DNA of 64,000 bases from a virus, in IMG/VR virus record IMGVR_UViG_3300034092_002634, positions 1 to 64,000 of that record. One strand, written 5' to 3'. Below the pieces are notes generated by a model that saw only the letters and a program-made list of their open reading frames with translations, made no database searches and was not told the DNA's origin. The stretch's first letter is position 1. Each line of letters starts with the position of its first letter. Shown here piece by piece: positions 1-64,000 of this stretch. The position numbers and the translations under genes were made by a program.

Positions 1-15
1 CGAGACAAGAGAGAA

Positions 16-891
16 CTAGTCGTCAAATAATGTGTCAGCAGCCGGCACAGCGGGAGTGCGTTCAGGTGTTGCGTTCATCTGCTTAGCAACAACCTGTGCA
101 ACTGTTTGTTCAGAGCGCTCAATTAGTCGCGGCATTGCCGAGATTTCATAAGCTTTCAAAACCTCGCTGTAATCCATACCCTTGAGCAAGTCCTTGATAG
201 CATCGGTTGGAAACGCCTTTGCAAACATGTCAATATCGTACAGAGGTAGTTTCAAAATCTCTGCAGGAATTGGATCACGATTGGCTCCGACGTACACAGC
301 CCGATTCGTATTAAGGCCCTTACCTCGTGTAACCAGCTCAATGTCTACCTTAGTAATAGGAACTAATTCGTTTGTGTCCTCGTCAAATACTGATTTGCTC
401 AGCTCTTCGATTTCATTCAACAAACCGTTCCGCCCCTGTCCCGAAGAAACACTTCCCTCAAGAACCATGATCTGCATGTTGCGGGCTGGTTTTCGGTCCG
501 TTACCGGAACAAGTTCACCGCTCTGAGAAACCATGAATTGATTTTGATTGTTTCCGTAAATCATCGAACCATCGTCAAGTTTTACAACCATGCTCTTGTC
601 GAGCACATTCATAAAGAAACGACGTCGAATCGCCTCGTTGTATTGCTTCGGGAGTACTGAGCGTGCCGAGTAATCGACGAAGATACGACGCATAACATCG
701 GCTTCACCCTTCTTCACGGTCATCCAAACAGAAAGAACTGTTTGACCCAACAGCGGTTCGTTAGGCTGAGCTGGATCTGGCAAAAACCGAACCACTCGCT
801 TACCTTCCCGAACGTCGATGAAAGGATTTTTCCCGTTACCCGAACTTCCATTTGCCTGCTGCTGCCCGCCAATCATTTTACCGAATGCCAT
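16..891 (-). CDS. Phage single-stranded DNA-binding protein (gp32-like)
   Basis: 291 aa; N-terminal 'KRVVRFLP' motif typical of gp32-like SSBs; acidic C-terminal tail (DTLFDD); has its own upstream promoter. Confidence 0.55.
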   Translation of the reverse strand: MAFGKMIGGQQQANGSSGNGKNPFIDVREGKRVVRFLPDPAQPNEPLLGQTVLSVWMTVKKGEADVMRRIFVDYSARSVLPKQYNEAIRRRFFMNVLDKSMVVKLDDGSMIYGNNQNQFMVSQSGELVPVTDRKPARNMQIMVLEGSVSSGQGRNGLLNEIEELSKSVFDEDTNELVPITKVDIELVTRGKGLNTNRAVYVGANRDPIPAEILKLPLYDIDMFAKAFPTDAIKDLLKGMDYSEVLKAYEISAMPRLIERSEQTVAQVVAKQMNATPERTPAVPAADTLFDD

Positions 892-971
892 CTTTCTTCT
901 CCTGCATTGTGGCGATTTCTCTCGCCATTGAATTTAGTTCATCAAGCACTGCTTTCCGAACTTCGTTGTTA

Positions 972-1000
972 ACAATACCATAGGTTTCCAGCCGTGTCAA
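972..1000 (-). promoter_or_regulatory. Sigma70-type promoter for the SSB gene
   Basis: Minus strand TTGACA (1000-995), 17 nt spacer, TATTGT (977-972) with TGn extension. Confidence 0.7.
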
Positions 1001-1037
1001 CAGTCGCTTTGCGTACTTCTTCGCCATCTGCTCTAAT

Positions 1038-2255
1038 TTATTTGAGAACTCCATTTATAATCTCCATGAATTGATTCGCAATCACAGGCCACTTGAATTT
1101 TTCTTTGTTCATATGTTTGTGACCTGCGTCTCCCAAGTTTTTACGGTATTCGTGATCAGTGTACAACTTGTGCAGAGACTCAATAGCACTTTCCATATCC
1201 GTAACGTGATGGATTGTATTTAGTCCCCGGTCAGTTAACTGCGGGAAAGGATACACATCCATGTAGTGTGCGTTGCCTTCTGGCCATTCAGCCAGAGCTG
1301 AGTGCTTAGGCAAGATAGTGGGTAGTCCAGTAGCCATTGCCTCAGAAGCAGGCAGACACCAACCCTCTGCAGCAGTCGTTGTAAAGAACACATCGGCGTT
1401 GTTGTAGATCATGTTAATCTGCTCGGAGGTCAATCCATTGTCTGGACGGATATCCGGAGACGAGATTGCGAGACGATCGACAATTCCCAAATACTCACAC
1501 CACTGCACAATGTCAATGCCGAAGTCTTGCAGCGCACCGTGGTAATAGATCTTCACGCTTGGTGGAAGATTGTAGCGCTTTACCCATTCAGCGAAGTAGA
1601 AAAATGTCAAGTCAAGTCGTTTTCTCGGTTGATTGCGTTGCAGACAGAGAACAATAAAGTCGTCTACGGCCATGTTTAACTGCTTTCTAAATGCAGTCCG
1701 TGTGTTTGATATTGGTTTAAACATCGCGTGATCAACGCCGTGTGGAATTACATGCAAGTTGTTCAGTTCAATAGGACTACCGTCGTTGTCGCGAACTGCT
1801 TCCAGCTGCGTCCGACCGAACTCCGTGTAGGTAATTACTGCGTCGTAAGCACTCAGTCCCTTGACGAACTCACGTTTTACATTCTCTGCGTCTACTGGAG
1901 TATACACAATGAACTTAGCCTTATACTGCGGGTTTTCTCCACAAAATTTAGTAAAGATTTCTGCGTACTCCATTGCAATCCAGGGATCATTAAGAACAAA
2001 CACGACATCCGGTTTAACCTTAACCAGCATCTCAGGAAGTCGAGACTTGCCCCAAATGTCACCGGTTCCGCCCGAAGCTGGGTATACTTTCAAACCTTCT
2101 AAGTTAGGGTGATAGTCACCGTGGAAGTTTACACCTAGTACGTGTACGTCGTAGTGCTGCTTGAATGTCTTAAGCAGATTGGCCGAAACAATACCGAATC
2201 CCGTAGGCACTGGAAAATCCCCGATGAACAACATCTTTGGTAAACTTTTACCCAT
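1038..2255 (-). CDS. Glycosyltransferase family 4 (GT-B fold)
   Basis: Motifs PTGFG, IPHGVD, RNQPRKRLD and ADVFFTTTAAEGWCLPASEAMATGLP (E-x7-E). Confidence 0.9.
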   Translation of the reverse strand: MGKSLPKMLFIGDFPVPTGFGIVSANLLKTFKQHYDVHVLGVNFHGDYHPNLEGLKVYPASGGTGDIWGKSRLPEMLVKVKPDVVFVLNDPWIAMEYAEIFTKFCGENPQYKAKFIVYTPVDAENVKREFVKGLSAYDAVITYTEFGRTQLEAVRDNDGSPIELNNLHVIPHGVDHAMFKPISNTRTAFRKQLNMAVDDFIVLCLQRNQPRKRLDLTFFYFAEWVKRYNLPPSVKIYYHGALQDFGIDIVQWCEYLGIVDRLAISSPDIRPDNGLTSEQINMIYNNADVFFTTTAAEGWCLPASEAMATGLPTILPKHSALAEWPEGNAHYMDVYPFPQLTDRGLNTIHHVTDMESAIESLHKLYTDHEYRKNLGDAGHKHMNKEKFKWPVIANQFMEIINGVLK

Positions 2256-2263
2256 ACATCCTC

Positions 2264-2848
2264 CTAGTACACTTTGGTACCAATCACAATATTCAGCGGC
2301 TGTCTTGTCGCTCTTGGTTGAGCTATTCTCGTCTTAAACAGGGTGTTTAACTCTGTCATAAGCGTGTCTAGAACTACCTTCATCGACTTACTTGACTCTG
2401 AATTTGTGTACTTAATATCTTCAGTCGACCACGAAACAAACGTGGACGAGCTCGAAGTCAATTTACCGAGATGAACTAGATATGCGGCTGCTAAGACAAT
2501 CGCATCTTCATCGTTTTGCTCTATAACCGGGGGCTCGGGTTGCTGAAACTCTAAGAAAGGATTACGAAACACATCGTTAATCTCAAATCCAGCATTGATA
2601 AACGAATACCCGTTAGTGGTACTTACCCACATATAACCCTGCTCGAGTAACCCACTTGGTTGAGGTGCGGACAACATACCCGAATTAAGAATCTGATACT
2701 TAGATCTCCAACGCTTTTGTAGAAACTTAACAGCGTTTACTAAGGCCGTTCGCACAAGTGCGTTTGAATAAGAAGTACCATCAAAGTCACCTAAACGCAT
2801 ACGAACTGGCTCAATTAAATAATCCATGTTATTTATAGCGGTTATCAT
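2264..2848 (-). CDS. Putative head-tail adaptor/connector
   Basis: N-terminal 'LIEPVRMRLGD...YSNALV' resembles head-tail adaptor N-termini; helical; lies within the structural operon. Confidence 0.4.
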   Translation of the reverse strand: MITAINNMDYLIEPVRMRLGDFDGTSYSNALVRTALVNAVKFLQKRWRSKYQILNSGMLSAPQPSGLLEQGYMWVSTTNGYSFINAGFEINDVFRNPFLEFQQPEPPVIEQNDEDAIVLAAAYLVHLGKLTSSSSTFVSWSTEDIKYTNSESSKSMKVVLDTLMTELNTLFKTRIAQPRATRQPLNIVIGTKVY

Positions 2849-2879
2849 CTATATCTCCAATATTATATTTTTATTTTTT

Positions 2880-3206
2880 CTATCTGTCAAGCGGCGGTTG
2901 CGGCCATGCAACGTTGCCCCACCCTGCGGTAGCAACCAGAGCTGGCAGATCTCTGAGAGCCTGTCGATACTCTCGCCATTCAAGTAATTTGTCAGCGGTT
3001 AATCCCGTATCCGGTAGCTGTGTCCAGTCGCTCTCGTATAAAAACATGTTGCGTCGTGCACGGAGTTCTCGCAGGGCCTGCACAAACGTGAAAGGTTTCT
3101 CTTGAACAACGCTACCCTCGGGCAGAGGGGCAGAGTATGGCGTACCATACTCATCCCAATAACCAAACGTAATTGTCTCTGGGTCATAAATTTTAAAAAT
3201 AATCAT
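2880..3206 (-). CDS. Tail fibre assembly chaperone
   Basis: 'LRARRNMFLYESDWTQLPD...EWREYRQALRDLP...WPQPP' is the typical signature; follows the fibre gene. Confidence 0.85.
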   Translation of the reverse strand: MIIFKIYDPETITFGYWDEYGTPYSAPLPEGSVVQEKPFTFVQALRELRARRNMFLYESDWTQLPDTGLTADKLLEWREYRQALRDLPALVATAGWGNVAWPQPPLDR

Positions 3207-5320
3207 TATACACCTATAGCCTGGAATATATTCATAATTGGGGATGGTGCTGCGAAGGCTTCATTACTGACATTCAAAGTTGTGTTTGATGATGGTGTAA
3301 GGGTGACTTTGTAGGTTGAGTTGGCTGAAGCCCAAAATCCAATGTTGAAGTTAAAAATGTAGCCCCCACCAGTACTTAAACCAGCCCCGTGTAAAGTACT
3401 TACGTAGTTAACAGTCCCTCGTGTCAAACTCATACGAAGACTTGTTAAGTTAGCCACTGTTGCAAAAGTTGCTGAAAACATATAATAACCAGCATTGTCT
3501 ATAGTAATGGTGTCGGTAGAGACTGATATATTATTAGAGCGAACTATACCACCCGATGTATCCCACACAATAGTTGTACCAGCAGTCGTGATGGCTAGCG
3601 TAGCAGTTCTTCTAACTGTGATATAACCCATGTTTTTAGTCGTTAATTTACCATCGCTGTTTACTTTAAATACATAATCAGAGCCTACCCAGGACGAATT
3701 AAACGCTGTGTAAGCGGTTACCTCGTTTAGGGCAAGCATGTCATAAGTTTCTATGTTTCCAACAGTGGTTATATTACCAGTGCTGTTGGATATAGTTACT
3801 GTATCTTGGGTAGCGTTGTTCAGTAGAATCTGGTCAGCACTTACCTCAAATCTTTTGTTAACATCACCATCCCACCCGTATATACCACCAGGCTTATATG
3901 TGGAACTGCCCCCTGGATTTCGTCTCATATTTATAGAGCCGTTGTAGACGTTCAATTCAGCGGGTGTGCTTGTAGCGGTAGTATCTGGAAAATTAAAGTT
4001 TATTATTCCACTAGCGGCTCTTTGCTCAATTTCAAGTGCATTTGTGGAGTCTAGTTGAATAACTGACTGCGGATTAACTGAGGAAAATGCGCCGTTGTAC
4101 ATAGCCATACCGACAATATTACCAGCAGCACCGCTCCCTTGAATACGTAGTGCATCACTTATTCCTAACAAACTACTGGTATTTCCTATAGTTAATCCAG
4201 TGCTATCTAATTTTACTTTGTCAGCTGTTAATCCAGAATTGTCTAAGATAACTGCGCCAGCACCAGCAAGAAGTCTACCATCACTTCCAATGTCTACCTG
4301 AACTACACCGCTACTAGCATAAGTTGTTAAGCGACTAATACCGCTTGTTGTATAAATTTTTAACCCTGTTTCTGGAGCCAAAGCAGTACCTGCTCCCGCC
4401 CATATAGTTCCATTTGTGCCTATGCTAATACCACTGTTTACTATCAGAGTACCCATATTAGCTGCTACTGCATCTAGCTGAGTTACCGTTAGTTTGCTTG
4501 CGTCAATGGTTCCCGCTAGAATCTTATCTCCGGTGATTGTACTACCTTGCAAAAGAACACCGCTGATTGTACCGGCGAGTACCTTGTTGCCCGTCACCGT
4601 ACCATCTCGAATAAGTACACCGGAAATAGTGCCATCAATAATCTTTGATCCGTCTATAGACTTCGCACCGATTAGTTCAGGACCAACCACAATACTATCG
4701 GCCACCTGCAGCGCTATGGTGTCAATCAGCGTAGCACTGACGTGGTACGCTCGAATTGCGTTAACGTCAATATCGTAACCGCCCACCGATTTGCGTGGGA
4801 GCATCTGACTGAAGATGTATGGGGATGATCCGGAGTGCGTTACAGTAAGTGCTGTACTGACCACAGGGTTAGGAAACACCACTTTATAAGTTCCCGGAGA
4901 AGGTAAGTTAATCCAGTAGTTTTCTGGATTATTTGGAGTATCTTCAACGTACGATGCAAGTATTAAATCAGTACCGCTTTCGCCTGAGAGAGTGTACGGG
5001 GCGGATATAAAAGCAGGATTGGGATCTGCAAAATACTCGGACGCTTGGATAAAAAGGTTGACTGATCCGCTGAGTAGAGTAAACGTCACACCACCGAAAC
5101 GATCGCGTTGCTGTATCTCTATTGCAGTTTTATTTAAACCTGAGGGATAATACATGTAAATAGAATTATCATCTGAATACAAGTCTCTGGGTGTTAATGA
5201 TCCCGTCATTGTTGGCCACGATATACCCAGCGGTAACTGCGTTTGATAGCGTCGAACGTTGTCTGCGTATTCAAATGGATTGCCTGTGTTAGATATTTCT
5301 TGAAAAAAATCGTCTGTCAT
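3206..5320 (-). CDS. Tail fibre / receptor-binding protein
   Basis: Repeats of the IxGxKIxxGTI type; Gly/Thr/Ser-rich beta structure; C1q-like C-terminal domain; adjacent to the fibre chaperone. Confidence 0.8.
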   Translation of the reverse strand: MTDDFFQEISNTGNPFEYADNVRRYQTQLPLGISWPTMTGSLTPRDLYSDDNSIYMYYPSGLNKTAIEIQQRDRFGGVTFTLLSGSVNLFIQASEYFADPNPAFISAPYTLSGESGTDLILASYVEDTPNNPENYWINLPSPGTYKVVFPNPVVSTALTVTHSGSSPYIFSQMLPRKSVGGYDIDVNAIRAYHVSATLIDTIALQVADSIVVGPELIGAKSIDGSKIIDGTISGVLIRDGTVTGNKVLAGTISGVLLQGSTITGDKILAGTIDASKLTVTQLDAVAANMGTLIVNSGISIGTNGTIWAGAGTALAPETGLKIYTTSGISRLTTYASSGVVQVDIGSDGRLLAGAGAVILDNSGLTADKVKLDSTGLTIGNTSSLLGISDALRIQGSGAAGNIVGMAMYNGAFSSVNPQSVIQLDSTNALEIEQRAASGIINFNFPDTTATSTPAELNVYNGSINMRRNPGGSSTYKPGGIYGWDGDVNKRFEVSADQILLNNATQDTVTISNSTGNITTVGNIETYDMLALNEVTAYTAFNSSWVGSDYVFKVNSDGKLTTKNMGYITVRRTATLAITTAGTTIVWDTSGGIVRSNNISVSTDTITIDNAGYYMFSATFATVANLTSLRMSLTRGTVNYVSTLHGAGLSTGGGYIFNFNIGFWASANSTYKVTLTPSSNTTLNVSNEAFAAPSPIMNIFQAIGV

Positions 5321-7728
5321 TATTTCACCTGATGCCTTATAACAAAGATAACTGATGTTTTTTGTTTACGCGTACCTTCAACTACTTCCGTTAAATTTGT
5401 AAATATGTTAGATTCTGTGTCGGGTACTTCATTTAAATTCATTATGTAGTAAAGAGAGTAAACTCCAGAGGAAAGCATAGTCTTTTTACCAATAATTTTT
5501 TTTATCATGTTTATTACATGTATCGGCGTAACCGTTACAGTAATTACGTTACCTTTAACATCGAGCGGATCGATAGCATTATGCATCTGATTGCTGTTAA
5601 CATTCACTCCGTCGCGTTCTTCAGTTATAGGAACTGCTAACGCCGGGTAAAATACAATAGGCCCGGCCACACCTCTTGTAACCGACTGGCTCGAGGCCAT
5701 AGCAACACCCTCAAGACAAAAGAAAGGTCGGCTGGGTTTGTTACGCCCCGTTTCTGAGCTGCTTAGCGCTATGTACGTTTGAGGTGAATACGAAAGCAAT
5801 GTGATTTTGTCTTTCTCCGTGCCTTTTAAGTTTGCAACAGTCACCACTTTACAAGATCTATTCGTCAATAAAAAAGCGCCGTTTGTAGCGTGTTTTATTA
5901 AGTTTATGTTGTCCTGCTCTGACTGAGTTATTCCCTTTACATCAGTTCTTGAGTAGCTTACACGGTAGTTTGCTCTCCAATTTGGTAAGTTTGTATACAG
6001 GGGATTATCGGCGTTATTCTCGTAGATGTCTGTAAAAGGCCTGCGGTAGCTACCCTCAGCCACTACTTGTTGAAGTACGTCGGATATGGAAAGACGAACA
6101 AATCGCGCTTTGATTAAATTATACAGGGCTTTTTTATCCAGGGTATCTGGCCAAGTGAGTGTTAGCCTGTATCTATAACTCGCGGCCGTCGCGCTGGTTG
6201 CAGGTATTGTACTCACCAAGTCAATAGATACTCTACATTGACCTAACAAATTGTTGTGATACAGGACATTGTCGTCCGACAATCTTTGAAAAACAGACAA
6301 AACTTTTCTTTCTTTGAGATGAACAGCGTTCACTCTGTAAACAGTAGTGTTTGTGCGAGAATGTTTACTAGATTTAATGTCGCGGTCCGCAGGCGCGGAT
6401 CCCCAAAAGTCACCGGCAATGCATGTTCTGTCTAGTGCAATGTCGGCAATTGGCGGAGAAATGTCTATTAAAGGTATGTTTACAGAACGCTTCTGTAGAA
6501 ATTCCAGTATAAACTTAAATCTTTCTTTAGCACTTTCTATATTTGATAATTTGCTAGTAAAAACGATATTCACAGTCATTGGATTCGCTTCGGCAGCGTT
6601 AATACGCTTCACTGAGTTTCCCACTTGCACTGAATTAATTGTTAAGTTGTTTGCAAGCTTAAAAGGGCTAGCCGTGAAAGTGTCAAAAAGGTCGTTACTT
6701 AATTCTGGTTTGTTGTCTGCGCTTACATACAGATCGTAAGTAAATTTCAAGTTTGGATATCTTACAGAAAAACCGCTGTGTTGTTGCACTATGTATGAAA
6801 ACGCGGAGAAGTCTGACAAATAACTAGCGTTATCTTGATCTTTAATTTCTCTTGTGGTGGTTTCCGCTTGTGACGAATTGGCTTCTCCTACAATTTCAGA
6901 TTTTACACGTATTCTTCCTGGTTGATTAGTTGAATACGTAAACTTAAACAAGTTAAAAGCAGTGCTGCTGTAGGACGGGTTGAATACAACTTTACTACTG
7001 GTTAGCTCAATCTTTTTGCGATACTGAGGCAGTATGCTGTTTAATGATAGCTCAATACCTACGTACCCACTTGCAATCTTTTCATCTATGTTGTAGTAGC
7101 GAAGTGTTGCGGGTATTTCCCAACGATACGCGCTATCTAAAAACTTCTCTCTAAATTCAACATCATCCATTTCGTATTCTGATTCTTCCGTATCTTGACC
7201 TGAAGCATCTGTGTAGTATCGCTTAGCTAGGGCGGCACGCTCTCCAAAAACATAATTAAAAATGCCTACAATTGCTCGTTTTGGAAACGTCACTGAGTAG
7301 TTAACGATGGGCGGTAACTTCTGTGCTTGAATTTCCGAGTTGTGTACGAGGTCAAGATTAAGGGTGCTGCCTCGTTTGAAGATATTGATTACTTTTGTAT
7401 TTTCTTCATCCGCCGGGTCTGTGCTTTGCAGAAAGTCAATTAGCAGTTCCATCTTCTCAACCATTTCAATTTCAGGATTGTAGCCGAACAGTTTAATGTC
7501 TGCTATCCAAACATTGACAAGACCCTTGTCCTCACCAACTGTAAACTGATCAAGTGCGATTGTGTTGGATATTGCTCTAAAATTAACTGTAGAGTTCCGT
7601 TGATTATCCGGATAATCCGTTAGATTAGATGCATACATGCTGTCTTTCAGGTAGTCATTAATGTCCGGATATTTTAATTCTTTTAAATAATCTAGGTCAA
7701 TACGCGTCATCGGTCTGTTTTTATTCAT
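5320..7728 (-). CDS. Putative tail/baseplate protein
   Basis: 802-aa ORF translationally coupled within the tail operon; no motif recognised. Confidence 0.5.
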   Translation of the reverse strand: MNKNRPMTRIDLDYLKELKYPDINDYLKDSMYASNLTDYPDNQRNSTVNFRAISNTIALDQFTVGEDKGLVNVWIADIKLFGYNPEIEMVEKMELLIDFLQSTDPADEENTKVINIFKRGSTLNLDLVHNSEIQAQKLPPIVNYSVTFPKRAIVGIFNYVFGERAALAKRYYTDASGQDTEESEYEMDDVEFREKFLDSAYRWEIPATLRYYNIDEKIASGYVGIELSLNSILPQYRKKIELTSSKVVFNPSYSSTAFNLFKFTYSTNQPGRIRVKSEIVGEANSSQAETTTREIKDQDNASYLSDFSAFSYIVQQHSGFSVRYPNLKFTYDLYVSADNKPELSNDLFDTFTASPFKLANNLTINSVQVGNSVKRINAAEANPMTVNIVFTSKLSNIESAKERFKFILEFLQKRSVNIPLIDISPPIADIALDRTCIAGDFWGSAPADRDIKSSKHSRTNTTVYRVNAVHLKERKVLSVFQRLSDDNVLYHNNLLGQCRVSIDLVSTIPATSATAASYRYRLTLTWPDTLDKKALYNLIKARFVRLSISDVLQQVVAEGSYRRPFTDIYENNADNPLYTNLPNWRANYRVSYSRTDVKGITQSEQDNINLIKHATNGAFLLTNRSCKVVTVANLKGTEKDKITLLSYSPQTYIALSSSETGRNKPSRPFFCLEGVAMASSQSVTRGVAGPIVFYPALAVPITEERDGVNVNSNQMHNAIDPLDVKGNVITVTVTPIHVINMIKKIIGKKTMLSSGVYSLYYIMNLNEVPDTESNIFTNLTEVVEGTRKQKTSVIFVIRHQVK

Positions 7729-10259
7729 TATGGTATACCCATAGACTCTGCTGCATAGTAGACGTCTCCTTGAATGTAGTAGCGCTCTCCGTACGTAAGC
7801 CCAGCGAGAGTGTCAAATCCAATAATCACCGTTTCAATGTCGCTCCCTGTCAAACTCTGTGAACTTGAGTATTCGAGCTCAAGTGGCTTTGGAAACAATA
7901 TGCTATCCGGGTTATCTCGATAGATTCGATTAAAGCCTCCCCAGCCAACTGTAATACTGCGTCCGCGAACAATAAGATAGTCCGCTTGTCGTATGTTACT
8001 AAAGTATATTGTGCTGAATTCCGCTTGGTAGAACAACTGGTCAGTGCTTGGGTCCTCTCCGTGCACTAAGACTTCGTGATGTCTTAACGAGCTTTTTGGC
8101 TTAGTCCAAAAAAGCGGTATATATTTATAGGTCGGATCTTGTGTGATGTATGTATAAACAGCGTTTTGACGGTTGTTCACAGCTTTTAAGTAACCCAACA
8201 CACCCGAGTATGGAACCAGGTCAAATGATTTAAAGCGCATCTCTGGTGCTGGTGGATCAATGGTAGTTTTGCGAGTAACCTCAGCTAAACGAAAAGTTGC
8301 TATGTAGCTGGCTTTATTAAACGCACGTGTATCAAAGGATTCAAGAATCAAACCGCTTGCTCCGCCGTAGTAGCCGATTGCGTTACTGTACGAAGGTGAG
8401 CTCTCTTTTAGAGTTATTGCGAAATCTGTGTAATCATCGCTGGCAGTGTAATAGTAGTTAGCGTGCCCATCAATGCCGGTGTAATCTCTGTAGATTTCTG
8501 GATAGTATTTTGAAGAGTTAGCAGTATGCTGCTGAAGAGAAAAGTTAAAGTTGTCCACGTAAATAGAAGCATCTCTAAACTCACCACTAACCGCGCGAGG
8601 TCCTAAAAACATATTTTCTTCAAGGCCCACAGGGCTACCTGTTTTTGCGTTGTAATAAGGAACTTTACCTGTAACAAAACTGGGCAGGATAAAGTAGAAC
8701 CCGTGCCATGACGACTGGCCCGCAGGTTGAGTGCCCGCCATATAAAGAAACTCTCTTGGATTTGGGTAACCGTTGGGCGTCGATAAGCCTGTCGGAAGTA
8801 TCGAAGTTGCCACGTCATTTGCAGTGTCTACCGAAAAATTACCCATAAAATTTGTCAGTCCTACGCGAGCCAGAAAGTTAGCATACTTTCTTCGGTTCTC
8901 TATTGACTGCGTTGTAAAATCTTGGTAGTTCATCCATCCGGCAGGAACAACCATGGGGTATGATGCTTTTGGTTTTCCGTTTACTACGGGGAAATTGTAA
9001 CTAATGATAAACGAGGGTGAGTTTTTTGTAGATTCATAGTACATAACTTTGCGCGTCATGTGCGGTGCAATTGCAGACTTGCTCAGAAGTCCCTGCAGAG
9101 AAAATGCCGTTCTCGTATTGACTGCTACATTATAGGACAAACTTATAGTGTTCTTTAGATTAAAACGTTTTGGTAAGTAATATCTTGCCTGAGATGCACT
9201 TGCGTCCATTACTGTGTAATCCTGAGCGTGTACAAGGCCCCAACTTGCAAGCTTTTGCAGAGCAGTTGCCATAAACCTACCGTAGTAGGGAAAGTGAGAA
9301 GTACCTGCCATTACTTGATCCCAGACTGCTGCTCGCAAGGGGATATCATACTTTGTAAAATAGTCAACAAGCATCCGTTGATTCTCAGCGACATTTACAA
9401 TTTTATCTAAAGTTGTAATCGAGTTTGATTCTAGAGCGCTCCACGAAAAGCTGCTTACATCATGAGCAATATTAGCGTAGACCATGCTAAAGTAAAACCT
9501 ACGCCCTAGTGAAAGCACCGGTTTGTTATCCCGTGTTTTTATCTTAAACTTAACGGAAACAATTTCCCCAGGAACAAACTTAAGATCCGCGATGTCCATG
9601 GTGAATTCATGATATCCCCTCACATTGAACCCATTAGGAGACCAAGTATCTTCGGGCAGCAGTGTCGCGGCAACGGTGTCGTCAAACACGTAAGAATTTA
9701 TTGTATCGTTTAGCGGCTGCTTGTACAGAGATTTTTTAGTAGAGTCGTACACCCAGGTTCTCGTATATTGTTTGTAACGAGCCGTGGCCTCTTTGACAGG
9801 TACGTCAGTATACTTCAGAATAAGCACGAGGCTTGTAGAAGGATTTACCCAGAGTGCGTTGCTCTCAATTTTATTGTAATTGACCTTAACTGCATCCTCT
9901 AAGTCAAGCGGCGTCTTACCCATACCGTCAAGTCGCTCTTTTAACGCGTACGTATTGAAAGCCAACCTCAACGTATGCATGCCCTCACGGTACATAAAGG
10001 AGCCTTCCCAAACATCGATTTCTGAAAGGCTCATAGCGAACGTGAGCCCTTCGAGTGTCTGCTTGTTACCTGGATCACTCTTTTGCTCAGTCAATTTAAA
10101 CACCGGGGGAGCTAATTTCCAGTCGCTTAGGAACAAGCGATCAGGGCCGCTGATAACCTGTTCAAGAATTTCAGCGTTTTGAGCAAGGTTGTTTAAATCC
10201 TGTGCCGAGACTTCCTGTCCCTTGAATAATTTCGGTACCTTACCAAGTGCAAAAATCAT
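7728..10259 (-). CDS. Putative tail/baseplate protein
   Basis: 843 aa; N-terminal 'GQEVSAQDLN' is typical of tail-associated proteins; operon position. Confidence 0.55.
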   Translation of the reverse strand: MIFALGKVPKLFKGQEVSAQDLNNLAQNAEILEQVISGPDRLFLSDWKLAPPVFKLTEQKSDPGNKQTLEGLTFAMSLSEIDVWEGSFMYREGMHTLRLAFNTYALKERLDGMGKTPLDLEDAVKVNYNKIESNALWVNPSTSLVLILKYTDVPVKEATARYKQYTRTWVYDSTKKSLYKQPLNDTINSYVFDDTVAATLLPEDTWSPNGFNVRGYHEFTMDIADLKFVPGEIVSVKFKIKTRDNKPVLSLGRRFYFSMVYANIAHDVSSFSWSALESNSITTLDKIVNVAENQRMLVDYFTKYDIPLRAAVWDQVMAGTSHFPYYGRFMATALQKLASWGLVHAQDYTVMDASASQARYYLPKRFNLKNTISLSYNVAVNTRTAFSLQGLLSKSAIAPHMTRKVMYYESTKNSPSFIISYNFPVVNGKPKASYPMVVPAGWMNYQDFTTQSIENRRKYANFLARVGLTNFMGNFSVDTANDVATSILPTGLSTPNGYPNPREFLYMAGTQPAGQSSWHGFYFILPSFVTGKVPYYNAKTGSPVGLEENMFLGPRAVSGEFRDASIYVDNFNFSLQQHTANSSKYYPEIYRDYTGIDGHANYYYTASDDYTDFAITLKESSPSYSNAIGYYGGASGLILESFDTRAFNKASYIATFRLAEVTRKTTIDPPAPEMRFKSFDLVPYSGVLGYLKAVNNRQNAVYTYITQDPTYKYIPLFWTKPKSSLRHHEVLVHGEDPSTDQLFYQAEFSTIYFSNIRQADYLIVRGRSITVGWGGFNRIYRDNPDSILFPKPLELEYSSSQSLTGSDIETVIIGFDTLAGLTYGERYYIQGDVYYAAESMGIP

Positions 10260-10268
10260 TTATTCCTC

Positions 10269-12011
10269 CTACCACGACAAATACTTTTCAGTAGTGCCTG
10301 TGTATGTTTCACCAATCACAAATAGTTCTTCGCGCGTTCGTATGTCTGAAACGTCTACGCAGGTTATATCCATGAATGCTCCCGAATTCTTTATAACTAT
10401 TTCAGTTACTTTGTGCTTTCCGGTAACCCCGTAATAAAGACTGTTCAGTGTAATTATATCGCCAATCTCTAACGCCGGGTTATATACCATGTCTATAATT
10501 CGGACAGCTGGTCTTGGCCGTTTGTGTAGATACTTGATTACGTCAATAAACCTCATTGCGTGTTCTTTAGACTGTATGTACGGGTTATCTCTTGCAGTCA
10601 CTTCCCTGAAACCACTTGGTACGATACCCGCGGTAATTAATCCAGTAAAGTCTAAAGGTATATCCCGTTTTATAGTCTGCGGTTCTCCGGCAATCACCGG
10701 TACACCAAATAGCGTAAGCTTAGACAAGTACAGGCTGCGCGCCTGGTCCACACTCTTAATAAGTAGCTTCATGTACTGGGCAGCTGTTTTCTTTACGTCA
10801 TGCTCGTAGTACCAGTAACTGGTGGCCGTGTTTCCTGTCCAATTGTACCTATGCCTTGGAAAATAAACTTCCGTAAGCGAGGGTACTCGCAGTTTTACAG
10901 TCGCAGTCTCACCGTTATAGTCGACAGCCTTTACAAAATCGCGACTCTCGATAAACTGATCAATACCGAAGTATCCGCCAGTTTGACCAAACGTAATACC
11001 AGAACCGAAATAGGTGTTGTTTGTAATCCGATCAACTGGCTGTGTAAACTCAGCCTCGTGCGTGTACTCCTCGTTGTACGGTAGATACACGCCCAGCGTT
11101 GAGTCAAGCACTGTCTTGTTTGCTCCTAGCATTCTCGGTGAGAATGTCACAGTCACTTTGCCATAGGTAGATGCCGAAACTTCTTCGACACTTAGTGATC
11201 GGAACATTGAATCCGTGACTGTGACATTTTTAGTAGCTGGTACAAATGAATGCGGGTTTATAAATTTCACTACCCCGTTACCAGCCTGAGTAATTTGACC
11301 GCCAGCACTGGAGACAAGCATTAAAAAATCGTCGTTAATGTTTTCTTGATTGAGCCAAGTAAAGCTGGGTGTAATGGGTGCGTGGTCGCAATCAAACCAG
11401 AATCTTGCTGTATCTCCTACTCGAGTGACTTCATCCCTTAGTTTGTAAGGCCTGCCGCCCATCAGCCAGAAAATAGTATTTACTGTGCCTGTAAAGGACC
11501 CGCTAAGTGTTGTCGGTTTCTGGTCGTTGTACATAAGTCGCCACAATCCGCTAGTAGTTGTACTCCATACCGGCGGATCGGGAATGTTAGTTGCCACTGG
11601 TTTATCTCGCCACACCGGTGTGGAATGTTTGTAGTAATCCATGTATCGTAAGTATCCAACACATCGGAAGGATACGGTGTTGAGATCTTCTGTGCGTCCA
11701 TCAATAAACCCTGCAAATGCGTCGTAAAAGTTAATACCGTCTATCGAAAACAGAACAGCTACGTTAGCCATGCGCCAGTCATACGTTCTCCCTGTAGCCA
11801 GGCTTTGATTGTTTTTGATCAGAGCTATAGTGGCTTCTGGAGGACTAGTTATGCCAAGTGTAATTCCTGCAACATAATCAATGCTGGTTGATTGAGAGGT
11901 GTCCACCGACTTCACTACCGAACTTGGAATAAGGTACTGAGAGCTCTTCACGGACAAAAGTGGAACAGTGATGGGTGCTATATATACTTTGTAAGCAAGA
12001 ACATAACTCAT
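10269..12011 (-). CDS. Baseplate hub / Tal-like tail protein
   Basis: Follows Dit; C-terminal 'NPYIQS...NPALEIGDIITL...KVTEI' hub signature. Confidence 0.7.
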   Translation of the reverse strand: MSYVLAYKVYIAPITVPLLSVKSSQYLIPSSVVKSVDTSQSTSIDYVAGITLGITSPPEATIALIKNNQSLATGRTYDWRMANVAVLFSIDGINFYDAFAGFIDGRTEDLNTVSFRCVGYLRYMDYYKHSTPVWRDKPVATNIPDPPVWSTTTSGLWRLMYNDQKPTTLSGSFTGTVNTIFWLMGGRPYKLRDEVTRVGDTARFWFDCDHAPITPSFTWLNQENINDDFLMLVSSAGGQITQAGNGVVKFINPHSFVPATKNVTVTDSMFRSLSVEEVSASTYGKVTVTFSPRMLGANKTVLDSTLGVYLPYNEEYTHEAEFTQPVDRITNNTYFGSGITFGQTGGYFGIDQFIESRDFVKAVDYNGETATVKLRVPSLTEVYFPRHRYNWTGNTATSYWYYEHDVKKTAAQYMKLLIKSVDQARSLYLSKLTLFGVPVIAGEPQTIKRDIPLDFTGLITAGIVPSGFREVTARDNPYIQSKEHAMRFIDVIKYLHKRPRPAVRIIDMVYNPALEIGDIITLNSLYYGVTGKHKVTEIVIKNSGAFMDITCVDVSDIRTREELFVIGETYTGTTEKYLSW

Positions 12012-12424
12012 ATCTCCACCAGCCTGAACGATACGTTGTAATAGGGTTTATTCGTCATTGTCACGCTTGTTGAAGCAAGCTCTGCCTGCCAACTGTTAGG
12101 CTCAAAAAATACCGGATATTCCTTCGATTCGAAGCAAAAAACAATGTTCGTCGATACGCTAGAAAACCCTTGATAGATACCGCGCAAATTCGCTACTGTT
12201 GCTAAGGGATAGCCTAAACTACCCGAGTACACAATCATGTTAAAAGTAACATTCCACATGCGTTTGTACGCTCTATGCAGATACGAACTCGTTCCATCAA
12301 TAGCCTGAAGCACCTCAGACACATTGTTCATTGTGGTACTTATTGAAGATGCTTTTAAATCTTGATAAAATCCATAACCATGTAAACTACCGCTTAGGTA
12401 GATAGGTTGTATTGTATATGTCAT
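12008..12424 (-). CDS. Distal tail protein (Dit-like)
   Basis: 138 aa directly downstream of the tape measure gene; 'AIDGT...YKRMWNVTF...VSFRLVEI'. Confidence 0.6.
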   Translation of the reverse strand: MTYTIQPIYLSGSLHGYGFYQDLKASSISTTMNNVSEVLQAIDGTSSYLHRAYKRMWNVTFNMIVYSGSLGYPLATVANLRGIYQGFSSVSTNIVFCFESKEYPVFFEPNSWQAELASTSVTMTNKPYYNVSFRLVEI

Positions 12425-12438
12425 ATTTTATTTATCCT

Positions 12439-12470
12439 TGCAGAGCAGGGGTTTAAACCCCTGCTCTGCA
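12439..12470. repeat. Perfect 32-bp palindrome between the tape measure and Dit genes
   Basis: tgcagagcaggggttt|aaacccctgctctgca; no U-tract; extended -10 (TGGTATAAT, minus strand 12478-12470) immediately upstream. Confidence 0.9.
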
Positions 12471-12482
12471 TTATACCATATT

Positions 12483-15400
12483 TTAACTAGATGTTGTCGG
12501 TGGTCCTGGTTGCGTCCAACCGCCTGGAGGTGGAGGAGTTGGAACAACTGGTGGTTTTTTCTCAAGTGCATAAGTAGGTTTAACTCTCAATGCCCAACCG
12601 TCTTCTGTGTTCACACCGAACTTGCCTAAGTCACCTTGAGGTACATCACGAGCTGCTACGTCAGCCATGTCTTGATAGTTTGCGCTGTATTTGTCGGCGT
12701 ATTCTTTACCCTGACCTTCACCGTACACGACCTCACCGAGCTTAAGCATGCCTTGATACGCTAGTGCATTTGCTTCGTCGGTCCTGCCAGATAACCACAG
12801 TAAGTCTGCTTGTCTTTGAGTATTCATAAACGCAGATGTTGCTGCCATTATCGGGACCATTTCTTCCGGAACAATTGATGCGATTTCAACTGCAGCGTCA
12901 GCAAACGCTTGAATCATGTCCAGTCTTTGATTATTGAAGTTTCTTAGAGCGTCTTCCATTTGTTGTTGAAACGAGGTTTCAAAATCATCAAGGCTGTAGA
13001 GAACTCCCTGAGTTGCGCTACCTGCAACATCCGCTATTTGTTTAAACGACTCAGTAGTGTTTGCTTCGAAAAGACTGCCTGTTCCTAATAATCCCGATAG
13101 ACTGTTCATAGTCTCAGCTAATCCAATATCAGATTGAGCAAACCCACGAGACATTGTTTGACTTGAACGACTAGCGTTAAGAAAAGCTAAAGGATCTTTT
13201 GACTTTGCTGCATCGGCTAGACTTGCAGCGTCATTTGCAATATCTAAAGGTCTAAACTGATTTTGAAACTGTTGATCGCTAATTTGTTGGCCCAATTGTT
13301 TTGCAGTTATTTTGTCTCCAAGAGTTTGTTGGAGCCATGTCTGGTTCGCATTTTGACCTGCTATTGTTTTTGATGCATCTGGGCTTAATCGCACAATTGC
13401 TGAGTCAATTGCGGCCAATTGCGTTGGGTCGGTCACAGTGCTTCGCATGTTGCGTAGTTTTTCTAAAATTGGCTCTATTTCACTTCTTTTTGCGTCCTGT
13501 AAAGCTTGCCTGTTTGGGTCTGTAATAGACGATGCTTCGTATGCGGCGTCTGCTGTTCGTAACGCATCAAAGTTTGCAGATAGCGAAGGATCAATTGCAA
13601 CAAGGGCGTCCATCGTCGCAGTATCTTTTGCAAGGAAATTTTTTGAATCACCCTGTCCTAGATGTTGAGAATACATGTCTTGCGCCCAATACTGTGATTC
13701 AACTGCTGCTTTGTCTGCTGGGTCAATGGCAGCCATGGCGATGCTTCTTGTAGCGTTTGCTCGTGTTACACCTTTAACAAGGTCGGCTTGCATGGTCATT
13801 TGTTGCATGGTTCGTGTGTAATTTAAATGAATGCTTTCTAATTGACGCATGCCGTTTCTTGCTATGTCTTCAAGATTACGTTGGTGATTCTTATTCAGAT
13901 CACGTTCTTGAATTGCATTACTCATTCCTCTTCTTTGAAGTTCGGCATTTGCATTTGTGGCATTTGATACAAACTGCTGCCACTGCGAAGGAGCAATGCC
14001 AAGCGCGTTTTCTCGAACGCCTTGCGCGTTTACTGCCATCATGTCTCTTGAGTATGCTATTGTTCCTCGAGGTCCTGATGTGTACGGCATAACCATCGGT
14101 CCGCTACCTGAGTAAGGCTGTCCGTTAAGACCGTTCAAACTCGATATTGGATTACCGTTTTCGTCGTTTCCTCTAGGACGCAGTTGCATTCCAATCATGC
14201 TGTCATAACTAAACCCTGTCATTTGCTGTGCTAAGTCCAGGCCATACCGTGGGTTCCCTTCGGACATTATATTCATAGTATCCATAAAAGAACGTCCAAG
14301 ATCTTGTGCAGTGGATCCTGCCAAGTTCATGTACATAGCAAAGTTAGTGAAGCCCGACTTTAGTAATTGAGCTTCGGGTGCATTAGCTAAGGCTATAGCG
14401 CGATTTGTACGTCCAATATCCTGCTGCTCTCTAACTGCTGCTCGTTGAGCCTCAGTTACCATCTGCACTGTGTCTTCTGCACCTGCGCGATTACGGGGCA
14501 TCAACCCGGAACGTTGTGCCATACGCACAGCTCTCGCTTCCGGAGTATTATCCATTACCAGGCCGGCGCTACCAGAACTTCCGTTAGCGTTAACTCCTGT
14601 TAAATTAGCTGTAGTTTGTTCCCCTAATCCCATAATTGATTGCCTTGCAAAGGCAGTTAGAGTAGTATCCACACGTTGTTGCCGTCTTTGAAAATTGCGA
14701 TCCATTGTGCCGTCAAAAAAGTTTTTTGCTTCTTGTTTGTAGTCAGTTGGATTAAGCCCCTGTTGGTAAGTTTGATCAGCTGCTAATCTTATCTCCTCTG
14801 CAGTCATATTATTAACTTCTTCAGCAGACATTATTAAATAACGCATAGCTTCAGGTACTTTATTCCACTCAACATCTGTGTATGTAATTTCTTCTATTTT
14901 AGCAGCAGCCTTATTAATTTGAGTTTGATATTTTTGACCTTCAGCTAAAGCTCCTGCTTCAAACGCGTCGTCTCTCTTTTTAGTTAAGTCTACGATGTCT
15001 GCTCGAAGTGGAGAAGCCTTGGCTTCAGCTAACGCTCGTTTGTCTAACCTGGTTCCATATTTAATGCCACGCTCAACTAATTTCTCATTTTCAATAAGTG
15101 CCCCAGTCTGCCCTATAGGCTTTAGTATTTCCTCACGCATTGAATCAAATTTTCTGTATGTGGTCGGATCTACGTCGGCTGTTTTTTTAAACGCAATAGT
15201 TTGAGCTTCGTAATCAACATACGACATCATGCTTTTCGATATTGGGTCGTATACCTGACGCTCTAGTATTCTCTTAGTTGCATCACCAGCTGTAGCAAAT
15301 CGCTCTTGCCCACTTTTCGCAGCTTCTTCGTAATTTGCCAAATAAACTGGTCCTAACGAAGCGATGCTCTCTTCCATAATTAGAGCAGTTGATTTTTTCG

Positions 15401-18400
15401 GGGTCCCAGTACCTGGAAGAACTGTAGCACCCGCTCCAAACCCAGGGGCAAGTACAATTTCCTTACTTGGCTTATCAGATCGATATTTAGAACCTCCGAC
15501 ATACTGACCGATCTGCTCAGCTTCTAAGTTTGCCTCAGCTGCAAAGCTAGTAAATACGTTCATTTTTGCATTTTGTTGATTTAGCTCACTTTGCATTCTA
15601 TACAATTCTCTCATTTTTTCAGGAGAACTATCTAACCGATCTGACACATAAGCCCCGCCTGCATATAAACCTACGGCCGCCACGGCAGGAAGTGCTACTG
15701 CAGCGGCTATCTCAGCGGCCATCAACCCACCAAGGCCCGCTAATCCAGCTGTACCAAGTGTGGCGTTGGTAGCAAGCGCTGCTCCGCCTAAACCGGCTGC
15801 CGATCCTGCGACTGCAGATCCGCCCAAGCCTAATCCATATTTATTCCAAAAATAGGAACTGCGTACTTCTTCCGAAATTTCGGGAGTTCCTCCAAGGTTT
15901 AAATCTCTAGCTACTCTGTTTTGTGGGCCTACTCCATTATCAGCAACTACCTTCTCTATGTATCCAAGACTATCTATAGTCTGTTTATCAAGTCCTTGCA
16001 TAAAAGCGGAAGATGCGTTTCCGGTCGCTATCATCTCGAGCGAGTAGTTTTTACCCTCGCTATTTAGCAGCTGAGCAACTACTCTATTGTTCTCGTCAAT
16101 GTTTTTTAAAGTCCCTACCAGTGTAATTTCCGGTCCTTCTCCGGATTTATATTCCCCACCAATCATGGCTCGGTCCATTCCTACTATATCAGCACCGCCA
16201 ACACGAGCTGCAAACTCATCTTGAGTTCCTTTTTCCTGTGCGTCTATAACACCCGTTCTCACCCTGACCAAATCTTCACGTCCTGGTATTTCTATATCAT
16301 ACGTATCAGCGTCAACTTGCTTTCTTATTCTCCCCTTAGTCATAAGAGGTTTGTCTTTTACAGGCTCGTCATTAAAGTTAATATAGCCCAAGCCCAGAAC
16401 GCTGAGATCTGTTGCACCTTGATCCGCTACAAGCAAACCAGCTTCGGCTTTTTTGTAAGCCTCTGCATACGCCGCGGGGTCAGCATTCACTTGCCTAGTT
16501 TTTAAAGACTCGCGCTGATTTAAAAATTCAGGACTTGAGTTGTAGTCACCAGGATTATTTCGCATAGCTCGCATAATTGCCTGAGTTGCATTCATTCCCT
16601 GTGCTTGACCAAGCAGTGCCTCAAACTGAATGTTTGCTCGTTCCTGGGGCTTCATATTACCGAGAAGTCGATAACCGGGAACTGACACAGACGCGCCGGT
16701 AGCGCTATTATATCTTCCCGCCTGGCCGGCCATTCTTCCGTTCGCTGTTGCTAAAATTGTATCCATTTGAGAAGTAAATGTGCTTAAGCTGCCACCTATG
16801 TTAACGCTATCTAACCCAGTTTCTGGATCACTTAGTACGTCGTCTCCATACGAAGTAATAGTTTCTTTAAGTACGGTATTAAGTGAACGCTCTTTTACGT
16901 TCTTACCAAAGTACGACTGCTCTCCAATTAAAGATTCAAGCGCCGGAGTGATAAAGTCGACTATCGCCGTAGTTGAGCTAATTTGCACACTTTCCAGATT
17001 ACCGATCATCTTGTCGTATTTAGTCGCCATAGAGTTTGCTTGCTCATCAATAAGTCTATCAGTAACGCCCATACTTGAAAGAAGCTGATCAAGACTATCA
17101 AGCATTTGTGTTGCATCGCCGGTATTAATTTTAGAAAGCGCGGATCGATTAATTTCAAATCGACGTGAGAGAGACGAAACGTTACCAGATAGAAATTCTT
17201 TGATTGCTATGCCAGCACCTTCCATACCTTGAGCTGGGTCAAACGCGGCTAATTTTCTAGCTACTTTTACAGACTTTCCAATATCTACACCGTACGCGTT
17301 TGACAAAGGAATAAAGCTAGTAACTTGACCTAGATTTGAAGTTAATGAGCCGCCGAATTGCTTTCTCTGCATATCAGCCGCATTTAATGCGGCTGTATAA
17401 TTCTCTGGATCAAGTGCTAACCCTCTTGCAGTCGTCATTACCCTGTTAGATCCTGTAGCACTACTCGCAAACTGCTGAATCATTCCTCCGGCCATTTGCG
17501 GTATGTTTGCTAGACTAGTAACAGTATCAACTGCCGCTTGAACTACACTCTGCGTGTCTCTAATTTTTGACGCGGCATAGAATAACTTATCGCCCATCGG
17601 TGCAGATCTTTTTGTCTGTTCGACTCTGCCGGACATTCGTGCTATACCTGTCATATCTTCGGCAGTAATATTAATACCTTGTTTTTGTAATCGTTCAACT
17701 GTGTCTCGCTGCTCTTGTACAGTTGCTTGCGCCATGTCAACACGTTTTCCTGTTGCTGTATATGCTCTTATTCTTCCTCGGTGCATAAGGGCGTCTAGTC
17801 CTTCCTTACCGAAAGTGTCTCTTATGTATCCCTCTTGTATCTGCCTCATTTCTCTTTCACGTCTGCCGCCGGCAAAAAATCCAGGTCTACTTGCTGCTGC
17901 TTGCATTTGTTCTTCGACAAGCGAAACTTTCTTTCGATTGTCCGTTTCAATTACACCTGCAGTTCCCCGCTGTTCTTTTCCAGCCGCACTTGTTTCGTCA
18001 ATAGCAGTTTGAACAACCGCCAAAGCTGCTGCTGCTTGAGGAGAGGTAGCTGCTATAGGAGTAAGCGCCGCTTTCAGCTTCTCTAATCCAGAAACTACAG
18101 TAAATAAGTCGTCAGCGACGTCTGTAATTGTACCGCCAACTTTTCCACTAAAATCTGTTAAACTTTTAGCTGCATCATCATAAGCTGACTGTACTTCGGG
18201 ACTTGTTGCTGCAATCGCTGCAATATCGGCGGCCATTCCCGGAGCTTGTATTCCCGAACTGTTAATCATTGTCGTTGCAGTACTGCGCGTAAGGTCTGTT
18301 AAAAATTTACGAGAATCGGCCGTTGTTCCGCCCGCAATACCCATAGACCCCGCTGATTGATCGAATGAGTTTCGCGCTAACTGTAGAAATACCTGCTCGT

Positions 18401-21400
18401 CTTCTTTCGCTTTTCTTGAGTAGTATTTACTTGCTGATGTTCCCGTACCAGTTCCGGATGTAGTACCGTACGGACTGTTTACATTGCGTGTACCACTTGC
18501 CGATCCAACGCGTTGTTCTATAGCGTTTAATTCGGTCAGTGCATTAATGAGCTCCTCAACCGCGGCTATTTCTGCTTTTAATCTTTCAATCTCTGTATCT
18601 CTTCCGCTTGTACCTTCAGGCAGTGCCTCTTGTGTAGCCAATTCGGTTGAGAGATTATTGAGATTATACTGGGCCATTTCATTGTAAGAGACTAGTGCTT
18701 CTTCAGGACCCATTGGCAAAGCCGAAAGCGCCGCAAGCTGCGTCGGATTTAATACCTTCGCCGCTTTAGGTTTAATAACTTCGTTAATAGCCCGCTCGCT
18801 TGCATTTACAAGACTCTGACGCAGCGCGTCACGTGCTGCTGAATCGGTCTCATCTCTCAGTCTTGCGGATACCTCATTTTTTGTAGATTCCAGAACATTA
18901 AAAGAAGCCTGGTCCGCAAACGAAACTTTTCTATATTTGTTAGCTCCTGCACGCGGATCTGCAGTTGGTTTTGGTCCGTAAGGACTTTCAGCATTACGTG
19001 TTGCACCAGCTGCACCAACTCGTTGCTCAGCCTGATTAAGCTCGGTCAAAGCGTCTATAAGCTCGTGGACTTGCTGTATTTCTCTTTTAGTTCTCTCGAT
19101 TGCTTCTTCACGACCCGGAGCATCTTCTCGCTCGCTCTCGATCATAAACAATCTACCGTTTAATTCGCTAAGTTTGCTCTGCGCCGCCTGACTATAGTTA
19201 ACTAATGAGTCTTCTGGAGATGTTGATAAGGCGTCGACAGTATTTACAAAACCATAGCCAAGTAGCTTTGTTGCTTTCGGTTTAATAATATCTGCAATTG
19301 CTTTTTTGCTCGCACCGGTTAGTGTTTCTTTTAATCTTGCCCTGGCTTCTGGATCTTGCTCAGTTCTCAGCTGCTCGCTTATTGAATTTTTTGTAGCGTC
19401 GAGTACGGCTAATGAAGCACGATCTTCTGGAGACAACTTTCGATAACCGCTATTATTCGTAGGATATGCTGGTTTTTTTACTTCAGTAGGATCAACAATT
19501 GCTCTAGTTGAAGTTGCACTACCTACACGCTGCTCTGCTTGATTAAGTTCTGTAAGCGCATTGATAAGTTCCTCAACTAACGATATTTGCTTTTGTATTC
19601 GCTGAATTTCTTCATCTCTTCCGTCAGTTCCTTCTGGAATTGCCTGTTGAGCTTCAAGTTGTGTAGTGAGGTCTTGATGTGCCTGTGCCACCGCGTCATT
19701 GTAATATGTCAACGATTCTTTAGAATCTGTTGTTTCATCCCCGTAGTAAAAACGTTCGTTGACGTAAGGTTCCATACCTTCGCTATCAATTGCTTTTACC
19801 TTAGGCTCAATAATGGCGCGAATTGCTTGCCTGCTGACCTCATTGAGGTTACCGCGCAACCGTTCTCGTGTTGCTGGGTCAGTTTCTGTTTGAAGTTGCC
19901 CAGCTATCTGGTTTTTTGCTGCGTCAAGTTGATTTAATATAGATCTGTCAGCAACTGACACCCGTCGATAGCCACCGCCACCACCGCCCGTACCTACACT
20001 AGTGACATCGCCGTTTACGTTCATACCATCTTTATTTGATATGTACACTAACGATTTTTGCATTTTCTCTGCAGCGCCTGCACTGAAGTTGGCATCTATA
20101 GTAACGTTACCACCATGAATGTTTATCTCTACCGCACCGGCATGCAACGTGTCGATAGTAGCCGAAGCTATTGTAGTAATACCGCCGCCAGGACCACCAC
20201 GCTCGCCAGAGTCCGCGTCGTCTGAGAAAGTAACTGGTGGTTCTCTTGGGGGTTCTTTTGAGCCGCCGTCCGAAGTACTTGCAGTTACCGATGGTGCAGA
20301 TCCGGGAGTTTTCACTTTTGTCGGTCTTTCAGTTGCTAATGATATATCTTCAATTGCATCGCCCACTGTTTCTTTACTTATGGCAGGACCAACTGTAACA
20401 GGCGACAAATCTGCAGTTGCAACTACATCCTCAATTGTTTTACCTTTAATGTCAGCAACACGTGCATCTTTTGCGCGAAAGTCACGAAACGACATACCTC
20501 CGCCTACTTTTTCTTCCAGCAGTCTTTTCATTCCGCCAAAATCTCCACCTACTGCGGCATCTGCATTGGGTTCTAAGTATTCTGTATTTATTTTTTTAAC
20601 AAACTCTCCTAATTCCTCAGGGTTAAGTTCTTCTATTTTTTTCCCTTTGAGATCTCCTGCAAACATACTGTTCATTCGATCGAATAAACTAGATTTCTCA
20701 GATGCACTCATATCGTACCAGTCTTGTTCAGCAGCGACTGTTCTATCGGCGTCCCTCAATATTGTTTTATCGCCGCGTCTTGCGATACGACGTGTAAATT
20801 CCTGCATGTCTGCCAATGGTCGGTAGAAAGAATGCGCGGCCGCCACTCGACTAGTCGCTTTCTTTCGTTCTTCCGCATCCGCAATGTCTTCTAACTTAGG
20901 CGTAGCAACAAGCTGACCAACAGTAGAATCCACTGCAATTCCGTGTTTTGCTAAGTATGCTTCTGTTACTTTTGCACGTTCCTCTGGATCTGAAACTTGC
21001 GGAAATATTCTTTGCACTGCTCGCGTGTCGACTGCAGCATCGTGAGCGTCAACTAACGGATCTCCAGTAACTGCTTCGTATGTTGCACCCAACGTATGTG
21101 ATCCGGGATACATATCACGGCTCATCAACAAAGTGTCTTCTGTCTTTGCCTTTACTGCATCCGGAACGGCCATGGTACCGCCGTACACTGTTGGTAAGTC
21201 AAATTTTTGAATATTATGCCCTGCTACAGTAGTAGCACCTTCTATCTGCAGTTGTAAATTTTTACGTATTTGACCTTGAGACATTATCTGACGACCTGAC
21301 ATTGCGGTATCAACTAACTTGTCGATGACTCCAGAACTAACGTCATTACCGCTTGCTCTACCCTCAACTAACGGAAGTTTGCCCTCTCGTTTAAGAGCTA

Positions 21401-24400
21401 ACGCTCTAATTAGTTTTCTCTTCTCGTCATCGGGAATTGTGGGATCCGCTGCTATTCTGTTTATTTCTTCAGCACTCGAATCTAACGGAACTGCGTACAT
21501 ATCGGTAACCGCCCCGTCGTTAACACCCGTAGCCGCTTGAAAGATTAGTCGATCTTCCGGTTTTTTTGCAATATTTGTTTCTAAGTCAAAAAACAATCGC
21601 TTTGCCTCAGCAGCTGTCGAGGTCGTTGGTTCGTCCGGTTCAGGAACAACTATACGTTCCCTTGCTCCTTTAATTGCCCCTAACAATCCCTTTGCTTCAT
21701 CATATTCTGTTGTACCCGATCTAAATTTAAGAACAGATTCGATATCTTGGTCAGCCAGCATCGCCATAATAGGCTGCAAGGCCGGATCTCTAGAAAGTAT
21801 GTCCATTTGCACTGGATTTGTTAAATCCGCATCTTTTAGTTTTGCCAATTGTATTGGTTTTAAACTAGCCATTGCTTGTGATATTGCCGAAACACGGGCA
21901 CTCTGCACGTCATCTTTTGCCCAATCGGGAGGAGTTAAACCGGCAACTACGTTTGCAATTTGCATCACGCCTTTGTTGTCCCCGAAATTAGTCGTCAACC
22001 GCTTCATTGCATAATTGTGTAATTTTTTTCTTGCTTCGCTTAATTGTCTTTTTTGTTCGGCTGTGAGGTCGGTTCTGCCAGCTAAAGCCCTTACCTGTGC
22101 TCGAGCATACTTTAACTGATTCTCAGTGTAAGGTTGTTCAACGTCTGCAACTACATCAGCCGGGGCTCTTCTAGGTCTTCTCGGTGCTCTATCAGTAGAG
22201 CCTTTAATTTCAGGTATTCCCCCTTCAAAGCTTGAAATAGTTTTGTCCAATGCTACCGCTGTTTCTGCAGATCCAGCTGGAGCGCTATCTACTTCGGCTC
22301 TTGCGGAAGATGCTAAGAGCTCGTCCATTACCTCGCGCGCACTAAACGCAGGCTCTACTCCAAATTCTGTTTCATACGCTCTGACTGCTGCACGAGACGA
22401 TCTGAATAAACGAGCGGCGAGTTGTAGAGGAGAAGCTGAAGATTCGGCTGCCGCAACTGCGGGAGCTGTCAAAGCAGCACGAGATGCGTCATGCTGAATT
22501 ACTAAATTTTCTTGTTTTTGAATTTCATCGACAATTGTTTTAAGTTCCGGATGAGTTTTCAAAAGTTCGTCTTTGCGATCTCCACTTGGAGTCCTATAGT
22601 ATTCTTTTATTGCCGCAGATATCGGTCCCTCTGTGTTATACAACCTGCTGGCATAGTTCTGTGCTTCTCTTGATTTTCTTTTCAATTCATCATCGATTGC
22701 TTGATCTTCTGGCGATAATGTAGCTCGAGGCATTTTGACAGCAGCGAGATCGGCATCGGACATTTTACTGATTTCGTCCATTAACTCGGCGGTTGGCTTG
22801 ACTGCTTCTGCTTGATCTACGATATCTCTAACATTCAAATTAGAAACAAATCCTGATTCACCAGTGTCATCAACAGTCATTTTTGTCCGCACTAGCGGAC
22901 GCAAAGAAGTTCGGTCAATTACCTGCTTATCTTCGTAACTTACCGGAATGCCTGTATTGTCAACAACAAAACGAATGTCGCTATCTTCCGTGTCTAAACC
23001 CTGGGCCTGTCTTTGCATTAACTCTATAACCTGTTGTGATTGTGCTACAGCTTGTTCGGCTTCTGCTATTTTTGCATCTACGTCTGCTTTTCTTTTTTGA
23101 ATTTCTTCAGTAGGTACTTTGATGTCGGCGCTAACTTTTACGGTTTCATCTGCGACTCTTTTTGATTCTTCAGTAACTGCTGTAACATCCACACTTGGTG
23201 TTGAAGCTGCGGCTGCTTCTTGTTTGAGCGCTTCTGATCTTGCTTTTAAAGCTTCTAATTGCTGTTTTTGTTGTTCTAGTTGACTTTGAAGTTCTTGTGC
23301 TCTACGCTCAGTCTCGCTGTATTTTGCTTCTTCTCTAAGTGTTGGTTCTACCTGCAACGATAAAGATTCGCTACCTAGGTGTTTTGCAGTGTTGGGAATA
23401 ACTGGGTCAAGAACAAGTGCAGTAGCCGCAGCATTAAACAAGTTTAAATGAACCGGTGTGTTAGGATTGTGCTCGGCTCTGTATCTTATTGCGTCGTAAC
23501 CCATGGCTACGGCTAACTCATCCGGTTTCGGTGCAGCAACAAACTCTTCGTGAAGGGCTTGAAGACGAGTCTGTACCTCTTCAGGAACATCTGTTCTTCT
23601 ACTTACTGGGTAGCTTTTGACGCCGAGGTTAATGTTACTGCTTCCGCCACCATATGGTAACATTAGCATGTCAGCTTCATTTAATATGTCAGATTGCAAT
23701 CTTGCAGTGGGATCTACTTTTTCTCTGTACAACTCCTCCATAACATCTTCTACACCGCCACGCATAGCCGAAGCTGTGTCTTTGGGCAAGGGAGTCAATC
23801 CTAGGGCTATTCGCCGTTCGTCAACACGTTGCTGAGCTTTTTGAATCATTTCTGAATCAGCATCTAAAAGAGAGGCCGTTGACAGTAAAGCGGATACATT
23901 CACACTAGATCTTATTTCCCCTTCTACGCTTTTCGATCTGTATCCGTGCGCGACTTCTCTACTTGTATCTGGTGATTGTTCCTCATCAGTTTCACTGCCT
24001 GTTCTGGTTGACGTGTGATAAAGACCCTCGCCATAGCGGCTTCCGCCACCCATAGCCATCGGAAACTCTGACGGAAACACAGCCAGTGGGTCTCCTTCCC
24101 TTTCAACGGCTTCGTAGGCTAGCGGAGTTTCGCCTTGTTTCGCTGCCACTTGATCTTCGTCTTCCCCACGATAAATGAGTATAGGCTGACCGTCTTTATC
24201 GAGCAGTAGTTGATCTTTGTTTGCTAGTAGCCCCGCCAAAGTAGGTACTGTAATAGCAGGACCAGTCATCCCTTGTGTTCTTCTAGCAGATTCAAATCCA
24301 ATCGTCTCTCGCAGAGTATTTTTGTTTCCGGCTAAACCCACATCAAGAATTTCTTCAGGAAGTTTATGTAATTCTTCATTTCTGCCTACCCTCAACTCGT

Positions 24401-27400
24401 CAACAGACAGTACAGGTCGATCCGCAGAAGGTGCTCGATCTTCCAGAATCATACGAGCGATCTCGGTTGAAGCAGCATTTAGCACACTGGTAGTTACAGA
24501 TTCAGATGAATCTGTAGGAGACACGGTTACTCCTAAATCTTGAAGAATTGCCTTATCTTCTTCAGCTAGCTTGTCTATTTCCTCGATTTTTTGAAGTCTT
24601 GCAGCAACATCTTCATTTTTTGCACGTATTCCTTGGTTAACTCTTCGCGCACGCTGTATATCCCACGATGGCTGGTGCATTTCGGGAGGATTGGACTCAT
24701 CCTCAATTGCAAAATCCTCAAGCATCGCCCGCTTAAGTTTTAAACGATCTCTTTTTTTACTTTCTTCTGATTTTTCCTTAGAAGCTGGATCAGACGCAAG
24801 TAAATTGGCGCGCTCTATCAGCGCTTGAGCTGCTTCAGGGTTTTCGGCTGCGTTGTTGAGTATAGCCGTAAGATCTTCCGGATTCCAAGAATCTCTATCT
24901 TTTTCGTCTTCCGGTGCCATAGATATGGCAGCACCTATAATATTTCCAAAGTCTAACCCAACGAATGGTGAATCTGTTGAAATTTCGCCATTTTCCATGT
25001 CCAGACCAAGTCTAGCAAACGCATCTAGAAGCGGCGGCATTCCGCTTTCTTGAGTGCCTTCTTTAATACCGCGATTTGCTCTTTTTTTGAGCGGTTCAAA
25101 ACTCTCTATTTCTGCTTGTCTTTTTTCTTCTTCGGGTTTTAGTAAACTATCTAATTTTTCTATTTCAGAGTCTAATTGTGCTATGTATTCTTCTGAGGGC
25201 ACGCTATCAAAAAGTTCTTCTACAAGTTCGTCAAAAACAGATTCTTGTTCTGCTCGGGACCCAGGTGCCTCATATGAGTATGCAAAGTTTGGCCGCTGGT
25301 ATTCTTGTATAGTTACAGGGCCGGTAACAGATTGCTTCTCAATTTGTCTTTTTTTAGATCTTATTGTAACTTCTTGAAGTGTTTTTAGTTTTTCAGTACG
25401 TTGTATTTCCTGCTCAAGCGCTGCTACTTTTTCCTCCCCTGCAGCTATTTCCTGATCTACTATTGTTTGTGCATCTTCTCCGGTTATTGCTGCTTTTTTC
25501 TTTGCTTCTAGCTCAGTCAACTCAGCAGTCAATTCGATCATTTTTTGCGTTTGTTCGTTGCTAATTGGAGTTTCTTCTTGATCGTTTGTAATTTCCCCTG
25601 ACGCTACCATTGCCTGCAGTGCTACTAAAGCTTCTCGACCAGCAGCCACGTCTCTTTGAGTACTCATTCTACTAGCGTCTATCTGACCAATTGCAGCGGA
25701 AAGCGGCAGTATTTGAACTCCTTGAGTTTCAAAATGAGTTGCCGCAGGTGATACGCTTTGAACTCTACGCATGTAAAACGCATCAGTTGTTGTTGGAGAA
25801 ATTGCAACAGGCACGTCAGCTTTAGGGTCGAACACCACTCCGAGTTCTTCTTGCGCCTCTCTTTCAGCGGCTTGCCATTGTGTTTGACCAGGATCAACAG
25901 TACCCATTACCGGAATGGCTACTCCTCTCCCTTTGTACGATTTTGTAGACTGCCCGACAACAACCATTGGCTCGGATTGACCTGGTACAAAGAAATAAGG
26001 TACTGCTCCTGCAGAAGCTCGATTACTTGCAGAAGTATCGGGTACATTATCTGGTGTAATTGCCGAAACCTCCGGCATTACCTCAGGACCGACAGAAAGA
26101 CCTAAAGTTTCGGCTACTGCAGCGTTTACAACTCTTGATGCATCACTGCCAGGAACTTCTGGAGAAATATCAATTCTACCCGTTTTTGCAAATCTTTCAC
26201 TTATCTGCTCTGGATAATCTGCGGTCAGCGGTAAAGTGCTGCGTCTTGACATGTACGTAAGCTCACCGTGTGATACATCTGGGTGAACATACGTTCGTCC
26301 TGCTACTTGACCTTGGCCCGTTACTCCTCTTTCTGCTGCTTCTCTTGCAAGTTTAGTTGCGGGAGATTCTAATGCTGCTATCTCTCCTTGTACTCTTGCT
26401 ATTTCTTCGTCTATTGTTTCTGGTGTTGAAATTACTGATACTGGAGTTTCTGGTGTTGCAGTTTCCGATGCGGTAGTCAATATTCCCCGTTTTACAAGTT
26501 CTCCCTCAATTGCCTGAATATTAGCTTCTGTAACTACTTTAGCTTTTCTTGCACTTATTGGCCGAGTTTGCTCAGCTGCTTCATACTCTTTTTGAGCTCG
26601 ATGCGCCTCGTCTCTTGCTTTGAAAACTTTTTGCATTTCCGGTGTTTGTTGCAATCTTTGTAACGTGGCTTTATTTTCTTCAGCTTCCTCGTAACTTAGG
26701 GAATTTCTTTTTAAGCGTGCCTGTAATGCTGCATCGTATTCATCGACAATATCTTTATGTGTTAGTTCAATCAGATTTAAAAGCGATTTTTTTCGCTCAA
26801 ATTTATCTTTAGCTCTTTCTATATCTTCTTGACGTTCTTTTTCTAATCTTTCATCTATGTCTGGCTCGTCAGTCATCGCTTGCTTTATCTGACTTAGTTT
26901 ACGTTTTTCTTGTGCTAAAGACGCCTCTAAATGCTCGGTAGATTGAGTTTCGCTAAATGATTCTTTAACAAGTCCGCCAGTCTTTACTACAGGACCTATT
27001 TGCTCGCTTCCCGTAATACCTATAAAACTTCGGTCGTCTTGCAAAGTACCCAACTCCCCCTCGTCAAGAAGCAGTCTTTCACCTAAGCCAACAAAACCTT
27101 CGGTATCGACCTCTGGATCTAGTTTACTAAATTGTCCGCTATGACTGTATGCATCGGACGCTAAGAAAACACGTGCCGGAGTTTTTGATTCAACTGCCAA
27201 AACCCTGCCTTCATGCATAATTCCGCTTTCAGTAGCCCCAATTGCCGCAGTCGAAGGTCCTGTATATCCACCTTTATCTTCGCCCAGCGTTTCTTTAGAA
27301 ATACCTAGGTCAGCTGATTCTATTAAAGCGTCTCCGGCAGTAACAAATTCATGCTTGTAGCCTTCTGAACTTCTTGTTCTGCGGTAAGCCGCGAACGTAG

Positions 27401-30400
27401 CACCAGCAATTTGTCCGGAATCTTTTTTATCTTGCCTACTATGTAAATATTTTATAAGTTCGCCAACAGTTGGGCTTGTTCCGGCTTCTTCAAATGGTTT
27501 TAAAAATTCTATAAATTGGTTTCTTGATTCATCCGTTTTCTGCAAACCTGCGCGGTTTAACATAAGTCTAGCAGTCGAATCTTTGTCATCTGCTGCAAAA
27601 AGTTGTAAAAGGTCGTTTACTTCGGTTTGTGCTGATCTATTATTGACTCTTGCTAGAATTGATTCGGTTGTAAACGGCTCGTCTGCGGGTAAATTAGCAG
27701 CTTCCTGTACCAGCATTTCTGCTAAATGTGTAGAAAACCAAGCTTTACTGACTCCATCAGCCACTGCTGCAGTAAGTGTACCTGTTTCCGCATTTTGACG
27801 GATGGCTAGTCTATCTTGATTTCCTTTTGCTTCTTGTTCTTCCTTAGAAGCTAAAAACGCGACAAAGGCCGGAGATTCTATAAGTTGATCTTCTCCAGTA
27901 GTCGAGTGTACAAAAACTGACTCATCCTCGGCTGTAACATCTTCGGTAATATTTTTTCTTTCTGTAAGATTTATTCTAGGGATTTTTAAAGGTACGGCGT
28001 TTTCGTCTATTGCTATTTCTTCATCTATTGTATCAGCATAAGATAAAACATCAATCGCTTTTTCTGAACCCGCACCTTCTGACCTCATGTCACTAATGTC
28101 TTTTTTAACTGCTGCAATTTCCCCGTCAACGTCTGATTCTTTAATTACAGCTTCAACTGCCTTAGCGGGACCATCTCCAGGTAATTCTGCTTCTAACGCT
28201 GCTCGTTCTTCTCTTAGTTTTTGCAGATTATCTAGCTTAGCTTTATGAGCCATCAAGTTAGTAAGGCGTTGCTCTTGAGTACCAGTTCCGTATCCTTGAG
28301 ATTCGTCAATCTGGTATCGGCCAGTTTGATTAAAAATTTCCTGCATGATGCCTAAATCGTAAATTGCACCACTTCTCGTCGCGGGGTCAATATTGTCCAT
28401 TTGGGCAATTGTGGAAAGATATTCAAATTTTTGAGAAATAGGATCTGGTTCCGATGCTTTGTAAGTAGCAAGTTTTTGCTTAAGGATCTTTAGTTGATTG
28501 TTTTTTTGATCTATAACCGGAAGTATTTTATCTGCTTCGTGAGGTGCTAAAGCTATTCTGCTTCGCATTTCTTCTATTTCTGCAGTTAATTGCTCAAACT
28601 CACGCATTGCTTCTTGAATTTTTATTTCATTTTCTACGTTGCGGCCATACGCACCACCGACAACTTGACCAGACTCTTGGTTTGCAACTTCTGCACCCTT
28701 GCCCAACAAGCTGTAAGACGCTCCTTGATCAGGAACGGCTGCAGCTACATCCGGACCCGTACCAACTAGTCGGTCCTGTCTTCCTAAAACTCGGGCTGCA
28801 AACTGAGGCATACCTTCGCCTGACTGCACGTTGTCAGTTAATAAATTGCTGAACAACGAAAGCGATCGGTTAACCGCTGCAGATACATCGGTTGTGTTTA
28901 TGTTAGCAGGATCAAACATCGCTAAAGCGCGAAATTCATCTTGAAACCCTGCTGGAGCAACCCCGGCTGTTTCGTAATCCGAAATCATTTGAGTGACTTC
29001 ATCAACTCCCATGCCGGCAGCGCCACCTCGTCGCCTAATTGAAGCAACTATTTGATTTTTTATTGCTGGGGCTGCCAAAGTCAACACGCGTTTAATTAAT
29101 TCTTTGGGATCCATCGACGTGTCTAACTCAGCAAGTTGCTTAAGTGATTCAGAATCTATCGCTTGCAGATGCGGAAGTTTAGCTTGCACCTCTTGAAATA
29201 GACTCTGCTCTTCTGCGTCAAGGTCGGTTGAAGTTGCTAACTTAGCATACTCAATTAAGGGAATACCGCCAGAGCCGTAACTACCCATTTCTGCGGATGC
29301 TTGAACAATTGATTGCAAACCTTTCTTTGTTCTGTAGCCACCACCAAGCGATTGATCAAGCTCTTCTCCCTCAAGCATTTTACCGCTGGCGTCTGTCGCA
29401 CGTGCTGCATGATACATACCAGTAATGACATTACCCGCAGAAGCAGACTGTCGAGATAAACCAAAAGCATCACTTATAATTTCGATAAACTCTCGATTTT
29501 GCTGACCTGACGATACTGTGCCGGCTGAGTCTAACTGCTGCGTAATTGGCGTAGTTTGATAGCGGTCTAGTGCCATAGACTGACCGGACGTCATATACTC
29601 TACTAACGACTGTACGGGACTAGTTCCATAAGAGGGCCTTGCTGGAATTGTGAGTCCCGATTGTGCAAGTCCCGCAGAAACTTCCTGAGCCTTGCTCATA
29701 ATCGGCGCTACCGCATCAGGTGTTGCAGGAATGGATCCAATAGACTGTTTAAATAAAACAGTTAGTGCTTGATCTCGCGTTAACGCCGGAGCTGTGTTAC
29801 TGCCCGGAAGTGCTATCTGTCCACGTCTTTGCGCTAACTTTTTTTCCTCTTCTGGATTTTCAGATTCAGCCAGAATCTCATCCAGTAACTGTATCTCTTT
29901 GCCAAGCTTTGCCGACTCAGTTCTGTAGCGATTAGCCATTGCTGGAGCCGCAGTTACCATACTGAGATCCGCCTGATCTCTCTGATAAACAAGTCTTTCG
30001 CGCAAACGTTTTGCGTGAGTTACTGCCAACGTAACTTCCTGTTCTTGTTCCGGAGCAACTGTCTGCTCTACAAAACGACTAGCGGACTGATCTGAAACAG
30101 CCCCTGTCGAAGTATATTGATTTATTAAATCGCCCGCAAACAAAGCAACAAACTTTCGTACTGGATCTCCAGTAACTATCGCCCCTCTAGGTCCCCGAGT
30201 TCCAGCCATTCTACCAAAAGCTGTTGTGTGTTCTGACAAAATTGAACTAGATTGAATCGCCTCCACAACCATTTTTGCAAGAGATTCAGGCAAGTCTACA
30301 GTCTGCCCTGCGATCGAAGCGGGCCTTATGTTTCCTTCTTCTATGTCCTGCATAACGGTTGAAAAGAGCGCGTCAACCGCCTTTTGTACTTCGGCGTCCA

Positions 30401-31916
30401 TGCCCCCACCGAAAACGGCGCTTGAGCTTCCGGCTACTACTTGGGAACCGGCACGAACGTCTACGCCTTGCGCTTCCGAACTGTAACGACGCGTAGGATT
30501 TAGTGAAGCTTTAAGTGATTGAATATACTTTGAAATGTTAGCACCAATTCTGGTTACCTGTCCCGGAAATACTCGGCTACTCCGTAAAGCGTCTACTACT
30601 TGAGGACTACCGTCTTCTCCGGCATTTTGTATGCTAAAGTCAGTTCCCAAAAATAACGCAGAAGAATCTACTTCTTCTGCAGTACCTGGATCGACTGTTC
30701 GGCTTCTTGGTATTACCGGTCGAGTCGTTGCTTCTGCAACTACCGTTTTCAATCTTTTCAGCAACTGATCAAAAGCCGCCGGACGTAAAAACTCAAAACC
30801 TTCAGTACTTAAAGCTGTTTCTCCTACTCTTCCTGCTGCACCATTCTCAAGTCTAGTTACCAACATTTCAACGGCTCTGGTTAGAGCGGACTCAATTTCA
30901 GAACTGCTAGCTACTGGAGACATTGCCGCATTAAGTATAGGGTCGTCTAATTTTACTGCCCGCAATGCTTCAATAATTGGGGCAATAATTGATTCTTGTG
31001 CCGTTTGTCGCTGTGTGTTGCTTACTGTGCCAGAAGATTGATTTATCTTTTTGAATGCTTGCTTAATTTGCTGATTTATTCTATTTTTGTCCGCAGGAAC
31101 AGTTGCCTCTTCTCGGTCTTTTACAAGTTTTTGAAGTTCGGCGACAATCGGGGCAATTTCCGGACGAGTTTCGGCTGGATTTTCGTGACGCAGTTGAGTA
31201 TTCACATATTTAACAATTGCCGAAACGGAGGCGTTTTCGGGAGGCCTTGCTCCGCCCGATTGAGCTACGCTGACTCGTCCTCCTCGATTCGGTGTAACAG
31301 CATAACTTGTAGCGGAACGAGTATCCGGTGTAGTAAGTGCCCATTTCATGTCTGCGTACTCAGGATCCGCAACTGGTGAACTTGATTGAGAGCTTCTTAC
31401 CGAAGTTCTCATCTTAGCTTGTGTTCTTCTAACCATATCCCTAAGAGTATCTTCTCGTTCATCTATTTGCTGATCTAGTTGTGCGAGCAAAAGTTCAAAG
31501 TTAATGCTTCTGTCTGTATGTCTTTTTACAACCGCTGGCCTGTTCTCACCACGAATCTCCTGTACTCTTGCTCTTCTCTCTTCGTCTAGTTTGTCTTGTA
31601 CTTCCTTACGCCTACGTGCTGCATCCGAAACTACAGGTGTTGAACGAACACCGCCCGAGACAGGACTTTCGTCAGCTGATGATTTTACTGAAAGTGAGCT
31701 TACAACTTTAATCTCATTTTCTAACTCGTTGATAACTTTGCTAGCTATTTTAGCATCTGCTGTAATTTCTTTTAAATATCCGGCTAAACCACCTTCGTGT
31801 GCGTTTGCTTTGCTTTGTATAACCTTCTCAAAAACAATAGCGGCTTCCTCACTAGTACTTTTTAAAAGCGTTAGTGTTTCAATTAACTCTACTAATTGTT
31901 GTATTTTAACTGACAT
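12483..31916 (-). CDS. Giant tape-measure protein fused to multiple enzymatic domains (polyvalent protein)
   Basis: 6477 aa, positioned between the tail chaperones and Dit; tape-measure-like segment (VARKLAAFDPAQGMEGAGIAIKEFLSG); hydrophobic Gly/Ala segment near 15650-15840; coiled coils; embedded enzyme motifs listed separately. Confidence 0.85.
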   Translation of the reverse strand: MSVKIQQLVELIETLTLLKSTSEEAAIVFEKVIQSKANAHEGGLAGYLKEITADAKIASKVINELENEIKVVSSLSVKSSADESPVSGGVRSTPVVSDAARRRKEVQDKLDEERRARVQEIRGENRPAVVKRHTDRSINFELLLAQLDQQIDEREDTLRDMVRRTQAKMRTSVRSSQSSSPVADPEYADMKWALTTPDTRSATSYAVTPNRGGRVSVAQSGGARPPENASVSAIVKYVNTQLRHENPAETRPEIAPIVAELQKLVKDREEATVPADKNRINQQIKQAFKKINQSSGTVSNTQRQTAQESIIAPIIEALRAVKLDDPILNAAMSPVASSSEIESALTRAVEMLVTRLENGAAGRVGETALSTEGFEFLRPAAFDQLLKRLKTVVAEATTRPVIPRSRTVDPGTAEEVDSSALFLGTDFSIQNAGEDGSPQVVDALRSSRVFPGQVTRIGANISKYIQSLKASLNPTRRYSSEAQGVDVRAGSQVVAGSSSAVFGGGMDAEVQKAVDALFSTVMQDIEEGNIRPASIAGQTVDLPESLAKMVVEAIQSSSILSEHTTAFGRMAGTRGPRGAIVTGDPVRKFVALFAGDLINQYTSTGAVSDQSASRFVEQTVAPEQEQEVTLAVTHAKRLRERLVYQRDQADLSMVTAAPAMANRYRTESAKLGKEIQLLDEILAESENPEEEKKLAQRRGQIALPGSNTAPALTRDQALTVLFKQSIGSIPATPDAVAPIMSKAQEVSAGLAQSGLTIPARPSYGTSPVQSLVEYMTSGQSMALDRYQTTPITQQLDSAGTVSSGQQNREFIEIISDAFGLSRQSASAGNVITGMYHAARATDASGKMLEGEELDQSLGGGYRTKKGLQSIVQASAEMGSYGSGGIPLIEYAKLATSTDLDAEEQSLFQEVQAKLPHLQAIDSESLKQLAELDTSMDPKELIKRVLTLAAPAIKNQIVASIRRRGGAAGMGVDEVTQMISDYETAGVAPAGFQDEFRALAMFDPANINTTDVSAAVNRSLSLFSNLLTDNVQSGEGMPQFAARVLGRQDRLVGTGPDVAAAVPDQGASYSLLGKGAEVANQESGQVVGGAYGRNVENEIKIQEAMREFEQLTAEIEEMRSRIALAPHEADKILPVIDQKNNQLKILKQKLATYKASEPDPISQKFEYLSTIAQMDNIDPATRSGAIYDLGIMQEIFNQTGRYQIDESQGYGTGTQEQRLTNLMAHKAKLDNLQKLREERAALEAELPGDGPAKAVEAVIKESDVDGEIAAVKKDISDMRSEGAGSEKAIDVLSYADTIDEEIAIDENAVPLKIPRINLTERKNITEDVTAEDESVFVHSTTGEDQLIESPAFVAFLASKEEQEAKGNQDRLAIRQNAETGTLTAAVADGVSKAWFSTHLAEMLVQEAANLPADEPFTTESILARVNNRSAQTEVNDLLQLFAADDKDSTARLMLNRAGLQKTDESRNQFIEFLKPFEEAGTSPTVGELIKYLHSRQDKKDSGQIAGATFAAYRRTRSSEGYKHEFVTAGDALIESADLGISKETLGEDKGGYTGPSTAAIGATESGIMHEGRVLAVESKTPARVFLASDAYSHSGQFSKLDPEVDTEGFVGLGERLLLDEGELGTLQDDRSFIGITGSEQIGPVVKTGGLVKESFSETQSTEHLEASLAQEKRKLSQIKQAMTDEPDIDERLEKERQEDIERAKDKFERKKSLLNLIELTHKDIVDEYDAALQARLKRNSLSYEEAEENKATLQRLQQTPEMQKVFKARDEAHRAQKEYEAAEQTRPISARKAKVVTEANIQAIEGELVKRGILTTASETATPETPVSVISTPETIDEEIARVQGEIAALESPATKLAREAAERGVTGQGQVAGRTYVHPDVSHGELTYMSRRSTLPLTADYPEQISERFAKTGRIDISPEVPGSDASRVVNAAVAETLGLSVGPEVMPEVSAITPDNVPDTSASNRASAGAVPYFFVPGQSEPMVVVGQSTKSYKGRGVAIPVMGTVDPGQTQWQAAEREAQEELGVVFDPKADVPVAISPTTTDAFYMRRVQSVSPAATHFETQGVQILPLSAAIGQIDASRMSTQRDVAAGREALVALQAMVASGEITNDQEETPISNEQTQKMIELTAELTELEAKKKAAITGEDAQTIVDQEIAAGEEKVAALEQEIQRTEKLKTLQEVTIRSKKRQIEKQSVTGPVTIQEYQRPNFAYSYEAPGSRAEQESVFDELVEELFDSVPSEEYIAQLDSEIEKLDSLLKPEEEKRQAEIESFEPLKKRANRGIKEGTQESGMPPLLDAFARLGLDMENGEISTDSPFVGLDFGNIIGAAISMAPEDEKDRDSWNPEDLTAILNNAAENPEAAQALIERANLLASDPASKEKSEESKKRDRLKLKRAMLEDFAIEDESNPPEMHQPSWDIQRARRVNQGIRAKNEDVAARLQKIEEIDKLAEEDKAILQDLGVTVSPTDSSESVTTSVLNAASTEIARMILEDRAPSADRPVLSVDELRVGRNEELHKLPEEILDVGLAGNKNTLRETIGFESARRTQGMTGPAITVPTLAGLLANKDQLLLDKDGQPILIYRGEDEDQVAAKQGETPLAYEAVEREGDPLAVFPSEFPMAMGGGSRYGEGLYHTSTRTGSETDEEQSPDTSREVAHGYRSKSVEGEIRSSVNVSALLSTASLLDADSEMIQKAQQRVDERRIALGLTPLPKDTASAMRGGVEDVMEELYREKVDPTARLQSDILNEADMLMLPYGGGSSNINLGVKSYPVSRRTDVPEEVQTRLQALHEEFVAAPKPDELAVAMGYDAIRYRAEHNPNTPVHLNLFNAAATALVLDPVIPNTAKHLGSESLSLQVEPTLREEAKYSETERRAQELQSQLEQQKQQLEALKARSEALKQEAAAASTPSVDVTAVTEESKRVADETVKVSADIKVPTEEIQKRKADVDAKIAEAEQAVAQSQQVIELMQRQAQGLDTEDSDIRFVVDNTGIPVSYEDKQVIDRTSLRPLVRTKMTVDDTGESGFVSNLNVRDIVDQAEAVKPTAELMDEISKMSDADLAAVKMPRATLSPEDQAIDDELKRKSREAQNYASRLYNTEGPISAAIKEYYRTPSGDRKDELLKTHPELKTIVDEIQKQENLVIQHDASRAALTAPAVAAAESSASPLQLAARLFRSSRAAVRAYETEFGVEPAFSAREVMDELLASSARAEVDSAPAGSAETAVALDKTISSFEGGIPEIKGSTDRAPRRPRRAPADVVADVEQPYTENQLKYARAQVRALAGRTDLTAEQKRQLSEARKKLHNYAMKRLTTNFGDNKGVMQIANVVAGLTPPDWAKDDVQSARVSAISQAMASLKPIQLAKLKDADLTNPVQMDILSRDPALQPIMAMLADQDIESVLKFRSGTTEYDEAKGLLGAIKGARERIVVPEPDEPTTSTAAEAKRLFFDLETNIAKKPEDRLIFQAATGVNDGAVTDMYAVPLDSSAEEINRIAADPTIPDDEKRKLIRALALKREGKLPLVEGRASGNDVSSGVIDKLVDTAMSGRQIMSQGQIRKNLQLQIEGATTVAGHNIQKFDLPTVYGGTMAVPDAVKAKTEDTLLMSRDMYPGSHTLGATYEAVTGDPLVDAHDAAVDTRAVQRIFPQVSDPEERAKVTEAYLAKHGIAVDSTVGQLVATPKLEDIADAEERKKATSRVAAAHSFYRPLADMQEFTRRIARRGDKTILRDADRTVAAEQDWYDMSASEKSSLFDRMNSMFAGDLKGKKIEELNPEELGEFVKKINTEYLEPNADAAVGGDFGGMKRLLEEKVGGGMSFRDFRAKDARVADIKGKTIEDVVATADLSPVTVGPAISKETVGDAIEDISLATERPTKVKTPGSAPSVTASTSDGGSKEPPREPPVTFSDDADSGERGGPGGGITTIASATIDTLHAGAVEINIHGGNVTIDANFSAGAAEKMQKSLVYISNKDGMNVNGDVTSVGTGGGGGGYRRVSVADRSILNQLDAAKNQIAGQLQTETDPATRERLRGNLNEVSRQAIRAIIEPKVKAIDSEGMEPYVNERFYYGDETTDSKESLTYYNDAVAQAHQDLTTQLEAQQAIPEGTDGRDEEIQRIQKQISLVEELINALTELNQAEQRVGSATSTRAIVDPTEVKKPAYPTNNSGYRKLSPEDRASLAVLDATKNSISEQLRTEQDPEARARLKETLTGASKKAIADIIKPKATKLLGYGFVNTVDALSTSPEDSLVNYSQAAQSKLSELNGRLFMIESEREDAPGREEAIERTKREIQQVHELIDALTELNQAEQRVGAAGATRNAESPYGPKPTADPRAGANKYRKVSFADQASFNVLESTKNEVSARLRDETDSAARDALRQSLVNASERAINEVIKPKAAKVLNPTQLAALSALPMGPEEALVSYNEMAQYNLNNLSTELATQEALPEGTSGRDTEIERLKAEIAAVEELINALTELNAIEQRVGSASGTRNVNSPYGTTSGTGTGTSASKYYSRKAKEDEQVFLQLARNSFDQSAGSMGIAGGTTADSRKFLTDLTRSTATTMINSSGIQAPGMAADIAAIAATSPEVQSAYDDAAKSLTDFSGKVGGTITDVADDLFTVVSGLEKLKAALTPIAATSPQAAAALAVVQTAIDETSAAGKEQRGTAGVIETDNRKKVSLVEEQMQAAASRPGFFAGGRREREMRQIQEGYIRDTFGKEGLDALMHRGRIRAYTATGKRVDMAQATVQEQRDTVERLQKQGINITAEDMTGIARMSGRVEQTKRSAPMGDKLFYAASKIRDTQSVVQAAVDTVTSLANIPQMAGGMIQQFASSATGSNRVMTTARGLALDPENYTAALNAADMQRKQFGGSLTSNLGQVTSFIPLSNAYGVDIGKSVKVARKLAAFDPAQGMEGAGIAIKEFLSGNVSSLSRRFEINRSALSKINTGDATQMLDSLDQLLSSMGVTDRLIDEQANSMATKYDKMIGNLESVQISSTTAIVDFITPALESLIGEQSYFGKNVKERSLNTVLKETITSYGDDVLSDPETGLDSVNIGGSLSTFTSQMDTILATANGRMAGQAGRYNSATGASVSVPGYRLLGNMKPQERANIQFEALLGQAQGMNATQAIMRAMRNNPGDYNSSPEFLNQRESLKTRQVNADPAAYAEAYKKAEAGLLVADQGATDLSVLGLGYINFNDEPVKDKPLMTKGRIRKQVDADTYDIEIPGREDLVRVRTGVIDAQEKGTQDEFAARVGGADIVGMDRAMIGGEYKSGEGPEITLVGTLKNIDENNRVVAQLLNSEGKNYSLEMIATGNASSAFMQGLDKQTIDSLGYIEKVVADNGVGPQNRVARDLNLGGTPEISEEVRSSYFWNKYGLGLGGSAVAGSAAGLGGAALATNATLGTAGLAGLGGLMAAEIAAAVALPAVAAVGLYAGGAYVSDRLDSSPEKMRELYRMQSELNQQNAKMNVFTSFAAEANLEAEQIGQYVGGSKYRSDKPSKEIVLAPGFGAGATVLPGTGTPKKSTALIMEESIASLGPVYLANYEEAAKSGQERFATAGDATKRILERQVYDPISKSMMSYVDYEAQTIAFKKTADVDPTTYRKFDSMREEILKPIGQTGALIENEKLVERGIKYGTRLDKRALAEAKASPLRADIVDLTKKRDDAFEAGALAEGQKYQTQINKAAAKIEEITYTDVEWNKVPEAMRYLIMSAEEVNNMTAEEIRLAADQTYQQGLNPTDYKQEAKNFFDGTMDRNFQRRQQRVDTTLTAFARQSIMGLGEQTTANLTGVNANGSSGSAGLVMDNTPEARAVRMAQRSGLMPRNRAGAEDTVQMVTEAQRAAVREQQDIGRTNRAIALANAPEAQLLKSGFTNFAMYMNLAGSTAQDLGRSFMDTMNIMSEGNPRYGLDLAQQMTGFSYDSMIGMQLRPRGNDENGNPISSLNGLNGQPYSGSGPMVMPYTSGPRGTIAYSRDMMAVNAQGVRENALGIAPSQWQQFVSNATNANAELQRRGMSNAIQERDLNKNHQRNLEDIARNGMRQLESIHLNYTRTMQQMTMQADLVKGVTRANATRSIAMAAIDPADKAAVESQYWAQDMYSQHLGQGDSKNFLAKDTATMDALVAIDPSLSANFDALRTADAAYEASSITDPNRQALQDAKRSEIEPILEKLRNMRSTVTDPTQLAAIDSAIVRLSPDASKTIAGQNANQTWLQQTLGDKITAKQLGQQISDQQFQNQFRPLDIANDAASLADAAKSKDPLAFLNASRSSQTMSRGFAQSDIGLAETMNSLSGLLGTGSLFEANTTESFKQIADVAGSATQGVLYSLDDFETSFQQQMEDALRNFNNQRLDMIQAFADAAVEIASIVPEEMVPIMAATSAFMNTQRQADLLWLSGRTDEANALAYQGMLKLGEVVYGEGQGKEYADKYSANYQDMADVAARDVPQGDLGKFGVNTEDGWALRVKPTYALEKKPPVVPTPPPPGGWTQPGPPTTSS
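15960..16345 (-). other. SNase (thermonuclease)-like domain in the giant protein
   Basis: KQVDADT...VRVRTGVIDAQE...IDENNRVVAQL...EMIATGNA follows the SNase pattern DGDT / RLxGIDAPE / DxYGRxLA / LVxxGxA; boundaries approximate. Confidence 0.7.
18498..19971 (-). repeat. Three tandem ~172-aa helical repeats in the giant protein
   Basis: Units begin YRRVSVADRSIL / YRKLSPEDRASL / YRKVSFADQASF and end ELI[ND]ALTELNxxEQRVG[SA]A. Confidence 0.9.
21005..21600 (-). other. DEDDh (DnaQ-like) 3'-5' exonuclease domain in the giant protein
   Basis: ExoI FFDLET, ExoII GHNIQKFD, EDTL and ExoIII AHDAAVDT; all catalytic residues present. Confidence 0.9.
23430..24190 (-). other. ADP-ribosyltransferase-like (ART-PolyVal-type) domain in the giant protein
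   Basis: IYRG...YGEGLYHTS...VAHGY...MGYDAI...LNLFN motif order; boundaries approximate. Confidence 0.6.
25620..26025 (-). other. Nudix hydrolase domain in the giant protein
   Basis: ASAGAVP followed by Nudix box G-TVDPG-Q-TQWQAAE-REAQEELGV (Gx5Ex7REUxEExGU with the first E replaced by Q). Confidence 0.85.
27015..27850 (-). other. PP2C/PPM-family protein phosphatase domain in the giant protein
   Basis: NQD...AVADGVS...GATF...AGDA...FLASDA...QDDRSFI; the PPM metal-binding motifs appear in order. Confidence 0.8.
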
Positions 31917-31926
31917 TTAGCACCAC

Positions 31927-32301
31927 CTACATAAATAATTTGAACGTCTCCGCCTCCTCCTTCAAGTCTTTTTCTTCCTGTTTCTTTATTTGTTGAAGTT
32001 TGCGGCGGACGCTAGCTTCTAAAGATTTTTGTTTAATGGCAATAATAGCAGCCATGTCACCGTAACTTAGCTTACCAAGTTTCTTAGCGTTGAGTGCTGT
32101 GTACTGCGTCGAATTGAGAAAGTGATCAATCCACATTGCGAGCTCGTCTTTTGTTGACGTGGCTGTCGCAAGCAGTTGACCCGCCGCGTTATTCTTGGAC
32201 GGGCTCCTGTACAGTGGCGTCCTTTTCAAGTGTCTCGAGGTATTTTTCGAAAGCATCTTTTGATATTTTTCCAAGAGTCCAAATATTTTCCGCGAGTTCA
32301 C
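31927..32301 (-). CDS. Tail assembly chaperone C-terminal extension (GT-like ORF)
   Basis: Overlaps the chaperone ORF in the +1 frame and directly precedes the tape measure gene; no convincing start of its own. Confidence 0.5.
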   Translation of the reverse strand: MNSRKIFGLLEKYQKMLSKNTSRHLKRTPLYRSPSKNNAAGQLLATATSTKDELAMWIDHFLNSTQYTALNAKKLGKLSYGDMAAIIAIKQKSLEASVRRKLQQIKKQEEKDLKEEAETFKLFM

Positions 32302-32590
32302 GTACTACCTCCCCATTCGCGTCAAGCAACTTCTTGGCCTGCGCTGAGTTCATTTTTGGTCTGATTAGCCCTTCGACAATAGTATTAATAGTGAATTCGG
32401 AGTTGTCCATTTCTCCATTTTTCTGCGACAGTTGATTAATCTTTTCCATCTGTGCGAAGCTTAGTGCGCGAATGCGTAATCTTTTTTTCAGCCCCTTAAT
32501 AGTCAAGTCAACCTCTAACATCGAATCATCCGTCAATAAATCATCTACGTTATCGTAGTATTCTCCGGATCCGAATGCGTAATCTAACAT
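32189..32590 (-). CDS. Tail assembly chaperone
   Basis: Between the tail tube and tape measure genes; 'LRIRALSFAQMEKI...IVEGLIRPKM...V.ELAENIWTL'. Confidence 0.8.
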   Translation of the reverse strand: MLDYAFGSGEYYDNVDDLLTDDSMLEVDLTIKGLKKRLRIRALSFAQMEKINQLSQKNGEMDNSEFTINTIVEGLIRPKMNSAQAKKLLDANGEVVRELAENIWTLGKISKDAFEKYLETLEKDATVQEPVQE

Positions 32591-32609
32591 CTTGTTTTCT
32601 CCTTAAATT

Positions 32610-32655
32610 TAAAAAAAAGTGACCCCCTCTAATAGTAATCTATCAGAGGGGGTGC
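32610..32655 (-). terminator. Intrinsic terminator after the tail tube gene
   Basis: Hairpin (accccctct...agagggggt) followed by a long T-run on the minus strand. Confidence 0.8.
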
Positions 32656-32670
32656 ATTAACTACTTAATA

Positions 32671-33108
32671 CTAAGCAGGGTAATCGCCGTTGACTGCCGT
32701 GGTGACCGAGAAACCGCCGTTGTCCATGAAGTCAAACGAAACAGTAACCTGGTCGTTTGCAGCATTGGTCAACTGGTAACCGGTGATGATTGCCGAAGGA
32801 ATGGTCATGGTGTAGCCACCCTTGGAAACCAACGAAACACCGATGTATTCACCGGAGTTCGAGATGTTGATCAAGCGGGTGTGCGTGTCCTGTTGTGCGA
32901 TTGGCAACGTGACTTGGAATGAACCATTGACACGCTTCGTGGTGGTGAAGGTGTACATCTTGCCGTTGTCGTTCAAGAAAGGACCAGCATCGACCTGCTG
33001 GGTCTGGAGGCTGGCCTGCCACTGCGATACAAACTTAACATTGTCGTAACCAGTGTCAGCTGCGTTACGAATCTTCAAATACCCTTCAATACCTTTTACG
33101 ATACTCAT
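32671..33108 (-). CDS. Major tail tube protein
   Basis: 145-aa beta-rich protein 'VKGIEGYLKI...W...V.GSF...AIITG....A.DQVTVSFDF'; strongly biased codon usage; position. Confidence 0.8.
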   Translation of the reverse strand: MSIVKGIEGYLKIRNAADTGYDNVKFVSQWQASLQTQQVDAGPFLNDNGKMYTFTTTKRVNGSFQVTLPIAQQDTHTRLINISNSGEYIGVSLVSKGGYTMTIPSAIITGYQLTNAANDQVTVSFDFMDNGGFSVTTAVNGDYPA

Positions 33109-33247
33109 TAACGTAATTCTCCTAAATTAAATTTGATTGGGTGCGGTTATAAATCCGGCTTACTTTTAATAAGCCGAACAGAAGAGCGGAGAAAATAAGC
33201 GTGCTACATCCTCCGCGACTTTTTAATATAAAGCCAAGAACTGATAC

Positions 33248-33676
33248 TTACCTCGGGGTTATAAAAGTTTCAACACCAATAGCCGATGTATAAATAGCTG
33301 TGCTATTTAATCGCTCTACCGGATAAGAGTACACTTTATACGGGTAAAACTGAACGTCGTACGGTATCGAAATATTTGCAATACCTGAAACAACGAAAGG
33401 AACAGTGAAGTTGTTGGCCAGTTGAGCAAGGGAGTCTGATGCTCCGGCTAATGTACTGTCGACGGAACGCATCGTTATAATGCCTTTCCAGGCAGACATG
33501 TTAAGCATGCTGTAACTGTAACCAAGACTGCTATCACTTTGATATATTAAATAGGGATAGGGCGCTTCTGGCGGAGCAGCATTGAAAAATACGCGACCGC
33601 TGTACTGTCCAGATATCTGCACTAATGCCCTGGATACTATGCGCCAAATGTTTGGGTAGAGTGCGTTTATAATCAT
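33248..33676 (-). CDS. Tail terminator/completion protein
   Basis: 'GRVFFNAAPPEAPYPYLIY' signature (DUF3168-like); upstream of the tail tube gene. Confidence 0.75.
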   Translation of the reverse strand: MIINALYPNIWRIVSRALVQISGQYSGRVFFNAAPPEAPYPYLIYQSDSSLGYSYSMLNMSAWKGIITMRSVDSTLAGASDSLAQLANNFTVPFVVSGIANISIPYDVQFYPYKVYSYPVERLNSTAIYTSAIGVETFITPR

Positions 33677-34305
33677 GCGGTACCTTTACCAGATAATACA
33701 CTATCTATTAATGTAGTTATATATTTGTCAATTTCCGGATCTAGCTCTTTCATAAACTTGTCAAAATACAATGTTTGTACGCGATCTACTAACTCAGAAA
33801 GCATGTCTTCTATCTCAGGCATCGACGCGTCTCTTACTGCGCTATCTACGGCTTTTTCGACAATAACGTCTAGGCCGGGTCCATCGATTTTTCCATTTTT
33901 GATTAAAAGCACAATTTCGTTTGCTAGCTTGTACAGCTGCATAATTGAGTCGTCTAGCAGAGCTGTTTTTAAAGGATTCTCAAGTGTTTCTAAACTAAGA
34001 GAATCTTCTAAAGGATTTTTGAGGTTTTCTAAACTAAGCACAGGCTGACCTGTGTTTTGTTTTATTTCTTTATCTGTATCTTTAAATGAATTAAGTCTAT
34101 CTCTAAATTTTTTATTATTTGTTACATCGGACTGCCGCAAGGTTCGACCGTACATTTTTGCTTCTTCTTCAGGACTAATGTCCGCCAAAGTATCTAAGTA
34201 CTCTTCGACATTCCTCTTTACAAGACTGTTAATAACTTGACCAATCTGGGAATTGAGGTTATCTAACGTAGTAACAAATGACTTAATCCGATCGATTACG
34301 TCCAT
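33673..34305 (-). CDS. Putative tail completion / neck protein
   Basis: Synteny between head-closure and terminator genes; internal duplication LSLENLKNPL / LSLETLENPL. Confidence 0.4.
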   Translation of the reverse strand: MDVIDRIKSFVTTLDNLNSQIGQVINSLVKRNVEEYLDTLADISPEEEAKMYGRTLRQSDVTNNKKFRDRLNSFKDTDKEIKQNTGQPVLSLENLKNPLEDSLSLETLENPLKTALLDDSIMQLYKLANEIVLLIKNGKIDGPGLDVIVEKAVDSAVRDASMPEIEDMLSELVDRVQTLYFDKFMKELDPEIDKYITTLIDSVLSGKGTA

Positions 34306-34676
34306 TACTTCTGCTTCTCAATAGAAACAATAAAGGCACCCATTAAGGAGTGCTTTTCGGGGACACTTGTTACGTCGTATACCACAGAGTTAAAAACAAT
34401 CTTATCTCTCGTATTAATTACAGTCGTGTACGGTAGTTGAATACGCAGTGCAGACTGACTAATTAAAATTTGAAGATTATCCTGAGAGTTTTGAGAAGCA
34501 TTTATTTTTCCGGATTTATTGATAATGCGGCAGGGTGTGGCTGCAGAGTCTGTAAAGGACTCTGCATACTCACCGTCAATTGTGTTGAACCCGTTAAAAA
34601 CTTTAATAATACAGGTATCAACCAGAAACAATTCTGACTGCTCCCGTATATATAAAGCGTTACTAATCAACGACAT
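34305..34676 (-). CDS. Head closure (stopper) protein
   Basis: 'DTCII...TPCRI...IQLPYTTVINTRDKIVFNSVVYDV'; start placed at the MSLIS ATG. Confidence 0.7.
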   Translation of the reverse strand: MSLISNALYIREQSELFLVDTCIIKVFNGFNTIDGEYAESFTDSAATPCRIINKSGKINASQNSQDNLQILISQSALRIQLPYTTVINTRDKIVFNSVVYDVTSVPEKHSLMGAFIVSIEKQK

Positions 34677-35175
34677 CCTGCACCGCCTTAATTCGAGCCT
34701 CAATGGCCTGAACTTTCTTTACCGATTTATTTTCGGAGACGGCATAATCTTTAATTCTTTCCAGAGTGGAAACAGAGTCGAACTTTTCCAGACGCGATGT
34801 AAACTCAACCATGGACCGCAAATCTACAATTTCTGCGACTTCCGAGTCAGATATAAAGTTTCTCGTGTCAATGGGGAGCTGCGACTCATGGTAATCTTTT
34901 AACAGCCCTTTTGCAAAAAGACCTTTGTTTAGGCGCCGAAACATCTTGTCTTCTATTTCTGAATAGATTTCAATTACCTCGTCTTCGTACACAAAAGCTT
35001 TTCTACTGTTTGACGATAAATCGAAATTCTCTTCGTCGGTACTCAGTAACCACCCAACGTTGACTTTTGTGTCGGTGGGATCAACACGAAGACCGGCAAG
35101 CATGTTGATTGGCACCTTTGCGTATTTTTTATACGCCTCTTCCGCAACTGTTGGGTAAATGTTGTTCATTGCCAT
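34663..35175 (-). CDS. Hypothetical head-associated protein
   Basis: Follows the major capsid gene; AAGGA RBS before MAMNN; helical C-terminus. Confidence 0.55.
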   Translation of the reverse strand: MAMNNIYPTVAEEAYKKYAKVPINMLAGLRVDPTDTKVNVGWLLSTDEENFDLSSNSRKAFVYEDEVIEIYSEIEDKMFRRLNKGLFAKGLLKDYHESQLPIDTRNFISDSEVAEIVDLRSMVEFTSRLEKFDSVSTLERIKDYAVSENKSVKKVQAIEARIKAVQDVVD

Positions 35176-35186
35176 AGTTAATTCCT

Positions 35187-36140
35187 TTAAGAAGTAATCT
35201 TGATTACACCGATGTTTTGTGGCATGTCGACAACCAAACCGTAAGACATCCAAGCGTGAAGCGTGTAGTCTGCTGGTTGAATGTTCATGTCGACACTTTC
35301 TTGATATTCAGTACCGCCGTACAACAAGACCTCTCCTGCGTTGTTACCAACGAGAATAATCTTGTCTTCTGGAATGAGTGCTGCCCGTGGATTTGGGAGG
35401 TCGTTCTTGAACACCTGTGGAAGTTCAATCAACGGTACGCCCATGTAGTACGAAACACGATTTGTGTTGAGGTATTCGAGCAACTTCTCGTTAACCGGGT
35501 ACGCAATTGTGTTCGATGTGCCACTGTAAATGTACTCGCGGAAAGCAGCAAACTTATAAATAGGAAGCAATGCTTTACGAGTCCCAATGATAGCTTTGAC
35601 ACCGCCTGCGGTGTACATGACATTCTCCATCAACGTATCCAATGCCGTGTAGGTCAAGGCAGCGGTTTCGACGTAGTGTGAAGGCGTGTTGGCTGTGGTC
35701 CATACCGAGGACAGCAAGTTGAACACACGGTTCACCAAATTGTCGGTAAGGTCGAACGCAAGCTGCTGACGCATCATTTCGACCGTGATCATGTTGCCCT
35801 GCTGCACGTTCCAAAGACTCTCACGCACACCGCCGATCAAGCGATCGAACACATATGAATGATAATCCTGGACAGTGGTTGGCTGACTGACTAAATGACT
35901 GGTGCCTGGTACCATCGACTGAACCGAGTACTTACCACGACGAAGACGTCGGATAATCGGGTCGCCGATGTTAGCTTGGCGGGTGGGCATAAATGTATTG
36001 AAAAGATCCAGTGTCAAGTGATTTGGCTCAACCATCTGTACAATCAATTCTGCGAATGCGGACTTACCTGAAAGAGTAGTCCCGGCCGTTTTTGCCGTCT
36101 CAGCCAGGGCTTTCTGAAATTTCTCTGTTTCGTTCATCAT
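35187..36140 (-). CDS. Major capsid protein
   Basis: 317 aa; HK97-fold-like C-terminal features (YMGVPLIELPQ...IPEDKIILVG...YGLVV); highly biased codons; follows the protease/scaffold gene. Confidence 0.8.
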   Translation of the reverse strand: MMNETEKFQKALAETAKTAGTTLSGKSAFAELIVQMVEPNHLTLDLFNTFMPTRQANIGDPIIRRLRRGKYSVQSMVPGTSHLVSQPTTVQDYHSYVFDRLIGGVRESLWNVQQGNMITVEMMRQQLAFDLTDNLVNRVFNLLSSVWTTANTPSHYVETAALTYTALDTLMENVMYTAGGVKAIIGTRKALLPIYKFAAFREYIYSGTSNTIAYPVNEKLLEYLNTNRVSYYMGVPLIELPQVFKNDLPNPRAALIPEDKIILVGNNAGEVLLYGGTEYQESVDMNIQPADYTLHAWMSYGLVVDMPQNIGVIKITS

Positions 36141-36150
36141 CTACTCCTAA

Positions 36151-36681
36151 TTAATGCATAATAATGTACAACATCTCAGTGTCAGGCTGATAACGCTCGA
36201 CAGTGGCGATGGTGTGACTATTAGTGGTGGTGTAAGTAAGCAAGCCGGATGCGCCGACGGCAACGCGAGCGCCTGGGACCTTGATATCGGCCGAATTGAC
36301 AAAACAACCCGAAGTGACGCCGATCTTACCGCGATGCATTGCAACGAGTTCGCCGGACACAATGAGTGGTTCTTTCCACATGGAACGCTTTACCAAGTAT
36401 TGCTTTTTGTGGAAGACTGGATCTCCGTAGAGACCACCGTCATTCAAATTGTAGTTTTTCGTTCCTGGAACAGTGTACCAATCCTCATAAGTTGGGGACG
36501 GAAAATTGTCGGGTGGGAAGAATGCGATGAAAACGCCGTGCTGAGTCTCCGCTGCTGCGTACGAAACAGTAGGCAAATCTTCACGCACACCAGAAGCGCC
36601 AACAACAACGGCGCGCCCTTCAACGATTGTTGAAGATGCAACACCCTGCCGGCTGTGTAACGTGGTTACAATAACTGCCAT
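36151..36681 (-). CDS. Capsid decoration/cement protein
   Basis: Between scaffold and capsid genes; 'IVEGRAVV...PGARVAVGASGLL...IATVERY'. Confidence 0.6.
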   Translation of the reverse strand: MAVIVTTLHSRQGVASSTIVEGRAVVVGASGVREDLPTVSYAAAETQHGVFIAFFPPDNFPSPTYEDWYTVPGTKNYNLNDGGLYGDPVFHKKQYLVKRSMWKEPLIVSGELVAMHRGKIGVTSGCFVNSADIKVPGARVAVGASGLLTYTTTNSHTIATVERYQPDTEMLYIIMH

Positions 36682-36755
36682 TTTTAGTTACCTCATTTAA
36701 AATTTAGACTAATTCCGTAGTCTTCGGTCTATTCGTCTTACAAAGAAGAAAAAGG

Positions 36756-38324
36756 CTAGGCCTTGTTACCCTTCTTTAGAAAGTCTGCCAAAGCTTTGGC
36801 ACTGACTGATTCAGTTCCAGAGCTCTGGGGTTCTGGAATTGAAATAGGTTCCTTAACGCTTGAATTTGATTTCACAGGAGCTGCTTTACGAAGATCCCCG
36901 ATAATCTTACTCAACACGTCGTCAGTCAAAGACAAGTAGAATTCCAGTTTCTGCTCAATCTCACTCTGACTAAACACCGATGAAAGCTCGGCAATTACTT
37001 CGTTTTTCCGGGCTTCGGCTTTGGCATGCTGCTCGGCTTCTTCGAAGGCTTGGATTTTGGTCCGTAAGTCATTTGCTTCCTTCTCCTTCTCAGCCAAGGA
37101 GGCTGTAAGTTCTTCAATCTGTTTTTTCAGTTCTTCCATTTCTTCCTTCTCTTCTGCTACTGAAAGTAGCGGAGTTCTATTTCCATAGGCGGGATTGTCT
37201 ACGATACAGGTGCCTGCAAAGACTACGTCTTTTAGCCACCTAATACCATCAATCTCCTCAGCGGAGGAGTAGTACACTTCCCAGGAGGTTCCAATAAACT
37301 CACTATCATCTGCGCGCGATTTAAGCAGTTCGTATACTGCTGGGTACTGATCCTTCCAAATGAAAGCCCGTCCCATAATTACGTCACGCCCTTGATACGT
37401 GTCTACAAAAGCCTCTGTGATGGCTCCTACAGGATGTGCTCCTGTATGACCACCGTAGCCATTTTCCGATACCGAAATCTTTATCGGAGTAAGCTTAGAA
37501 GTGCGAATTACGTTGTCAATTTCAGATCTGCTAATACCCTCACTGTTTGAGTTGGGTTCAAAGTCTGTCAGGACAACTTCGATTTCTTTTATGAATGGGT
37601 GGTTAATATCCGAGCTTCGCGCAAGGCGTAAACCACCTTTCACAGATGCCGAACTTTTTTTGTCAGCTGCGTTCATTTGTTTTACAAGACGAGCAAACCA
37701 CCCTCTGCCAGATGCTCCACCCCAAAGCAACCAGGAAACCCAAGCTGGGGAATCCTTAGGTGCGTTCGCGAACCGAGCATTTCGACCGTAAAACCTGTTA
37801 CCCATGCGGGCTCTTTCAGGACTTACAGAGTCACCGGACACGTACTTCCGTGCCCACGCAACTGTTGCAGGCTCTAAACCATTCCCGCTCAACCCTTTCT
37901 CGTGTAGAGCTAGGCCACGTTTTGCGGCTGAGCGTACACCAGCAGGAGGAGAAAAGTTAATATTAGCATAGCGGCCAGCAGAGTAGGATTCACTCGGATC
38001 TTCCTCTTCTTTATTATTTGAGTCGGGAACCGGTATAAAATCGGGAATGTTTAAATCTTCGTTTTCAATAACCCAGAACTTACAGATTGCGTCAGGTTCG
38101 ATAACTCCTTCTACAACCGCACAGCTATTGCTGTCTTTTGCAAAGAAGGCACAATTGAAACACACAAGGCCCTCGGCTTTAAATGGGTTACTTTCTGCCG
38201 GAGTATAATGCGATCCCTCGCTATCTGTACCCCATCCAAATTTTCCGTATTCGTCAGTTATTTGAATTAGCTCCTCAACAAGATCCTCTTGTCGCGGAGA
38301 AAGGTATTCTGCTGTTTCTTCCAT
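36756..38324 (-). CDS. Prohead protease-scaffold fusion with extra N-terminal domains
   Basis: Protease-like core (PNSNSEGI...GH...PVGAI...FIWK...GTSWEV...FAGTCIVDNPAYG), C-terminal coiled-coil scaffold; N-terminal four-Cys domain and a 'VSWLLWGG' domain. Confidence 0.75.
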   Translation of the reverse strand: MEETAEYLSPRQEDLVEELIQITDEYGKFGWGTDSEGSHYTPAESNPFKAEGLVCFNCAFFAKDSNSCAVVEGVIEPDAICKFWVIENEDLNIPDFIPVPDSNNKEEEDPSESYSAGRYANINFSPPAGVRSAAKRGLALHEKGLSGNGLEPATVAWARKYVSGDSVSPERARMGNRFYGRNARFANAPKDSPAWVSWLLWGGASGRGWFARLVKQMNAADKKSSASVKGGLRLARSSDINHPFIKEIEVVLTDFEPNSNSEGISRSEIDNVIRTSKLTPIKISVSENGYGGHTGAHPVGAITEAFVDTYQGRDVIMGRAFIWKDQYPAVYELLKSRADDSEFIGTSWEVYYSSAEEIDGIRWLKDVVFAGTCIVDNPAYGNRTPLLSVAEEKEEMEELKKQIEELTASLAEKEKEANDLRTKIQAFEEAEQHAKAEARKNEVIAELSSVFSQSEIEQKLEFYLSLTDDVLSKIIGDLRKAAPVKSNSSVKEPISIPEPQSSGTESVSAKALADFLKKGNKA

Positions 38325-39101
38325 TTACGTACCTCTCACTAAGTGAACTTCAAATGTTCCTGCAGCAGTTTCTGAAGGACTGAAAGAAATAATAATCCCG
38401 TTTACCGCACTCGCTAACAGCGGAATGCTGGTAATAATTCCTGTCGCTGGTACAGATTCGGGAATAAAGCCGTAACGCACATTAGGGCTTAAAGACTTAC
38501 TAAGAACACTCATATCGGCTGTGAGCGAGCCCAAATCGGCAAAAACGGTAACTACACCCGCGGATGCTGACTTAATAGAGAACGATAGCTTTCTCCAGCC
38601 AGAACGTATCATCGGCACATAAATAAATCGACCGTTCATATACGAAGTGTCAAAGAATGTTCCGTAAGGGTCAATAACCTCTAACGATTCAGGTGAAAAA
38701 GAGTCAAGACATACAAAAATGTCGTCGTACCCATCTGCAATTGTCGAGATCAGTTCGTTAACTCTGCCGTCTCCGGCAGTTTTCAACCCACCCTTAGCAG
38801 TTACTCTAAGAACAGAAATCTCGTTGTCAACTAACTCAGCATTTGAATTGTTGAGCGTCTCGCTATAAAAAGTACCCGCACTCGGGAATAGAGTGTCGTT
38901 AGCGTTAAACGCTTGTGTGAATGAACCAGTTAAGTTCATTGATACGGGAATAGGATATTCCTCACTCCCTAAAGAAACACCGCTGGGACTAGTTATTACA
39001 AACTGCTGATAATGCGTTGTTGCTTCGTCGTTCAGTATTTCAACTGTACCCAATGTAGTCGGTGTTGTTGACGGAATATTAATAGGCATGTAACCCTCCA
39101 A
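38325..39101 (-). CDS. Hypothetical (likely virion) protein
   Basis: 258-aa beta-rich ORF near the head of the structural operon. Confidence 0.5.
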   Translation of the reverse strand: MEGYMPINIPSTTPTTLGTVEILNDEATTHYQQFVITSPSGVSLGSEEYPIPVSMNLTGSFTQAFNANDTLFPSAGTFYSETLNNSNAELVDNEISVLRVTAKGGLKTAGDGRVNELISTIADGYDDIFVCLDSFSPESLEVIDPYGTFFDTSYMNGRFIYVPMIRSGWRKLSFSIKSASAGVVTVFADLGSLTADMSVLSKSLSPNVRYGFIPESVPATGIITSIPLLASAVNGIIISFSPSETAAGTFEVHLVRGT

Positions 39102-39122
39102 AAGTATCCTCTAACAGTATAC

Positions 39123-39530
39123 TTATTTTTCTGTCAGTTTTATTTTGTTAATGATCATTCGGACGCTCTCTCTTGAGACTGTTAACCCCGTCATATTACA
39201 AATTTTAGTCAGTTTCCGCACAGATAAATTTTTCTCGTAAATGCTTTTAATAAAAGATTCAATTATGTCTGTAGTTTTGGGTCTGCCTCTTGGTCTGGAA
39301 GATCCCCAAAATCTTTCAGGCTCTTTCGATAAATAATCAACTTCATAATTTGTTGATTCAATTTTTGTTATACGCCGTTGACGGCGCTCCATTGCAACTA
39401 ATTCTAAAAACCATTCTGACGAAGAGTAAGGCCCATATAAAGAGCGGCAACTCAAACAGAGAAAATCTCCACTCTTTCTCCGATCATCACAGAATAAACA
39501 ACGAACATACCTCATAAAATCACCTGACAA
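39123..39530 (-). CDS. Zn-finger / HTH DNA-binding protein, possible late regulator
   Basis: CxxC-x9-CxxC, AT-hook-like RPRGRPK and C-terminal HTH (LSVRKL...VSRESVRMII). Confidence 0.55.
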   Translation of the reverse strand: MSGDFMRYVRCLFCDDRRKSGDFLCLSCRSLYGPYSSSEWFLELVAMERRQRRITKIESTNYEVDYLSKEPERFWGSSRPRGRPKTTDIIESFIKSIYEKNLSVRKLTKICNMTGLTVSRESVRMIINKIKLTEK

Positions 39531-39776
39531 GTAAATTTGGGTATAATTACCCCGTTAGTATCTTACCACGAAAACAAGATGTCTCTGCTTTCTTAGTCTC
39601 TAACGGAATTCTAATACAAAGGAGTTGACAGGATTGTTATAATCCCTACAGAAGAAAAAAAAAGAATCGCATATAACATATGTTTACATATTAGATATTA
39701 AGTCTAATATGTTTTTGTATTTTGAAGAAAAATATGATATATTGTTCATGTGTTTAATATTATCTAGGAGGGGTAG
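39531..39776. promoter_or_regulatory. AT-rich divergent control region
   Basis: Strand switch; extended -10 boxes (minus TGGTAAGAT at 39568-39560; plus TGATATATT near 39735); palindromes ggatt-gttat-aatcc and atattaga-N7-tctaatat. Confidence 0.6.
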
Positions 39777-40115
39777 ATGGAAAAGGAATTGACTTGGTCT
39801 GAGTATCAAGAGTTTGTGGTGTCTACTAAGCGGTATTCCGAAAACTATCGATTGTTATACCCAGTTCTTGGTCTTGCTTCTGAGGCAGGTGAAGTTGCTG
39901 GTAAGTTAAAGAAGATTCTCCGCGATAACAACGGAGAAATTTCTGAAGAGCAGGCTGGAAAATTATTTGACGAACTTTCCGATGTACTTTGGTACGTCAC
40001 CTGCTGCCTAGATGATCTTGGATTGAGTCTTGAGGCATTGGCGCACTACAATGTCGCAAAACTAACATCCCGTGTAGATCGCGGAGTTATCCAAGGTGAT
40101 GGCGATAATCGATGA
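39777..40115 (+). CDS. mazG: MazG-like nucleotide pyrophosphohydrolase
   Basis: LGLASEAGEVAGKLKKILRD...DELSDVLWY...GVIQGDGDNR. Confidence 0.9.
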   Translation: MEKELTWSEYQEFVVSTKRYSENYRLLYPVLGLASEAGEVAGKLKKILRDNNGEISEEQAGKLFDELSDVLWYVTCCLDDLGLSLEALAHYNVAKLTSRVDRGVIQGDGDNR

Positions 40116-40393
40116 GGTTCCGCATTGTTGACTGGGCTGAGTCAGAGGGAATTTTTTCTGTTAGGTTTGTAGTGTCATCTAACAAAGACGATCGACTTGA
40201 GTCCTATGTTGTGAGCATCCCGTTTAACGGAGAAGACCCTCAGTTGTTTATGAATAAGCTACGTAACAATATGGTTAGTTACGTAGCTTATCTCGATAAT
40301 ATGAAGTCAGTTAAGAGTGTTATGACTGACTTTGCGTTTACAGACCCGACCGTTCATTATTATGAGAATATAGGAGTAAGTGATGTTACTTAG
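40112..40393 (+). CDS. Hypothetical protein
   Basis: 93-aa ORF coupled to both neighbouring genes. Confidence 0.6.
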   Translation: MRFRIVDWAESEGIFSVRFVVSSNKDDRLESYVVSIPFNGEDPQLFMNKLRNNMVSYVAYLDNMKSVKSVMTDFAFTDPTVHYYENIGVSDVT

Positions 40394-42533
40394 CAAATCG
40401 TTCCTAAACAAATTTGAAGACAATCCACAATGGCCGAGCTTGCTCGGTCAATTTGTCTACCTGCGTACTTATAGCCGCTACCTGCCAAACAAAAAACGCA
40501 GAGAAACTTGGAAAGAGACTGTTACTCGTGTTGTCGAGTACAGCATGGGCTTGGATACTATAACTGATCGAGTAAAGCAGGAAGCAGAAGCGCGCAAACT
40601 TTTTGAATCAATGTACAATCTTTCAGTATTCCCGGCCGGCCGCACTTTGTGGACTGGCGGAACTGAAGCCGCTAAAAAATACCCGCTGTCAAATTTTAAC
40701 TGCTCGTTTATGATTGTAGACGACGTGCAAGCTTTTCTTGACGCGTTTTACTTAATGATGCTGGGAACAGGCGTAGGTTTTCGTGTACTTCCTCAAGATG
40801 TAGTTCAGTTTCCGCCAATTATTACTGGTGTGGCTATTGAGCATAAAGAATACACCGCTAAACGCAAAGCAGATCGTGAAGAGAACTCACGCTACGCCAT
40901 TGACAGCGACGTAATGTATCTTTCGGTAGGTGACAGCAAGGAAGGCTGGGTGTGGGGCTTAGAAGCCTTGTTTGAAGCTTTCTTTAAGGGTTACAAAAAG
41001 ATTGTTGTCGATTACGACAGCGTTCGTCCTGCTGGCGAGCAACTTAAGACTTTTGGCGGTCGCGCTAGCGGTCATGTAGCATTGCGGGATATGTATGAGA
41101 AGATTGTCAAAGTGCTTAACGAGGGCACTGACCGCCTTTCGACGCTGCAGGCTATGGATGTAATGAATTTAATTGGCGAGGCAGTTGTTGTCGGCGGTGT
41201 TCGACGGTCTTCCGAAATTACGCTGTTTGACATTAATGATACTGCTGTTCTCGATGCAAAAGTCGACCTCTGGTCCGATCCCGCCAAAGAAGACAAGCGG
41301 TTTCGCTCAATGAGTAACAATTCTGTTTACTTCACTGAGAAACCAACCAAAGAGCAGCTTACACAGCTTTTCAGCCGCATCTTGAACAATGGTGAGCCGG
41401 GTTTCATTAATGCCGAAGCTGCTTCAAAACGCCGTCCTTGGTACGCTGGTACAAATCCTTGCGCTGAAATTCTTTTGGCCGACAACGGTGTTTGTAATTT
41501 AAGCGAGATCAACGTTCGCAACTTCGTCAAGAATGACGAGTACGGCGGGTATCTTGATATGATTGAGCTCGAAGGAGCAGTCGTTCAAGCTACGCGCCTT
41601 GGAGTCCGCATGGCTACACTTGAGCTTGAGCTGCCTCACTGGAATAAAGTGCAGCAACGAGATCGATTAACAGGAGTTAGTTTAACCGGTTATGTTGAGG
41701 CGTTTGACGCCCTTGGTGTCTCAACTACTGAAGAAGACTTGAACGCTATTCGCGTTATCGACCGAGATGGTGGAGGCCGTCCACGTTTGCGGTTTTACAC
41801 ATTGCGCGATGTCTTGGCAATTATCGGTTCAGTTGCTCAAGAAACAGCTTTAGGATACTCTGCCGAACTTCGTATCCCAGCCCCACTTCTGGTAACCACT
41901 GTAAAGCCGTCTGGTACAATTGCACAGCTTCCTACGGTATCGAGCGGTGCACACGCCTCCTACGCCCCCCTGTACGTCCGACGCGTGCGTATCTCGTCGA
42001 AAGACCCGCTGGCTCAGGCTATGCGCGAGTCAGGGTATCCGATCTTCCCAGAAGCCACCTCATGCATGCCTGAAGTTTTTGCATCTATGAGCGACGCAGA
42101 CAAAGAAGAGACACTCAAGAATGCGCTGACTTGGGTTGTCGAATTCCCAATTAAAACGTCAGCAAAGAAGGCGTCTGCGGAGGAAAGTGCTGTCGAGCAA
42201 CTTAACCGATACTTTATTTTGCAAAAATACTGGACGGACCACAACACGTCGATTACGGTGACGTTCAGCCCTGAAGAGGTTGACGACATTATTGAGTTGC
42301 TGCTCCGCAAGTGGGAGAATTATATTGGCGTTTCATTCCTTCCGAAGTTTACAACTGCTTACCCACTTATGCCTTATCAAGCGATTGACGAGGAAGAGTA
42401 TCAGCGGCGGCTTGCAGAAGTCTCGGGCGTGACAGGGAAATCTATTATTGAACTTCTCGAAAAACACGAGAACGTAGAGGTAGACGACGATCTAGGTACC
42501 GACTGTGAAGGCGGCGCATGCCCCATACGCTGA
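40380..42533 (+). CDS. nrdJ: Class II (adenosylcobalamin-dependent) ribonucleotide reductase
   Basis: PAGR, NCSF, GTGVGF, TFGGRASG, GGVRRSSEI, TNPCAEI, CNLSEIN, TTVKPSGT and C-terminal CEGGACPIR. Confidence 0.95.
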   Translation: MMLLSKSFLNKFEDNPQWPSLLGQFVYLRTYSRYLPNKKRRETWKETVTRVVEYSMGLDTITDRVKQEAEARKLFESMYNLSVFPAGRTLWTGGTEAAKKYPLSNFNCSFMIVDDVQAFLDAFYLMMLGTGVGFRVLPQDVVQFPPIITGVAIEHKEYTAKRKADREENSRYAIDSDVMYLSVGDSKEGWVWGLEALFEAFFKGYKKIVVDYDSVRPAGEQLKTFGGRASGHVALRDMYEKIVKVLNEGTDRLSTLQAMDVMNLIGEAVVVGGVRRSSEITLFDINDTAVLDAKVDLWSDPAKEDKRFRSMSNNSVYFTEKPTKEQLTQLFSRILNNGEPGFINAEAASKRRPWYAGTNPCAEILLADNGVCNLSEINVRNFVKNDEYGGYLDMIELEGAVVQATRLGVRMATLELELPHWNKVQQRDRLTGVSLTGYVEAFDALGVSTTEEDLNAIRVIDRDGGGRPRLRFYTLRDVLAIIGSVAQETALGYSAELRIPAPLLVTTVKPSGTIAQLPTVSSGAHASYAPLYVRRVRISSKDPLAQAMRESGYPIFPEATSCMPEVFASMSDADKEETLKNALTWVVEFPIKTSAKKASAEESAVEQLNRYFILQKYWTDHNTSITVTFSPEEVDDIIELLLRKWENYIGVSFLPKFTTAYPLMPYQAIDEEEYQRRLAEVSGVTGKSIIELLEKHENVEVDDDLGTDCEGGACPIR

Positions 42534-42604
42534 CAAATTATTAGATACATTGATGAGAGATAGTCTGCACTTTAGCGGACTATCTCTCGCAAATTGGAGG
42601 AAGA

Positions 42605-43255
42605 ATGGCAAGAAATCGAAGGTTTGATGAGATTTTGAAGGATTATTCCGACAAGTATGACCTTGCTACGCTTTCATCTCCAAATGACAAAGCTAATTTG
42701 GAGATGCTTATTAACAATCAAATTATTGTTGAAAGCGTTCAGGCCAAACTTCAAGAACTTACGCAGGATGATCCTGTTGACAACATCGATATGATTCAGC
42801 GACTCAGCTCTTCCCTTAAGGACATTATTGAGCGTAATCTTCAATTAGAACGCGCACTAGCTCTGGACCGCAAAACAAGAAACCAGAACTCTTCAGAATC
42901 AGTCGCTGAATACATTGTCCATCTTAAGCAAACAGCACAGGAGTTTTTAGAGAAACGTCTTGTTCGTATGTATTGCCCTAACTGTAAGATCTTGCTGGCT
43001 CGTTTTTCAATTATGCACGATCACAGCGCGTTTGCTCTAAAAGTAAACTGCAATCAGTGTAACAAGTCGGTAAGTGCAGAACGTGAGGAAAAAGACATCT
43101 TTTTTGACATTAAAGATTCGGGCTGGAGAAAGAAACATAAGTACTCAGTTAAAAGTGCTAAATCTTCTGGATCGAGCAGCTCGGACATAGAAGATGACAT
43201 TGTTCTTGAAGACGAGGACCAGGAGGAAAATTTAAATGCTGAAAGCGAAGATTGA
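42605..43255 (+). CDS. Putative terminase small subunit with Zn ribbon
   Basis: Directly upstream of and overlapping the large terminase; helical core, CPNC...CNQC, acidic tail. Confidence 0.5.
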   Translation: MARNRRFDEILKDYSDKYDLATLSSPNDKANLEMLINNQIIVESVQAKLQELTQDDPVDNIDMIQRLSSSLKDIIERNLQLERALALDRKTRNQNSSESVAEYIVHLKQTAQEFLEKRLVRMYCPNCKILLARFSIMHDHSAFALKVNCNQCNKSVSAEREEKDIFFDIKDSGWRKKHKYSVKSAKSSGSSSSDIEDDIVLEDEDQEENLNAESED

Positions 43256-45830
43256 CGACGCAGAGTTGGCGTTAATTGAGGTTTTGGAGGATCCTGTGTG
43301 GTTGAACGAATTCCTTCGCTCTACAAATAACGGCGATATGAACCGTTCAAACTGGCCTTCCGAGGAATTCACTTTTCGCCCTTATCAAAAAGAAATCTTG
43401 ACCGACCAGACACGACACGTAGTAATCACTGGTGGCCGAGCAATCGGAAAATGCCAACCAGCCTCCGCTAAGGTTTTTACAAACGAGGGGTATAAAACAA
43501 TTACGGATCTTCTTAAGAAGCCATCTTTTGTTACCTATGGTTATTCCGTGAACGGTGATTTTACACAACGGCGTGCTTTTGTGCGTAAAGACAGGTGGAA
43601 GAAGTGCTACTCAATTACTACTAAATCAGGACATATGCTTAAGGCAACGGACGTTCATCCTGTAATGACTCCAAAAGGATTTATCTTAATGGCGGATCTT
43701 CAAGTCGGTGATTTAGTTGCGGTTATGAATAAATTGCCAACTGATCACTGCGTCAGTAACACACTGAGTTGGGCGGAACTTCGCATACTTGGTTATTTAG
43801 CAGCAGGTAGTATTTACTTCAAGCCCGCAGGAGGCATTGTCCCTCGTTACAAGAGAATAGATGCCGAGATTAAAGAGATAGCAAACTCACTGTACCTCAA
43901 CTATCGTAAAGACAGCGAAGGTCGCGTTTATATAGAGCGCATGAAGGCTGGCGGAGTCCGTCACTATCTGAATCAGCTCAAGATTGAACTTGGGGCTTAC
44001 GGCAAAGACTATAGACGAGTTTTTAAACTTGACTGGCTAAAGACGCAGCGCACTGAAAACATAAAAACGTTTCTCGAGGCTGCTTACGCTCAGCACGGTG
44101 AGCTGACTCTCGATCGCGTGGCTATTAAACTGCACAACTGGAAATACGTGCAGGACTGGCAAGAACTTCTGCTTTACTTCGGCGTAAAAACGCGATCGTA
44201 CAAGGTTGCTGATCACGCAGACGAGCATCACATATTTGACATAGACGACTCACAATGGATTGTTGAATCGTACGACAAAAACGCCGCTCACGTTTTTTGG
44301 AACCAGTTCAAAGTTCCCGGAGTTTCGGCATCCATAAAGGATCCCGCTTTGGTATCGAGTGACTGGTACTGTTGGGAGCCCATTAGTAGTAAGCAGCGCC
44401 ACGGAATGCAGCTGACATACTCTGTTCATGTTTACCACGACGAAACATACATCAGTGAGAATGTTGTTGTGCACAATTCTGTAATTTTAGAAGATCTAAT
44501 AACTTATCAGGTTCTAAACTCTGCAATCGAGTTTCCAAAAACTCCAGAACAGCTTATGGTTACGCCTAACAGCAACCAATTGAATCCTATTCTAGACAAA
44601 GTTATTTTAAAGTTTACAATTTCCCCGCTGCTTAAGGACTTTTTGAACAATAACGTAAACCGATCTAAAGGTACGTTAGACTTTCAAATGGGTACTCGAA
44701 GACATCGGTTAAATGCGCGTATTGCAGGCAGTCGCGGTGAAAATAACTTGGTTGGTCTTCACATTCCCAAAATTATGGGAGACGAGTTTCAGCTGTTTCC
44801 CATGCCTGCATTTGATCAAATGCAGCCAACGCTAAATACCTGGGAACCGAAAGTGGAAGAACGATACTTCGGTGTTCCTAACGGAATGAGAAATACGGCT
44901 TTGTATGTCTTAGACGTAAAAACACCAAAGTTTAAGAAGTACCGTATTCCCGCACCAAATAACCCTTACTTTACAAAAGAGGACTGGGACGATGCTTTGT
45001 CTAAATACGGTGGTGAATCTGCAGATATCTTTCAGCAGTTAATTCTGGGTAAGCACGGATCTCCCTCGTTCCAGGTTATTTCTCGTGATCAAATGAAAAT
45101 ACTGCCGTTTGATTTCTACACGTATCGATACAGTTCCAACGAAAAAGATAAAGGTAGAACATATCAAGAGGCTTTGCCAGTCGTCAAGATACCCAAGTGC
45201 GACAGCGTTATTTTCGCAATAGACACCGGCTTTAGCGATCCGACAATTATACAAGTAATTGGATTGATTGATAATGTTTGGCATTCGCTGGTTCGTTACA
45301 GAATACAGCGTATTGACTATCCGGAACAAGAAAAAATTATAGACTACCTCGCGCGCGGGTACAACGCAAGCAGAATCGCCATCGACGTAGGAGCTGGCGG
45401 CGGAGGGGCAGGAATTGTACAGAGTCTTAAAACTCGTCCCGAATTCGCCTCAAGTAATTACGCAGCCAGAATAGAAGCAATTCAGTTCAACGAAAAGGTG
45501 GGCGTAGGCTCTATCTCCGACGAACAGGAAATAACTGAGTCGTTTAAAGCTTGGGCAACCACTGAGTTAATTCGTCAAATTACCAACGGGAATCTTGTAT
45601 TTTCCGAGGTAGACGCTGAGGGTATTTCACAGTTAGAGCGCGTAGCTCGACAACGCAGAGCTTCAGGACACATGCACTACTACGTCGTATCCCCACGCGG
45701 ACACGGTGAGAGTAATGATGACCACATCTACGCAAGCTATCTTTGTTTTATTGGCGCACTTCGTCTTCCGGTGGTTGCTCCTAAAAGCAACACATTGGCA
45801 CGATCAGCAGCCTATCACACAGTGAGGTGA
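43236..45830 (+). CDS. terL: Terminase large subunit, intein-containing
   Basis: FRPYQ (adenine-binding motif), Walker A GGRAIGK|S split by an intein, Walker B IMGDE, nuclease FAIDTGFSDPT...NDDH. Confidence 0.9.
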   Translation: MLKAKIDDAELALIEVLEDPVWLNEFLRSTNNGDMNRSNWPSEEFTFRPYQKEILTDQTRHVVITGGRAIGKCQPASAKVFTNEGYKTITDLLKKPSFVTYGYSVNGDFTQRRAFVRKDRWKKCYSITTKSGHMLKATDVHPVMTPKGFILMADLQVGDLVAVMNKLPTDHCVSNTLSWAELRILGYLAAGSIYFKPAGGIVPRYKRIDAEIKEIANSLYLNYRKDSEGRVYIERMKAGGVRHYLNQLKIELGAYGKDYRRVFKLDWLKTQRTENIKTFLEAAYAQHGELTLDRVAIKLHNWKYVQDWQELLLYFGVKTRSYKVADHADEHHIFDIDDSQWIVESYDKNAAHVFWNQFKVPGVSASIKDPALVSSDWYCWEPISSKQRHGMQLTYSVHVYHDETYISENVVVHNSVILEDLITYQVLNSAIEFPKTPEQLMVTPNSNQLNPILDKVILKFTISPLLKDFLNNNVNRSKGTLDFQMGTRRHRLNARIAGSRGENNLVGLHIPKIMGDEFQLFPMPAFDQMQPTLNTWEPKVEERYFGVPNGMRNTALYVLDVKTPKFKKYRIPAPNNPYFTKEDWDDALSKYGGESADIFQQLILGKHGSPSFQVISRDQMKILPFDFYTYRYSSNEKDKGRTYQEALPVVKIPKCDSVIFAIDTGFSDPTIIQVIGLIDNVWHSLVRYRIQRIDYPEQEKIIDYLARGYNASRIAIDVGAGGGGAGIVQSLKTRPEFASSNYAARIEAIQFNEKVGVGSISDEQEITESFKAWATTELIRQITNGNLVFSEVDAEGISQLERVARQRRASGHMHYYVVSPRGHGESNDDHIYASYLCFIGALRLPVVAPKSNTLARSAAYHTVR
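43452..44477 (+). mobile_element. Intein (342 aa) with degenerate LAGLIDADG endonuclease
   Basis: Starts CQPASAKV; block B KATDVHPV; ends ENVVVHN followed by +1 Ser; inserted in the P-loop. Confidence 0.92.
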
Positions 45831-47263
45831 TTATGAATAAATCCTTTTCAAGTAAAGCCGTGGCGGGTTTTTCGCCAAATCCAATTTTTACTTACAATTT
45901 AAATGTAGTAGGTTACTACGATCCACTTAATCAACCGTTCGATAATACGAAGCGGTATACGTATCACGAAATGATTGTTTTTTGTCGGTACTTTTATGAG
46001 CGAGACACAATCGCACGTACGGTTATTAACCGACTAGTCAATCTAGGCGTCACTAAACTTCGAAATAAGAAAACAAGTGATGACGTTAACGCCCTATTTT
46101 TTGATGCAGTAGCCGAAAAAATACAACCTTTTCTGAAGCTAATGGCGACTGAGTATTTTGTACACGGTTTAGTTGTCCCAGGGATTACTTACAAAACAAT
46201 TATGATGAATAAACTTAATCCAGCACTCGGTCGAAAAAGAGTAGAAGTACCGGACGAGATGTGGGTGCGGAACGTAGCAAATATTAAACTGCGTAAGCGG
46301 CCAACCGGTATGCAACGTGGGATTTACTTACAAATACCTGAAGAGGAAGCTACCTTTATCCAGCATAAGGGAAAGCGCTTAGACGGTACAGACGACACGG
46401 AAGCATACAAAGAGTTACTTCGACAATCACCTGAATATGTACGCGCTGTGCAGAACGGCCAGCGTATATTCCCGCTTACCGATAGTAGAGCTATTTACGG
46501 AGATTTGACTTCGTACACAGACTATCCAGTACCTTATCTTCAAAATGCGCTTTCGGCCATGCAGCACAAAGAATACTTGAAAATAATGGACCGCACGATT
46601 GTCTCCAGATCTATTGAGCTTCTGCGGCAGGTTAAGATAGGCAGCGACGAGTATCCGGCTACCGACGATGACATCGAGGCCACTCAAAAGGCAATCGCGC
46701 AGGCATCGGCATCGGGAGATCGAGTTTTTAATTTATTTACCAATCACACGGTAGATATCCAATGGGTGCTACCGCCACTTGACGCGTTGCTTAATGAATC
46801 TAAGTATGCGGAACCAAACGCAGACATTTTTCTCGCTATGGGTTTTCCCCGTATTCTTACAGTCGGCGAATCTCTGCGTAGTAACTCTTCAGATAGCCGA
46901 ATAGCTACCTTAGGTCCGATGTCAACACTTACGGAAGTTCGCGAACGCATTCTGAGTTGGATTGAGTGGTTCTACGAAGATCTTGCCGAAAGAAATAACA
47001 TGGCAACCTGGCCCAAACCTTACTTCAGTCCAATTCAATTTCAGGACATGACCGCTCTAACCCAATTTGCTATTCAAGCTCAGCAGATTGGCGCTATTAG
47101 CAAGGATACAATCTCCCAACTTTACGGGACGACTTACGAGGAAGAGCAGCAAAAAATAAGTTTTGAGGTACAAGCTGATGACACAAATCAACAAGAACCC
47201 GGAACACCAGAAGAACCTGGTAATGTCCCCGGGACAAGGGTACAGCCTCCGGAAGAGCAATGA
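45827..47263 (+). CDS. Portal protein
   Basis: 478 aa directly after terL; 'CRYFYERD.IARTVIN...YPVPYL...IFLAMGFPRIL'. Confidence 0.8.
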   Translation: MIMNKSFSSKAVAGFSPNPIFTYNLNVVGYYDPLNQPFDNTKRYTYHEMIVFCRYFYERDTIARTVINRLVNLGVTKLRNKKTSDDVNALFFDAVAEKIQPFLKLMATEYFVHGLVVPGITYKTIMMNKLNPALGRKRVEVPDEMWVRNVANIKLRKRPTGMQRGIYLQIPEEEATFIQHKGKRLDGTDDTEAYKELLRQSPEYVRAVQNGQRIFPLTDSRAIYGDLTSYTDYPVPYLQNALSAMQHKEYLKIMDRTIVSRSIELLRQVKIGSDEYPATDDDIEATQKAIAQASASGDRVFNLFTNHTVDIQWVLPPLDALLNESKYAEPNADIFLAMGFPRILTVGESLRSNSSDSRIATLGPMSTLTEVRERILSWIEWFYEDLAERNNMATWPKPYFSPIQFQDMTALTQFAIQAQQIGAISKDTISQLYGTTYEEEQQKISFEVQADDTNQQEPGTPEEPGNVPGTRVQPPEEQ

Positions 47264-47891
47264 TCCCTACAAATCGTTTGTTGTGCACACCACGAACGGT
47301 GCACCGAATTCACGCAGCCTGGCTGAGCTTTCCTTTCTTGTCAAATCCCCTAACGTGTCTGCTCATTACTTAGTTGGAAAAGACGGCACCATTTATCAAA
47401 TACTGGCGCCAGAAAACTATGTAGCATGGCATGCAGGTGAGGTTAGTAAGGACGCATACAGTAATTTTAGTTCAATAGGTGTGGAAGTGCATTTTACTCC
47501 TAAAGAAATTAGTTGGAACGGGTTTATGTACGCGGGGTTAACACGTTTAGCACGCGTTTATTCCAATCTCGAGATGGTGACACATCGATTTATTGCTCGC
47601 CCGGCCGGTAGAAAAATTGATCCTTCCGGATTTACAGACGCACAGTTTAAGCAGTGGTCATCTAACTTAAACAAGGAATATCGATTAGCCAAACTGACTG
47701 TTAACTGCAATGTACGAAGCCGGGCAGAATTTGGTAACAATATTATTGGAGTTTATCCGAAAGGCTCGGTTGTTGTTGTAGACAAGAATCCAACTGAAGG
47801 GGCAAGTTACAATAACAACAATTTGTGGTATAATGCTAACTGGGCTGGATACATACACGCATCTCTAATTGAATTAGGAGAAACTGTATGA
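47178..47891 (+). CDS. Endolysin: N-acetylmuramoyl-L-alanine amidase with SH3b-like domain
   Basis: VVHTT, SAHYLVGKDGTIYQ, AWHAG, SIGVE, THR, RKIDP; C-terminal NVRS...IGVYPKG; GAGGT RBS 8 nt before the ATG at 47178. Confidence 0.9.
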   Translation: MTQINKNPEHQKNLVMSPGQGYSLRKSNDPYKSFVVHTTNGAPNSRSLAELSFLVKSPNVSAHYLVGKDGTIYQILAPENYVAWHAGEVSKDAYSNFSSIGVEVHFTPKEISWNGFMYAGLTRLARVYSNLEMVTHRFIARPAGRKIDPSGFTDAQFKQWSSNLNKEYRLAKLTVNCNVRSRAEFGNNIIGVYPKGSVVVVDKNPTEGASYNNNNLWYNANWAGYIHASLIELGETV

Positions 47892-48214
47892 GCGAAGAAA
47901 GCACAATGCCTGCAATTGTTAGCGCACTTGTAACGCTGCTTCTCGCCTGGGTTGGCTTTAAGAAAAGCAGTCAGGACGCAAACACAAAGTTTCAAGAAAG
48001 CTTACTCTCTCGTATAGAGTCGCTTGAAAATGATAACGAGTCTCTTCGGAAAAAGAACGAAGAACTACTTAGCGACAATCTGCAAGAGCGCCAAAAACAA
48101 ATGGAACTTGAGCAGAAGATACAGCAGATGGAGCACGAAAAATTACGAATGCTCGATCGTATTCAAGACTTGGAGATGAAAGTTAAGAATCTTATTGACT
48201 CGCGAACGAGTTAA
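47888..48214 (+). CDS. Membrane-anchored coiled-coil lysis accessory protein
   Basis: One N-terminal TM helix and a long coiled coil, between endolysin and holin. Confidence 0.55.
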   Translation: MSEESTMPAIVSALVTLLLAWVGFKKSSQDANTKFQESLLSRIESLENDNESLRKKNEELLSDNLQERQKQMELEQKIQQMEHEKLRMLDRIQDLEMKVKNLIDSRTS

Positions 48215-48267
48215 TTAGTTCAATTTTCACTTAAGTATATTTTATTCGGTTATAGGAGAACATCTTT

Positions 48268-48705
48268 ATGGAATCTCAATCAATGGAAAACCTGTACACA
48301 GTTCTTATCGGTATTGTCATCCCTGTGTTTGTTTCGCGGCTTAAGAAGACATCCTGGTCCAGTCAGTTTAAGTTTTTGGTGGCTTTTCTGTTTTCAATTG
48401 CAGCTTCTGCGGTTGTACCAATGGCTCAGCTTTTGGCAGTCGGTACATTTGACTTCGGTAACTTGCTTACGTCGCTCACTGTGATTTTTACAACTTCTCA
48501 GGTTGTGTATCAAGGTGTATTTAAGATGCTGCATGCCGAGGAGATTGTTAATCCGCAGGCGGCACTTCTTTCACTGATTAAGGAAGAGGTTTCAATGTAC
48601 ATTGACACCCTTGATGAGCGCGACGTTAAAAATGTGCTTAATCCGGCTACTTCGGCTTCGCTGGAGATTGACATTAAGCAAGTCGACGATTCAGAAGACG
48701 CGTAA
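48268..48705 (+). CDS. Holin
   Basis: Three predicted TM helices and an acidic C-terminus, within the lysis cassette. Confidence 0.7.
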   Translation: MESQSMENLYTVLIGIVIPVFVSRLKKTSWSSQFKFLVAFLFSIAASAVVPMAQLLAVGTFDFGNLLTSLTVIFTTSQVVYQGVFKMLHAEEIVNPQAALLSLIKEEVSMYIDTLDERDVKNVLNPATSASLEIDIKQVDDSEDA

Positions 48706-48754
48706 ACACGACAGACAACGACAAAGTGATCTGAGGCACGTTCCGCATAGCTAG

Positions 48755-48783
48755 TTGCTTTGCTTTTACCGCTGTGATATACT
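48755..48783 (+). promoter_or_regulatory. Sigma70-type promoter
   Basis: TTGCTT, 17 nt spacer, TATACT with TGn extension; AGGAGG RBS follows. Confidence 0.65.
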
Positions 48784-48801
48784 CCGTTAATAGGAGGTGA
48801 C

Positions 48802-48993
48802 ATGGACTACTCAAAAGCGTGGTTGGTGACGAAGCGAGATGGAACACAGTGTGTGATGAGGACTTTCTCCCCATCAGCGACTCTGTATAATGCGGATGGT
48901 TCTCTGGCAAAAGAAGTATCTGAGGAAGAAGCAAAAGCACCAAAAGCAAAAAAGCGAGGGCGGCCCAGGAAGGACAAGGATAATGGTGCTTAA
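48802..48993 (+). CDS. Small basic protein with AT-hook-like motif
   Basis: AGGAGG RBS; KKRGRPRK. Confidence 0.6.
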   Translation: MDYSKAWLVTKRDGTQCVMRTFSPSATLYNADGSLAKEVSEEEAKAPKAKKRGRPRKDKDNGA

Positions 48994-49414
48994 ACTACTA
49001 ACAATAATTACACTGGCCTGCAGCATGGAATGCTCAACAATTGAGGTAACCCCGCAGGCGGCCGCGATAGCCGCCTGCGAGTCAGGAAACACAAAAACTC
49101 TGGGCAGCGTGTCGTGGAGAGCTTCAAACTTTAACGACAACGGCACAGTCGACACCGGTGCGTTTCAATTCAACTCCTACTGGATGTGGAATTTGGAAAA
49201 ACCGTGGATGCTGAAAAAAGCGTTCGGTGAGCAATGGGAAGATGTGATCTGGGAATACAGGTCTGCCGGATCGGCCCCTGAGCATATTCAGTATGAAATG
49301 TTCAGATCTGTCTGGAACGACGGTAAAGGGTGGAAGCATTGGAAGGCATCGCAGAAGTGTTGGTCACAGTGGATGTACATAAATTCGGACGGTATTGCAA
49401 CATGGAGGGATTGA
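48983..49414 (+). CDS. Secreted lysozyme-like/Rpf-type transglycosylase
   Basis: Signal-like N-terminus; AIAACESG...GAFQF...APEHIQ...GWKHW. Confidence 0.7.
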   Translation: MVLKLLTIITLACSMECSTIEVTPQAAAIAACESGNTKTLGSVSWRASNFNDNGTVDTGAFQFNSYWMWNLEKPWMLKKAFGEQWEDVIWEYRSAGSAPEHIQYEMFRSVWNDGKGWKHWKASQKCWSQWMYINSDGIATWRD

Positions 49415-50185
49415 GTGAAGATACGGTACTGCATACTTACTCTTAATCAGTTTGAATGGGTAGTGGACCAACACTTACCCAGTCTGGATCCGTCACTAAT
49501 TGACGGCGTGCACATTCACATTAGTGAGGTAGGTGCACTGACGTACAACAACGCGGAGATTGCCGATCCCTTCGATGTTCCCGAGTTGATTACACAGATG
49601 AACAGGTTCTCGGAATGTAAAGTCTCTGTGTCTTTAAACAACTTGGGAGTTGCTAATGGATGGAATCATTTTATCAAAGAAGCAGCACGCGACGGTTTTG
49701 ACGCAGTTGTTGTCGCTAACGATGACATTATTCTTTATCCCGGCGTACTTGATCGATTTGTAGAGCAGATGAGAGAGCACGACTTTGTGTGCTTTTCCGG
49801 TCAGAACGCGTTTTCTTTCTACGGTATGCACACACGTCTTTTTGAAAAGGTGGGGGAGTTTGATGAGAACTTTTGGCCAGCTTATTTTGAAGACAACGAC
49901 TATCACTATCGAATGAAGTTAATGGGTTTGCCTACTGCTTACGTAGAAGATCCTTCCTACTTTCATCGTGTAAGCGCCACGCTTACGGCTTTTGATTTTC
50001 AGCGGAAGATGATGCATCATCACAACTTCCGAAAGAACACAGAGTACTTTGTAAGAAAATGGGGAGGAATGCCGCATGAAGAAACCTACACAATCCCCTT
50101 TGGTTATCAAGACGCTGATAACTCTGAAAGCGAATTTGCTCAAGCAGCCTTTGACCGATTTAAATCGTCTTCTGCTGAAGATTGA
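49415..50185 (+). CDS. Glycosyltransferase family 2
   Basis: NLGVANGWN, VVANDD, VGEFDENFWPAYFEDNDYHYR. Confidence 0.85.
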   Translation: MKIRYCILTLNQFEWVVDQHLPSLDPSLIDGVHIHISEVGALTYNNAEIADPFDVPELITQMNRFSECKVSVSLNNLGVANGWNHFIKEAARDGFDAVVVANDDIILYPGVLDRFVEQMREHDFVCFSGQNAFSFYGMHTRLFEKVGEFDENFWPAYFEDNDYHYRMKLMGLPTAYVEDPSYFHRVSATLTAFDFQRKMMHHHNFRKNTEYFVRKWGGMPHEETYTIPFGYQDADNSESEFAQAAFDRFKSSSAED

Positions 50186-50358
50186 AAGATCGCTAGGAAG
50201 TGTTGGATTCACCACAGTTTCCGATAATACGCTTATTTGGCAAATTTATGCGGATAACTATGATAAAAACCTGTGGGATACAGTTTCTTTAGGAAACGAC
50301 GTCGAAGTTTATGTACAGCAGATCGATCGAGTTTGGTAAATTAGCTAAGGAGACTACT

Positions 50359-50616
50359 ATGAGTAACGTCTACTACGAAGAAATTCCGGGAACTCCTTTT
50401 GGTGTTTTGGTACTACCTGATATTTCCGGTGGTTACCGCTGGTTTATTGCTCAGGGGGATGTAGATTTGTCAGACAATGAGTTTATTATGGAATGTCAGG
50501 AAACCTACAGCACCCCGTATGAGGCAGTTGAGGCAGCGCTTAAAGAAGCAGCTGCGGGATACGCTCGGTGGTCCGGAATCTTTGAGACTAAGCTTAAAGA
50601 ATGGGTCTCTAACTAA
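50359..50616 (+). CDS. Hypothetical protein
   Basis: AAGGAG RBS before MSNVYY. Confidence 0.6.
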   Translation: MSNVYYEEIPGTPFGVLVLPDISGGYRWFIAQGDVDLSDNEFIMECQETYSTPYEAVEAALKEAAAGYARWSGIFETKLKEWVSN

Positions 50617-50626
50617 TAGGTAAGGG

Positions 50627-50663
50627 AAGAGGGTGTAGCTGCATAAGCTACACCCTCTTTTTT
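50627..50663 (+). terminator. Intrinsic terminator between convergent genes
   Basis: 14-bp stem aagagggtgtagct/agctacaccctctt followed by a T-run. Confidence 0.85.
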
Positions 50664-51006
50664 AGTTTGGATGTTCGGCAGTAACTAAATAAACATCCTC
50701 AGCAAGCACTGCTTTAAGCTTTTTCTGAATGCTCTCGCGGTTGCCCCAATACTTTAAAGCAATCCTTGCGGATTCTTCGTCGTACAAAATAACTTTAAAT
50801 ACGTTCAGCGGGTCGTTAAATAAAACGTATTCAGCGAGTACCGGCAAAATGTCAATCTTCCAATGTTGAGGCAGTCCTGGTGCCGTAAAACTAGCGGTCC
50901 AGCCAGGAAACGCCCAGTTCTGCGAATCGGCTTTCGACAGCTTGTCAGTCAAAAAAAGTGTACGTTCGAGCGGTATGATCAAAGTAGACTCAAAATAATC
51001 AGTCAT
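50662..51006 (-). CDS. Hypothetical protein
   Basis: Lone minus-strand ORF with a G-rich RBS, flanked by a terminator and a promoter region. Confidence 0.65.
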   Translation of the reverse strand: MTDYFESTLIIPLERTLFLTDKLSKADSQNWAFPGWTASFTAPGLPQHWKIDILPVLAEYVLFNDPLNVFKVILYDEESARIALKYWGNRESIQKKLKAVLAEDVYLVTAEHPN

Positions 51007-51053
51007 ATTTCCCCCCTTTCCGGTAACTCCGGTATTCTTTAGTATAGCACGAC

Positions 51054-51082
51054 TTGATTTTATTGTAGGATTGACGTATTAT
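51054..51082 (+). promoter_or_regulatory. Sigma70-type promoter
   Basis: TTGATT, 17 nt spacer, TATTAT, upstream of the 51.1-55.5 kb operon. Confidence 0.55.
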
Positions 51083-51123
51083 CTTATTGGTTAACTTGCG
51101 CGTTTTGCACAAAGGAGTAAGTA

Positions 51124-52589
51124 ATGCAGTTTGATCAGAATCTGCCAAACCCATGGCCCGACGATTTGTACTGGTTTGACCTGTACGATCGGTTCCCTTT
51201 ACTCGTCAGGTACAGAAGTTTTTACTCGACTGACTTTCAAAGTAGAGAGGACAACGTGCAAGTATGGTATTACGGTAAGTATGCCAGTATGGATGCAACT
51301 CCGGAAAATCATATTGACGTAGTGAATCGACTTCTGGTACACTTGGAAGCGAGTGAATTCTTACAGTGAGGTGTTTTATGGAAGAGAATGTATTGCCACA
51401 GGGCGAAGTACGGATTGAATATCCGTTTCCATCCTGCCCGTTGGGATTCGCGCTATTTACTCACGCGGTAAACAGCTATGAATTGTGTCTTGTTGAAGTC
51501 ATAACCACGCAGATCTTGCTACGAATTGGCACTTTCGAAACGATAGCCGAGGTGCAAGAAGAATACAGGAACTTTGTCGACACGTTTGCAGTTTCTATGC
51601 GCCAGATTGATTGGAACGATTAAGGCGATTACGCTGAAAGGAACAGGAATGACGTACTATTCTTCAGTTCGGGAAAAAGGAGTGTGGGTAGCATGGGGTT
51701 TCTACGATCAAGCACCTTCCAGCATCTTCACGTTTCTTGAGGAGACCGTCCGCACCTCGACAGTGTTTCGCATGTCTGGTGTTGTCAAAGTGTGGTGTGT
51801 GGGTCACAAGCACAGGCAGCATTTGGCGTTGGTGCTCTGCTCGAATCCTGAGGTTGCTCGCGACTACAAATATTGCGTATTCTGGTGGAACGAGGAGAAT
51901 CGTTCAAGCATTGACGGTATGGTTTTGCCTGAGTGCGAGAACAACGCGCAAGCCTTTTACCGAATCGGTATGTGCGAGCACAGAGAACCGATTACACAAG
52001 TGTACGAAGGCACATCGGTTGGCGAACATGTTGTAGTTTGGTACCGCTGGACATCCGAGAAGGAGCTTGCAAGCTATGAATGAATTTACATTAGAATGGG
52101 TACAGGTGAGTCCTATTGACTCACCTCTCCTTTTTGGATCGACACAACTTGAGCGGTACAAGCTTATGTACGGTTTTATGCCTCGAAACATTGAGTTGGT
52201 TTTCTGGCATCATGATGGCGAGATTCAGAATTTTATTGTTCCACTTGAGGACAAGGAAGACTCTTACACAATCGAGCTCAGTGTTACACGGTTTGACGAT
52301 TATAACCTGCTTATTAGCCGCACTGACACCAAGGATCTGGCATCTGCTCGGGCCTGTGTCGACTTCTACAAGAAACTCTGCACGCGAGGACTAGACGATG
52401 AATTTGAATAGATATGATACAATAAAAGAGCCACACAGTGGCCGCTCGAAAATTTTTGAATGGTATAGGAGTTTACGTATGGAGCATCTTGTTGGACTGA
52501 TTATGAGTGGCGTTTTTATTGTTCTTGTTGTTTCTAGCGCGTGGTACATGCTCACACTCTCCGAGCGCGGAGAGTCTGTTGATGAGTAA
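51124..52589 (+). CDS. Run of five small coupled hypothetical genes (51124-51369, ~51378-51623, ~51649-52083, ~52076-52411, 52398-52589)
   Basis: Overlapping stop/start codons and RBSs; no motif recognised; the last has one TM helix. Confidence 0.55.
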
Positions 52590-53976
52590 TGAAGATATTC
52601 CAGCATTTTTAGGTATTATGCCACGGTGGGTTGTCTATCAACTTCACACAGCGGATCACCAGATTGACGACTTGTTCGAGGTTGTTTTGGACTTGGGACG
52701 TGTTCCCGAGGCACGCTACCGAAACGCAACAATTCTTTTAGGCGACCGGGAGGTCACTGACTGGGATCTTGAAGAGTCGGTTAAAATGCTGAAGTTCGGT
52801 GAAGACAACCGTGCAGGCCTTCCCCGCATGCTTCACCGCATTTCAGCTATTCGCAGCCGCTCTGGCAAGATTGTGGGTCTTACGTGTCGATTTGGGCGAG
52901 CTATTACCGGTACGATCTCCCTGATTGAGGACTTGGTGGCATCTGGCAAGAGCGTGCTCATTCTTGGCCGCCCCGGTGTTGGTAAGACAACCATGCTTCG
53001 CGAGACCGCCCGTGTGTTGGCCGACGAGATGAAGAAGCGTGTCATTATTGTCGACACGTCGAACGAAATCGCAGGTGATGGGGATATTGCACATGATGGC
53101 ATTGGTCGCGCTCGCCGTATGCAGGTGCAGCGCCCAAGCGAACAGCACGCAGTCATGATTGAGGCAGTGGAAAACCACATGCCTGAGGTTATCATCATTG
53201 ATGAGATTGGCACTGAACTGGAAGCGCTGGCCTCGCGTACCATTGCTGAACGCGGTGTTCAACTCATCGGTACGGCTCACGGTCAGTTACTCGAGAACCT
53301 CATGGCCAATCCGACGTTGTCGGATCTGGTGGGTGGTATCCAAAGCGTCACTCTTGGGGACGAGGAAGCTCGTCGTCGGGGCACGCAGAAGACCGTTCTC
53401 GAGCGTAAGCAACCACCGACGTTCGATGTCCTTATCGAGATCCGTAGCTGGGATGAAGTCCTTGTCTATGACAACGTGGGTGAGGCAGTCGATTCCTTGC
53501 TTGCTGGCGAGGCTCCAGAGGGCGAGCAGCGCACAAGGGGTACCGATGGTACCATTACGGTAGAACGCGTCGTCTCAGAGGCAGCTGAGGGCCTAGCTGG
53601 GCAATCTGCGCAAAGCGTTCGTCGAGCACACAACAAGGCGCCTACCGCGAAAGGTCAGCGTCAGCGGGGAGACGGTCTTTCCGAGGTTACCAGCTTTCCC
53701 AAGATCAAGACTGTACCGGTGACGCAGCGCATCTACGCGTTTGGCTTGAACCGGAACAAGTTGGAGAAGGCGATTCAAGTGACTGGCGTACCTGCTACAA
53801 TTGTGCACGACATCGAGGAGGCCACGATGATCTTTACGCTGAAGAGCTATTATCGTCAGGGCTCGACTCGGCTTCGCGGGGCACGGCAAAAGAACATTCC
53901 GGTGCACGCGTTGCGTTCTCCGAGTGTGAATCAGATTGAACAGTCTCTGCGTAAGGTATTTCAGATAGAGTACTAA
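52582..53976 (+). CDS. Ycf45/SpoIIIAA-like AAA ATPase, lacking the C-terminal R3H domain
   Basis: EVVLDLGRVPEARY, LHRISAIR, GLTCR.GRA, GRPGVGKTT, VDTSNEIAGDGD, EAVENHMPEVIIIDEIG, GVQLIGTAHG. Confidence 0.88.
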   Translation: MSNEDIPAFLGIMPRWVVYQLHTADHQIDDLFEVVLDLGRVPEARYRNATILLGDREVTDWDLEESVKMLKFGEDNRAGLPRMLHRISAIRSRSGKIVGLTCRFGRAITGTISLIEDLVASGKSVLILGRPGVGKTTMLRETARVLADEMKKRVIIVDTSNEIAGDGDIAHDGIGRARRMQVQRPSEQHAVMIEAVENHMPEVIIIDEIGTELEALASRTIAERGVQLIGTAHGQLLENLMANPTLSDLVGGIQSVTLGDEEARRRGTQKTVLERKQPPTFDVLIEIRSWDEVLVYDNVGEAVDSLLAGEAPEGEQRTRGTDGTITVERVVSEAAEGLAGQSAQSVRRAHNKAPTAKGQRQRGDGLSEVTSFPKIKTVPVTQRIYAFGLNRNKLEKAIQVTGVPATIVHDIEEATMIFTLKSYYRQGSTRLRGARQKNIPVHALRSPSVNQIEQSLRKVFQIEY

Positions 53977-53987
53977 GGAGAATAGCT

Positions 53988-54305
53988 ATGTATGTAAACA
54001 AAGTAGCGGAATCAGTCGAACTGTTTGAACGGGTGCAGCATGCGGTCCAGAATCCGCGTTCGACGACGATTGTGATGTCGAAGCCGGTGTACATGTCTAC
54101 CTTGGTGTACCCACTGTACAATTATGCAACTGTGCACGTGGGTACACTCCTTCAGATTTACATACATAGCATTCGCCGGGCTGAGAAGGTGTATTTTGGC
54201 CTGATCAGTTTTGAGGATGTTGACCTCTTGCTGTTCAAGGCACTGAAGGTATACAATCGCGCAGAACTTGTGGAGCGTGAAACTCGTTCTACGCTCCACA
54301 AATAG
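53988..54305 (+). CDS. Hypothetical protein
   Basis: AAGGAG RBS; 105 aa. Confidence 0.55.
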   Translation: MYVNKVAESVELFERVQHAVQNPRSTTIVMSKPVYMSTLVYPLYNYATVHVGTLLQIYIHSIRRAEKVYFGLISFEDVDLLLFKALKVYNRAELVERETRSTLHK

Positions 54306-54349
54306 CGTAGAGTAAATCTCACGCTCCGCAAATAATAGGAGACTGTAAA

Positions 54350-54979
54350 ATGGCAACACTTAACGCGAACTTACCTTACGTAGACGCCTACATCCGTAAG
54401 GAATACACGGGGCATACGGAGCACCTCAGTGGGTACATCTTTGGGGTAAAGTCGTGGCTTAACCGCCCGATGCACTTCCACTTCCTGTCGTCGATCGGGG
54501 CGATTTTTTGGAACATGCCAATTTCCGCGTTTGTGCACGACTTGGAATTTGATAAACTGTCGGACGTCGAGCAGACACGGCTATCGTTGCTGCAGACATG
54601 GGATTGCCAGTCAAACCACATCGCCGTGACGGTGTTTGCATTCTTGCAGAATCGTCGTGTCGATGTGCACTGCCGGGACGATGTTTGGCGAAGTGGTATA
54701 TATCAGTTCACCATTGACGACTATGATGGTGATCTTAACGAGACGCCTCTCGGGTATGCCAATCACCAGGATAGTAAGTGCTACCAGTTTATTCGCCTGG
54801 ATGATGGCAACTTTGGCATTCATCCGAACAACTTGTTACGCTGGCACAACCCTGACTTCATCGTACCGTATGATAAGAACAACAAGCCTCGGCTTCACGT
54901 CTACAGCGAGGAGATGTCGAGTGAGGACATCGATCGCACCTATGGCAACAGTCCGTATTACTTCTACAGCGCCGAGTAA
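54350..54979 (+). CDS. Hypothetical phage protein
   Basis: AGGAG RBS; 209 aa; MATLNANLP...IRKEY...PNN. Confidence 0.7.
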   Translation: MATLNANLPYVDAYIRKEYTGHTEHLSGYIFGVKSWLNRPMHFHFLSSIGAIFWNMPISAFVHDLEFDKLSDVEQTRLSLLQTWDCQSNHIAVTVFAFLQNRRVDVHCRDDVWRSGIYQFTIDDYDGDLNETPLGYANHQDSKCYQFIRLDDGNFGIHPNNLLRWHNPDFIVPYDKNNKPRLHVYSEEMSSEDIDRTYGNSPYYFYSAE

Positions 54980-54988
54980 GGAGAAAGT

Positions 54989-55342
54989 ATGAACACGAAC
55001 GCACGAACAGAATTCTTGGAGCACGTTGGCAACCGCATCGTGGTCGCCGCCCGCATGGCACCGACTGACTATGGTATAGAAAGCGACCGCATCGATTTGC
55101 AGGAGAAAGTCTATCTTAAGTTTGGTCTTTACCTCCCCGGTGTCGAGGGGCAAACCGAGTACGAGGAGTTTCTCAGCAAGCTGGAATTCCTCTATTACAA
55201 CGGGTACGGCCTGCAGTACATGGACGGTGTGATTTGGTACGAGGATGGCAGTTGGTCGGACCGCGACGAGTACGATGGCGCTGAGTGGTGGGTGCACCGT
55301 TCGCGGCCACGCATCCCCGATGAGTGTATGAAGGATCTGTGA
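54989..55342 (+). CDS. Hypothetical phage protein
   Basis: AAGGAG RBS; YYNGYG.Q...G.IWYEDGSWSDR.EYDGAEWW. Confidence 0.7.
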   Translation: MNTNARTEFLEHVGNRIVVAARMAPTDYGIESDRIDLQEKVYLKFGLYLPGVEGQTEYEEFLSKLEFLYYNGYGLQYMDGVIWYEDGSWSDRDEYDGAEWWVHRSRPRIPDECMKDL

Positions 55343-55434
55343 TGAGTAAGATCGCTATGGCTCTCTTGTGTGCTGTTCTCCTGTCGCTGGCGTTGCGTTT
55401 GCTTTATTATGTATTTGACTGGAGGTGGTATTAA
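55342..55434 (+). CDS. 30-aa membrane peptide
   Basis: MSKIAMALLCAVLLSLALRLLYYVFDWRWY; start overlaps the upstream stop; below the ORF-track cutoff. Confidence 0.5.
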   Translation: MSKIAMALLCAVLLSLALRLLYYVFDWRWY

Positions 55435-55438
55435 TGAT

Positions 55439-55531
55439 ATGGATAATCTCATTATTGCTGTGTTCTTCGGTGTATTACTGGCGTTCGTAGGGCTGATGTG
55501 TTACTTCGCACTCGGATGGTCTTGGTTTTAA
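55439..55531 (+). CDS. 30-aa membrane peptide
   Basis: MDNLIIAVFFGVLLAFVGLMCYFALGWSWF; GGAGGT RBS; below the ORF-track cutoff. Confidence 0.55.
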   Translation: MDNLIIAVFFGVLLAFVGLMCYFALGWSWF

Positions 55532-55620
55532 CGAGATCGAGGCTTGCATTTTGTTTTGAGTTGGTGTAGACTACGTATGTGCTACTAAGCATGTGTTGTT
55601 TCCCAGACGACACCACCTGG

Positions 55621-55677
55621 GACCCCCTCACGTTACGGCAGAACACGTGAGGGGTTCTTTTTTTTTTATTTTTTTTC
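55621..55677 (+). terminator. Strong intrinsic terminator
   Basis: Stem cccctcacgt...acgtgagggg followed by two long T-runs. Confidence 0.8.
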
Positions 55678-55875
55678 TGGCGTCTGCTGGCACTCTGGGG
55701 CTTTCTAGGGAGCATTGAACATTATGTTCAGTTGTCGAAACGGGTTGATGCTTTTTGAAATTTTTCAGTATGACAAAGGTATGGAAGGTGTAGGTATGTA
55801 TAGGGTTTTTGACTACCTACCATCTACTGCTTGTGTAAGTAGTAGTAATCAACTGTCTTTGAAAGGACAAACATC

Positions 55876-56040
55876 ATGTCGAGCATCATCATCATCACCG
55901 TCGTCGTCATCGTCGTCACCATCGTCGTTATCATCGCTATCCCTCAGTTGATCATGAAGGGTGCAAAGACGTCTCATGAGCTGTGGGTTGAGCGCAACAA
56001 CGAGGCAATCGCTCAGAACAATGCAGCGCGCCGCAAGTAA
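55876..56040 (+). CDS. 54-aa single-pass membrane protein
   Basis: AAAGGA RBS; MSSIIIITVVVIVVTIVVIIAIPQLIMKG...RRK; not in the ORF track. Confidence 0.7.
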   Translation: MSSIIIITVVVIVVTIVVIIAIPQLIMKGAKTSHELWVERNNEAIAQNNAARRK

Positions 56041-56042
56041 CC

Positions 56043-56108
56043 ACAGCGAAACAATCTACTCAGTAATGAGTAGGTTGTATGCAGTTTATAACTGCACTGA
56101 CGAGCTGT
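56043..56108 (+). ncRNA. Type II hammerhead ribozyme
   Basis: Stem II strand acagc, GAAA, stem III caatctactc/gagtaggttg (10 bp), UA cleavage after 56079 (GUA triplet), stem I tgcagtt/aactgca, core CUGACGA, stem II strand gctgt; the full conserved core is present. Confidence 0.93.
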
Positions 56109-56150
56109 TCGTTAGTAATCAGTATTGTCTCTTTGAAAGGACAAACAACC

Positions 56151-56633
56151 ATGTTCGCAGTCATCATCACCGTCTTCGCAGTCATCGTCGCCATCCGCAT
56201 CATCAGCAGCATCACCGTCGAGATCACCACCCACCAGTACGATGTCGAGTGTGAGTGTGTCAAGTGTCAGCAGACCAGCAAGGAGATTCGCAACATGAGT
56301 AAGTTGAACGTCAAGTCCATCGAGGAATACGCAGCCATCTACGCTCAATGGGTATCAGTCGACACCTCAGTCGAAGAGTACTCGGCAGCTGCAGTTGACG
56401 TCATCATCACCACAACCGGCACTTGGAAGATGACTTACGTCGTCAACAAGTCGGTTAAGTTCACTGGCCGCACGTCATACACCGGCAAGACTTCGGGTTG
56501 GTTGTTCGAAAACGTCAACACCGGTGCAAGCGACATGTACCTCCAGATCAGTGGTAAGTCCTCCGCATGGGAAGCTCGCAACTGGTTCGGTAACGGTAAC
56601 TTCGCTGTCAACACCAAGGTCGCTGTCAAGTAA
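56151..56633 (+). CDS. Membrane-anchored protein with HxYDVECECxxC motif
   Basis: RBS; N-terminal TM helix; HQYDVECECVKC. Confidence 0.75.
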   Translation: MFAVIITVFAVIVAIRIISSITVEITTHQYDVECECVKCQQTSKEIRNMSKLNVKSIEEYAAIYAQWVSVDTSVEEYSAAAVDVIITTTGTWKMTYVVNKSVKFTGRTSYTGKTSGWLFENVNTGASDMYLQISGKSSAWEARNWFGNGNFAVNTKVAVK

Positions 56634-56642
56634 CTAACCAAC

Positions 56643-56672
56643 TAGCAACGCTCACCTGCTACAGGATGTGAG
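56643..56672 (+). ncRNA. Pseudoknot class A, copy 1
   Basis: S1 tagca/tgcta, S2 ctcac/gtgag, linkers acg, c, caggat. Confidence 0.75.
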
Positions 56673-56715
56673 AATTATCAACATTGCCCAATAAGGGCTA
56701 GAGAGAGTGACTACA

Positions 56716-57030
56716 ATGGAGAACATGCTCAACATCACCGCAATCGCCGCCAACGACTGGAACGTCTGGACCTGTGCTCACTGTGAGTCGTGCAACTTCG
56801 GTGACACGAAGGTCTGCATCGTGTGTGACATGGGCCGCTGGACCAGCTGTGACATCGAGTGCGAGCACAACCGGCCAGCACCTGCTTCGGTAGCGGTATA
56901 CGTCAACTTGGATGAGGTTGTCCAGGTGCCGTTGCCATACACCAACATCCATCAGGTGCCTGCTAATTACAAGGAACTGATGGACATGGAGCGCGAAGGT
57001 GCTCTGCAGTTGGAAATGCGCTTGTCGTAG
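56716..57030 (+). CDS. Cys-rich Zn-finger protein
   Basis: WTCAHCESCN...VCIVC (RanBP2-like spacing). Confidence 0.7.
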   Translation: MENMLNITAIAANDWNVWTCAHCESCNFGDTKVCIVCDMGRWTSCDIECEHNRPAPASVAVYVNLDEVVQVPLPYTNIHQVPANYKELMDMEREGALQLEMRLS

Positions 57031-57040
57031 TCTTGTTCAC

Positions 57041-57072
57041 CTGCAACGCTCACCTGCAGTAATGGATGTGAG
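57041..57072 (+). ncRNA. Pseudoknot class A, copy 2
   Basis: S1 ctgca/tgcag, S2 ctcac/gtgag, linkers acg, c, taatggat. Confidence 0.75.
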
Positions 57073-57130
57073 ATGTCCGTATGTCCGTATGTGTGTTTAT
57101 TATTATGTTCTTTGAAAGGACAAAACTACC

Positions 57131-57496
57131 ATGAAGTCAGTCATCAACGCAGTCATCGGCATGTTCGTGTTGGTCGTCAGCCACTTGGTCATCTACTTCG
57201 TTCGCAACCTGAAGATGGGCTTCATCTTCGGCGTCGTCATGCTCACCTTGCTTGGCTTGGGCATCAGCGGCGAATTGCCTTCTATCGACATTGTCACCGC
57301 TAAGTGGGTAGGCATTCTGACCGTTGGGTACGCAGCTGTCGTTGCTGTATTCGGTGTGTTCGTAACCGCTTACGAGATTCGTAAGTACATGGCCAAGGAA
57401 GCAAAGGGCCAAGACACCTGGATTGAGCGGATTAACCTTCTTAAGGTTGTCTACAATGTTCCAGGATACAGCTTCCGCAACAACATCACCAAGTAG
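57131..57496 (+). CDS. Three-TM membrane protein
   Basis: RBS; three hydrophobic helices. Confidence 0.75.
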   Translation: MKSVINAVIGMFVLVVSHLVIYFVRNLKMGFIFGVVMLTLLGLGISGELPSIDIVTAKWVGILTVGYAAVVAVFGVFVTAYEIRKYMAKEAKGQDTWIERINLLKVVYNVPGYSFRNNITK

Positions 57497-57501
57497 TCAA
57501 C

Positions 57502-57535
57502 ACCGGAGTGGGCGGCAACCGGTCAACTTGCCCAC
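57502..57535 (+). ncRNA. Pseudoknot class B, copy 1
   Basis: S1 accgg/ccggt, S2 gtgggc/gcccac. Confidence 0.8.
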
Positions 57536-57538
57536 CAT

Positions 57539-57576
57539 TGGAGAAGTGATGCATCTCCAGCATAGATCAGCATCCT
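57539..57576 (+). ncRNA. Tandem pseudoknot class D, copy 1
   Basis: S1 tggaga/tctcca; loop ag-t-gatgc pairs with gcatc-ct. Confidence 0.55.
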
Positions 57577-57607
57577 TGCTGCGTTTGCAGCTAGAGGGGT
57601 ATTACCA

Positions 57608-57790
57608 ATGGGTAAGTACTATCGGTCCTCGGTGGTTGTTCGTTGGTTGGTGCACAGTCTGAGCGATTGTGCTATGAGACTGATGCCAATTGGTTTGTCT
57701 GATGTCGAGGACGGTAGTCTTCGGTGGAAAGCAGCCAACTGGCTGATGCGCAAGACTAGCGACTGGGCTGTCGCGCTTAAGAAGGTCTAG
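57608..57790 (+). CDS. Hypothetical protein
   Basis: 60 aa; RBS; fits the cassette pattern. Confidence 0.6.
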   Translation: MGKYYRSSVVVRWLVHSLSDCAMRLMPIGLSDVEDGSLRWKAANWLMRKTSDWAVALKKV

Positions 57791-57795
57791 TCCAC

Positions 57796-57834
57796 CGTGG
57801 AGTAAGCGGATAACCACGTTAAAAACTTGCTTAC
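57796..57834 (+). ncRNA. Pseudoknot class B, copy 2
   Basis: S1 cgtgg/ccacg, S2 gtaagc/gcttac. Confidence 0.8.
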
Positions 57835-57837
57835 CAT

Positions 57838-57875
57838 TGGAGAAGTAATGCAACTCCAGCATAGCACTGCATTCT
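57838..57875 (+). ncRNA. Tandem pseudoknot class D, copy 2
   Basis: S1 tggag/ctcca; loop ag-t-aatgca pairs with tgcatt-ct. Confidence 0.55.
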
Positions 57876-57932
57876 CGGATGACAATCATCTGAGCTATAG
57901 CTGCCATTGCAGCTAGAAAGGTACGCCTTACC

Positions 57933-58415
57933 ATGGGTAAGAAGTACAACACGTCCGCAGTCACCGTTCGTCCGATTGCCACCGGGGAGCTTGCCTTCCT
58001 GGTCGAGGCATGGGAGGGCATCAAGCCTTCCCGCAAAGCCGCGGTGACGGTGCGGATTGCTCGGGAGACCGAGCGTCCGGCCAACTGGCGGCCAAAGACC
58101 GACAAGATCGGTCGCCGTCCTCGGATTGAGGCGGTGGTGGCTGAGCGAGAAGTGGAGGAAGGGCCGCACGAGTGCGACTTCTCGATCAGCCGGTGGGAGG
58201 ATGTCATCTACCACCATAGCGGGTGGATTGACGTAACTATCGCACGGTGTGAGTGCGGTAGTTACAACATCACTCCGGAAGACCCGGAGATCCACATCTC
58301 CGAAGACGACCACGCTCACCAAGTGTGGATTATTAAAAAGTATAGGTGTAATCCTGTGGCGTACGTTTCCGAGTCGTACGAGGGCAGTTCGCCCTTCAAG
58401 AAGCTCGACCGGTAG
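57933..58415 (+). CDS. Hypothetical protein
   Basis: 160 aa; RBS; HEC...CECG possible metal site. Confidence 0.7.
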   Translation: MGKKYNTSAVTVRPIATGELAFLVEAWEGIKPSRKAAVTVRIARETERPANWRPKTDKIGRRPRIEAVVAEREVEEGPHECDFSISRWEDVIYHHSGWIDVTIARCECGSYNITPEDPEIHISEDDHAHQVWIIKKYRCNPVAYVSESYEGSSPFKKLDR

Positions 58416-58419
58416 TCAC

Positions 58420-58459
58420 ACGTGGAGTCAACGGATAACCACGTTAAAAACTTGTTGAC
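58420..58459 (+). ncRNA. Pseudoknot class B, copy 3
   Basis: S1 acgtgg/ccacgt, S2 gtcaac/gttgac. Confidence 0.8.
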
Positions 58460-58512
58460 CATTGTATATACATAATTCTGTGTATATACTAGCTCTCGAA
58501 AGGAGCACGGCT

Positions 58513-58737
58513 ATGGAATTCCTTGAGGTATTAGTTCGCGGTAAGACGGTCAAAGATGTCAGCGTCGAGCAGATCGCGCGCAACATCTACGAAGTCACGG
58601 TGGGCCATGGCGGCGGGGAAGAGGGCCCCGACGGTGAATGGCGTGGCTACGTAATCGGTCGTAGCCAAATTATCATCGCCAGTAGCATGTACGATGCGTG
58701 CTACAAGGCGCATCACTTAGCCAAGATAATTGGCTAA
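58513..58737 (+). CDS. Hypothetical protein
   Basis: AAGGAG RBS before MEFLEV. Confidence 0.7.
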   Translation: MEFLEVLVRGKTVKDVSVEQIARNIYEVTVGHGGGEEGPDGEWRGYVIGRSQIIIASSMYDACYKAHHLAKIIG

Positions 58738-58743
58738 GTGTGT

Positions 58744-58777
58744 TGCAGAGTGGGCGGTAACTGCATAACTTGCCCAC
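58744..58777 (+). ncRNA. Pseudoknot class B, copy 4
   Basis: S1 tgcag/ctgca, S2 gtgggc/gcccac. Confidence 0.8.
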
Positions 58778-58831
58778 CATTGCATACAGTATAATTCGGT
58801 ATTGTATGCTAGCTCTCGAAAGGAGCATATC

Positions 58832-59113
58832 ATGCATAAGTATGATGTAGAGTGTGAGTGTGTAGTGTGTGTGGCGTGGACCGACCGGATCGGGCATAAG
58901 TTGGAAACTGTGGCAACATACGTTGACAACAGTGGACACGATTACGACATTGAGTGCGAATGCACTGAGTGTCAGAAGATCACGGTGGCCGAGCGCGAAA
59001 TCCAGATGTATGTCCTGGGGGAACCAATCTCTGTCCCGGTTACGATCAATCCAGAGGTTCAGGAATTCGCTGACAAGAAGTTGTCGGATAGTATTCGGTT
59101 CGATCAGCACTAA
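58832..59113 (+). CDS. Protein with two HxYD[VI]ECECxxC motifs
   Basis: MHKYDVECECVVC...HDYDIECECTEC. Confidence 0.75.
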   Translation: MHKYDVECECVVCVAWTDRIGHKLETVATYVDNSGHDYDIECECTECQKITVAEREIQMYVLGEPISVPVTINPEVQEFADKKLSDSIRFDQH

Positions 59114-59122
59114 TCAGCACTA

Positions 59123-59153
59123 GAGCTCTCGGCAAAGCTCGTTAAACACCGAG
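59123..59153 (+). ncRNA. Pseudoknot class C, copy 1
   Basis: S1 gagc/gctc, S2 ctcgg/ccgag, L3 gttaaaca. Confidence 0.75.
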
Positions 59154-59162
59154 TAGAAGGGA

Positions 59163-59753
59163 ATGTCTATGTATGACATTCTGGTTGTGACGGTGTTGGC
59201 ATTCGTGATGATGGCCGTGTTATTGAAAGGTGGTCGGTAATGAGTCCTGCAGAACAACTATACGTCGAGAAGTTGTGTCGCCAGTACTATCAGGCGCTCT
59301 ATGGCGTAGATTACGTCGTAGAGTTCGGGCATATCTTGCTGTTTCCGCATAAGCATGCGGAGGCTGTGGTCAAGCTCGAGAAACTCATGGAGAATGTCGG
59401 TTACCAGGTAGTTCGCCTGGTAGAAATTCGGAAAGGGTAAACTAGTGCACAAGATCACCCTGTTAGACGTTCGGCATAGTGCTGCCGAAAAGCTGGCCAA
59501 AGAGAAACTGCGGGTAGAAGTACCCGCAGAATACAACGGGGATTGGTTCCCCGCTGTCATGTACGTACCTGCGTATCCCCGTCAGGAGGATCACAGCGTG
59601 GATGCTTACACGTTCAAATGTGTGAGCGTCAACGCTAGCCTGAAACGTCTTAGACGGCTCTACACGGCCCTTGGTGGACGCGCAATGCCTCCGTGGTCCG
59701 GTATATTGGTTGACGGCGTCGAGGTCAACGGGAACGTCAAGGACGGCGAGTAG
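59163..59753 (+). CDS. Three coupled small genes (59163/59169-59240 membrane peptide; 59240-59440; 59445-59753)
   Basis: TAATG coupling and a 4-nt gap; no motif recognised. Confidence 0.6.
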
Positions 59754-59758
59754 TCCAC

Positions 59759-59792
59759 CTGGAGTGAGGGGTAACCAGTATAACTTCCTCAT
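59759..59792 (+). ncRNA. Pseudoknot class B, copy 5
   Basis: S1 ctgg/ccag, S2 gtgagg/cctcat. Confidence 0.75.
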
Positions 59793-59823
59793 GTACTAAT
59801 TTAGCTCTTGAAAGGAGCGTGTC

Positions 59824-60075
59824 ATGCACAAGTATGACGTTGAGTGCGAGTGTGTCGAGTGTCAGAAATCCTGGAGGGTGGAGCACATCTGGGAGACCGT
59901 CAACTCCCAGGCGGAAGCAGACTGGACTTTCTCGGGTGACACCGAGGACGAGGTCGTCGCCGCTGCGTACAAGCGCAAAGAGACTCTTCGCCCCACTGAA
60001 GAAGAGTGGATGGCTGTGGAGGACAAGTTCTTTCTCTACAAAAAGGGGAAGTTCTTGGGAGAGTTTTCCCTTTAG
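59824..60075 (+). CDS. Protein with HxYDVECECxxC motif
   Basis: MHKYDVECECVECQK; AAGGAG RBS. Confidence 0.75.
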   Translation: MHKYDVECECVECQKSWRVEHIWETVNSQAEADWTFSGDTEDEVVAAAYKRKETLRPTEEEWMAVEDKFFLYKKGKFLGEFSL

Positions 60076-60081
60076 TAGTCC

Positions 60082-60115
60082 ACGTGGTAGTCGGATAACC
60101 ACGTTAAACACCGAC
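60082..60115 (+). ncRNA. Pseudoknot class C, copy 2
   Basis: S1 acgtgg/ccacgt, S2 gtcgg/ccgac, L3 taaaca. Confidence 0.8.
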
Positions 60116-60149
60116 ATCATTTTATGTGCAAAAGCACAAGGAGAATCCA

Positions 60150-60626
60150 ATGCCTAATTGGTGCAGTAACGTTGTTCAACTCAGCAAAGACGGGTACGAC
60201 TTTACGAGCATGGAAAAACGCATCCCTACCGAGGGACTCTATGCGCAATTCCTTCCCGCACCCGAGGGACTTGACGACCACCAACTGACGGATTGGTGCT
60301 ACGAGAATTGGGGCGTTAAGTGGGACACCCAGAACGCAGATGCCGGCGTCGATGGCGACCGCATTCAACTGTGTTTTGATAGCCCATGGAGCGCACCACG
60401 GCAGTGGCTCGCCTATATGGTGAGCATCGGGTTCGATGTCCGAGGTGCATTCTGGGAGCCAGGCATGGCCATGGGCGGTGTCTACACTACCTTGCACGAT
60501 GGAGCACTAGTTGCTCCAGCATTGGAGTGGACGCAGGACAACCTCGTCGAACGGGGTAGCGAAATGTACGAATATCTCATCAGTTACGGACTGATCTCAG
60601 AAGATGATGAAATGATCAACGACTAG
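60150..60626 (+). CDS. DUF1281/YubB ferredoxin-like fold protein
   Basis: MPNWCSN...DWCYENWGVKWD...FDSPWSAP...FWEPGM. Confidence 0.8.
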   Translation: MPNWCSNVVQLSKDGYDFTSMEKRIPTEGLYAQFLPAPEGLDDHQLTDWCYENWGVKWDTQNADAGVDGDRIQLCFDSPWSAPRQWLAYMVSIGFDVRGAFWEPGMAMGGVYTTLHDGALVAPALEWTQDNLVERGSEMYEYLISYGLISEDDEMIND

Positions 60627-60631
60627 CTCGC

Positions 60632-60665
60632 ACGAGGTAACCGGCAAACCTCGTTAAACACCGGT
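60632..60665 (+). ncRNA. Pseudoknot class C, copy 3
   Basis: S1 acgagg/cctcgt, S2 accgg/ccggt, L3 taaaca. Confidence 0.8.
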
Positions 60666-60695
60666 ATCTTTTTATGCTCACGAAAGGAGCACGGT

Positions 60696-60965
60696 ATGTT
60701 GTATTGCATGATGGCGGTGTCTCGATGGCTTACTGGTGACCCGGACTTCGGGTACGATGGGGAGATGATCCCCAAGGTCACCGCGGTGATCTACATCCGT
60801 GAACAGCCCTTTGAGGACTGGGAGCGGGAGGAAGGCAGGAATATCTGGAAAATCAAGCTCGGTGAGTCTACTGTTGTGTCAATGCATAGGTGGACAACTG
60901 ATCTCTCTCCAGTGGAGATCAGTACCAAGCATGACTGCGAAGTCATTGACTGGTCCAAGCGGTAA
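60696..60965 (+). CDS. Hypothetical protein
   Basis: AAGGAG RBS; 89 aa. Confidence 0.65.
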   Translation: MLYCMMAVSRWLTGDPDFGYDGEMIPKVTAVIYIREQPFEDWEREEGRNIWKIKLGESTVVSMHRWTTDLSPVEISTKHDCEVIDWSKR

Positions 60966-60974
60966 GTGGAGATC

Positions 60975-61008
60975 TCGGAGTGAGGGGATAACCGATGTAA
61001 CTTCCTCA
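60975..61008 (+). ncRNA. Pseudoknot class B, copy 6
   Basis: S1 tcgg/ccga, S2 tgagg/cctca. Confidence 0.75.
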
Positions 61009-61041
61009 ATAGTTATATTAGCTCTTGAAAGGAGCAACGCT

Positions 61042-61670
61042 ATGCAAGTACTGCAAGCACGGGGAATTATCCTGGAAAATCTGGAAGCGCTTCGCGAGTT
61101 CAAGCCCGAGGACTTGCGGCTGGTTGCGTTATACAACGCAGCAGCAGGGCAGTCCTGGGCCGAGTTCAACCTTATCCGCACAACGTGTGCGGACTGGGAC
61201 GAGCTCACCTACAACAACTTTGAGGAGGAAGACCTCAAGAATTTGTGGGACGAACTCTCTGAGCATTTCAGCAAAATCTGGGAAGGAACCAAGTAATGCG
61301 AGTACGTGGCAAGCAGCCGCATGTCTATCGTGAGTCAGAAACGGCTACGATAGCGCGGTACACCAACTTGCTCCCTCCTGTGTACGAGGCAAGTGCACAG
61401 GAGTGGAAGGTGTTTGGCCGTCAGGATACCATTGTCCGTGTTGGTACGCGGGCGACTATGCTGACGTATCTCAAGGGTAGGCGCGATCAGTATACTCGTA
61501 TGCACGGATACGAGGATTTGACTGACCCCTGCCTCAGGCTGAGGTGGGATACTAGTCTGCGGTGCTTTCACGTGACAGAGCCGCAGTTGGACCTACCCGT
61601 GTTCTCAGGTACTAAGTACATGTGTACGTGGTATCTGGTTGGCCGGTCGGACGAGTTCCAAGGCCTGTAG
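61042..61670 (+). CDS. Two coupled hypothetical genes (61042-61296; 61296-61670)
   Basis: AAGGAG RBS; TAATG coupling. Confidence 0.65.
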
Positions 61671-61673
61671 TGT

Positions 61674-61704
61674 GTTGACAACGCTCACCTGTGTCGGATG
61701 TGAG
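61674..61704 (+). ncRNA. Pseudoknot class A, copy 3
   Basis: S1 aca/tgt (or gaca/tgtc), S2 ctcac/gtgag, L3 ggat. Confidence 0.7.
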
Positions 61705-61746
61705 AAAGTAATTATAGCCCTGAGGGGCAAGAAGGAGAGTGTGACT

Positions 61747-62025
61747 ATGGGTAAGGTTATCACCGCAGCGGTCTTCATCAGCATGTTCAACAGCTCATTC
61801 CGGGACAGGCTCGAGTGGATGAGTGAGGAAGTTCGCGACCTCACGGTGGACGCGCTCACCCGGGAAGGCTACGACGAGGACGATTTGCGTCGGATGTCGG
61901 ATGCCTTTGCCAAGCTGGAGGAAAAGTCCAGCGACTTGATCGAGACAGACTACGCCAACGATCTGCTGAACGTGGACGAAGAGAGTCTCGATGAGGGTTA
62001 CTACTCGGATGGTGAAGACGAGTAG
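61747..62025 (+). CDS. Highly acidic small protein
   Basis: AAGGAG RBS; D/E-rich. Confidence 0.7.
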   Translation: MGKVITAAVFISMFNSSFRDRLEWMSEEVRDLTVDALTREGYDEDDLRRMSDAFAKLEEKSSDLIETDYANDLLNVDEESLDEGYYSDGEDE

Positions 62026-62034
62026 TAGGTAGCG

Positions 62035-62067
62035 GACTGGCAACTCTCGCCTGCGTCGGATGCGAGG
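62035..62067 (+). ncRNA. Pseudoknot class A, copy 4
   Basis: S1 gac-(tg)-gca/tgc-gtc, S2 ctcgc/gcgag, L3 ggat. Confidence 0.75.
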
Positions 62068-62109
62068 AAGTAATGTATAGCCCTGAGGGGCAAGAAGGAG
62101 AGTGTGACT

Positions 62110-62571
62110 ATGGGGACTCAGCATTGCGTCTTGATCCAGGACCGTTTCGACAACGAGGCCAAGTTCAACTTGGTCATCACCCACGACGTACCCTTCCACC
62201 CGGAAGCGGTCTTGTGGATTGCTCAGCTGTACACGGCAAAGCGTTGGGGGTCACAGCCCGACGTGTACCGCACTGCCGAGCTCGATGTCAGCGTCGACTG
62301 GAACGACATCGTGTACGTTCCGGCGCTAAATGTCCTGGACTTCGAGTCCTCGGACTACTGGCCAACACAGAAGCAGCTGAGGTTGGCTCGGATGGCGTTG
62401 GATTCGTACCGTATGTTTTATGACGAGTTGGCAAGGCAGGAGAAGATTATCTCCGGCTATGTCCGTCAGGAGATGCACAAGCAGTACGGTGAGGACACCG
62501 TCGCTATGCGTCTTCCCACCTTCCACAGCCGTGCTTCGGCATTGGACATCCTAGTTCATCTGGCACGGTAA
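62110..62571 (+). CDS. Hypothetical protein
   Basis: AAGGAG RBS; about 153 aa. Confidence 0.7.
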   Translation: MGTQHCVLIQDRFDNEAKFNLVITHDVPFHPEAVLWIAQLYTAKRWGSQPDVYRTAELDVSVDWNDIVYVPALNVLDFESSDYWPTQKQLRLARMALDSYRMFYDELARQEKIISGYVRQEMHKQYGEDTVAMRLPTFHSRASALDILVHLAR

Positions 62572-62577
62572 GTCCAC

Positions 62578-62611
62578 ACGAGGTAGCCGGCGAACCTCGT
62601 TAAACACCGGT
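62578..62611 (+). ncRNA. Pseudoknot class C, copy 4
   Basis: S1 acgagg/cctcgt, S2 gccgg/ccggt (G-U), L3 taaaca. Confidence 0.8.
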
Positions 62612-62648
62612 ATAGTATTATAAGTGCAAGAGCACAAAGGAGAGCAAG

Positions 62649-62975
62649 ATGCGTTACTCAATCAAGTTCGTGGCGAGTGCGAAGAAGTCCGTTCCCTTCG
62701 GCCTGGGTATGAGCAAGAAGTTCCACGACGCTGTGTGGAAGGGTGGGTGTAAGCGCCAGTGGCACGACATTGGTATCAAGGCCACGGAGTACTGCCTGCG
62801 GACACGTTCGTGCATGATCGACGTCGAGGCCTCGGACGCTGCTGAGTTGTCGTTTAAGCAGGAGGTGTGCCAGAGCCTGGTCGACTACATCTGGCAGGCA
62901 AGCAACAAGCCCTTTACAAGCGTAGAGGTGTTCGAGACGTGGAGTCACAAGGTTATCTACAAGGCTGATCTCTAG
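62649..62975 (+). CDS. Hypothetical protein
   Basis: AAGGAG RBS; 108 aa. Confidence 0.7.
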   Translation: MRYSIKFVASAKKSVPFGLGMSKKFHDAVWKGGCKRQWHDIGIKATEYCLRTRSCMIDVEASDAAELSFKQEVCQSLVDYIWQASNKPFTSVEVFETWSHKVIYKADL

Positions 62976-62979
62976 GAAT

Positions 62980-63011
62980 GTCTGGCAACTCCCACCTGCG
63001 ACGGATGTGGG
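62980..63011 (+). ncRNA. Pseudoknot class A, copy 5
   Basis: S1 gtc-(tg)-gca/tgc-gac, S2 cccac/gtggg, L3 ggat. Confidence 0.75.
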
Positions 63012-63050
63012 CAAGCAAAGCAATGTGCAAGTGCACAAAGGAGCAACAGC

Positions 63051-63911
63051 ATGTCTGATGTCAAAGTCCCTGCAGCAGAGCGTATTGGGTCCGCGATGGT
63101 TGAGAAGCTGATCGAGTCACTCGAAGCGGGAGTGGCAAACGGTCAATGGAAGCAGCCGTGGACAACGTCAAAGCAGATCAATGCGGTCACCGGGGCTAGC
63201 TACTCCGGTGCCAATGCGATCAACTTGATGTTGATTGGCGCGGAATGCCCTTACTGGGCTACCTTCAATCAGTGGTCGACAGCCGGTTACCGTATTCCAC
63301 AGGGTACGGAATCCAGCGGTTTTGTCCACACCCCTCCGAGACGGAACAAGAAGACGGAGAGCGGCGAAGAGATCACCATATTCGTCCCATCAAAGACGTT
63401 TGTGGTGTTCAACGGTTCACAAGTCGTTGACGCCGATGGCAACCCGTTCACGTGGGAATCTTCGCCACCTGTTCCGGTTCTTCCAGAGATCGAGGCCTTC
63501 TTCGCCAAGCACAATCCAACGATTGTGCATGACGATCCCAGTAGTGCATATTATCATCCGTCGAAAGACTTGATCAATATGCCGCCGATCAACTCGTTTG
63601 TTGACAATGTTTCATACTATGGAACGTTAGCGCACGAGATGATTCACTGGACTGCACACAAGGACCGGCTGGATCGCGATCTGTCTCAGTATGGCCGTGA
63701 TCGTAAAGTACGCGCATTCGAAGAACTCATAGCTGAGTTCGGCGCGGCCATTATCGGTAGTGAACTTGGTCTAACTACTGAGGTGAGAGATGACCATCTG
63801 CAGTATCTAGCTTCTTGGCTATCCTCCCTTAAGGAGGATAAGACGGTACTGCGGCGGGCGGTTACCGAAGCAGGTAAGGCTTCAGCCTACGTCAGCAGAG
63901 ATGCTGAGTAG
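63051..63911 (+). CDS. ardC: ArdC-family antirestriction protein (ssDNA-binding domain + zincin metallopeptidase)
   Basis: WKQPW, N..TG..YSGAN, WATFNQW, VFNGSQV, AYYHPSKDLINMP, LAHEMIHWT, EELIAE, YLASWL. Confidence 0.92.
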   Translation: MSDVKVPAAERIGSAMVEKLIESLEAGVANGQWKQPWTTSKQINAVTGASYSGANAINLMLIGAECPYWATFNQWSTAGYRIPQGTESSGFVHTPPRRNKKTESGEEITIFVPSKTFVVFNGSQVVDADGNPFTWESSPPVPVLPEIEAFFAKHNPTIVHDDPSSAYYHPSKDLINMPPINSFVDNVSYYGTLAHEMIHWTAHKDRLDRDLSQYGRDRKVRAFEELIAEFGAAIIGSELGLTTEVRDDHLQYLASWLSSLKEDKTVLRRAVTEAGKASAYVSRDAE

Positions 63912-64000
63912 TTTACATATACCGGTTAGCTCTCACAGAAAGGGGGTGATTACCACTTGCCACCATTCGGATTCATGGTGTTAGTTTTCTTCCATCTCCG

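Follow-up and report, generated by a model that had tools for sequence, protein, structure and literature searches.

The early-gene array and its pseudoknots

The window analysed here comprises 64,000 nucleotides (positions 1 to 64,000 of IMG/VR record IMGVR_UViG_3300034092_002634) of an uncultured freshwater phage with a genome of 82.6 kb, in which an array of early genes runs along the + strand from about 55.7 to 66.9 kb. The spacers of this array carry RNA pseudoknots of 27–40 nt, ten copies of which had been proposed in an earlier note for positions 57502–62611; all ten are present at those coordinates, all on the + strand and intergenic, with 4–9 nt between the stop codon and the start of the knot. 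They are given below in the order S1, L1, S2, L2, S1′, L3, S2′.

57502..57535, + strand, copy B1: ACCGG-A-GUGGGCGG-CAA-CCGGU-CAAC-UUGCCCAC; TAG of the gene at 57131–57496 is 5 nt upstream
57796..57834, + strand, copy B2: CGUGG-A-GUAAGCGG-AUAA-CCACG-UUAAAAAC-UUGCUUAC; TAG 5 nt upstream
58420..58459, + strand, copy B3: ACGUGG-A-GUCAACGG-AUAA-CCACGU-UAAAAAC-UUGUUGAC; TAG 4 nt upstream
58744..58777, + strand, copy B4: UGCAG-A-GUGGGCGG-UAA-CUGCA-UAAC-UUGCCCAC; TAA 6 nt upstream
59123..59153, + strand, copy C1: GAGC-U-CUCGG-CAAA-GCUC-GUUAAACA-CCGAG; TAA 9 nt upstream
59759..59792, + strand, copy B5: CUGG-A-GUGAGGGG-UAA-CCAG-UAUAAC-UUCCUCAU; TAG 5 nt upstream
60082..60115, + strand, copy C2: ACGUGG-UA-GUCGG-AUAA-CCACGU-UAAACA-CCGAC; TAG 6 nt upstream
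60632..60665, + strand, copy C3: ACGAGG(U)-(U)A-ACCGG-CAA(A)-CCUCGU-UAAACA-CCGGU; TAG 5 nt upstream
60975..61008, + strand, copy B6: UCGG-AG-UGAGGGG-AUAA-CCGA-UGUAAC-UUCCUCA; TAA 9 nt upstream
62578..62611, + strand, copy C4: ACGAGG-UA-GCCGG-CGAA-CCUCGU-UAAACA-CCGGU; TAA 6 nt upstream

Ahead of the array lies a candidate promoter, read by eye and conserved in a related phage (G002):

55745..55774, + strand, candidate early promoter: TTGATG, 18 nt, TATGAC

Within the spacers, neither sigma-70-like promoters nor intrinsic terminators exceed chance, which places the knots inside a transcript. No Rfam family, pistol and preQ1 included, matches the knots, also when 151 nt were searched with lax filters, and nothing was returned at copy B2 (57785–57935); to judge from sequence, the motif is uncatalogued.

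Fold, covariation and strand

The topology is that of a classical H-type pseudoknot, with two interleaved helices, S1 of 4–7 bp and S2 of 5–9 bp. The stem variants described as complementary in the earlier note all pair (gtgagg/cctcat with one G.U), and its claim that both stems covary is borne out by compensatory changes, with 3–6 pair types per stem position in 43 curated copies from six genomes, and with 22 S1 and 38 S2 variants among 55 distinct copies. When, among the 43 copies, the S1 5′ strand of one is set against the S1′ strand of another, full pairing results in only 14% of the combinations, and swapped S2 strands pair fully in 8%. For an equal-length subfamily of seven members, the pair-count tool found 100% of the cells paired, against 20–48% in slid controls, and changes on both sides in five of nine pairs; the covariation score was reached by none of 500 shuffles. 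A quarter of the S2 pairs are G.U (96/384), and since these become A.C mismatches on the opposite strand, the fold belongs to the + sense RNA and not to the DNA. The consensus proposed earlier stands as regards the stems; its "C(UU)" linker does not, being mostly helix, since in class B GG pairs with UU in two conserved G.U pairs that lengthen the S2 stem.

The search with an H-type descriptor with loop constraints, on both strands of the 82.6-kb genome, returned the ten copies and one overlapping site inside 5.1 kb and five matches in the remaining ~160 kb (both strands), compared with 2–7 matches per shuffled genome. Across the arrays of five clade genomes, a knot could be parsed 2–12 nt past 39 of 120 gene ends, compared with 0.5% of shuffled downstream windows; these real and shuffled counts, in the genome and in the clade arrays, exclude chance.

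As had been noticed for the AA before S1′ and for AAC, the A-rich loop residues are constant within the window: between 57502 and 62611, L1 reads A or UA, L2 has AA at its end and AAC occurs in L3. In these groove-crossing loops, the invariant adenines look like the minor-groove triples of compact pseudoknots. The catalytic or ligand pocket suggested for them in the earlier note found no support, the invariant residues being nearly all loop adenines and the same position behind stop codons being held by classes with unrelated loops. That the knots are small ligand-binding aptamers, either riboswitch-like or acting as a multi-copy small-molecule sponge, is extremely improbable: the shape does recall aptamers of the preQ1-I type (short hairpin, A-rich 3′ tail, pseudoknot) and the YAA junction could perhaps line a pocket, but no Rfam riboswitch matches, an S2 of 5–9 bp should be stable without ligand, the SD lies at least 12 nt past the knot with neither a terminator nor another expression platform, and at least ten copies precede unrelated orphan genes. 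The preQ1-I aptamer (RF00522) shares with the knots its ~34 nt, its H-type fold, a P1 of 5 bp and an A-rich tail that runs into a short P2, whereas the knots have an A before S1′ instead of the ligand-pairing C, a long stable S2 and no expression platform. A preQ1 riboswitch was rejected, there being neither an Rfam match nor a context of queuosine genes.

Spread among relatives and rearrangements

The search in related phages recommended in the earlier note places the family in five IMG/VR phages related to this one and in some 20 metagenome contigs from freshwater, with 88 copies in total, 55 of them distinct. Copy C1 has a near-identical counterpart in relative G002, and the ortholog of C4 in relative G001 has a shortened S1. 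Across genomes, the same knot stands behind different genes and S1/S2 combinations are mosaic; in population contigs, the gene upstream of B3 is swapped exactly up to 58421 (57952 to 58421 replaced), a cassette rearrangement fuses 62575 to 60630 (copies C4 and C3), and loose ends occur at 57502, 59749 and 60973. Such exchanges at the knot borders would suit conserved spacers that are mainly DNA-level homology patches for cassette shuffling between phages, analogous to the early promoter/stem-loop cassettes of T4-type phages. This explanation is nevertheless very improbable, given that the compensatory changes and the many G.U pairs point to selection on the + strand RNA fold, that stem divergence between copies lowers homology, and that recombination is to be expected, as a side effect, wherever an element is conserved.

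Position relative to the stop codon

Two features absent from the earlier note, a fixed offset of about 5 nt from the stop codon and the sharing of this slot with type II hammerheads, are the most informative. From stop codon to S1, the commonest distance is 5 nt (37 of 88 copies; 65 at 4–6 nt, none below 3 nt), which would put the knot at the mRNA entrance of the ribosome once the stop codon occupies the A site, while the next start codon lies anywhere between 16 and 98 nt away. The linkers that follow the knots are AU-rich and single-stranded and lead into the SD, which in the shortest spacers begins only 12–14 nt past the knot end; overlapping, translationally coupled gene pairs lack the element.

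Luteovirus-type recoding knots are of comparable size and architecture, and stimulators of frameshifting and readthrough have the same 5-nt spacing, so an action on the terminating ribosome (readthrough, frameshifting, pausing at the stop or control of reinitiation) comes into question. It is quite improbable. UAG is the stop codon ahead of 70 of the 88 knots, compared with 25% in the rest of the genome, but this bias is array-wide and not knot-specific, since spacers without knots share it; slippery heptamers are absent, extensions past the stop have a median of 8–10 codons in all three frames and are long in about one third of cases with no frame favoured, and no suppressor tRNA is encoded. 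A recoding signal was rejected on the missing heptamers and the lack of a preferred extension frame. Luteovirus-type (BWYV-like) frameshifting and retroviral readthrough knots resemble the phage knots in being compact and H-type (~28–35 nt), with an L1 of 1–2 nt, an A-rich L3 and a start 5–8 nt past the A-site codon; in the phage knots, by contrast, the A-site codon is a true stop with neither slippery site nor downstream frame, and the L2 junction measures 3–4 nt, compared with 0–1 nt in those recoding knots.

Other occupants of the post-stop slot

H-type knots of any kind follow 50 of 121 gene ends, compared with 2.7% of shuffles, and several classes of pseudoknot whose loop sequences are unrelated share the slot with one another and with hammerhead candidates:

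56643..56672, + strand, class A pseudoknot in the same slot: UAGCA-ACG-CUCAC-C-UGCUA-CAGGAU-GUGAG
57041–57072, 61677–61704, 62040–62066 and 62985–63011, further class A copies
56044..56107, + strand, type II hammerhead ribozyme candidate in the same slot; TAA 3 nt upstream
57540..57574, + strand, second hairpin/pseudoknot module, after CCAUUG downstream of B1, found by eye
57839–57873, paralog of the second module, after B2

In related phages, the class A loops are ACG (L1), C (L2) and GGAU (L3). That one slot holds classes with unrelated loops argues that fold and position matter more than a specific pocket. In the second module, the loop GAUGC/AAUGCA appears to pair with a downstream GCAUC/UGCAUU (two copies and relatives, by eye only). 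The hammerhead candidate has a complete core (GAAA, UA, CUGACGA), its three stems form, and it scores 18.8 bits with Rfam RF02276, under the gathering score of 37. Type II hammerheads number two in the phage genome and 13 in the clade, 0–5 nt past stop codons, with a stem III of 12–16 bp and covariation in stems I, II and III (13 copies). Since the slot is elsewhere filled by these self-cutting elements, the knot is probably a marker of the boundaries between genes on one long message.

Hammerheads clustered in prophages have been suggested to split long phage transcripts into gene-length mRNAs (PMC3088659), and the knots could likewise be one or more new classes of very small self-cleaving ribozymes cutting the polycistronic early RNA into gene-length pieces. 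The identical slot, the conservation of unpaired A, AA and AAC residues, the earlier discovery of new classes beside hammerheads and twisters in phage DNA (PMC4604425), and the consideration that a cut at the 5′ edge of S1 would leave 5 nt, just enough for normal termination, all speak for this reading, which we regard as unlikely: adenines make up nearly all of the conserved loop residues, as is typical of A-minor contacts with a structural role, outside the helices there is no conserved G or C to serve in acid-base catalysis, at least three to four classes of knot whose loops are unrelated would each need to be catalytic, a conserved cleavage dinucleotide is missing and the sequence of the 5-nt spacer varies, Rfam has no matching ribozyme model, and the element consists of two helices only. 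No known natural self-cleaving class is as small as 27–40 nt. The hammerheads show that the slot tolerates cleavage, with which a ribozyme reading fits equally.

With the clustered hammerheads of phage and prophage operons (Perreault et al. 2011, PMC3088659), the knots share the slot and probably the operon logic, namely small orphan early genes on one transcript with a structured RNA past each stop; they differ in being two-helix pseudoknots of 27–40 nt without a hammerhead core. The pistol ribozyme (RF02679; Harris et al. 2015, PMC4604425), also phage-associated, has in common with them a 5-bp P1-like hairpin whose loop pairs downstream and an A-rich strand (CCACGUUAAA) next to it, while in the knots the pairing partner follows directly after the A-rich linker and P2 and P3 are missing. 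Pistol was rejected on this absence, already remarked in the earlier note and upheld here, and on the failure of the Rfam model to match.

Proposed role as structural punctuation

We tentatively propose, with a probability of roughly 45%, that the knots are protein-independent structural punctuation that would cap or insulate every cistron of an early polycistronic mRNA of 11 kb. They would act in cis as H-type elements within this one message, with L1 (1 nt, A) across the deep groove of S2, the A-rich L3 in the minor groove of S1 and the YAA junction between the two helices, forming a compact, mechanically robust plug at every cistron boundary. A ribosome with the stop codon in its A site would meet the knot at its mRNA entrance without having to melt it, so that the knot would remain folded over repeated rounds of translation. 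Hardly any naked RNA would then be left between the translated ORF and the structure; the spread of exonucleases and decay between cistrons would be blocked, the knot capping the 3′ end of the upstream gene once the AU-rich linker downstream has been cleaved; and the next ribosome-binding site would be kept clear of interference by upstream sequence. Hammerheads in the slot may reach the same end by cutting, so that the upstream piece keeps a long stem III hairpin. The common denominator of the slot is a stable structure closing each cistron, from which we infer a stabilising or insulating function.

Many copies with a common shape and an A-rich loop signature on one early transcript would also suit co-ordinate control, with the knots as operators for a phage or host RNA-binding protein or endoribonuclease, such as a global repressor of early-gene translation or a processing enzyme specific for the structure. 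The 12–14 nt between knot end and SD in the shortest spacers fit this idea, and a gene just upstream codes for a protein with an AAA ATPase domain plus Spore_III_AA-like and PTPase-like matches. Operators are unlikely, however, in that the knots are placed by the upstream stop and not by the downstream start, several loop classes would require several proteins or one that is purely shape-specific, and none of ten array proteins matches any Pfam family, which leaves no RNA-binding or RNase candidate among them.

For structural punctuation, there is precedent in the REP hairpins near stop codons, which stabilise upstream mRNA and, where the gap to the stop is under 16 nt, interact with the ribosome during termination (PMC12306157). 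The E. coli REP/BIME elements (PMC12306157) and, between early genes of T7, the hairpins processed by RNase III are likewise repeated post-stop structures of polycistronic messages; they are exonuclease barriers that decide the fate of the upstream cistron, a role that the knots may share, and they are simple or imperfect hairpins, whereas the knots have A-rich loops and a sharp 5-nt offset. On the REP precedent, a structure so near the stop might lower the expression of the upstream gene. A plain hairpin would block exonucleases too, so the model gives no reason for preferring a pseudoknot with conserved A-rich loops. Viral xrRNAs (PMC8374639) are similarly small intergenic pseudoknotted folds and potential exonuclease stops that define RNA ends, but they form a ring round their own 5′ end, have other conserved cores and are directed against the eukaryotic Xrn1.

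Fold and covariation of the knots

The ten pseudoknots described between 57502 and 62611 in the earlier note (class B copies B1–B6 and class C copies C1–C4) were all recovered in place (10/10), each as a classical H-type pseudoknot in the order S1-L1-S2-L2-S1'-L3-S2', with two helices (S1/S1' and S2/S2') and three loops, and every S1 and S2 variant listed for them is complementary. The proposed consensus holds for loops and stems, with the exception of the class B motif C(UU), which had been assigned to the linker; the UU after AAC pairs with the GG before L2, and these two G.U pairs extend S2 of class B to 8 bp. The fold type itself is ordinary. L1 is a single nucleotide in 31 of the 55 distinct copies found in this phage and its relatives, S2 has 5–8 bp, L3 3–8 nt and S1 4–7 bp, and the loop lengths would agree with textbook minima provided that the 8-bp S2 helices fray at their outermost pair. 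Nearly all of the unpaired residues that are conserved are adenines; they occupy the two loops that cross the grooves and the junction between the helices, as would be expected of minor-groove triples that lend small knots their mechanical strength.

Scanning the genome with a generic two-helix search gave a cluster of hits limited to the + strand at 56.6–60.7 kb. The descriptor carrying the loop rules of the earlier note recovered 10/10 copies, together with five other matches in the rest of both strands (~160 kb); shuffled genomes gave 2–7 matches each. Nested folding, a method uninformative for pseudoknots, forms S1 alone or S2 alone in each copy, with unremarkable z-scores.

No GenBank phage matched the region in a megablast search, and the relatives were reached with the pattern of class A, a separate pseudoknot class with unrelated loops in the same slot after stop codons; strict-sequence scans of IMG/VR gave mostly chance matches. 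Pattern scans retrieved five related IMG/VR records (G001–G005; 41–80 kb, with terminal repeats in two) and 20 freshwater metagenome loci, and all relatives carry the same kind of array of early genes. The class A pattern found no match in the bacterial and archaeal genome collection, and hence no prophage or host clue, and a search with the ArdC-like gene gave eight loci, with knots only in a relative already known.

A junction-anchored parse, limited to sites 2–12 nt after the stop of frames open for 40 codons or more, yielded 88 copies, 55 of them distinct, with 22 kinds of S1 strands, 38 kinds of S2 strands and 3–6 pair types per stem position. Full pairing between the 5' strand of one copy and the 3' strand of another is found in 14% of combinations for S1 and 8% for S2, and copies that are nearly identical are set apart by clean double changes (GCAGG/CUUGC vs GCUGG/CUAGC vs GUAGG/CUUAC; GUGCGGAG/UUCCGCGU vs GUACGGAG/UUCCGUGU). 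In a seven-member subfamily of equal length, the pair-count tool scored 63/63 cells as paired (100%), with 5/9 pairs changed on both sides; the covariation score was reached in 0/500 shuffles, and slid registers were 20–48% paired. The parse was possible within the first 62 nt after 39/120 array gene ends, against 12/2400 shuffled sequences, a comparison chosen to lessen the circularity of the parse. G.U pairs account for 96/384 S2 pairs and cannot form in the complementary strand, which indicates that the fold is selected in the + sense RNA. Family-wide counts were taken from this parse because MAFFT on 43 copies did not reach a single structural register, and because all 21 hits of a covariance model (R1) made with the 27-nt subfamily belonged to that subfamily, so that the model did not generalise.

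Position after the stop codon and sharing of the slot

The spacing between stop codon and S1 shows a sharp peak at 5 nt (37/88 copies); it is 4–6 nt in 65/88 and below 3 nt in 0/88, and the distance from the knot to the next start is variable (16–98 nt). When the stop codon occupies the A site (+4 to +6), a 5-nt spacer places the first S1 pair at +12. This position is immediately beyond the helicase site of the ribosome, which should therefore be able to terminate without melting the knot. Frameshift knots have equal geometry: −1 frameshift and readthrough knots lie 5–9 nt after the A-site codon, as these do (mode 5 nt), but they need a slippery heptamer or a leaky stop and a long ORF, and the knots here have neither. 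A recoding role was rejected, since slippery sites are missing and translation past the stop would extend for a median of only 9 codons in frame 0, 10 in frame −1 and 8 in frame +1. A role linked to termination agrees with the geometry, but its product is not evident, and we regard it as improbable.

The slot is shared. Without any loop constraint, an H-type knot can be placed at 50/121 array gene ends, compared with 2.7% of shuffles; among these 50 are class A (L1 ACG, L2 C, L3 ..GGAU) and, in relatives, two or more additional classes. Class A follows the pattern S1-ACG/ACU-CUCAC-C-S1'-..GGAU-GUGAG, with covariation in S1 and also in S2 (CUCGC/GCGAG, CCCAC/GUGGG and, in the relative G002, CCUAC/GUAGG). 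Examples of the further classes are CGUCCG-GU-ACUCCC-G-CGGACG-UUAAUAUCG-GGGAGU and GUUUC-GAAC-GCCGA-U-GAAAC-GUACUU-UCGGC.

Structured elements sharing the slot after stop codons (+ strand for those in the window and array; L-numbers are DNA loci of this phage or its relatives)
56643-56672, class A pseudoknot, 6–10 nt after a stop codon, as the next four
57041-57072, class A pseudoknot
61677-61704, class A pseudoknot
62040-62066, class A pseudoknot
62985-63011, class A pseudoknot
L046:4743-4780, further knot class, relative
L034:2113-2150, further knot class, relative
L048:2360-2390, further knot class, relative
56044-56107, type II hammerhead candidate after the first gene of the array; full core, three stems; RF02276 at 18.8 bits (threshold 37)
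66839-66904 of the genome (L076:2839-2904), type II hammerhead candidate immediately after the array's last gene; full core, three stems

A type II hammerhead descriptor found 13 elements in the clade (2 here, 11 in relatives), all on the coding strand and 0–5 nt after stops; stems I, II and III covary, and stem III has 12–16 bp. This company in the array speaks for the knots being a new miniature self-cleaving ribozyme, whereas their small size, the limitation of conservation to adenines and the existence of many knot classes speak against it, and the reading appears unlikely. The same low credence applies to its full form, in which the class B/C knots, perhaps with the sister classes, would be smaller (27–40 nt) than any natural self-cleaving ribozyme seen so far and would, together with the type II hammerheads, divide an 11-kb early transcript into mRNAs of one gene each by cutting a few bases past the stops. 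If the knots cleave, they would represent a new and exceptionally small ribozyme class.

Translationally coupled, overlapping gene pairs have no element. On the 3' side, the knot is followed by an AU-rich linker or more hairpins and then by the ribosome-binding sequence (SD) of the next gene, often within a small GCUC..GAGC hairpin; a variant of this SD-presenting module, cucuuugaaaggacaaac, is used by the first three genes. A conserved CCAUUG follows copies B1–B4, and B1 and B2 are followed by a second hairpin, possibly a second pseudoknot, whose loop (GAUGC or AAUGCA) pairs ~10 nt downstream; in relatives the corresponding pairings are AGUACA/UGUACU and AGUGCA/UGCACU.

Elements downstream of the knots (+ strand)
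58490-58512, SD-presenting module uaGCUCu(c/u)gaaagGAGC, 4-bp hairpin, as the next three
58810-58831, SD-presenting module
59800-59823, SD-presenting module
61020-61041, SD-presenting module
57536-57574, CCAUUG and second hairpin after B1
57835-57873, CCAUUG and second hairpin after B2

Contigs from other lake samples show gene replacement or cassette rearrangement exactly at knot borders (57952-58421 replaced; 62575 joined to 60630; loose ends at 57502, 59749 and 60973), and the spacers behave as mosaic junctions in the phage population. A patch for recombination acting at the DNA level would account for this mosaicism but leaves the RNA covariation unaccounted for, and is very improbable; recombination at the knots is probably a by-product.

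The array as a probable transcription unit

The record is an 82,652-bp IMG/VR virus, complete by CheckV, of which the window covers bases 1–64000, and all 20 runs listed for the phage are DNA metagenomes from lake, freshwater or subsurface samples. The array (~55.7–66.9 kb, + strand) contains about 27 small genes, with the ArdC-like gene and a few larger genes at its 3' end; it has 51–53% G+C and a positive GC skew, against 41–47% in most of the genome, and is about 8 points richer in G+C than the remainder. Neither sigma-70-like + strand promoters nor intrinsic terminators were found beyond chance in the array spacers, and a promoter-like site, recognised by eye and conserved in G002, lies ahead of the array:

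55745-55774, promoter-like site ahead of the array

The array was consequently treated as one early polycistronic unit, which would give an 11-kb transcript.

None of 10 array proteins matched any Pfam family (0/10), and RNA-binding or RNase candidates could not be recognised among them. The possibility that the knots serve as operators for a protein thus has no candidate protein, and anchoring at the stop codon fits it poorly; we consider it quite unlikely. Within 55700–64000, UAG ends 9/13 long genes, mostly as UAGU, and UGA is never used; UAG also precedes 70/88 knots, and the remaining genome uses TAA (43%), TGA (33%) and TAG (25%). Since spacers without knots share the bias, it is a property of the array and not of the knot. 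The phage encodes tRNA-Leu(UAA), tRNA-Met and tRNA-Arg(UCU), and no suppressor tRNA was found in its genome; the suitability of these tRNAs for AT-rich codons suggests that the early genes are tuned to a host of higher G+C.

Comparison with known RNA families

At the gathering score, no Rfam family was reached in the entire window. At E<=10, the 8.5-kb region gave only a weak freshwater-2 match at 56056-56153 (25 bits, threshold 49.9); 151 nt around B2 gave noise only, and 60 kb of the relatives' arrays at E<=1 gave nothing relevant. The pistol ribozyme (RF02679), which self-cleaves at a GU junction, was not matched at the gathering score, at E<=10 in the 8.5 kb or in the 151 nt around B2. The absence of pistol P2 and P3, already remarked upon in the earlier note, is borne out, as only a P1-like hairpin is present and its partner strand comes directly after an A-rich linker of 4–8 nt. 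Pistol is defined by P1, P2 and P3 and by pseudoknot pairing of the P1 loop with the P2/P3 junction (PMC4604425), and identity with it was rejected for the lack of P2/P3, of the intervening P2 strand and of any match to the covariance model (10 conserved nucleotides). Identity with the type II hammerhead (RF02276) was likewise rejected for the knots, where the CUGANGA, GAAA and UH core is missing. Mimicry of tRNA or an RNase P substrate, suggested by the ACCA end of some class B copies, was set aside; ACCA is found in one subclass only, and the length of the stacked helix is variable (9–15 bp).

The preQ1-I riboswitch (RF00522), which belongs to the 5' UTR of queuosine or preQ1 genes and has the SD or a terminator in its P2 region, was discarded since model match, gene context and expression platform are all missing: the downstream genes are orphans with no Pfam match, the SD lies at least 12 nt past S2', and there are no terminators. 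The same lack of expression platform and gene context makes it barely credible that the knots are aptamers. The knot family is uncatalogued and, as far as the searches reach, limited to one clade of freshwater phages; it is missing from Rfam, and its addition to annotation resources for freshwater phages is warranted.

Proposed function

Several knot classes, the hammerheads and the long hairpins further downstream have three traits in common: each is a stable and autonomous structure that ends a cistron on its 3' side, each lies within a long transcript, and each is placed as near to the stop codon as the ribosome permits. These common features, and the restriction of loop conservation to adenines, favour a role of the knots as structural punctuation, to which we assign a probability of roughly 45%. 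The knot would remain folded while translation goes on, leaving no accessible RNA after the ORF; it would cap the upstream cistron against exonucleases after a cut in the AU-rich linker, and it would shield the following ribosome-binding site from upstream sequence. The hammerheads may reach an equivalent result by cutting, with the 12–16-bp stem III left on the upstream product. REP-like intercistronic stabilisers, a functional class that blocks exonucleases or lengthens the half-life of the neighbouring cistron, resemble the knots in being stable structures placed just after the stop in a polycistronic transcript, and precedents for punctuation exist both in REP stabilisers (PMC12306157) and in hammerhead-flanked prophage genes (PMC3088659).

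Punctuation of early operons by structured RNAs recurs among phages. In this clade, a minimal 27-nt knot, its sister classes and hammerheads are interchangeable at one exact position, 5 nt after the stop, and the role of a structured RNA at a cistron boundary is therefore testable with very small constructs. To our knowledge, the rule of a stop codon, 5 nt and a knot that is interchangeable with hammerheads is undescribed. Should the knots act as passive plugs, polycistronic expression would gain insulators or stabilisers that are natural and portable, and exonuclease-resistant RNAs would have a counterpart in bacterial viruses.

Other features of the genomes

On the − strand, 12483-31916 is a single 6477-codon ORF in which Pfam at E<0.001 supports only a NUDIX domain (~aa 1980–2034, 25.8 bits). 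The 864-aa ORF at 43236-45830 has both a terminase RNaseH-like domain and an intein splicing domain and is probably a large terminase containing an intein. In relatives, the region ahead of the array carries repeats: tandem CUUGUUCUCA units lie directly ahead of the array promoter in G002 (L034:70-125), and a terminator-like hairpin followed by TTGATGCTTATCCACACA is repeated several times ahead of the array in G004 (L049:165-3900).
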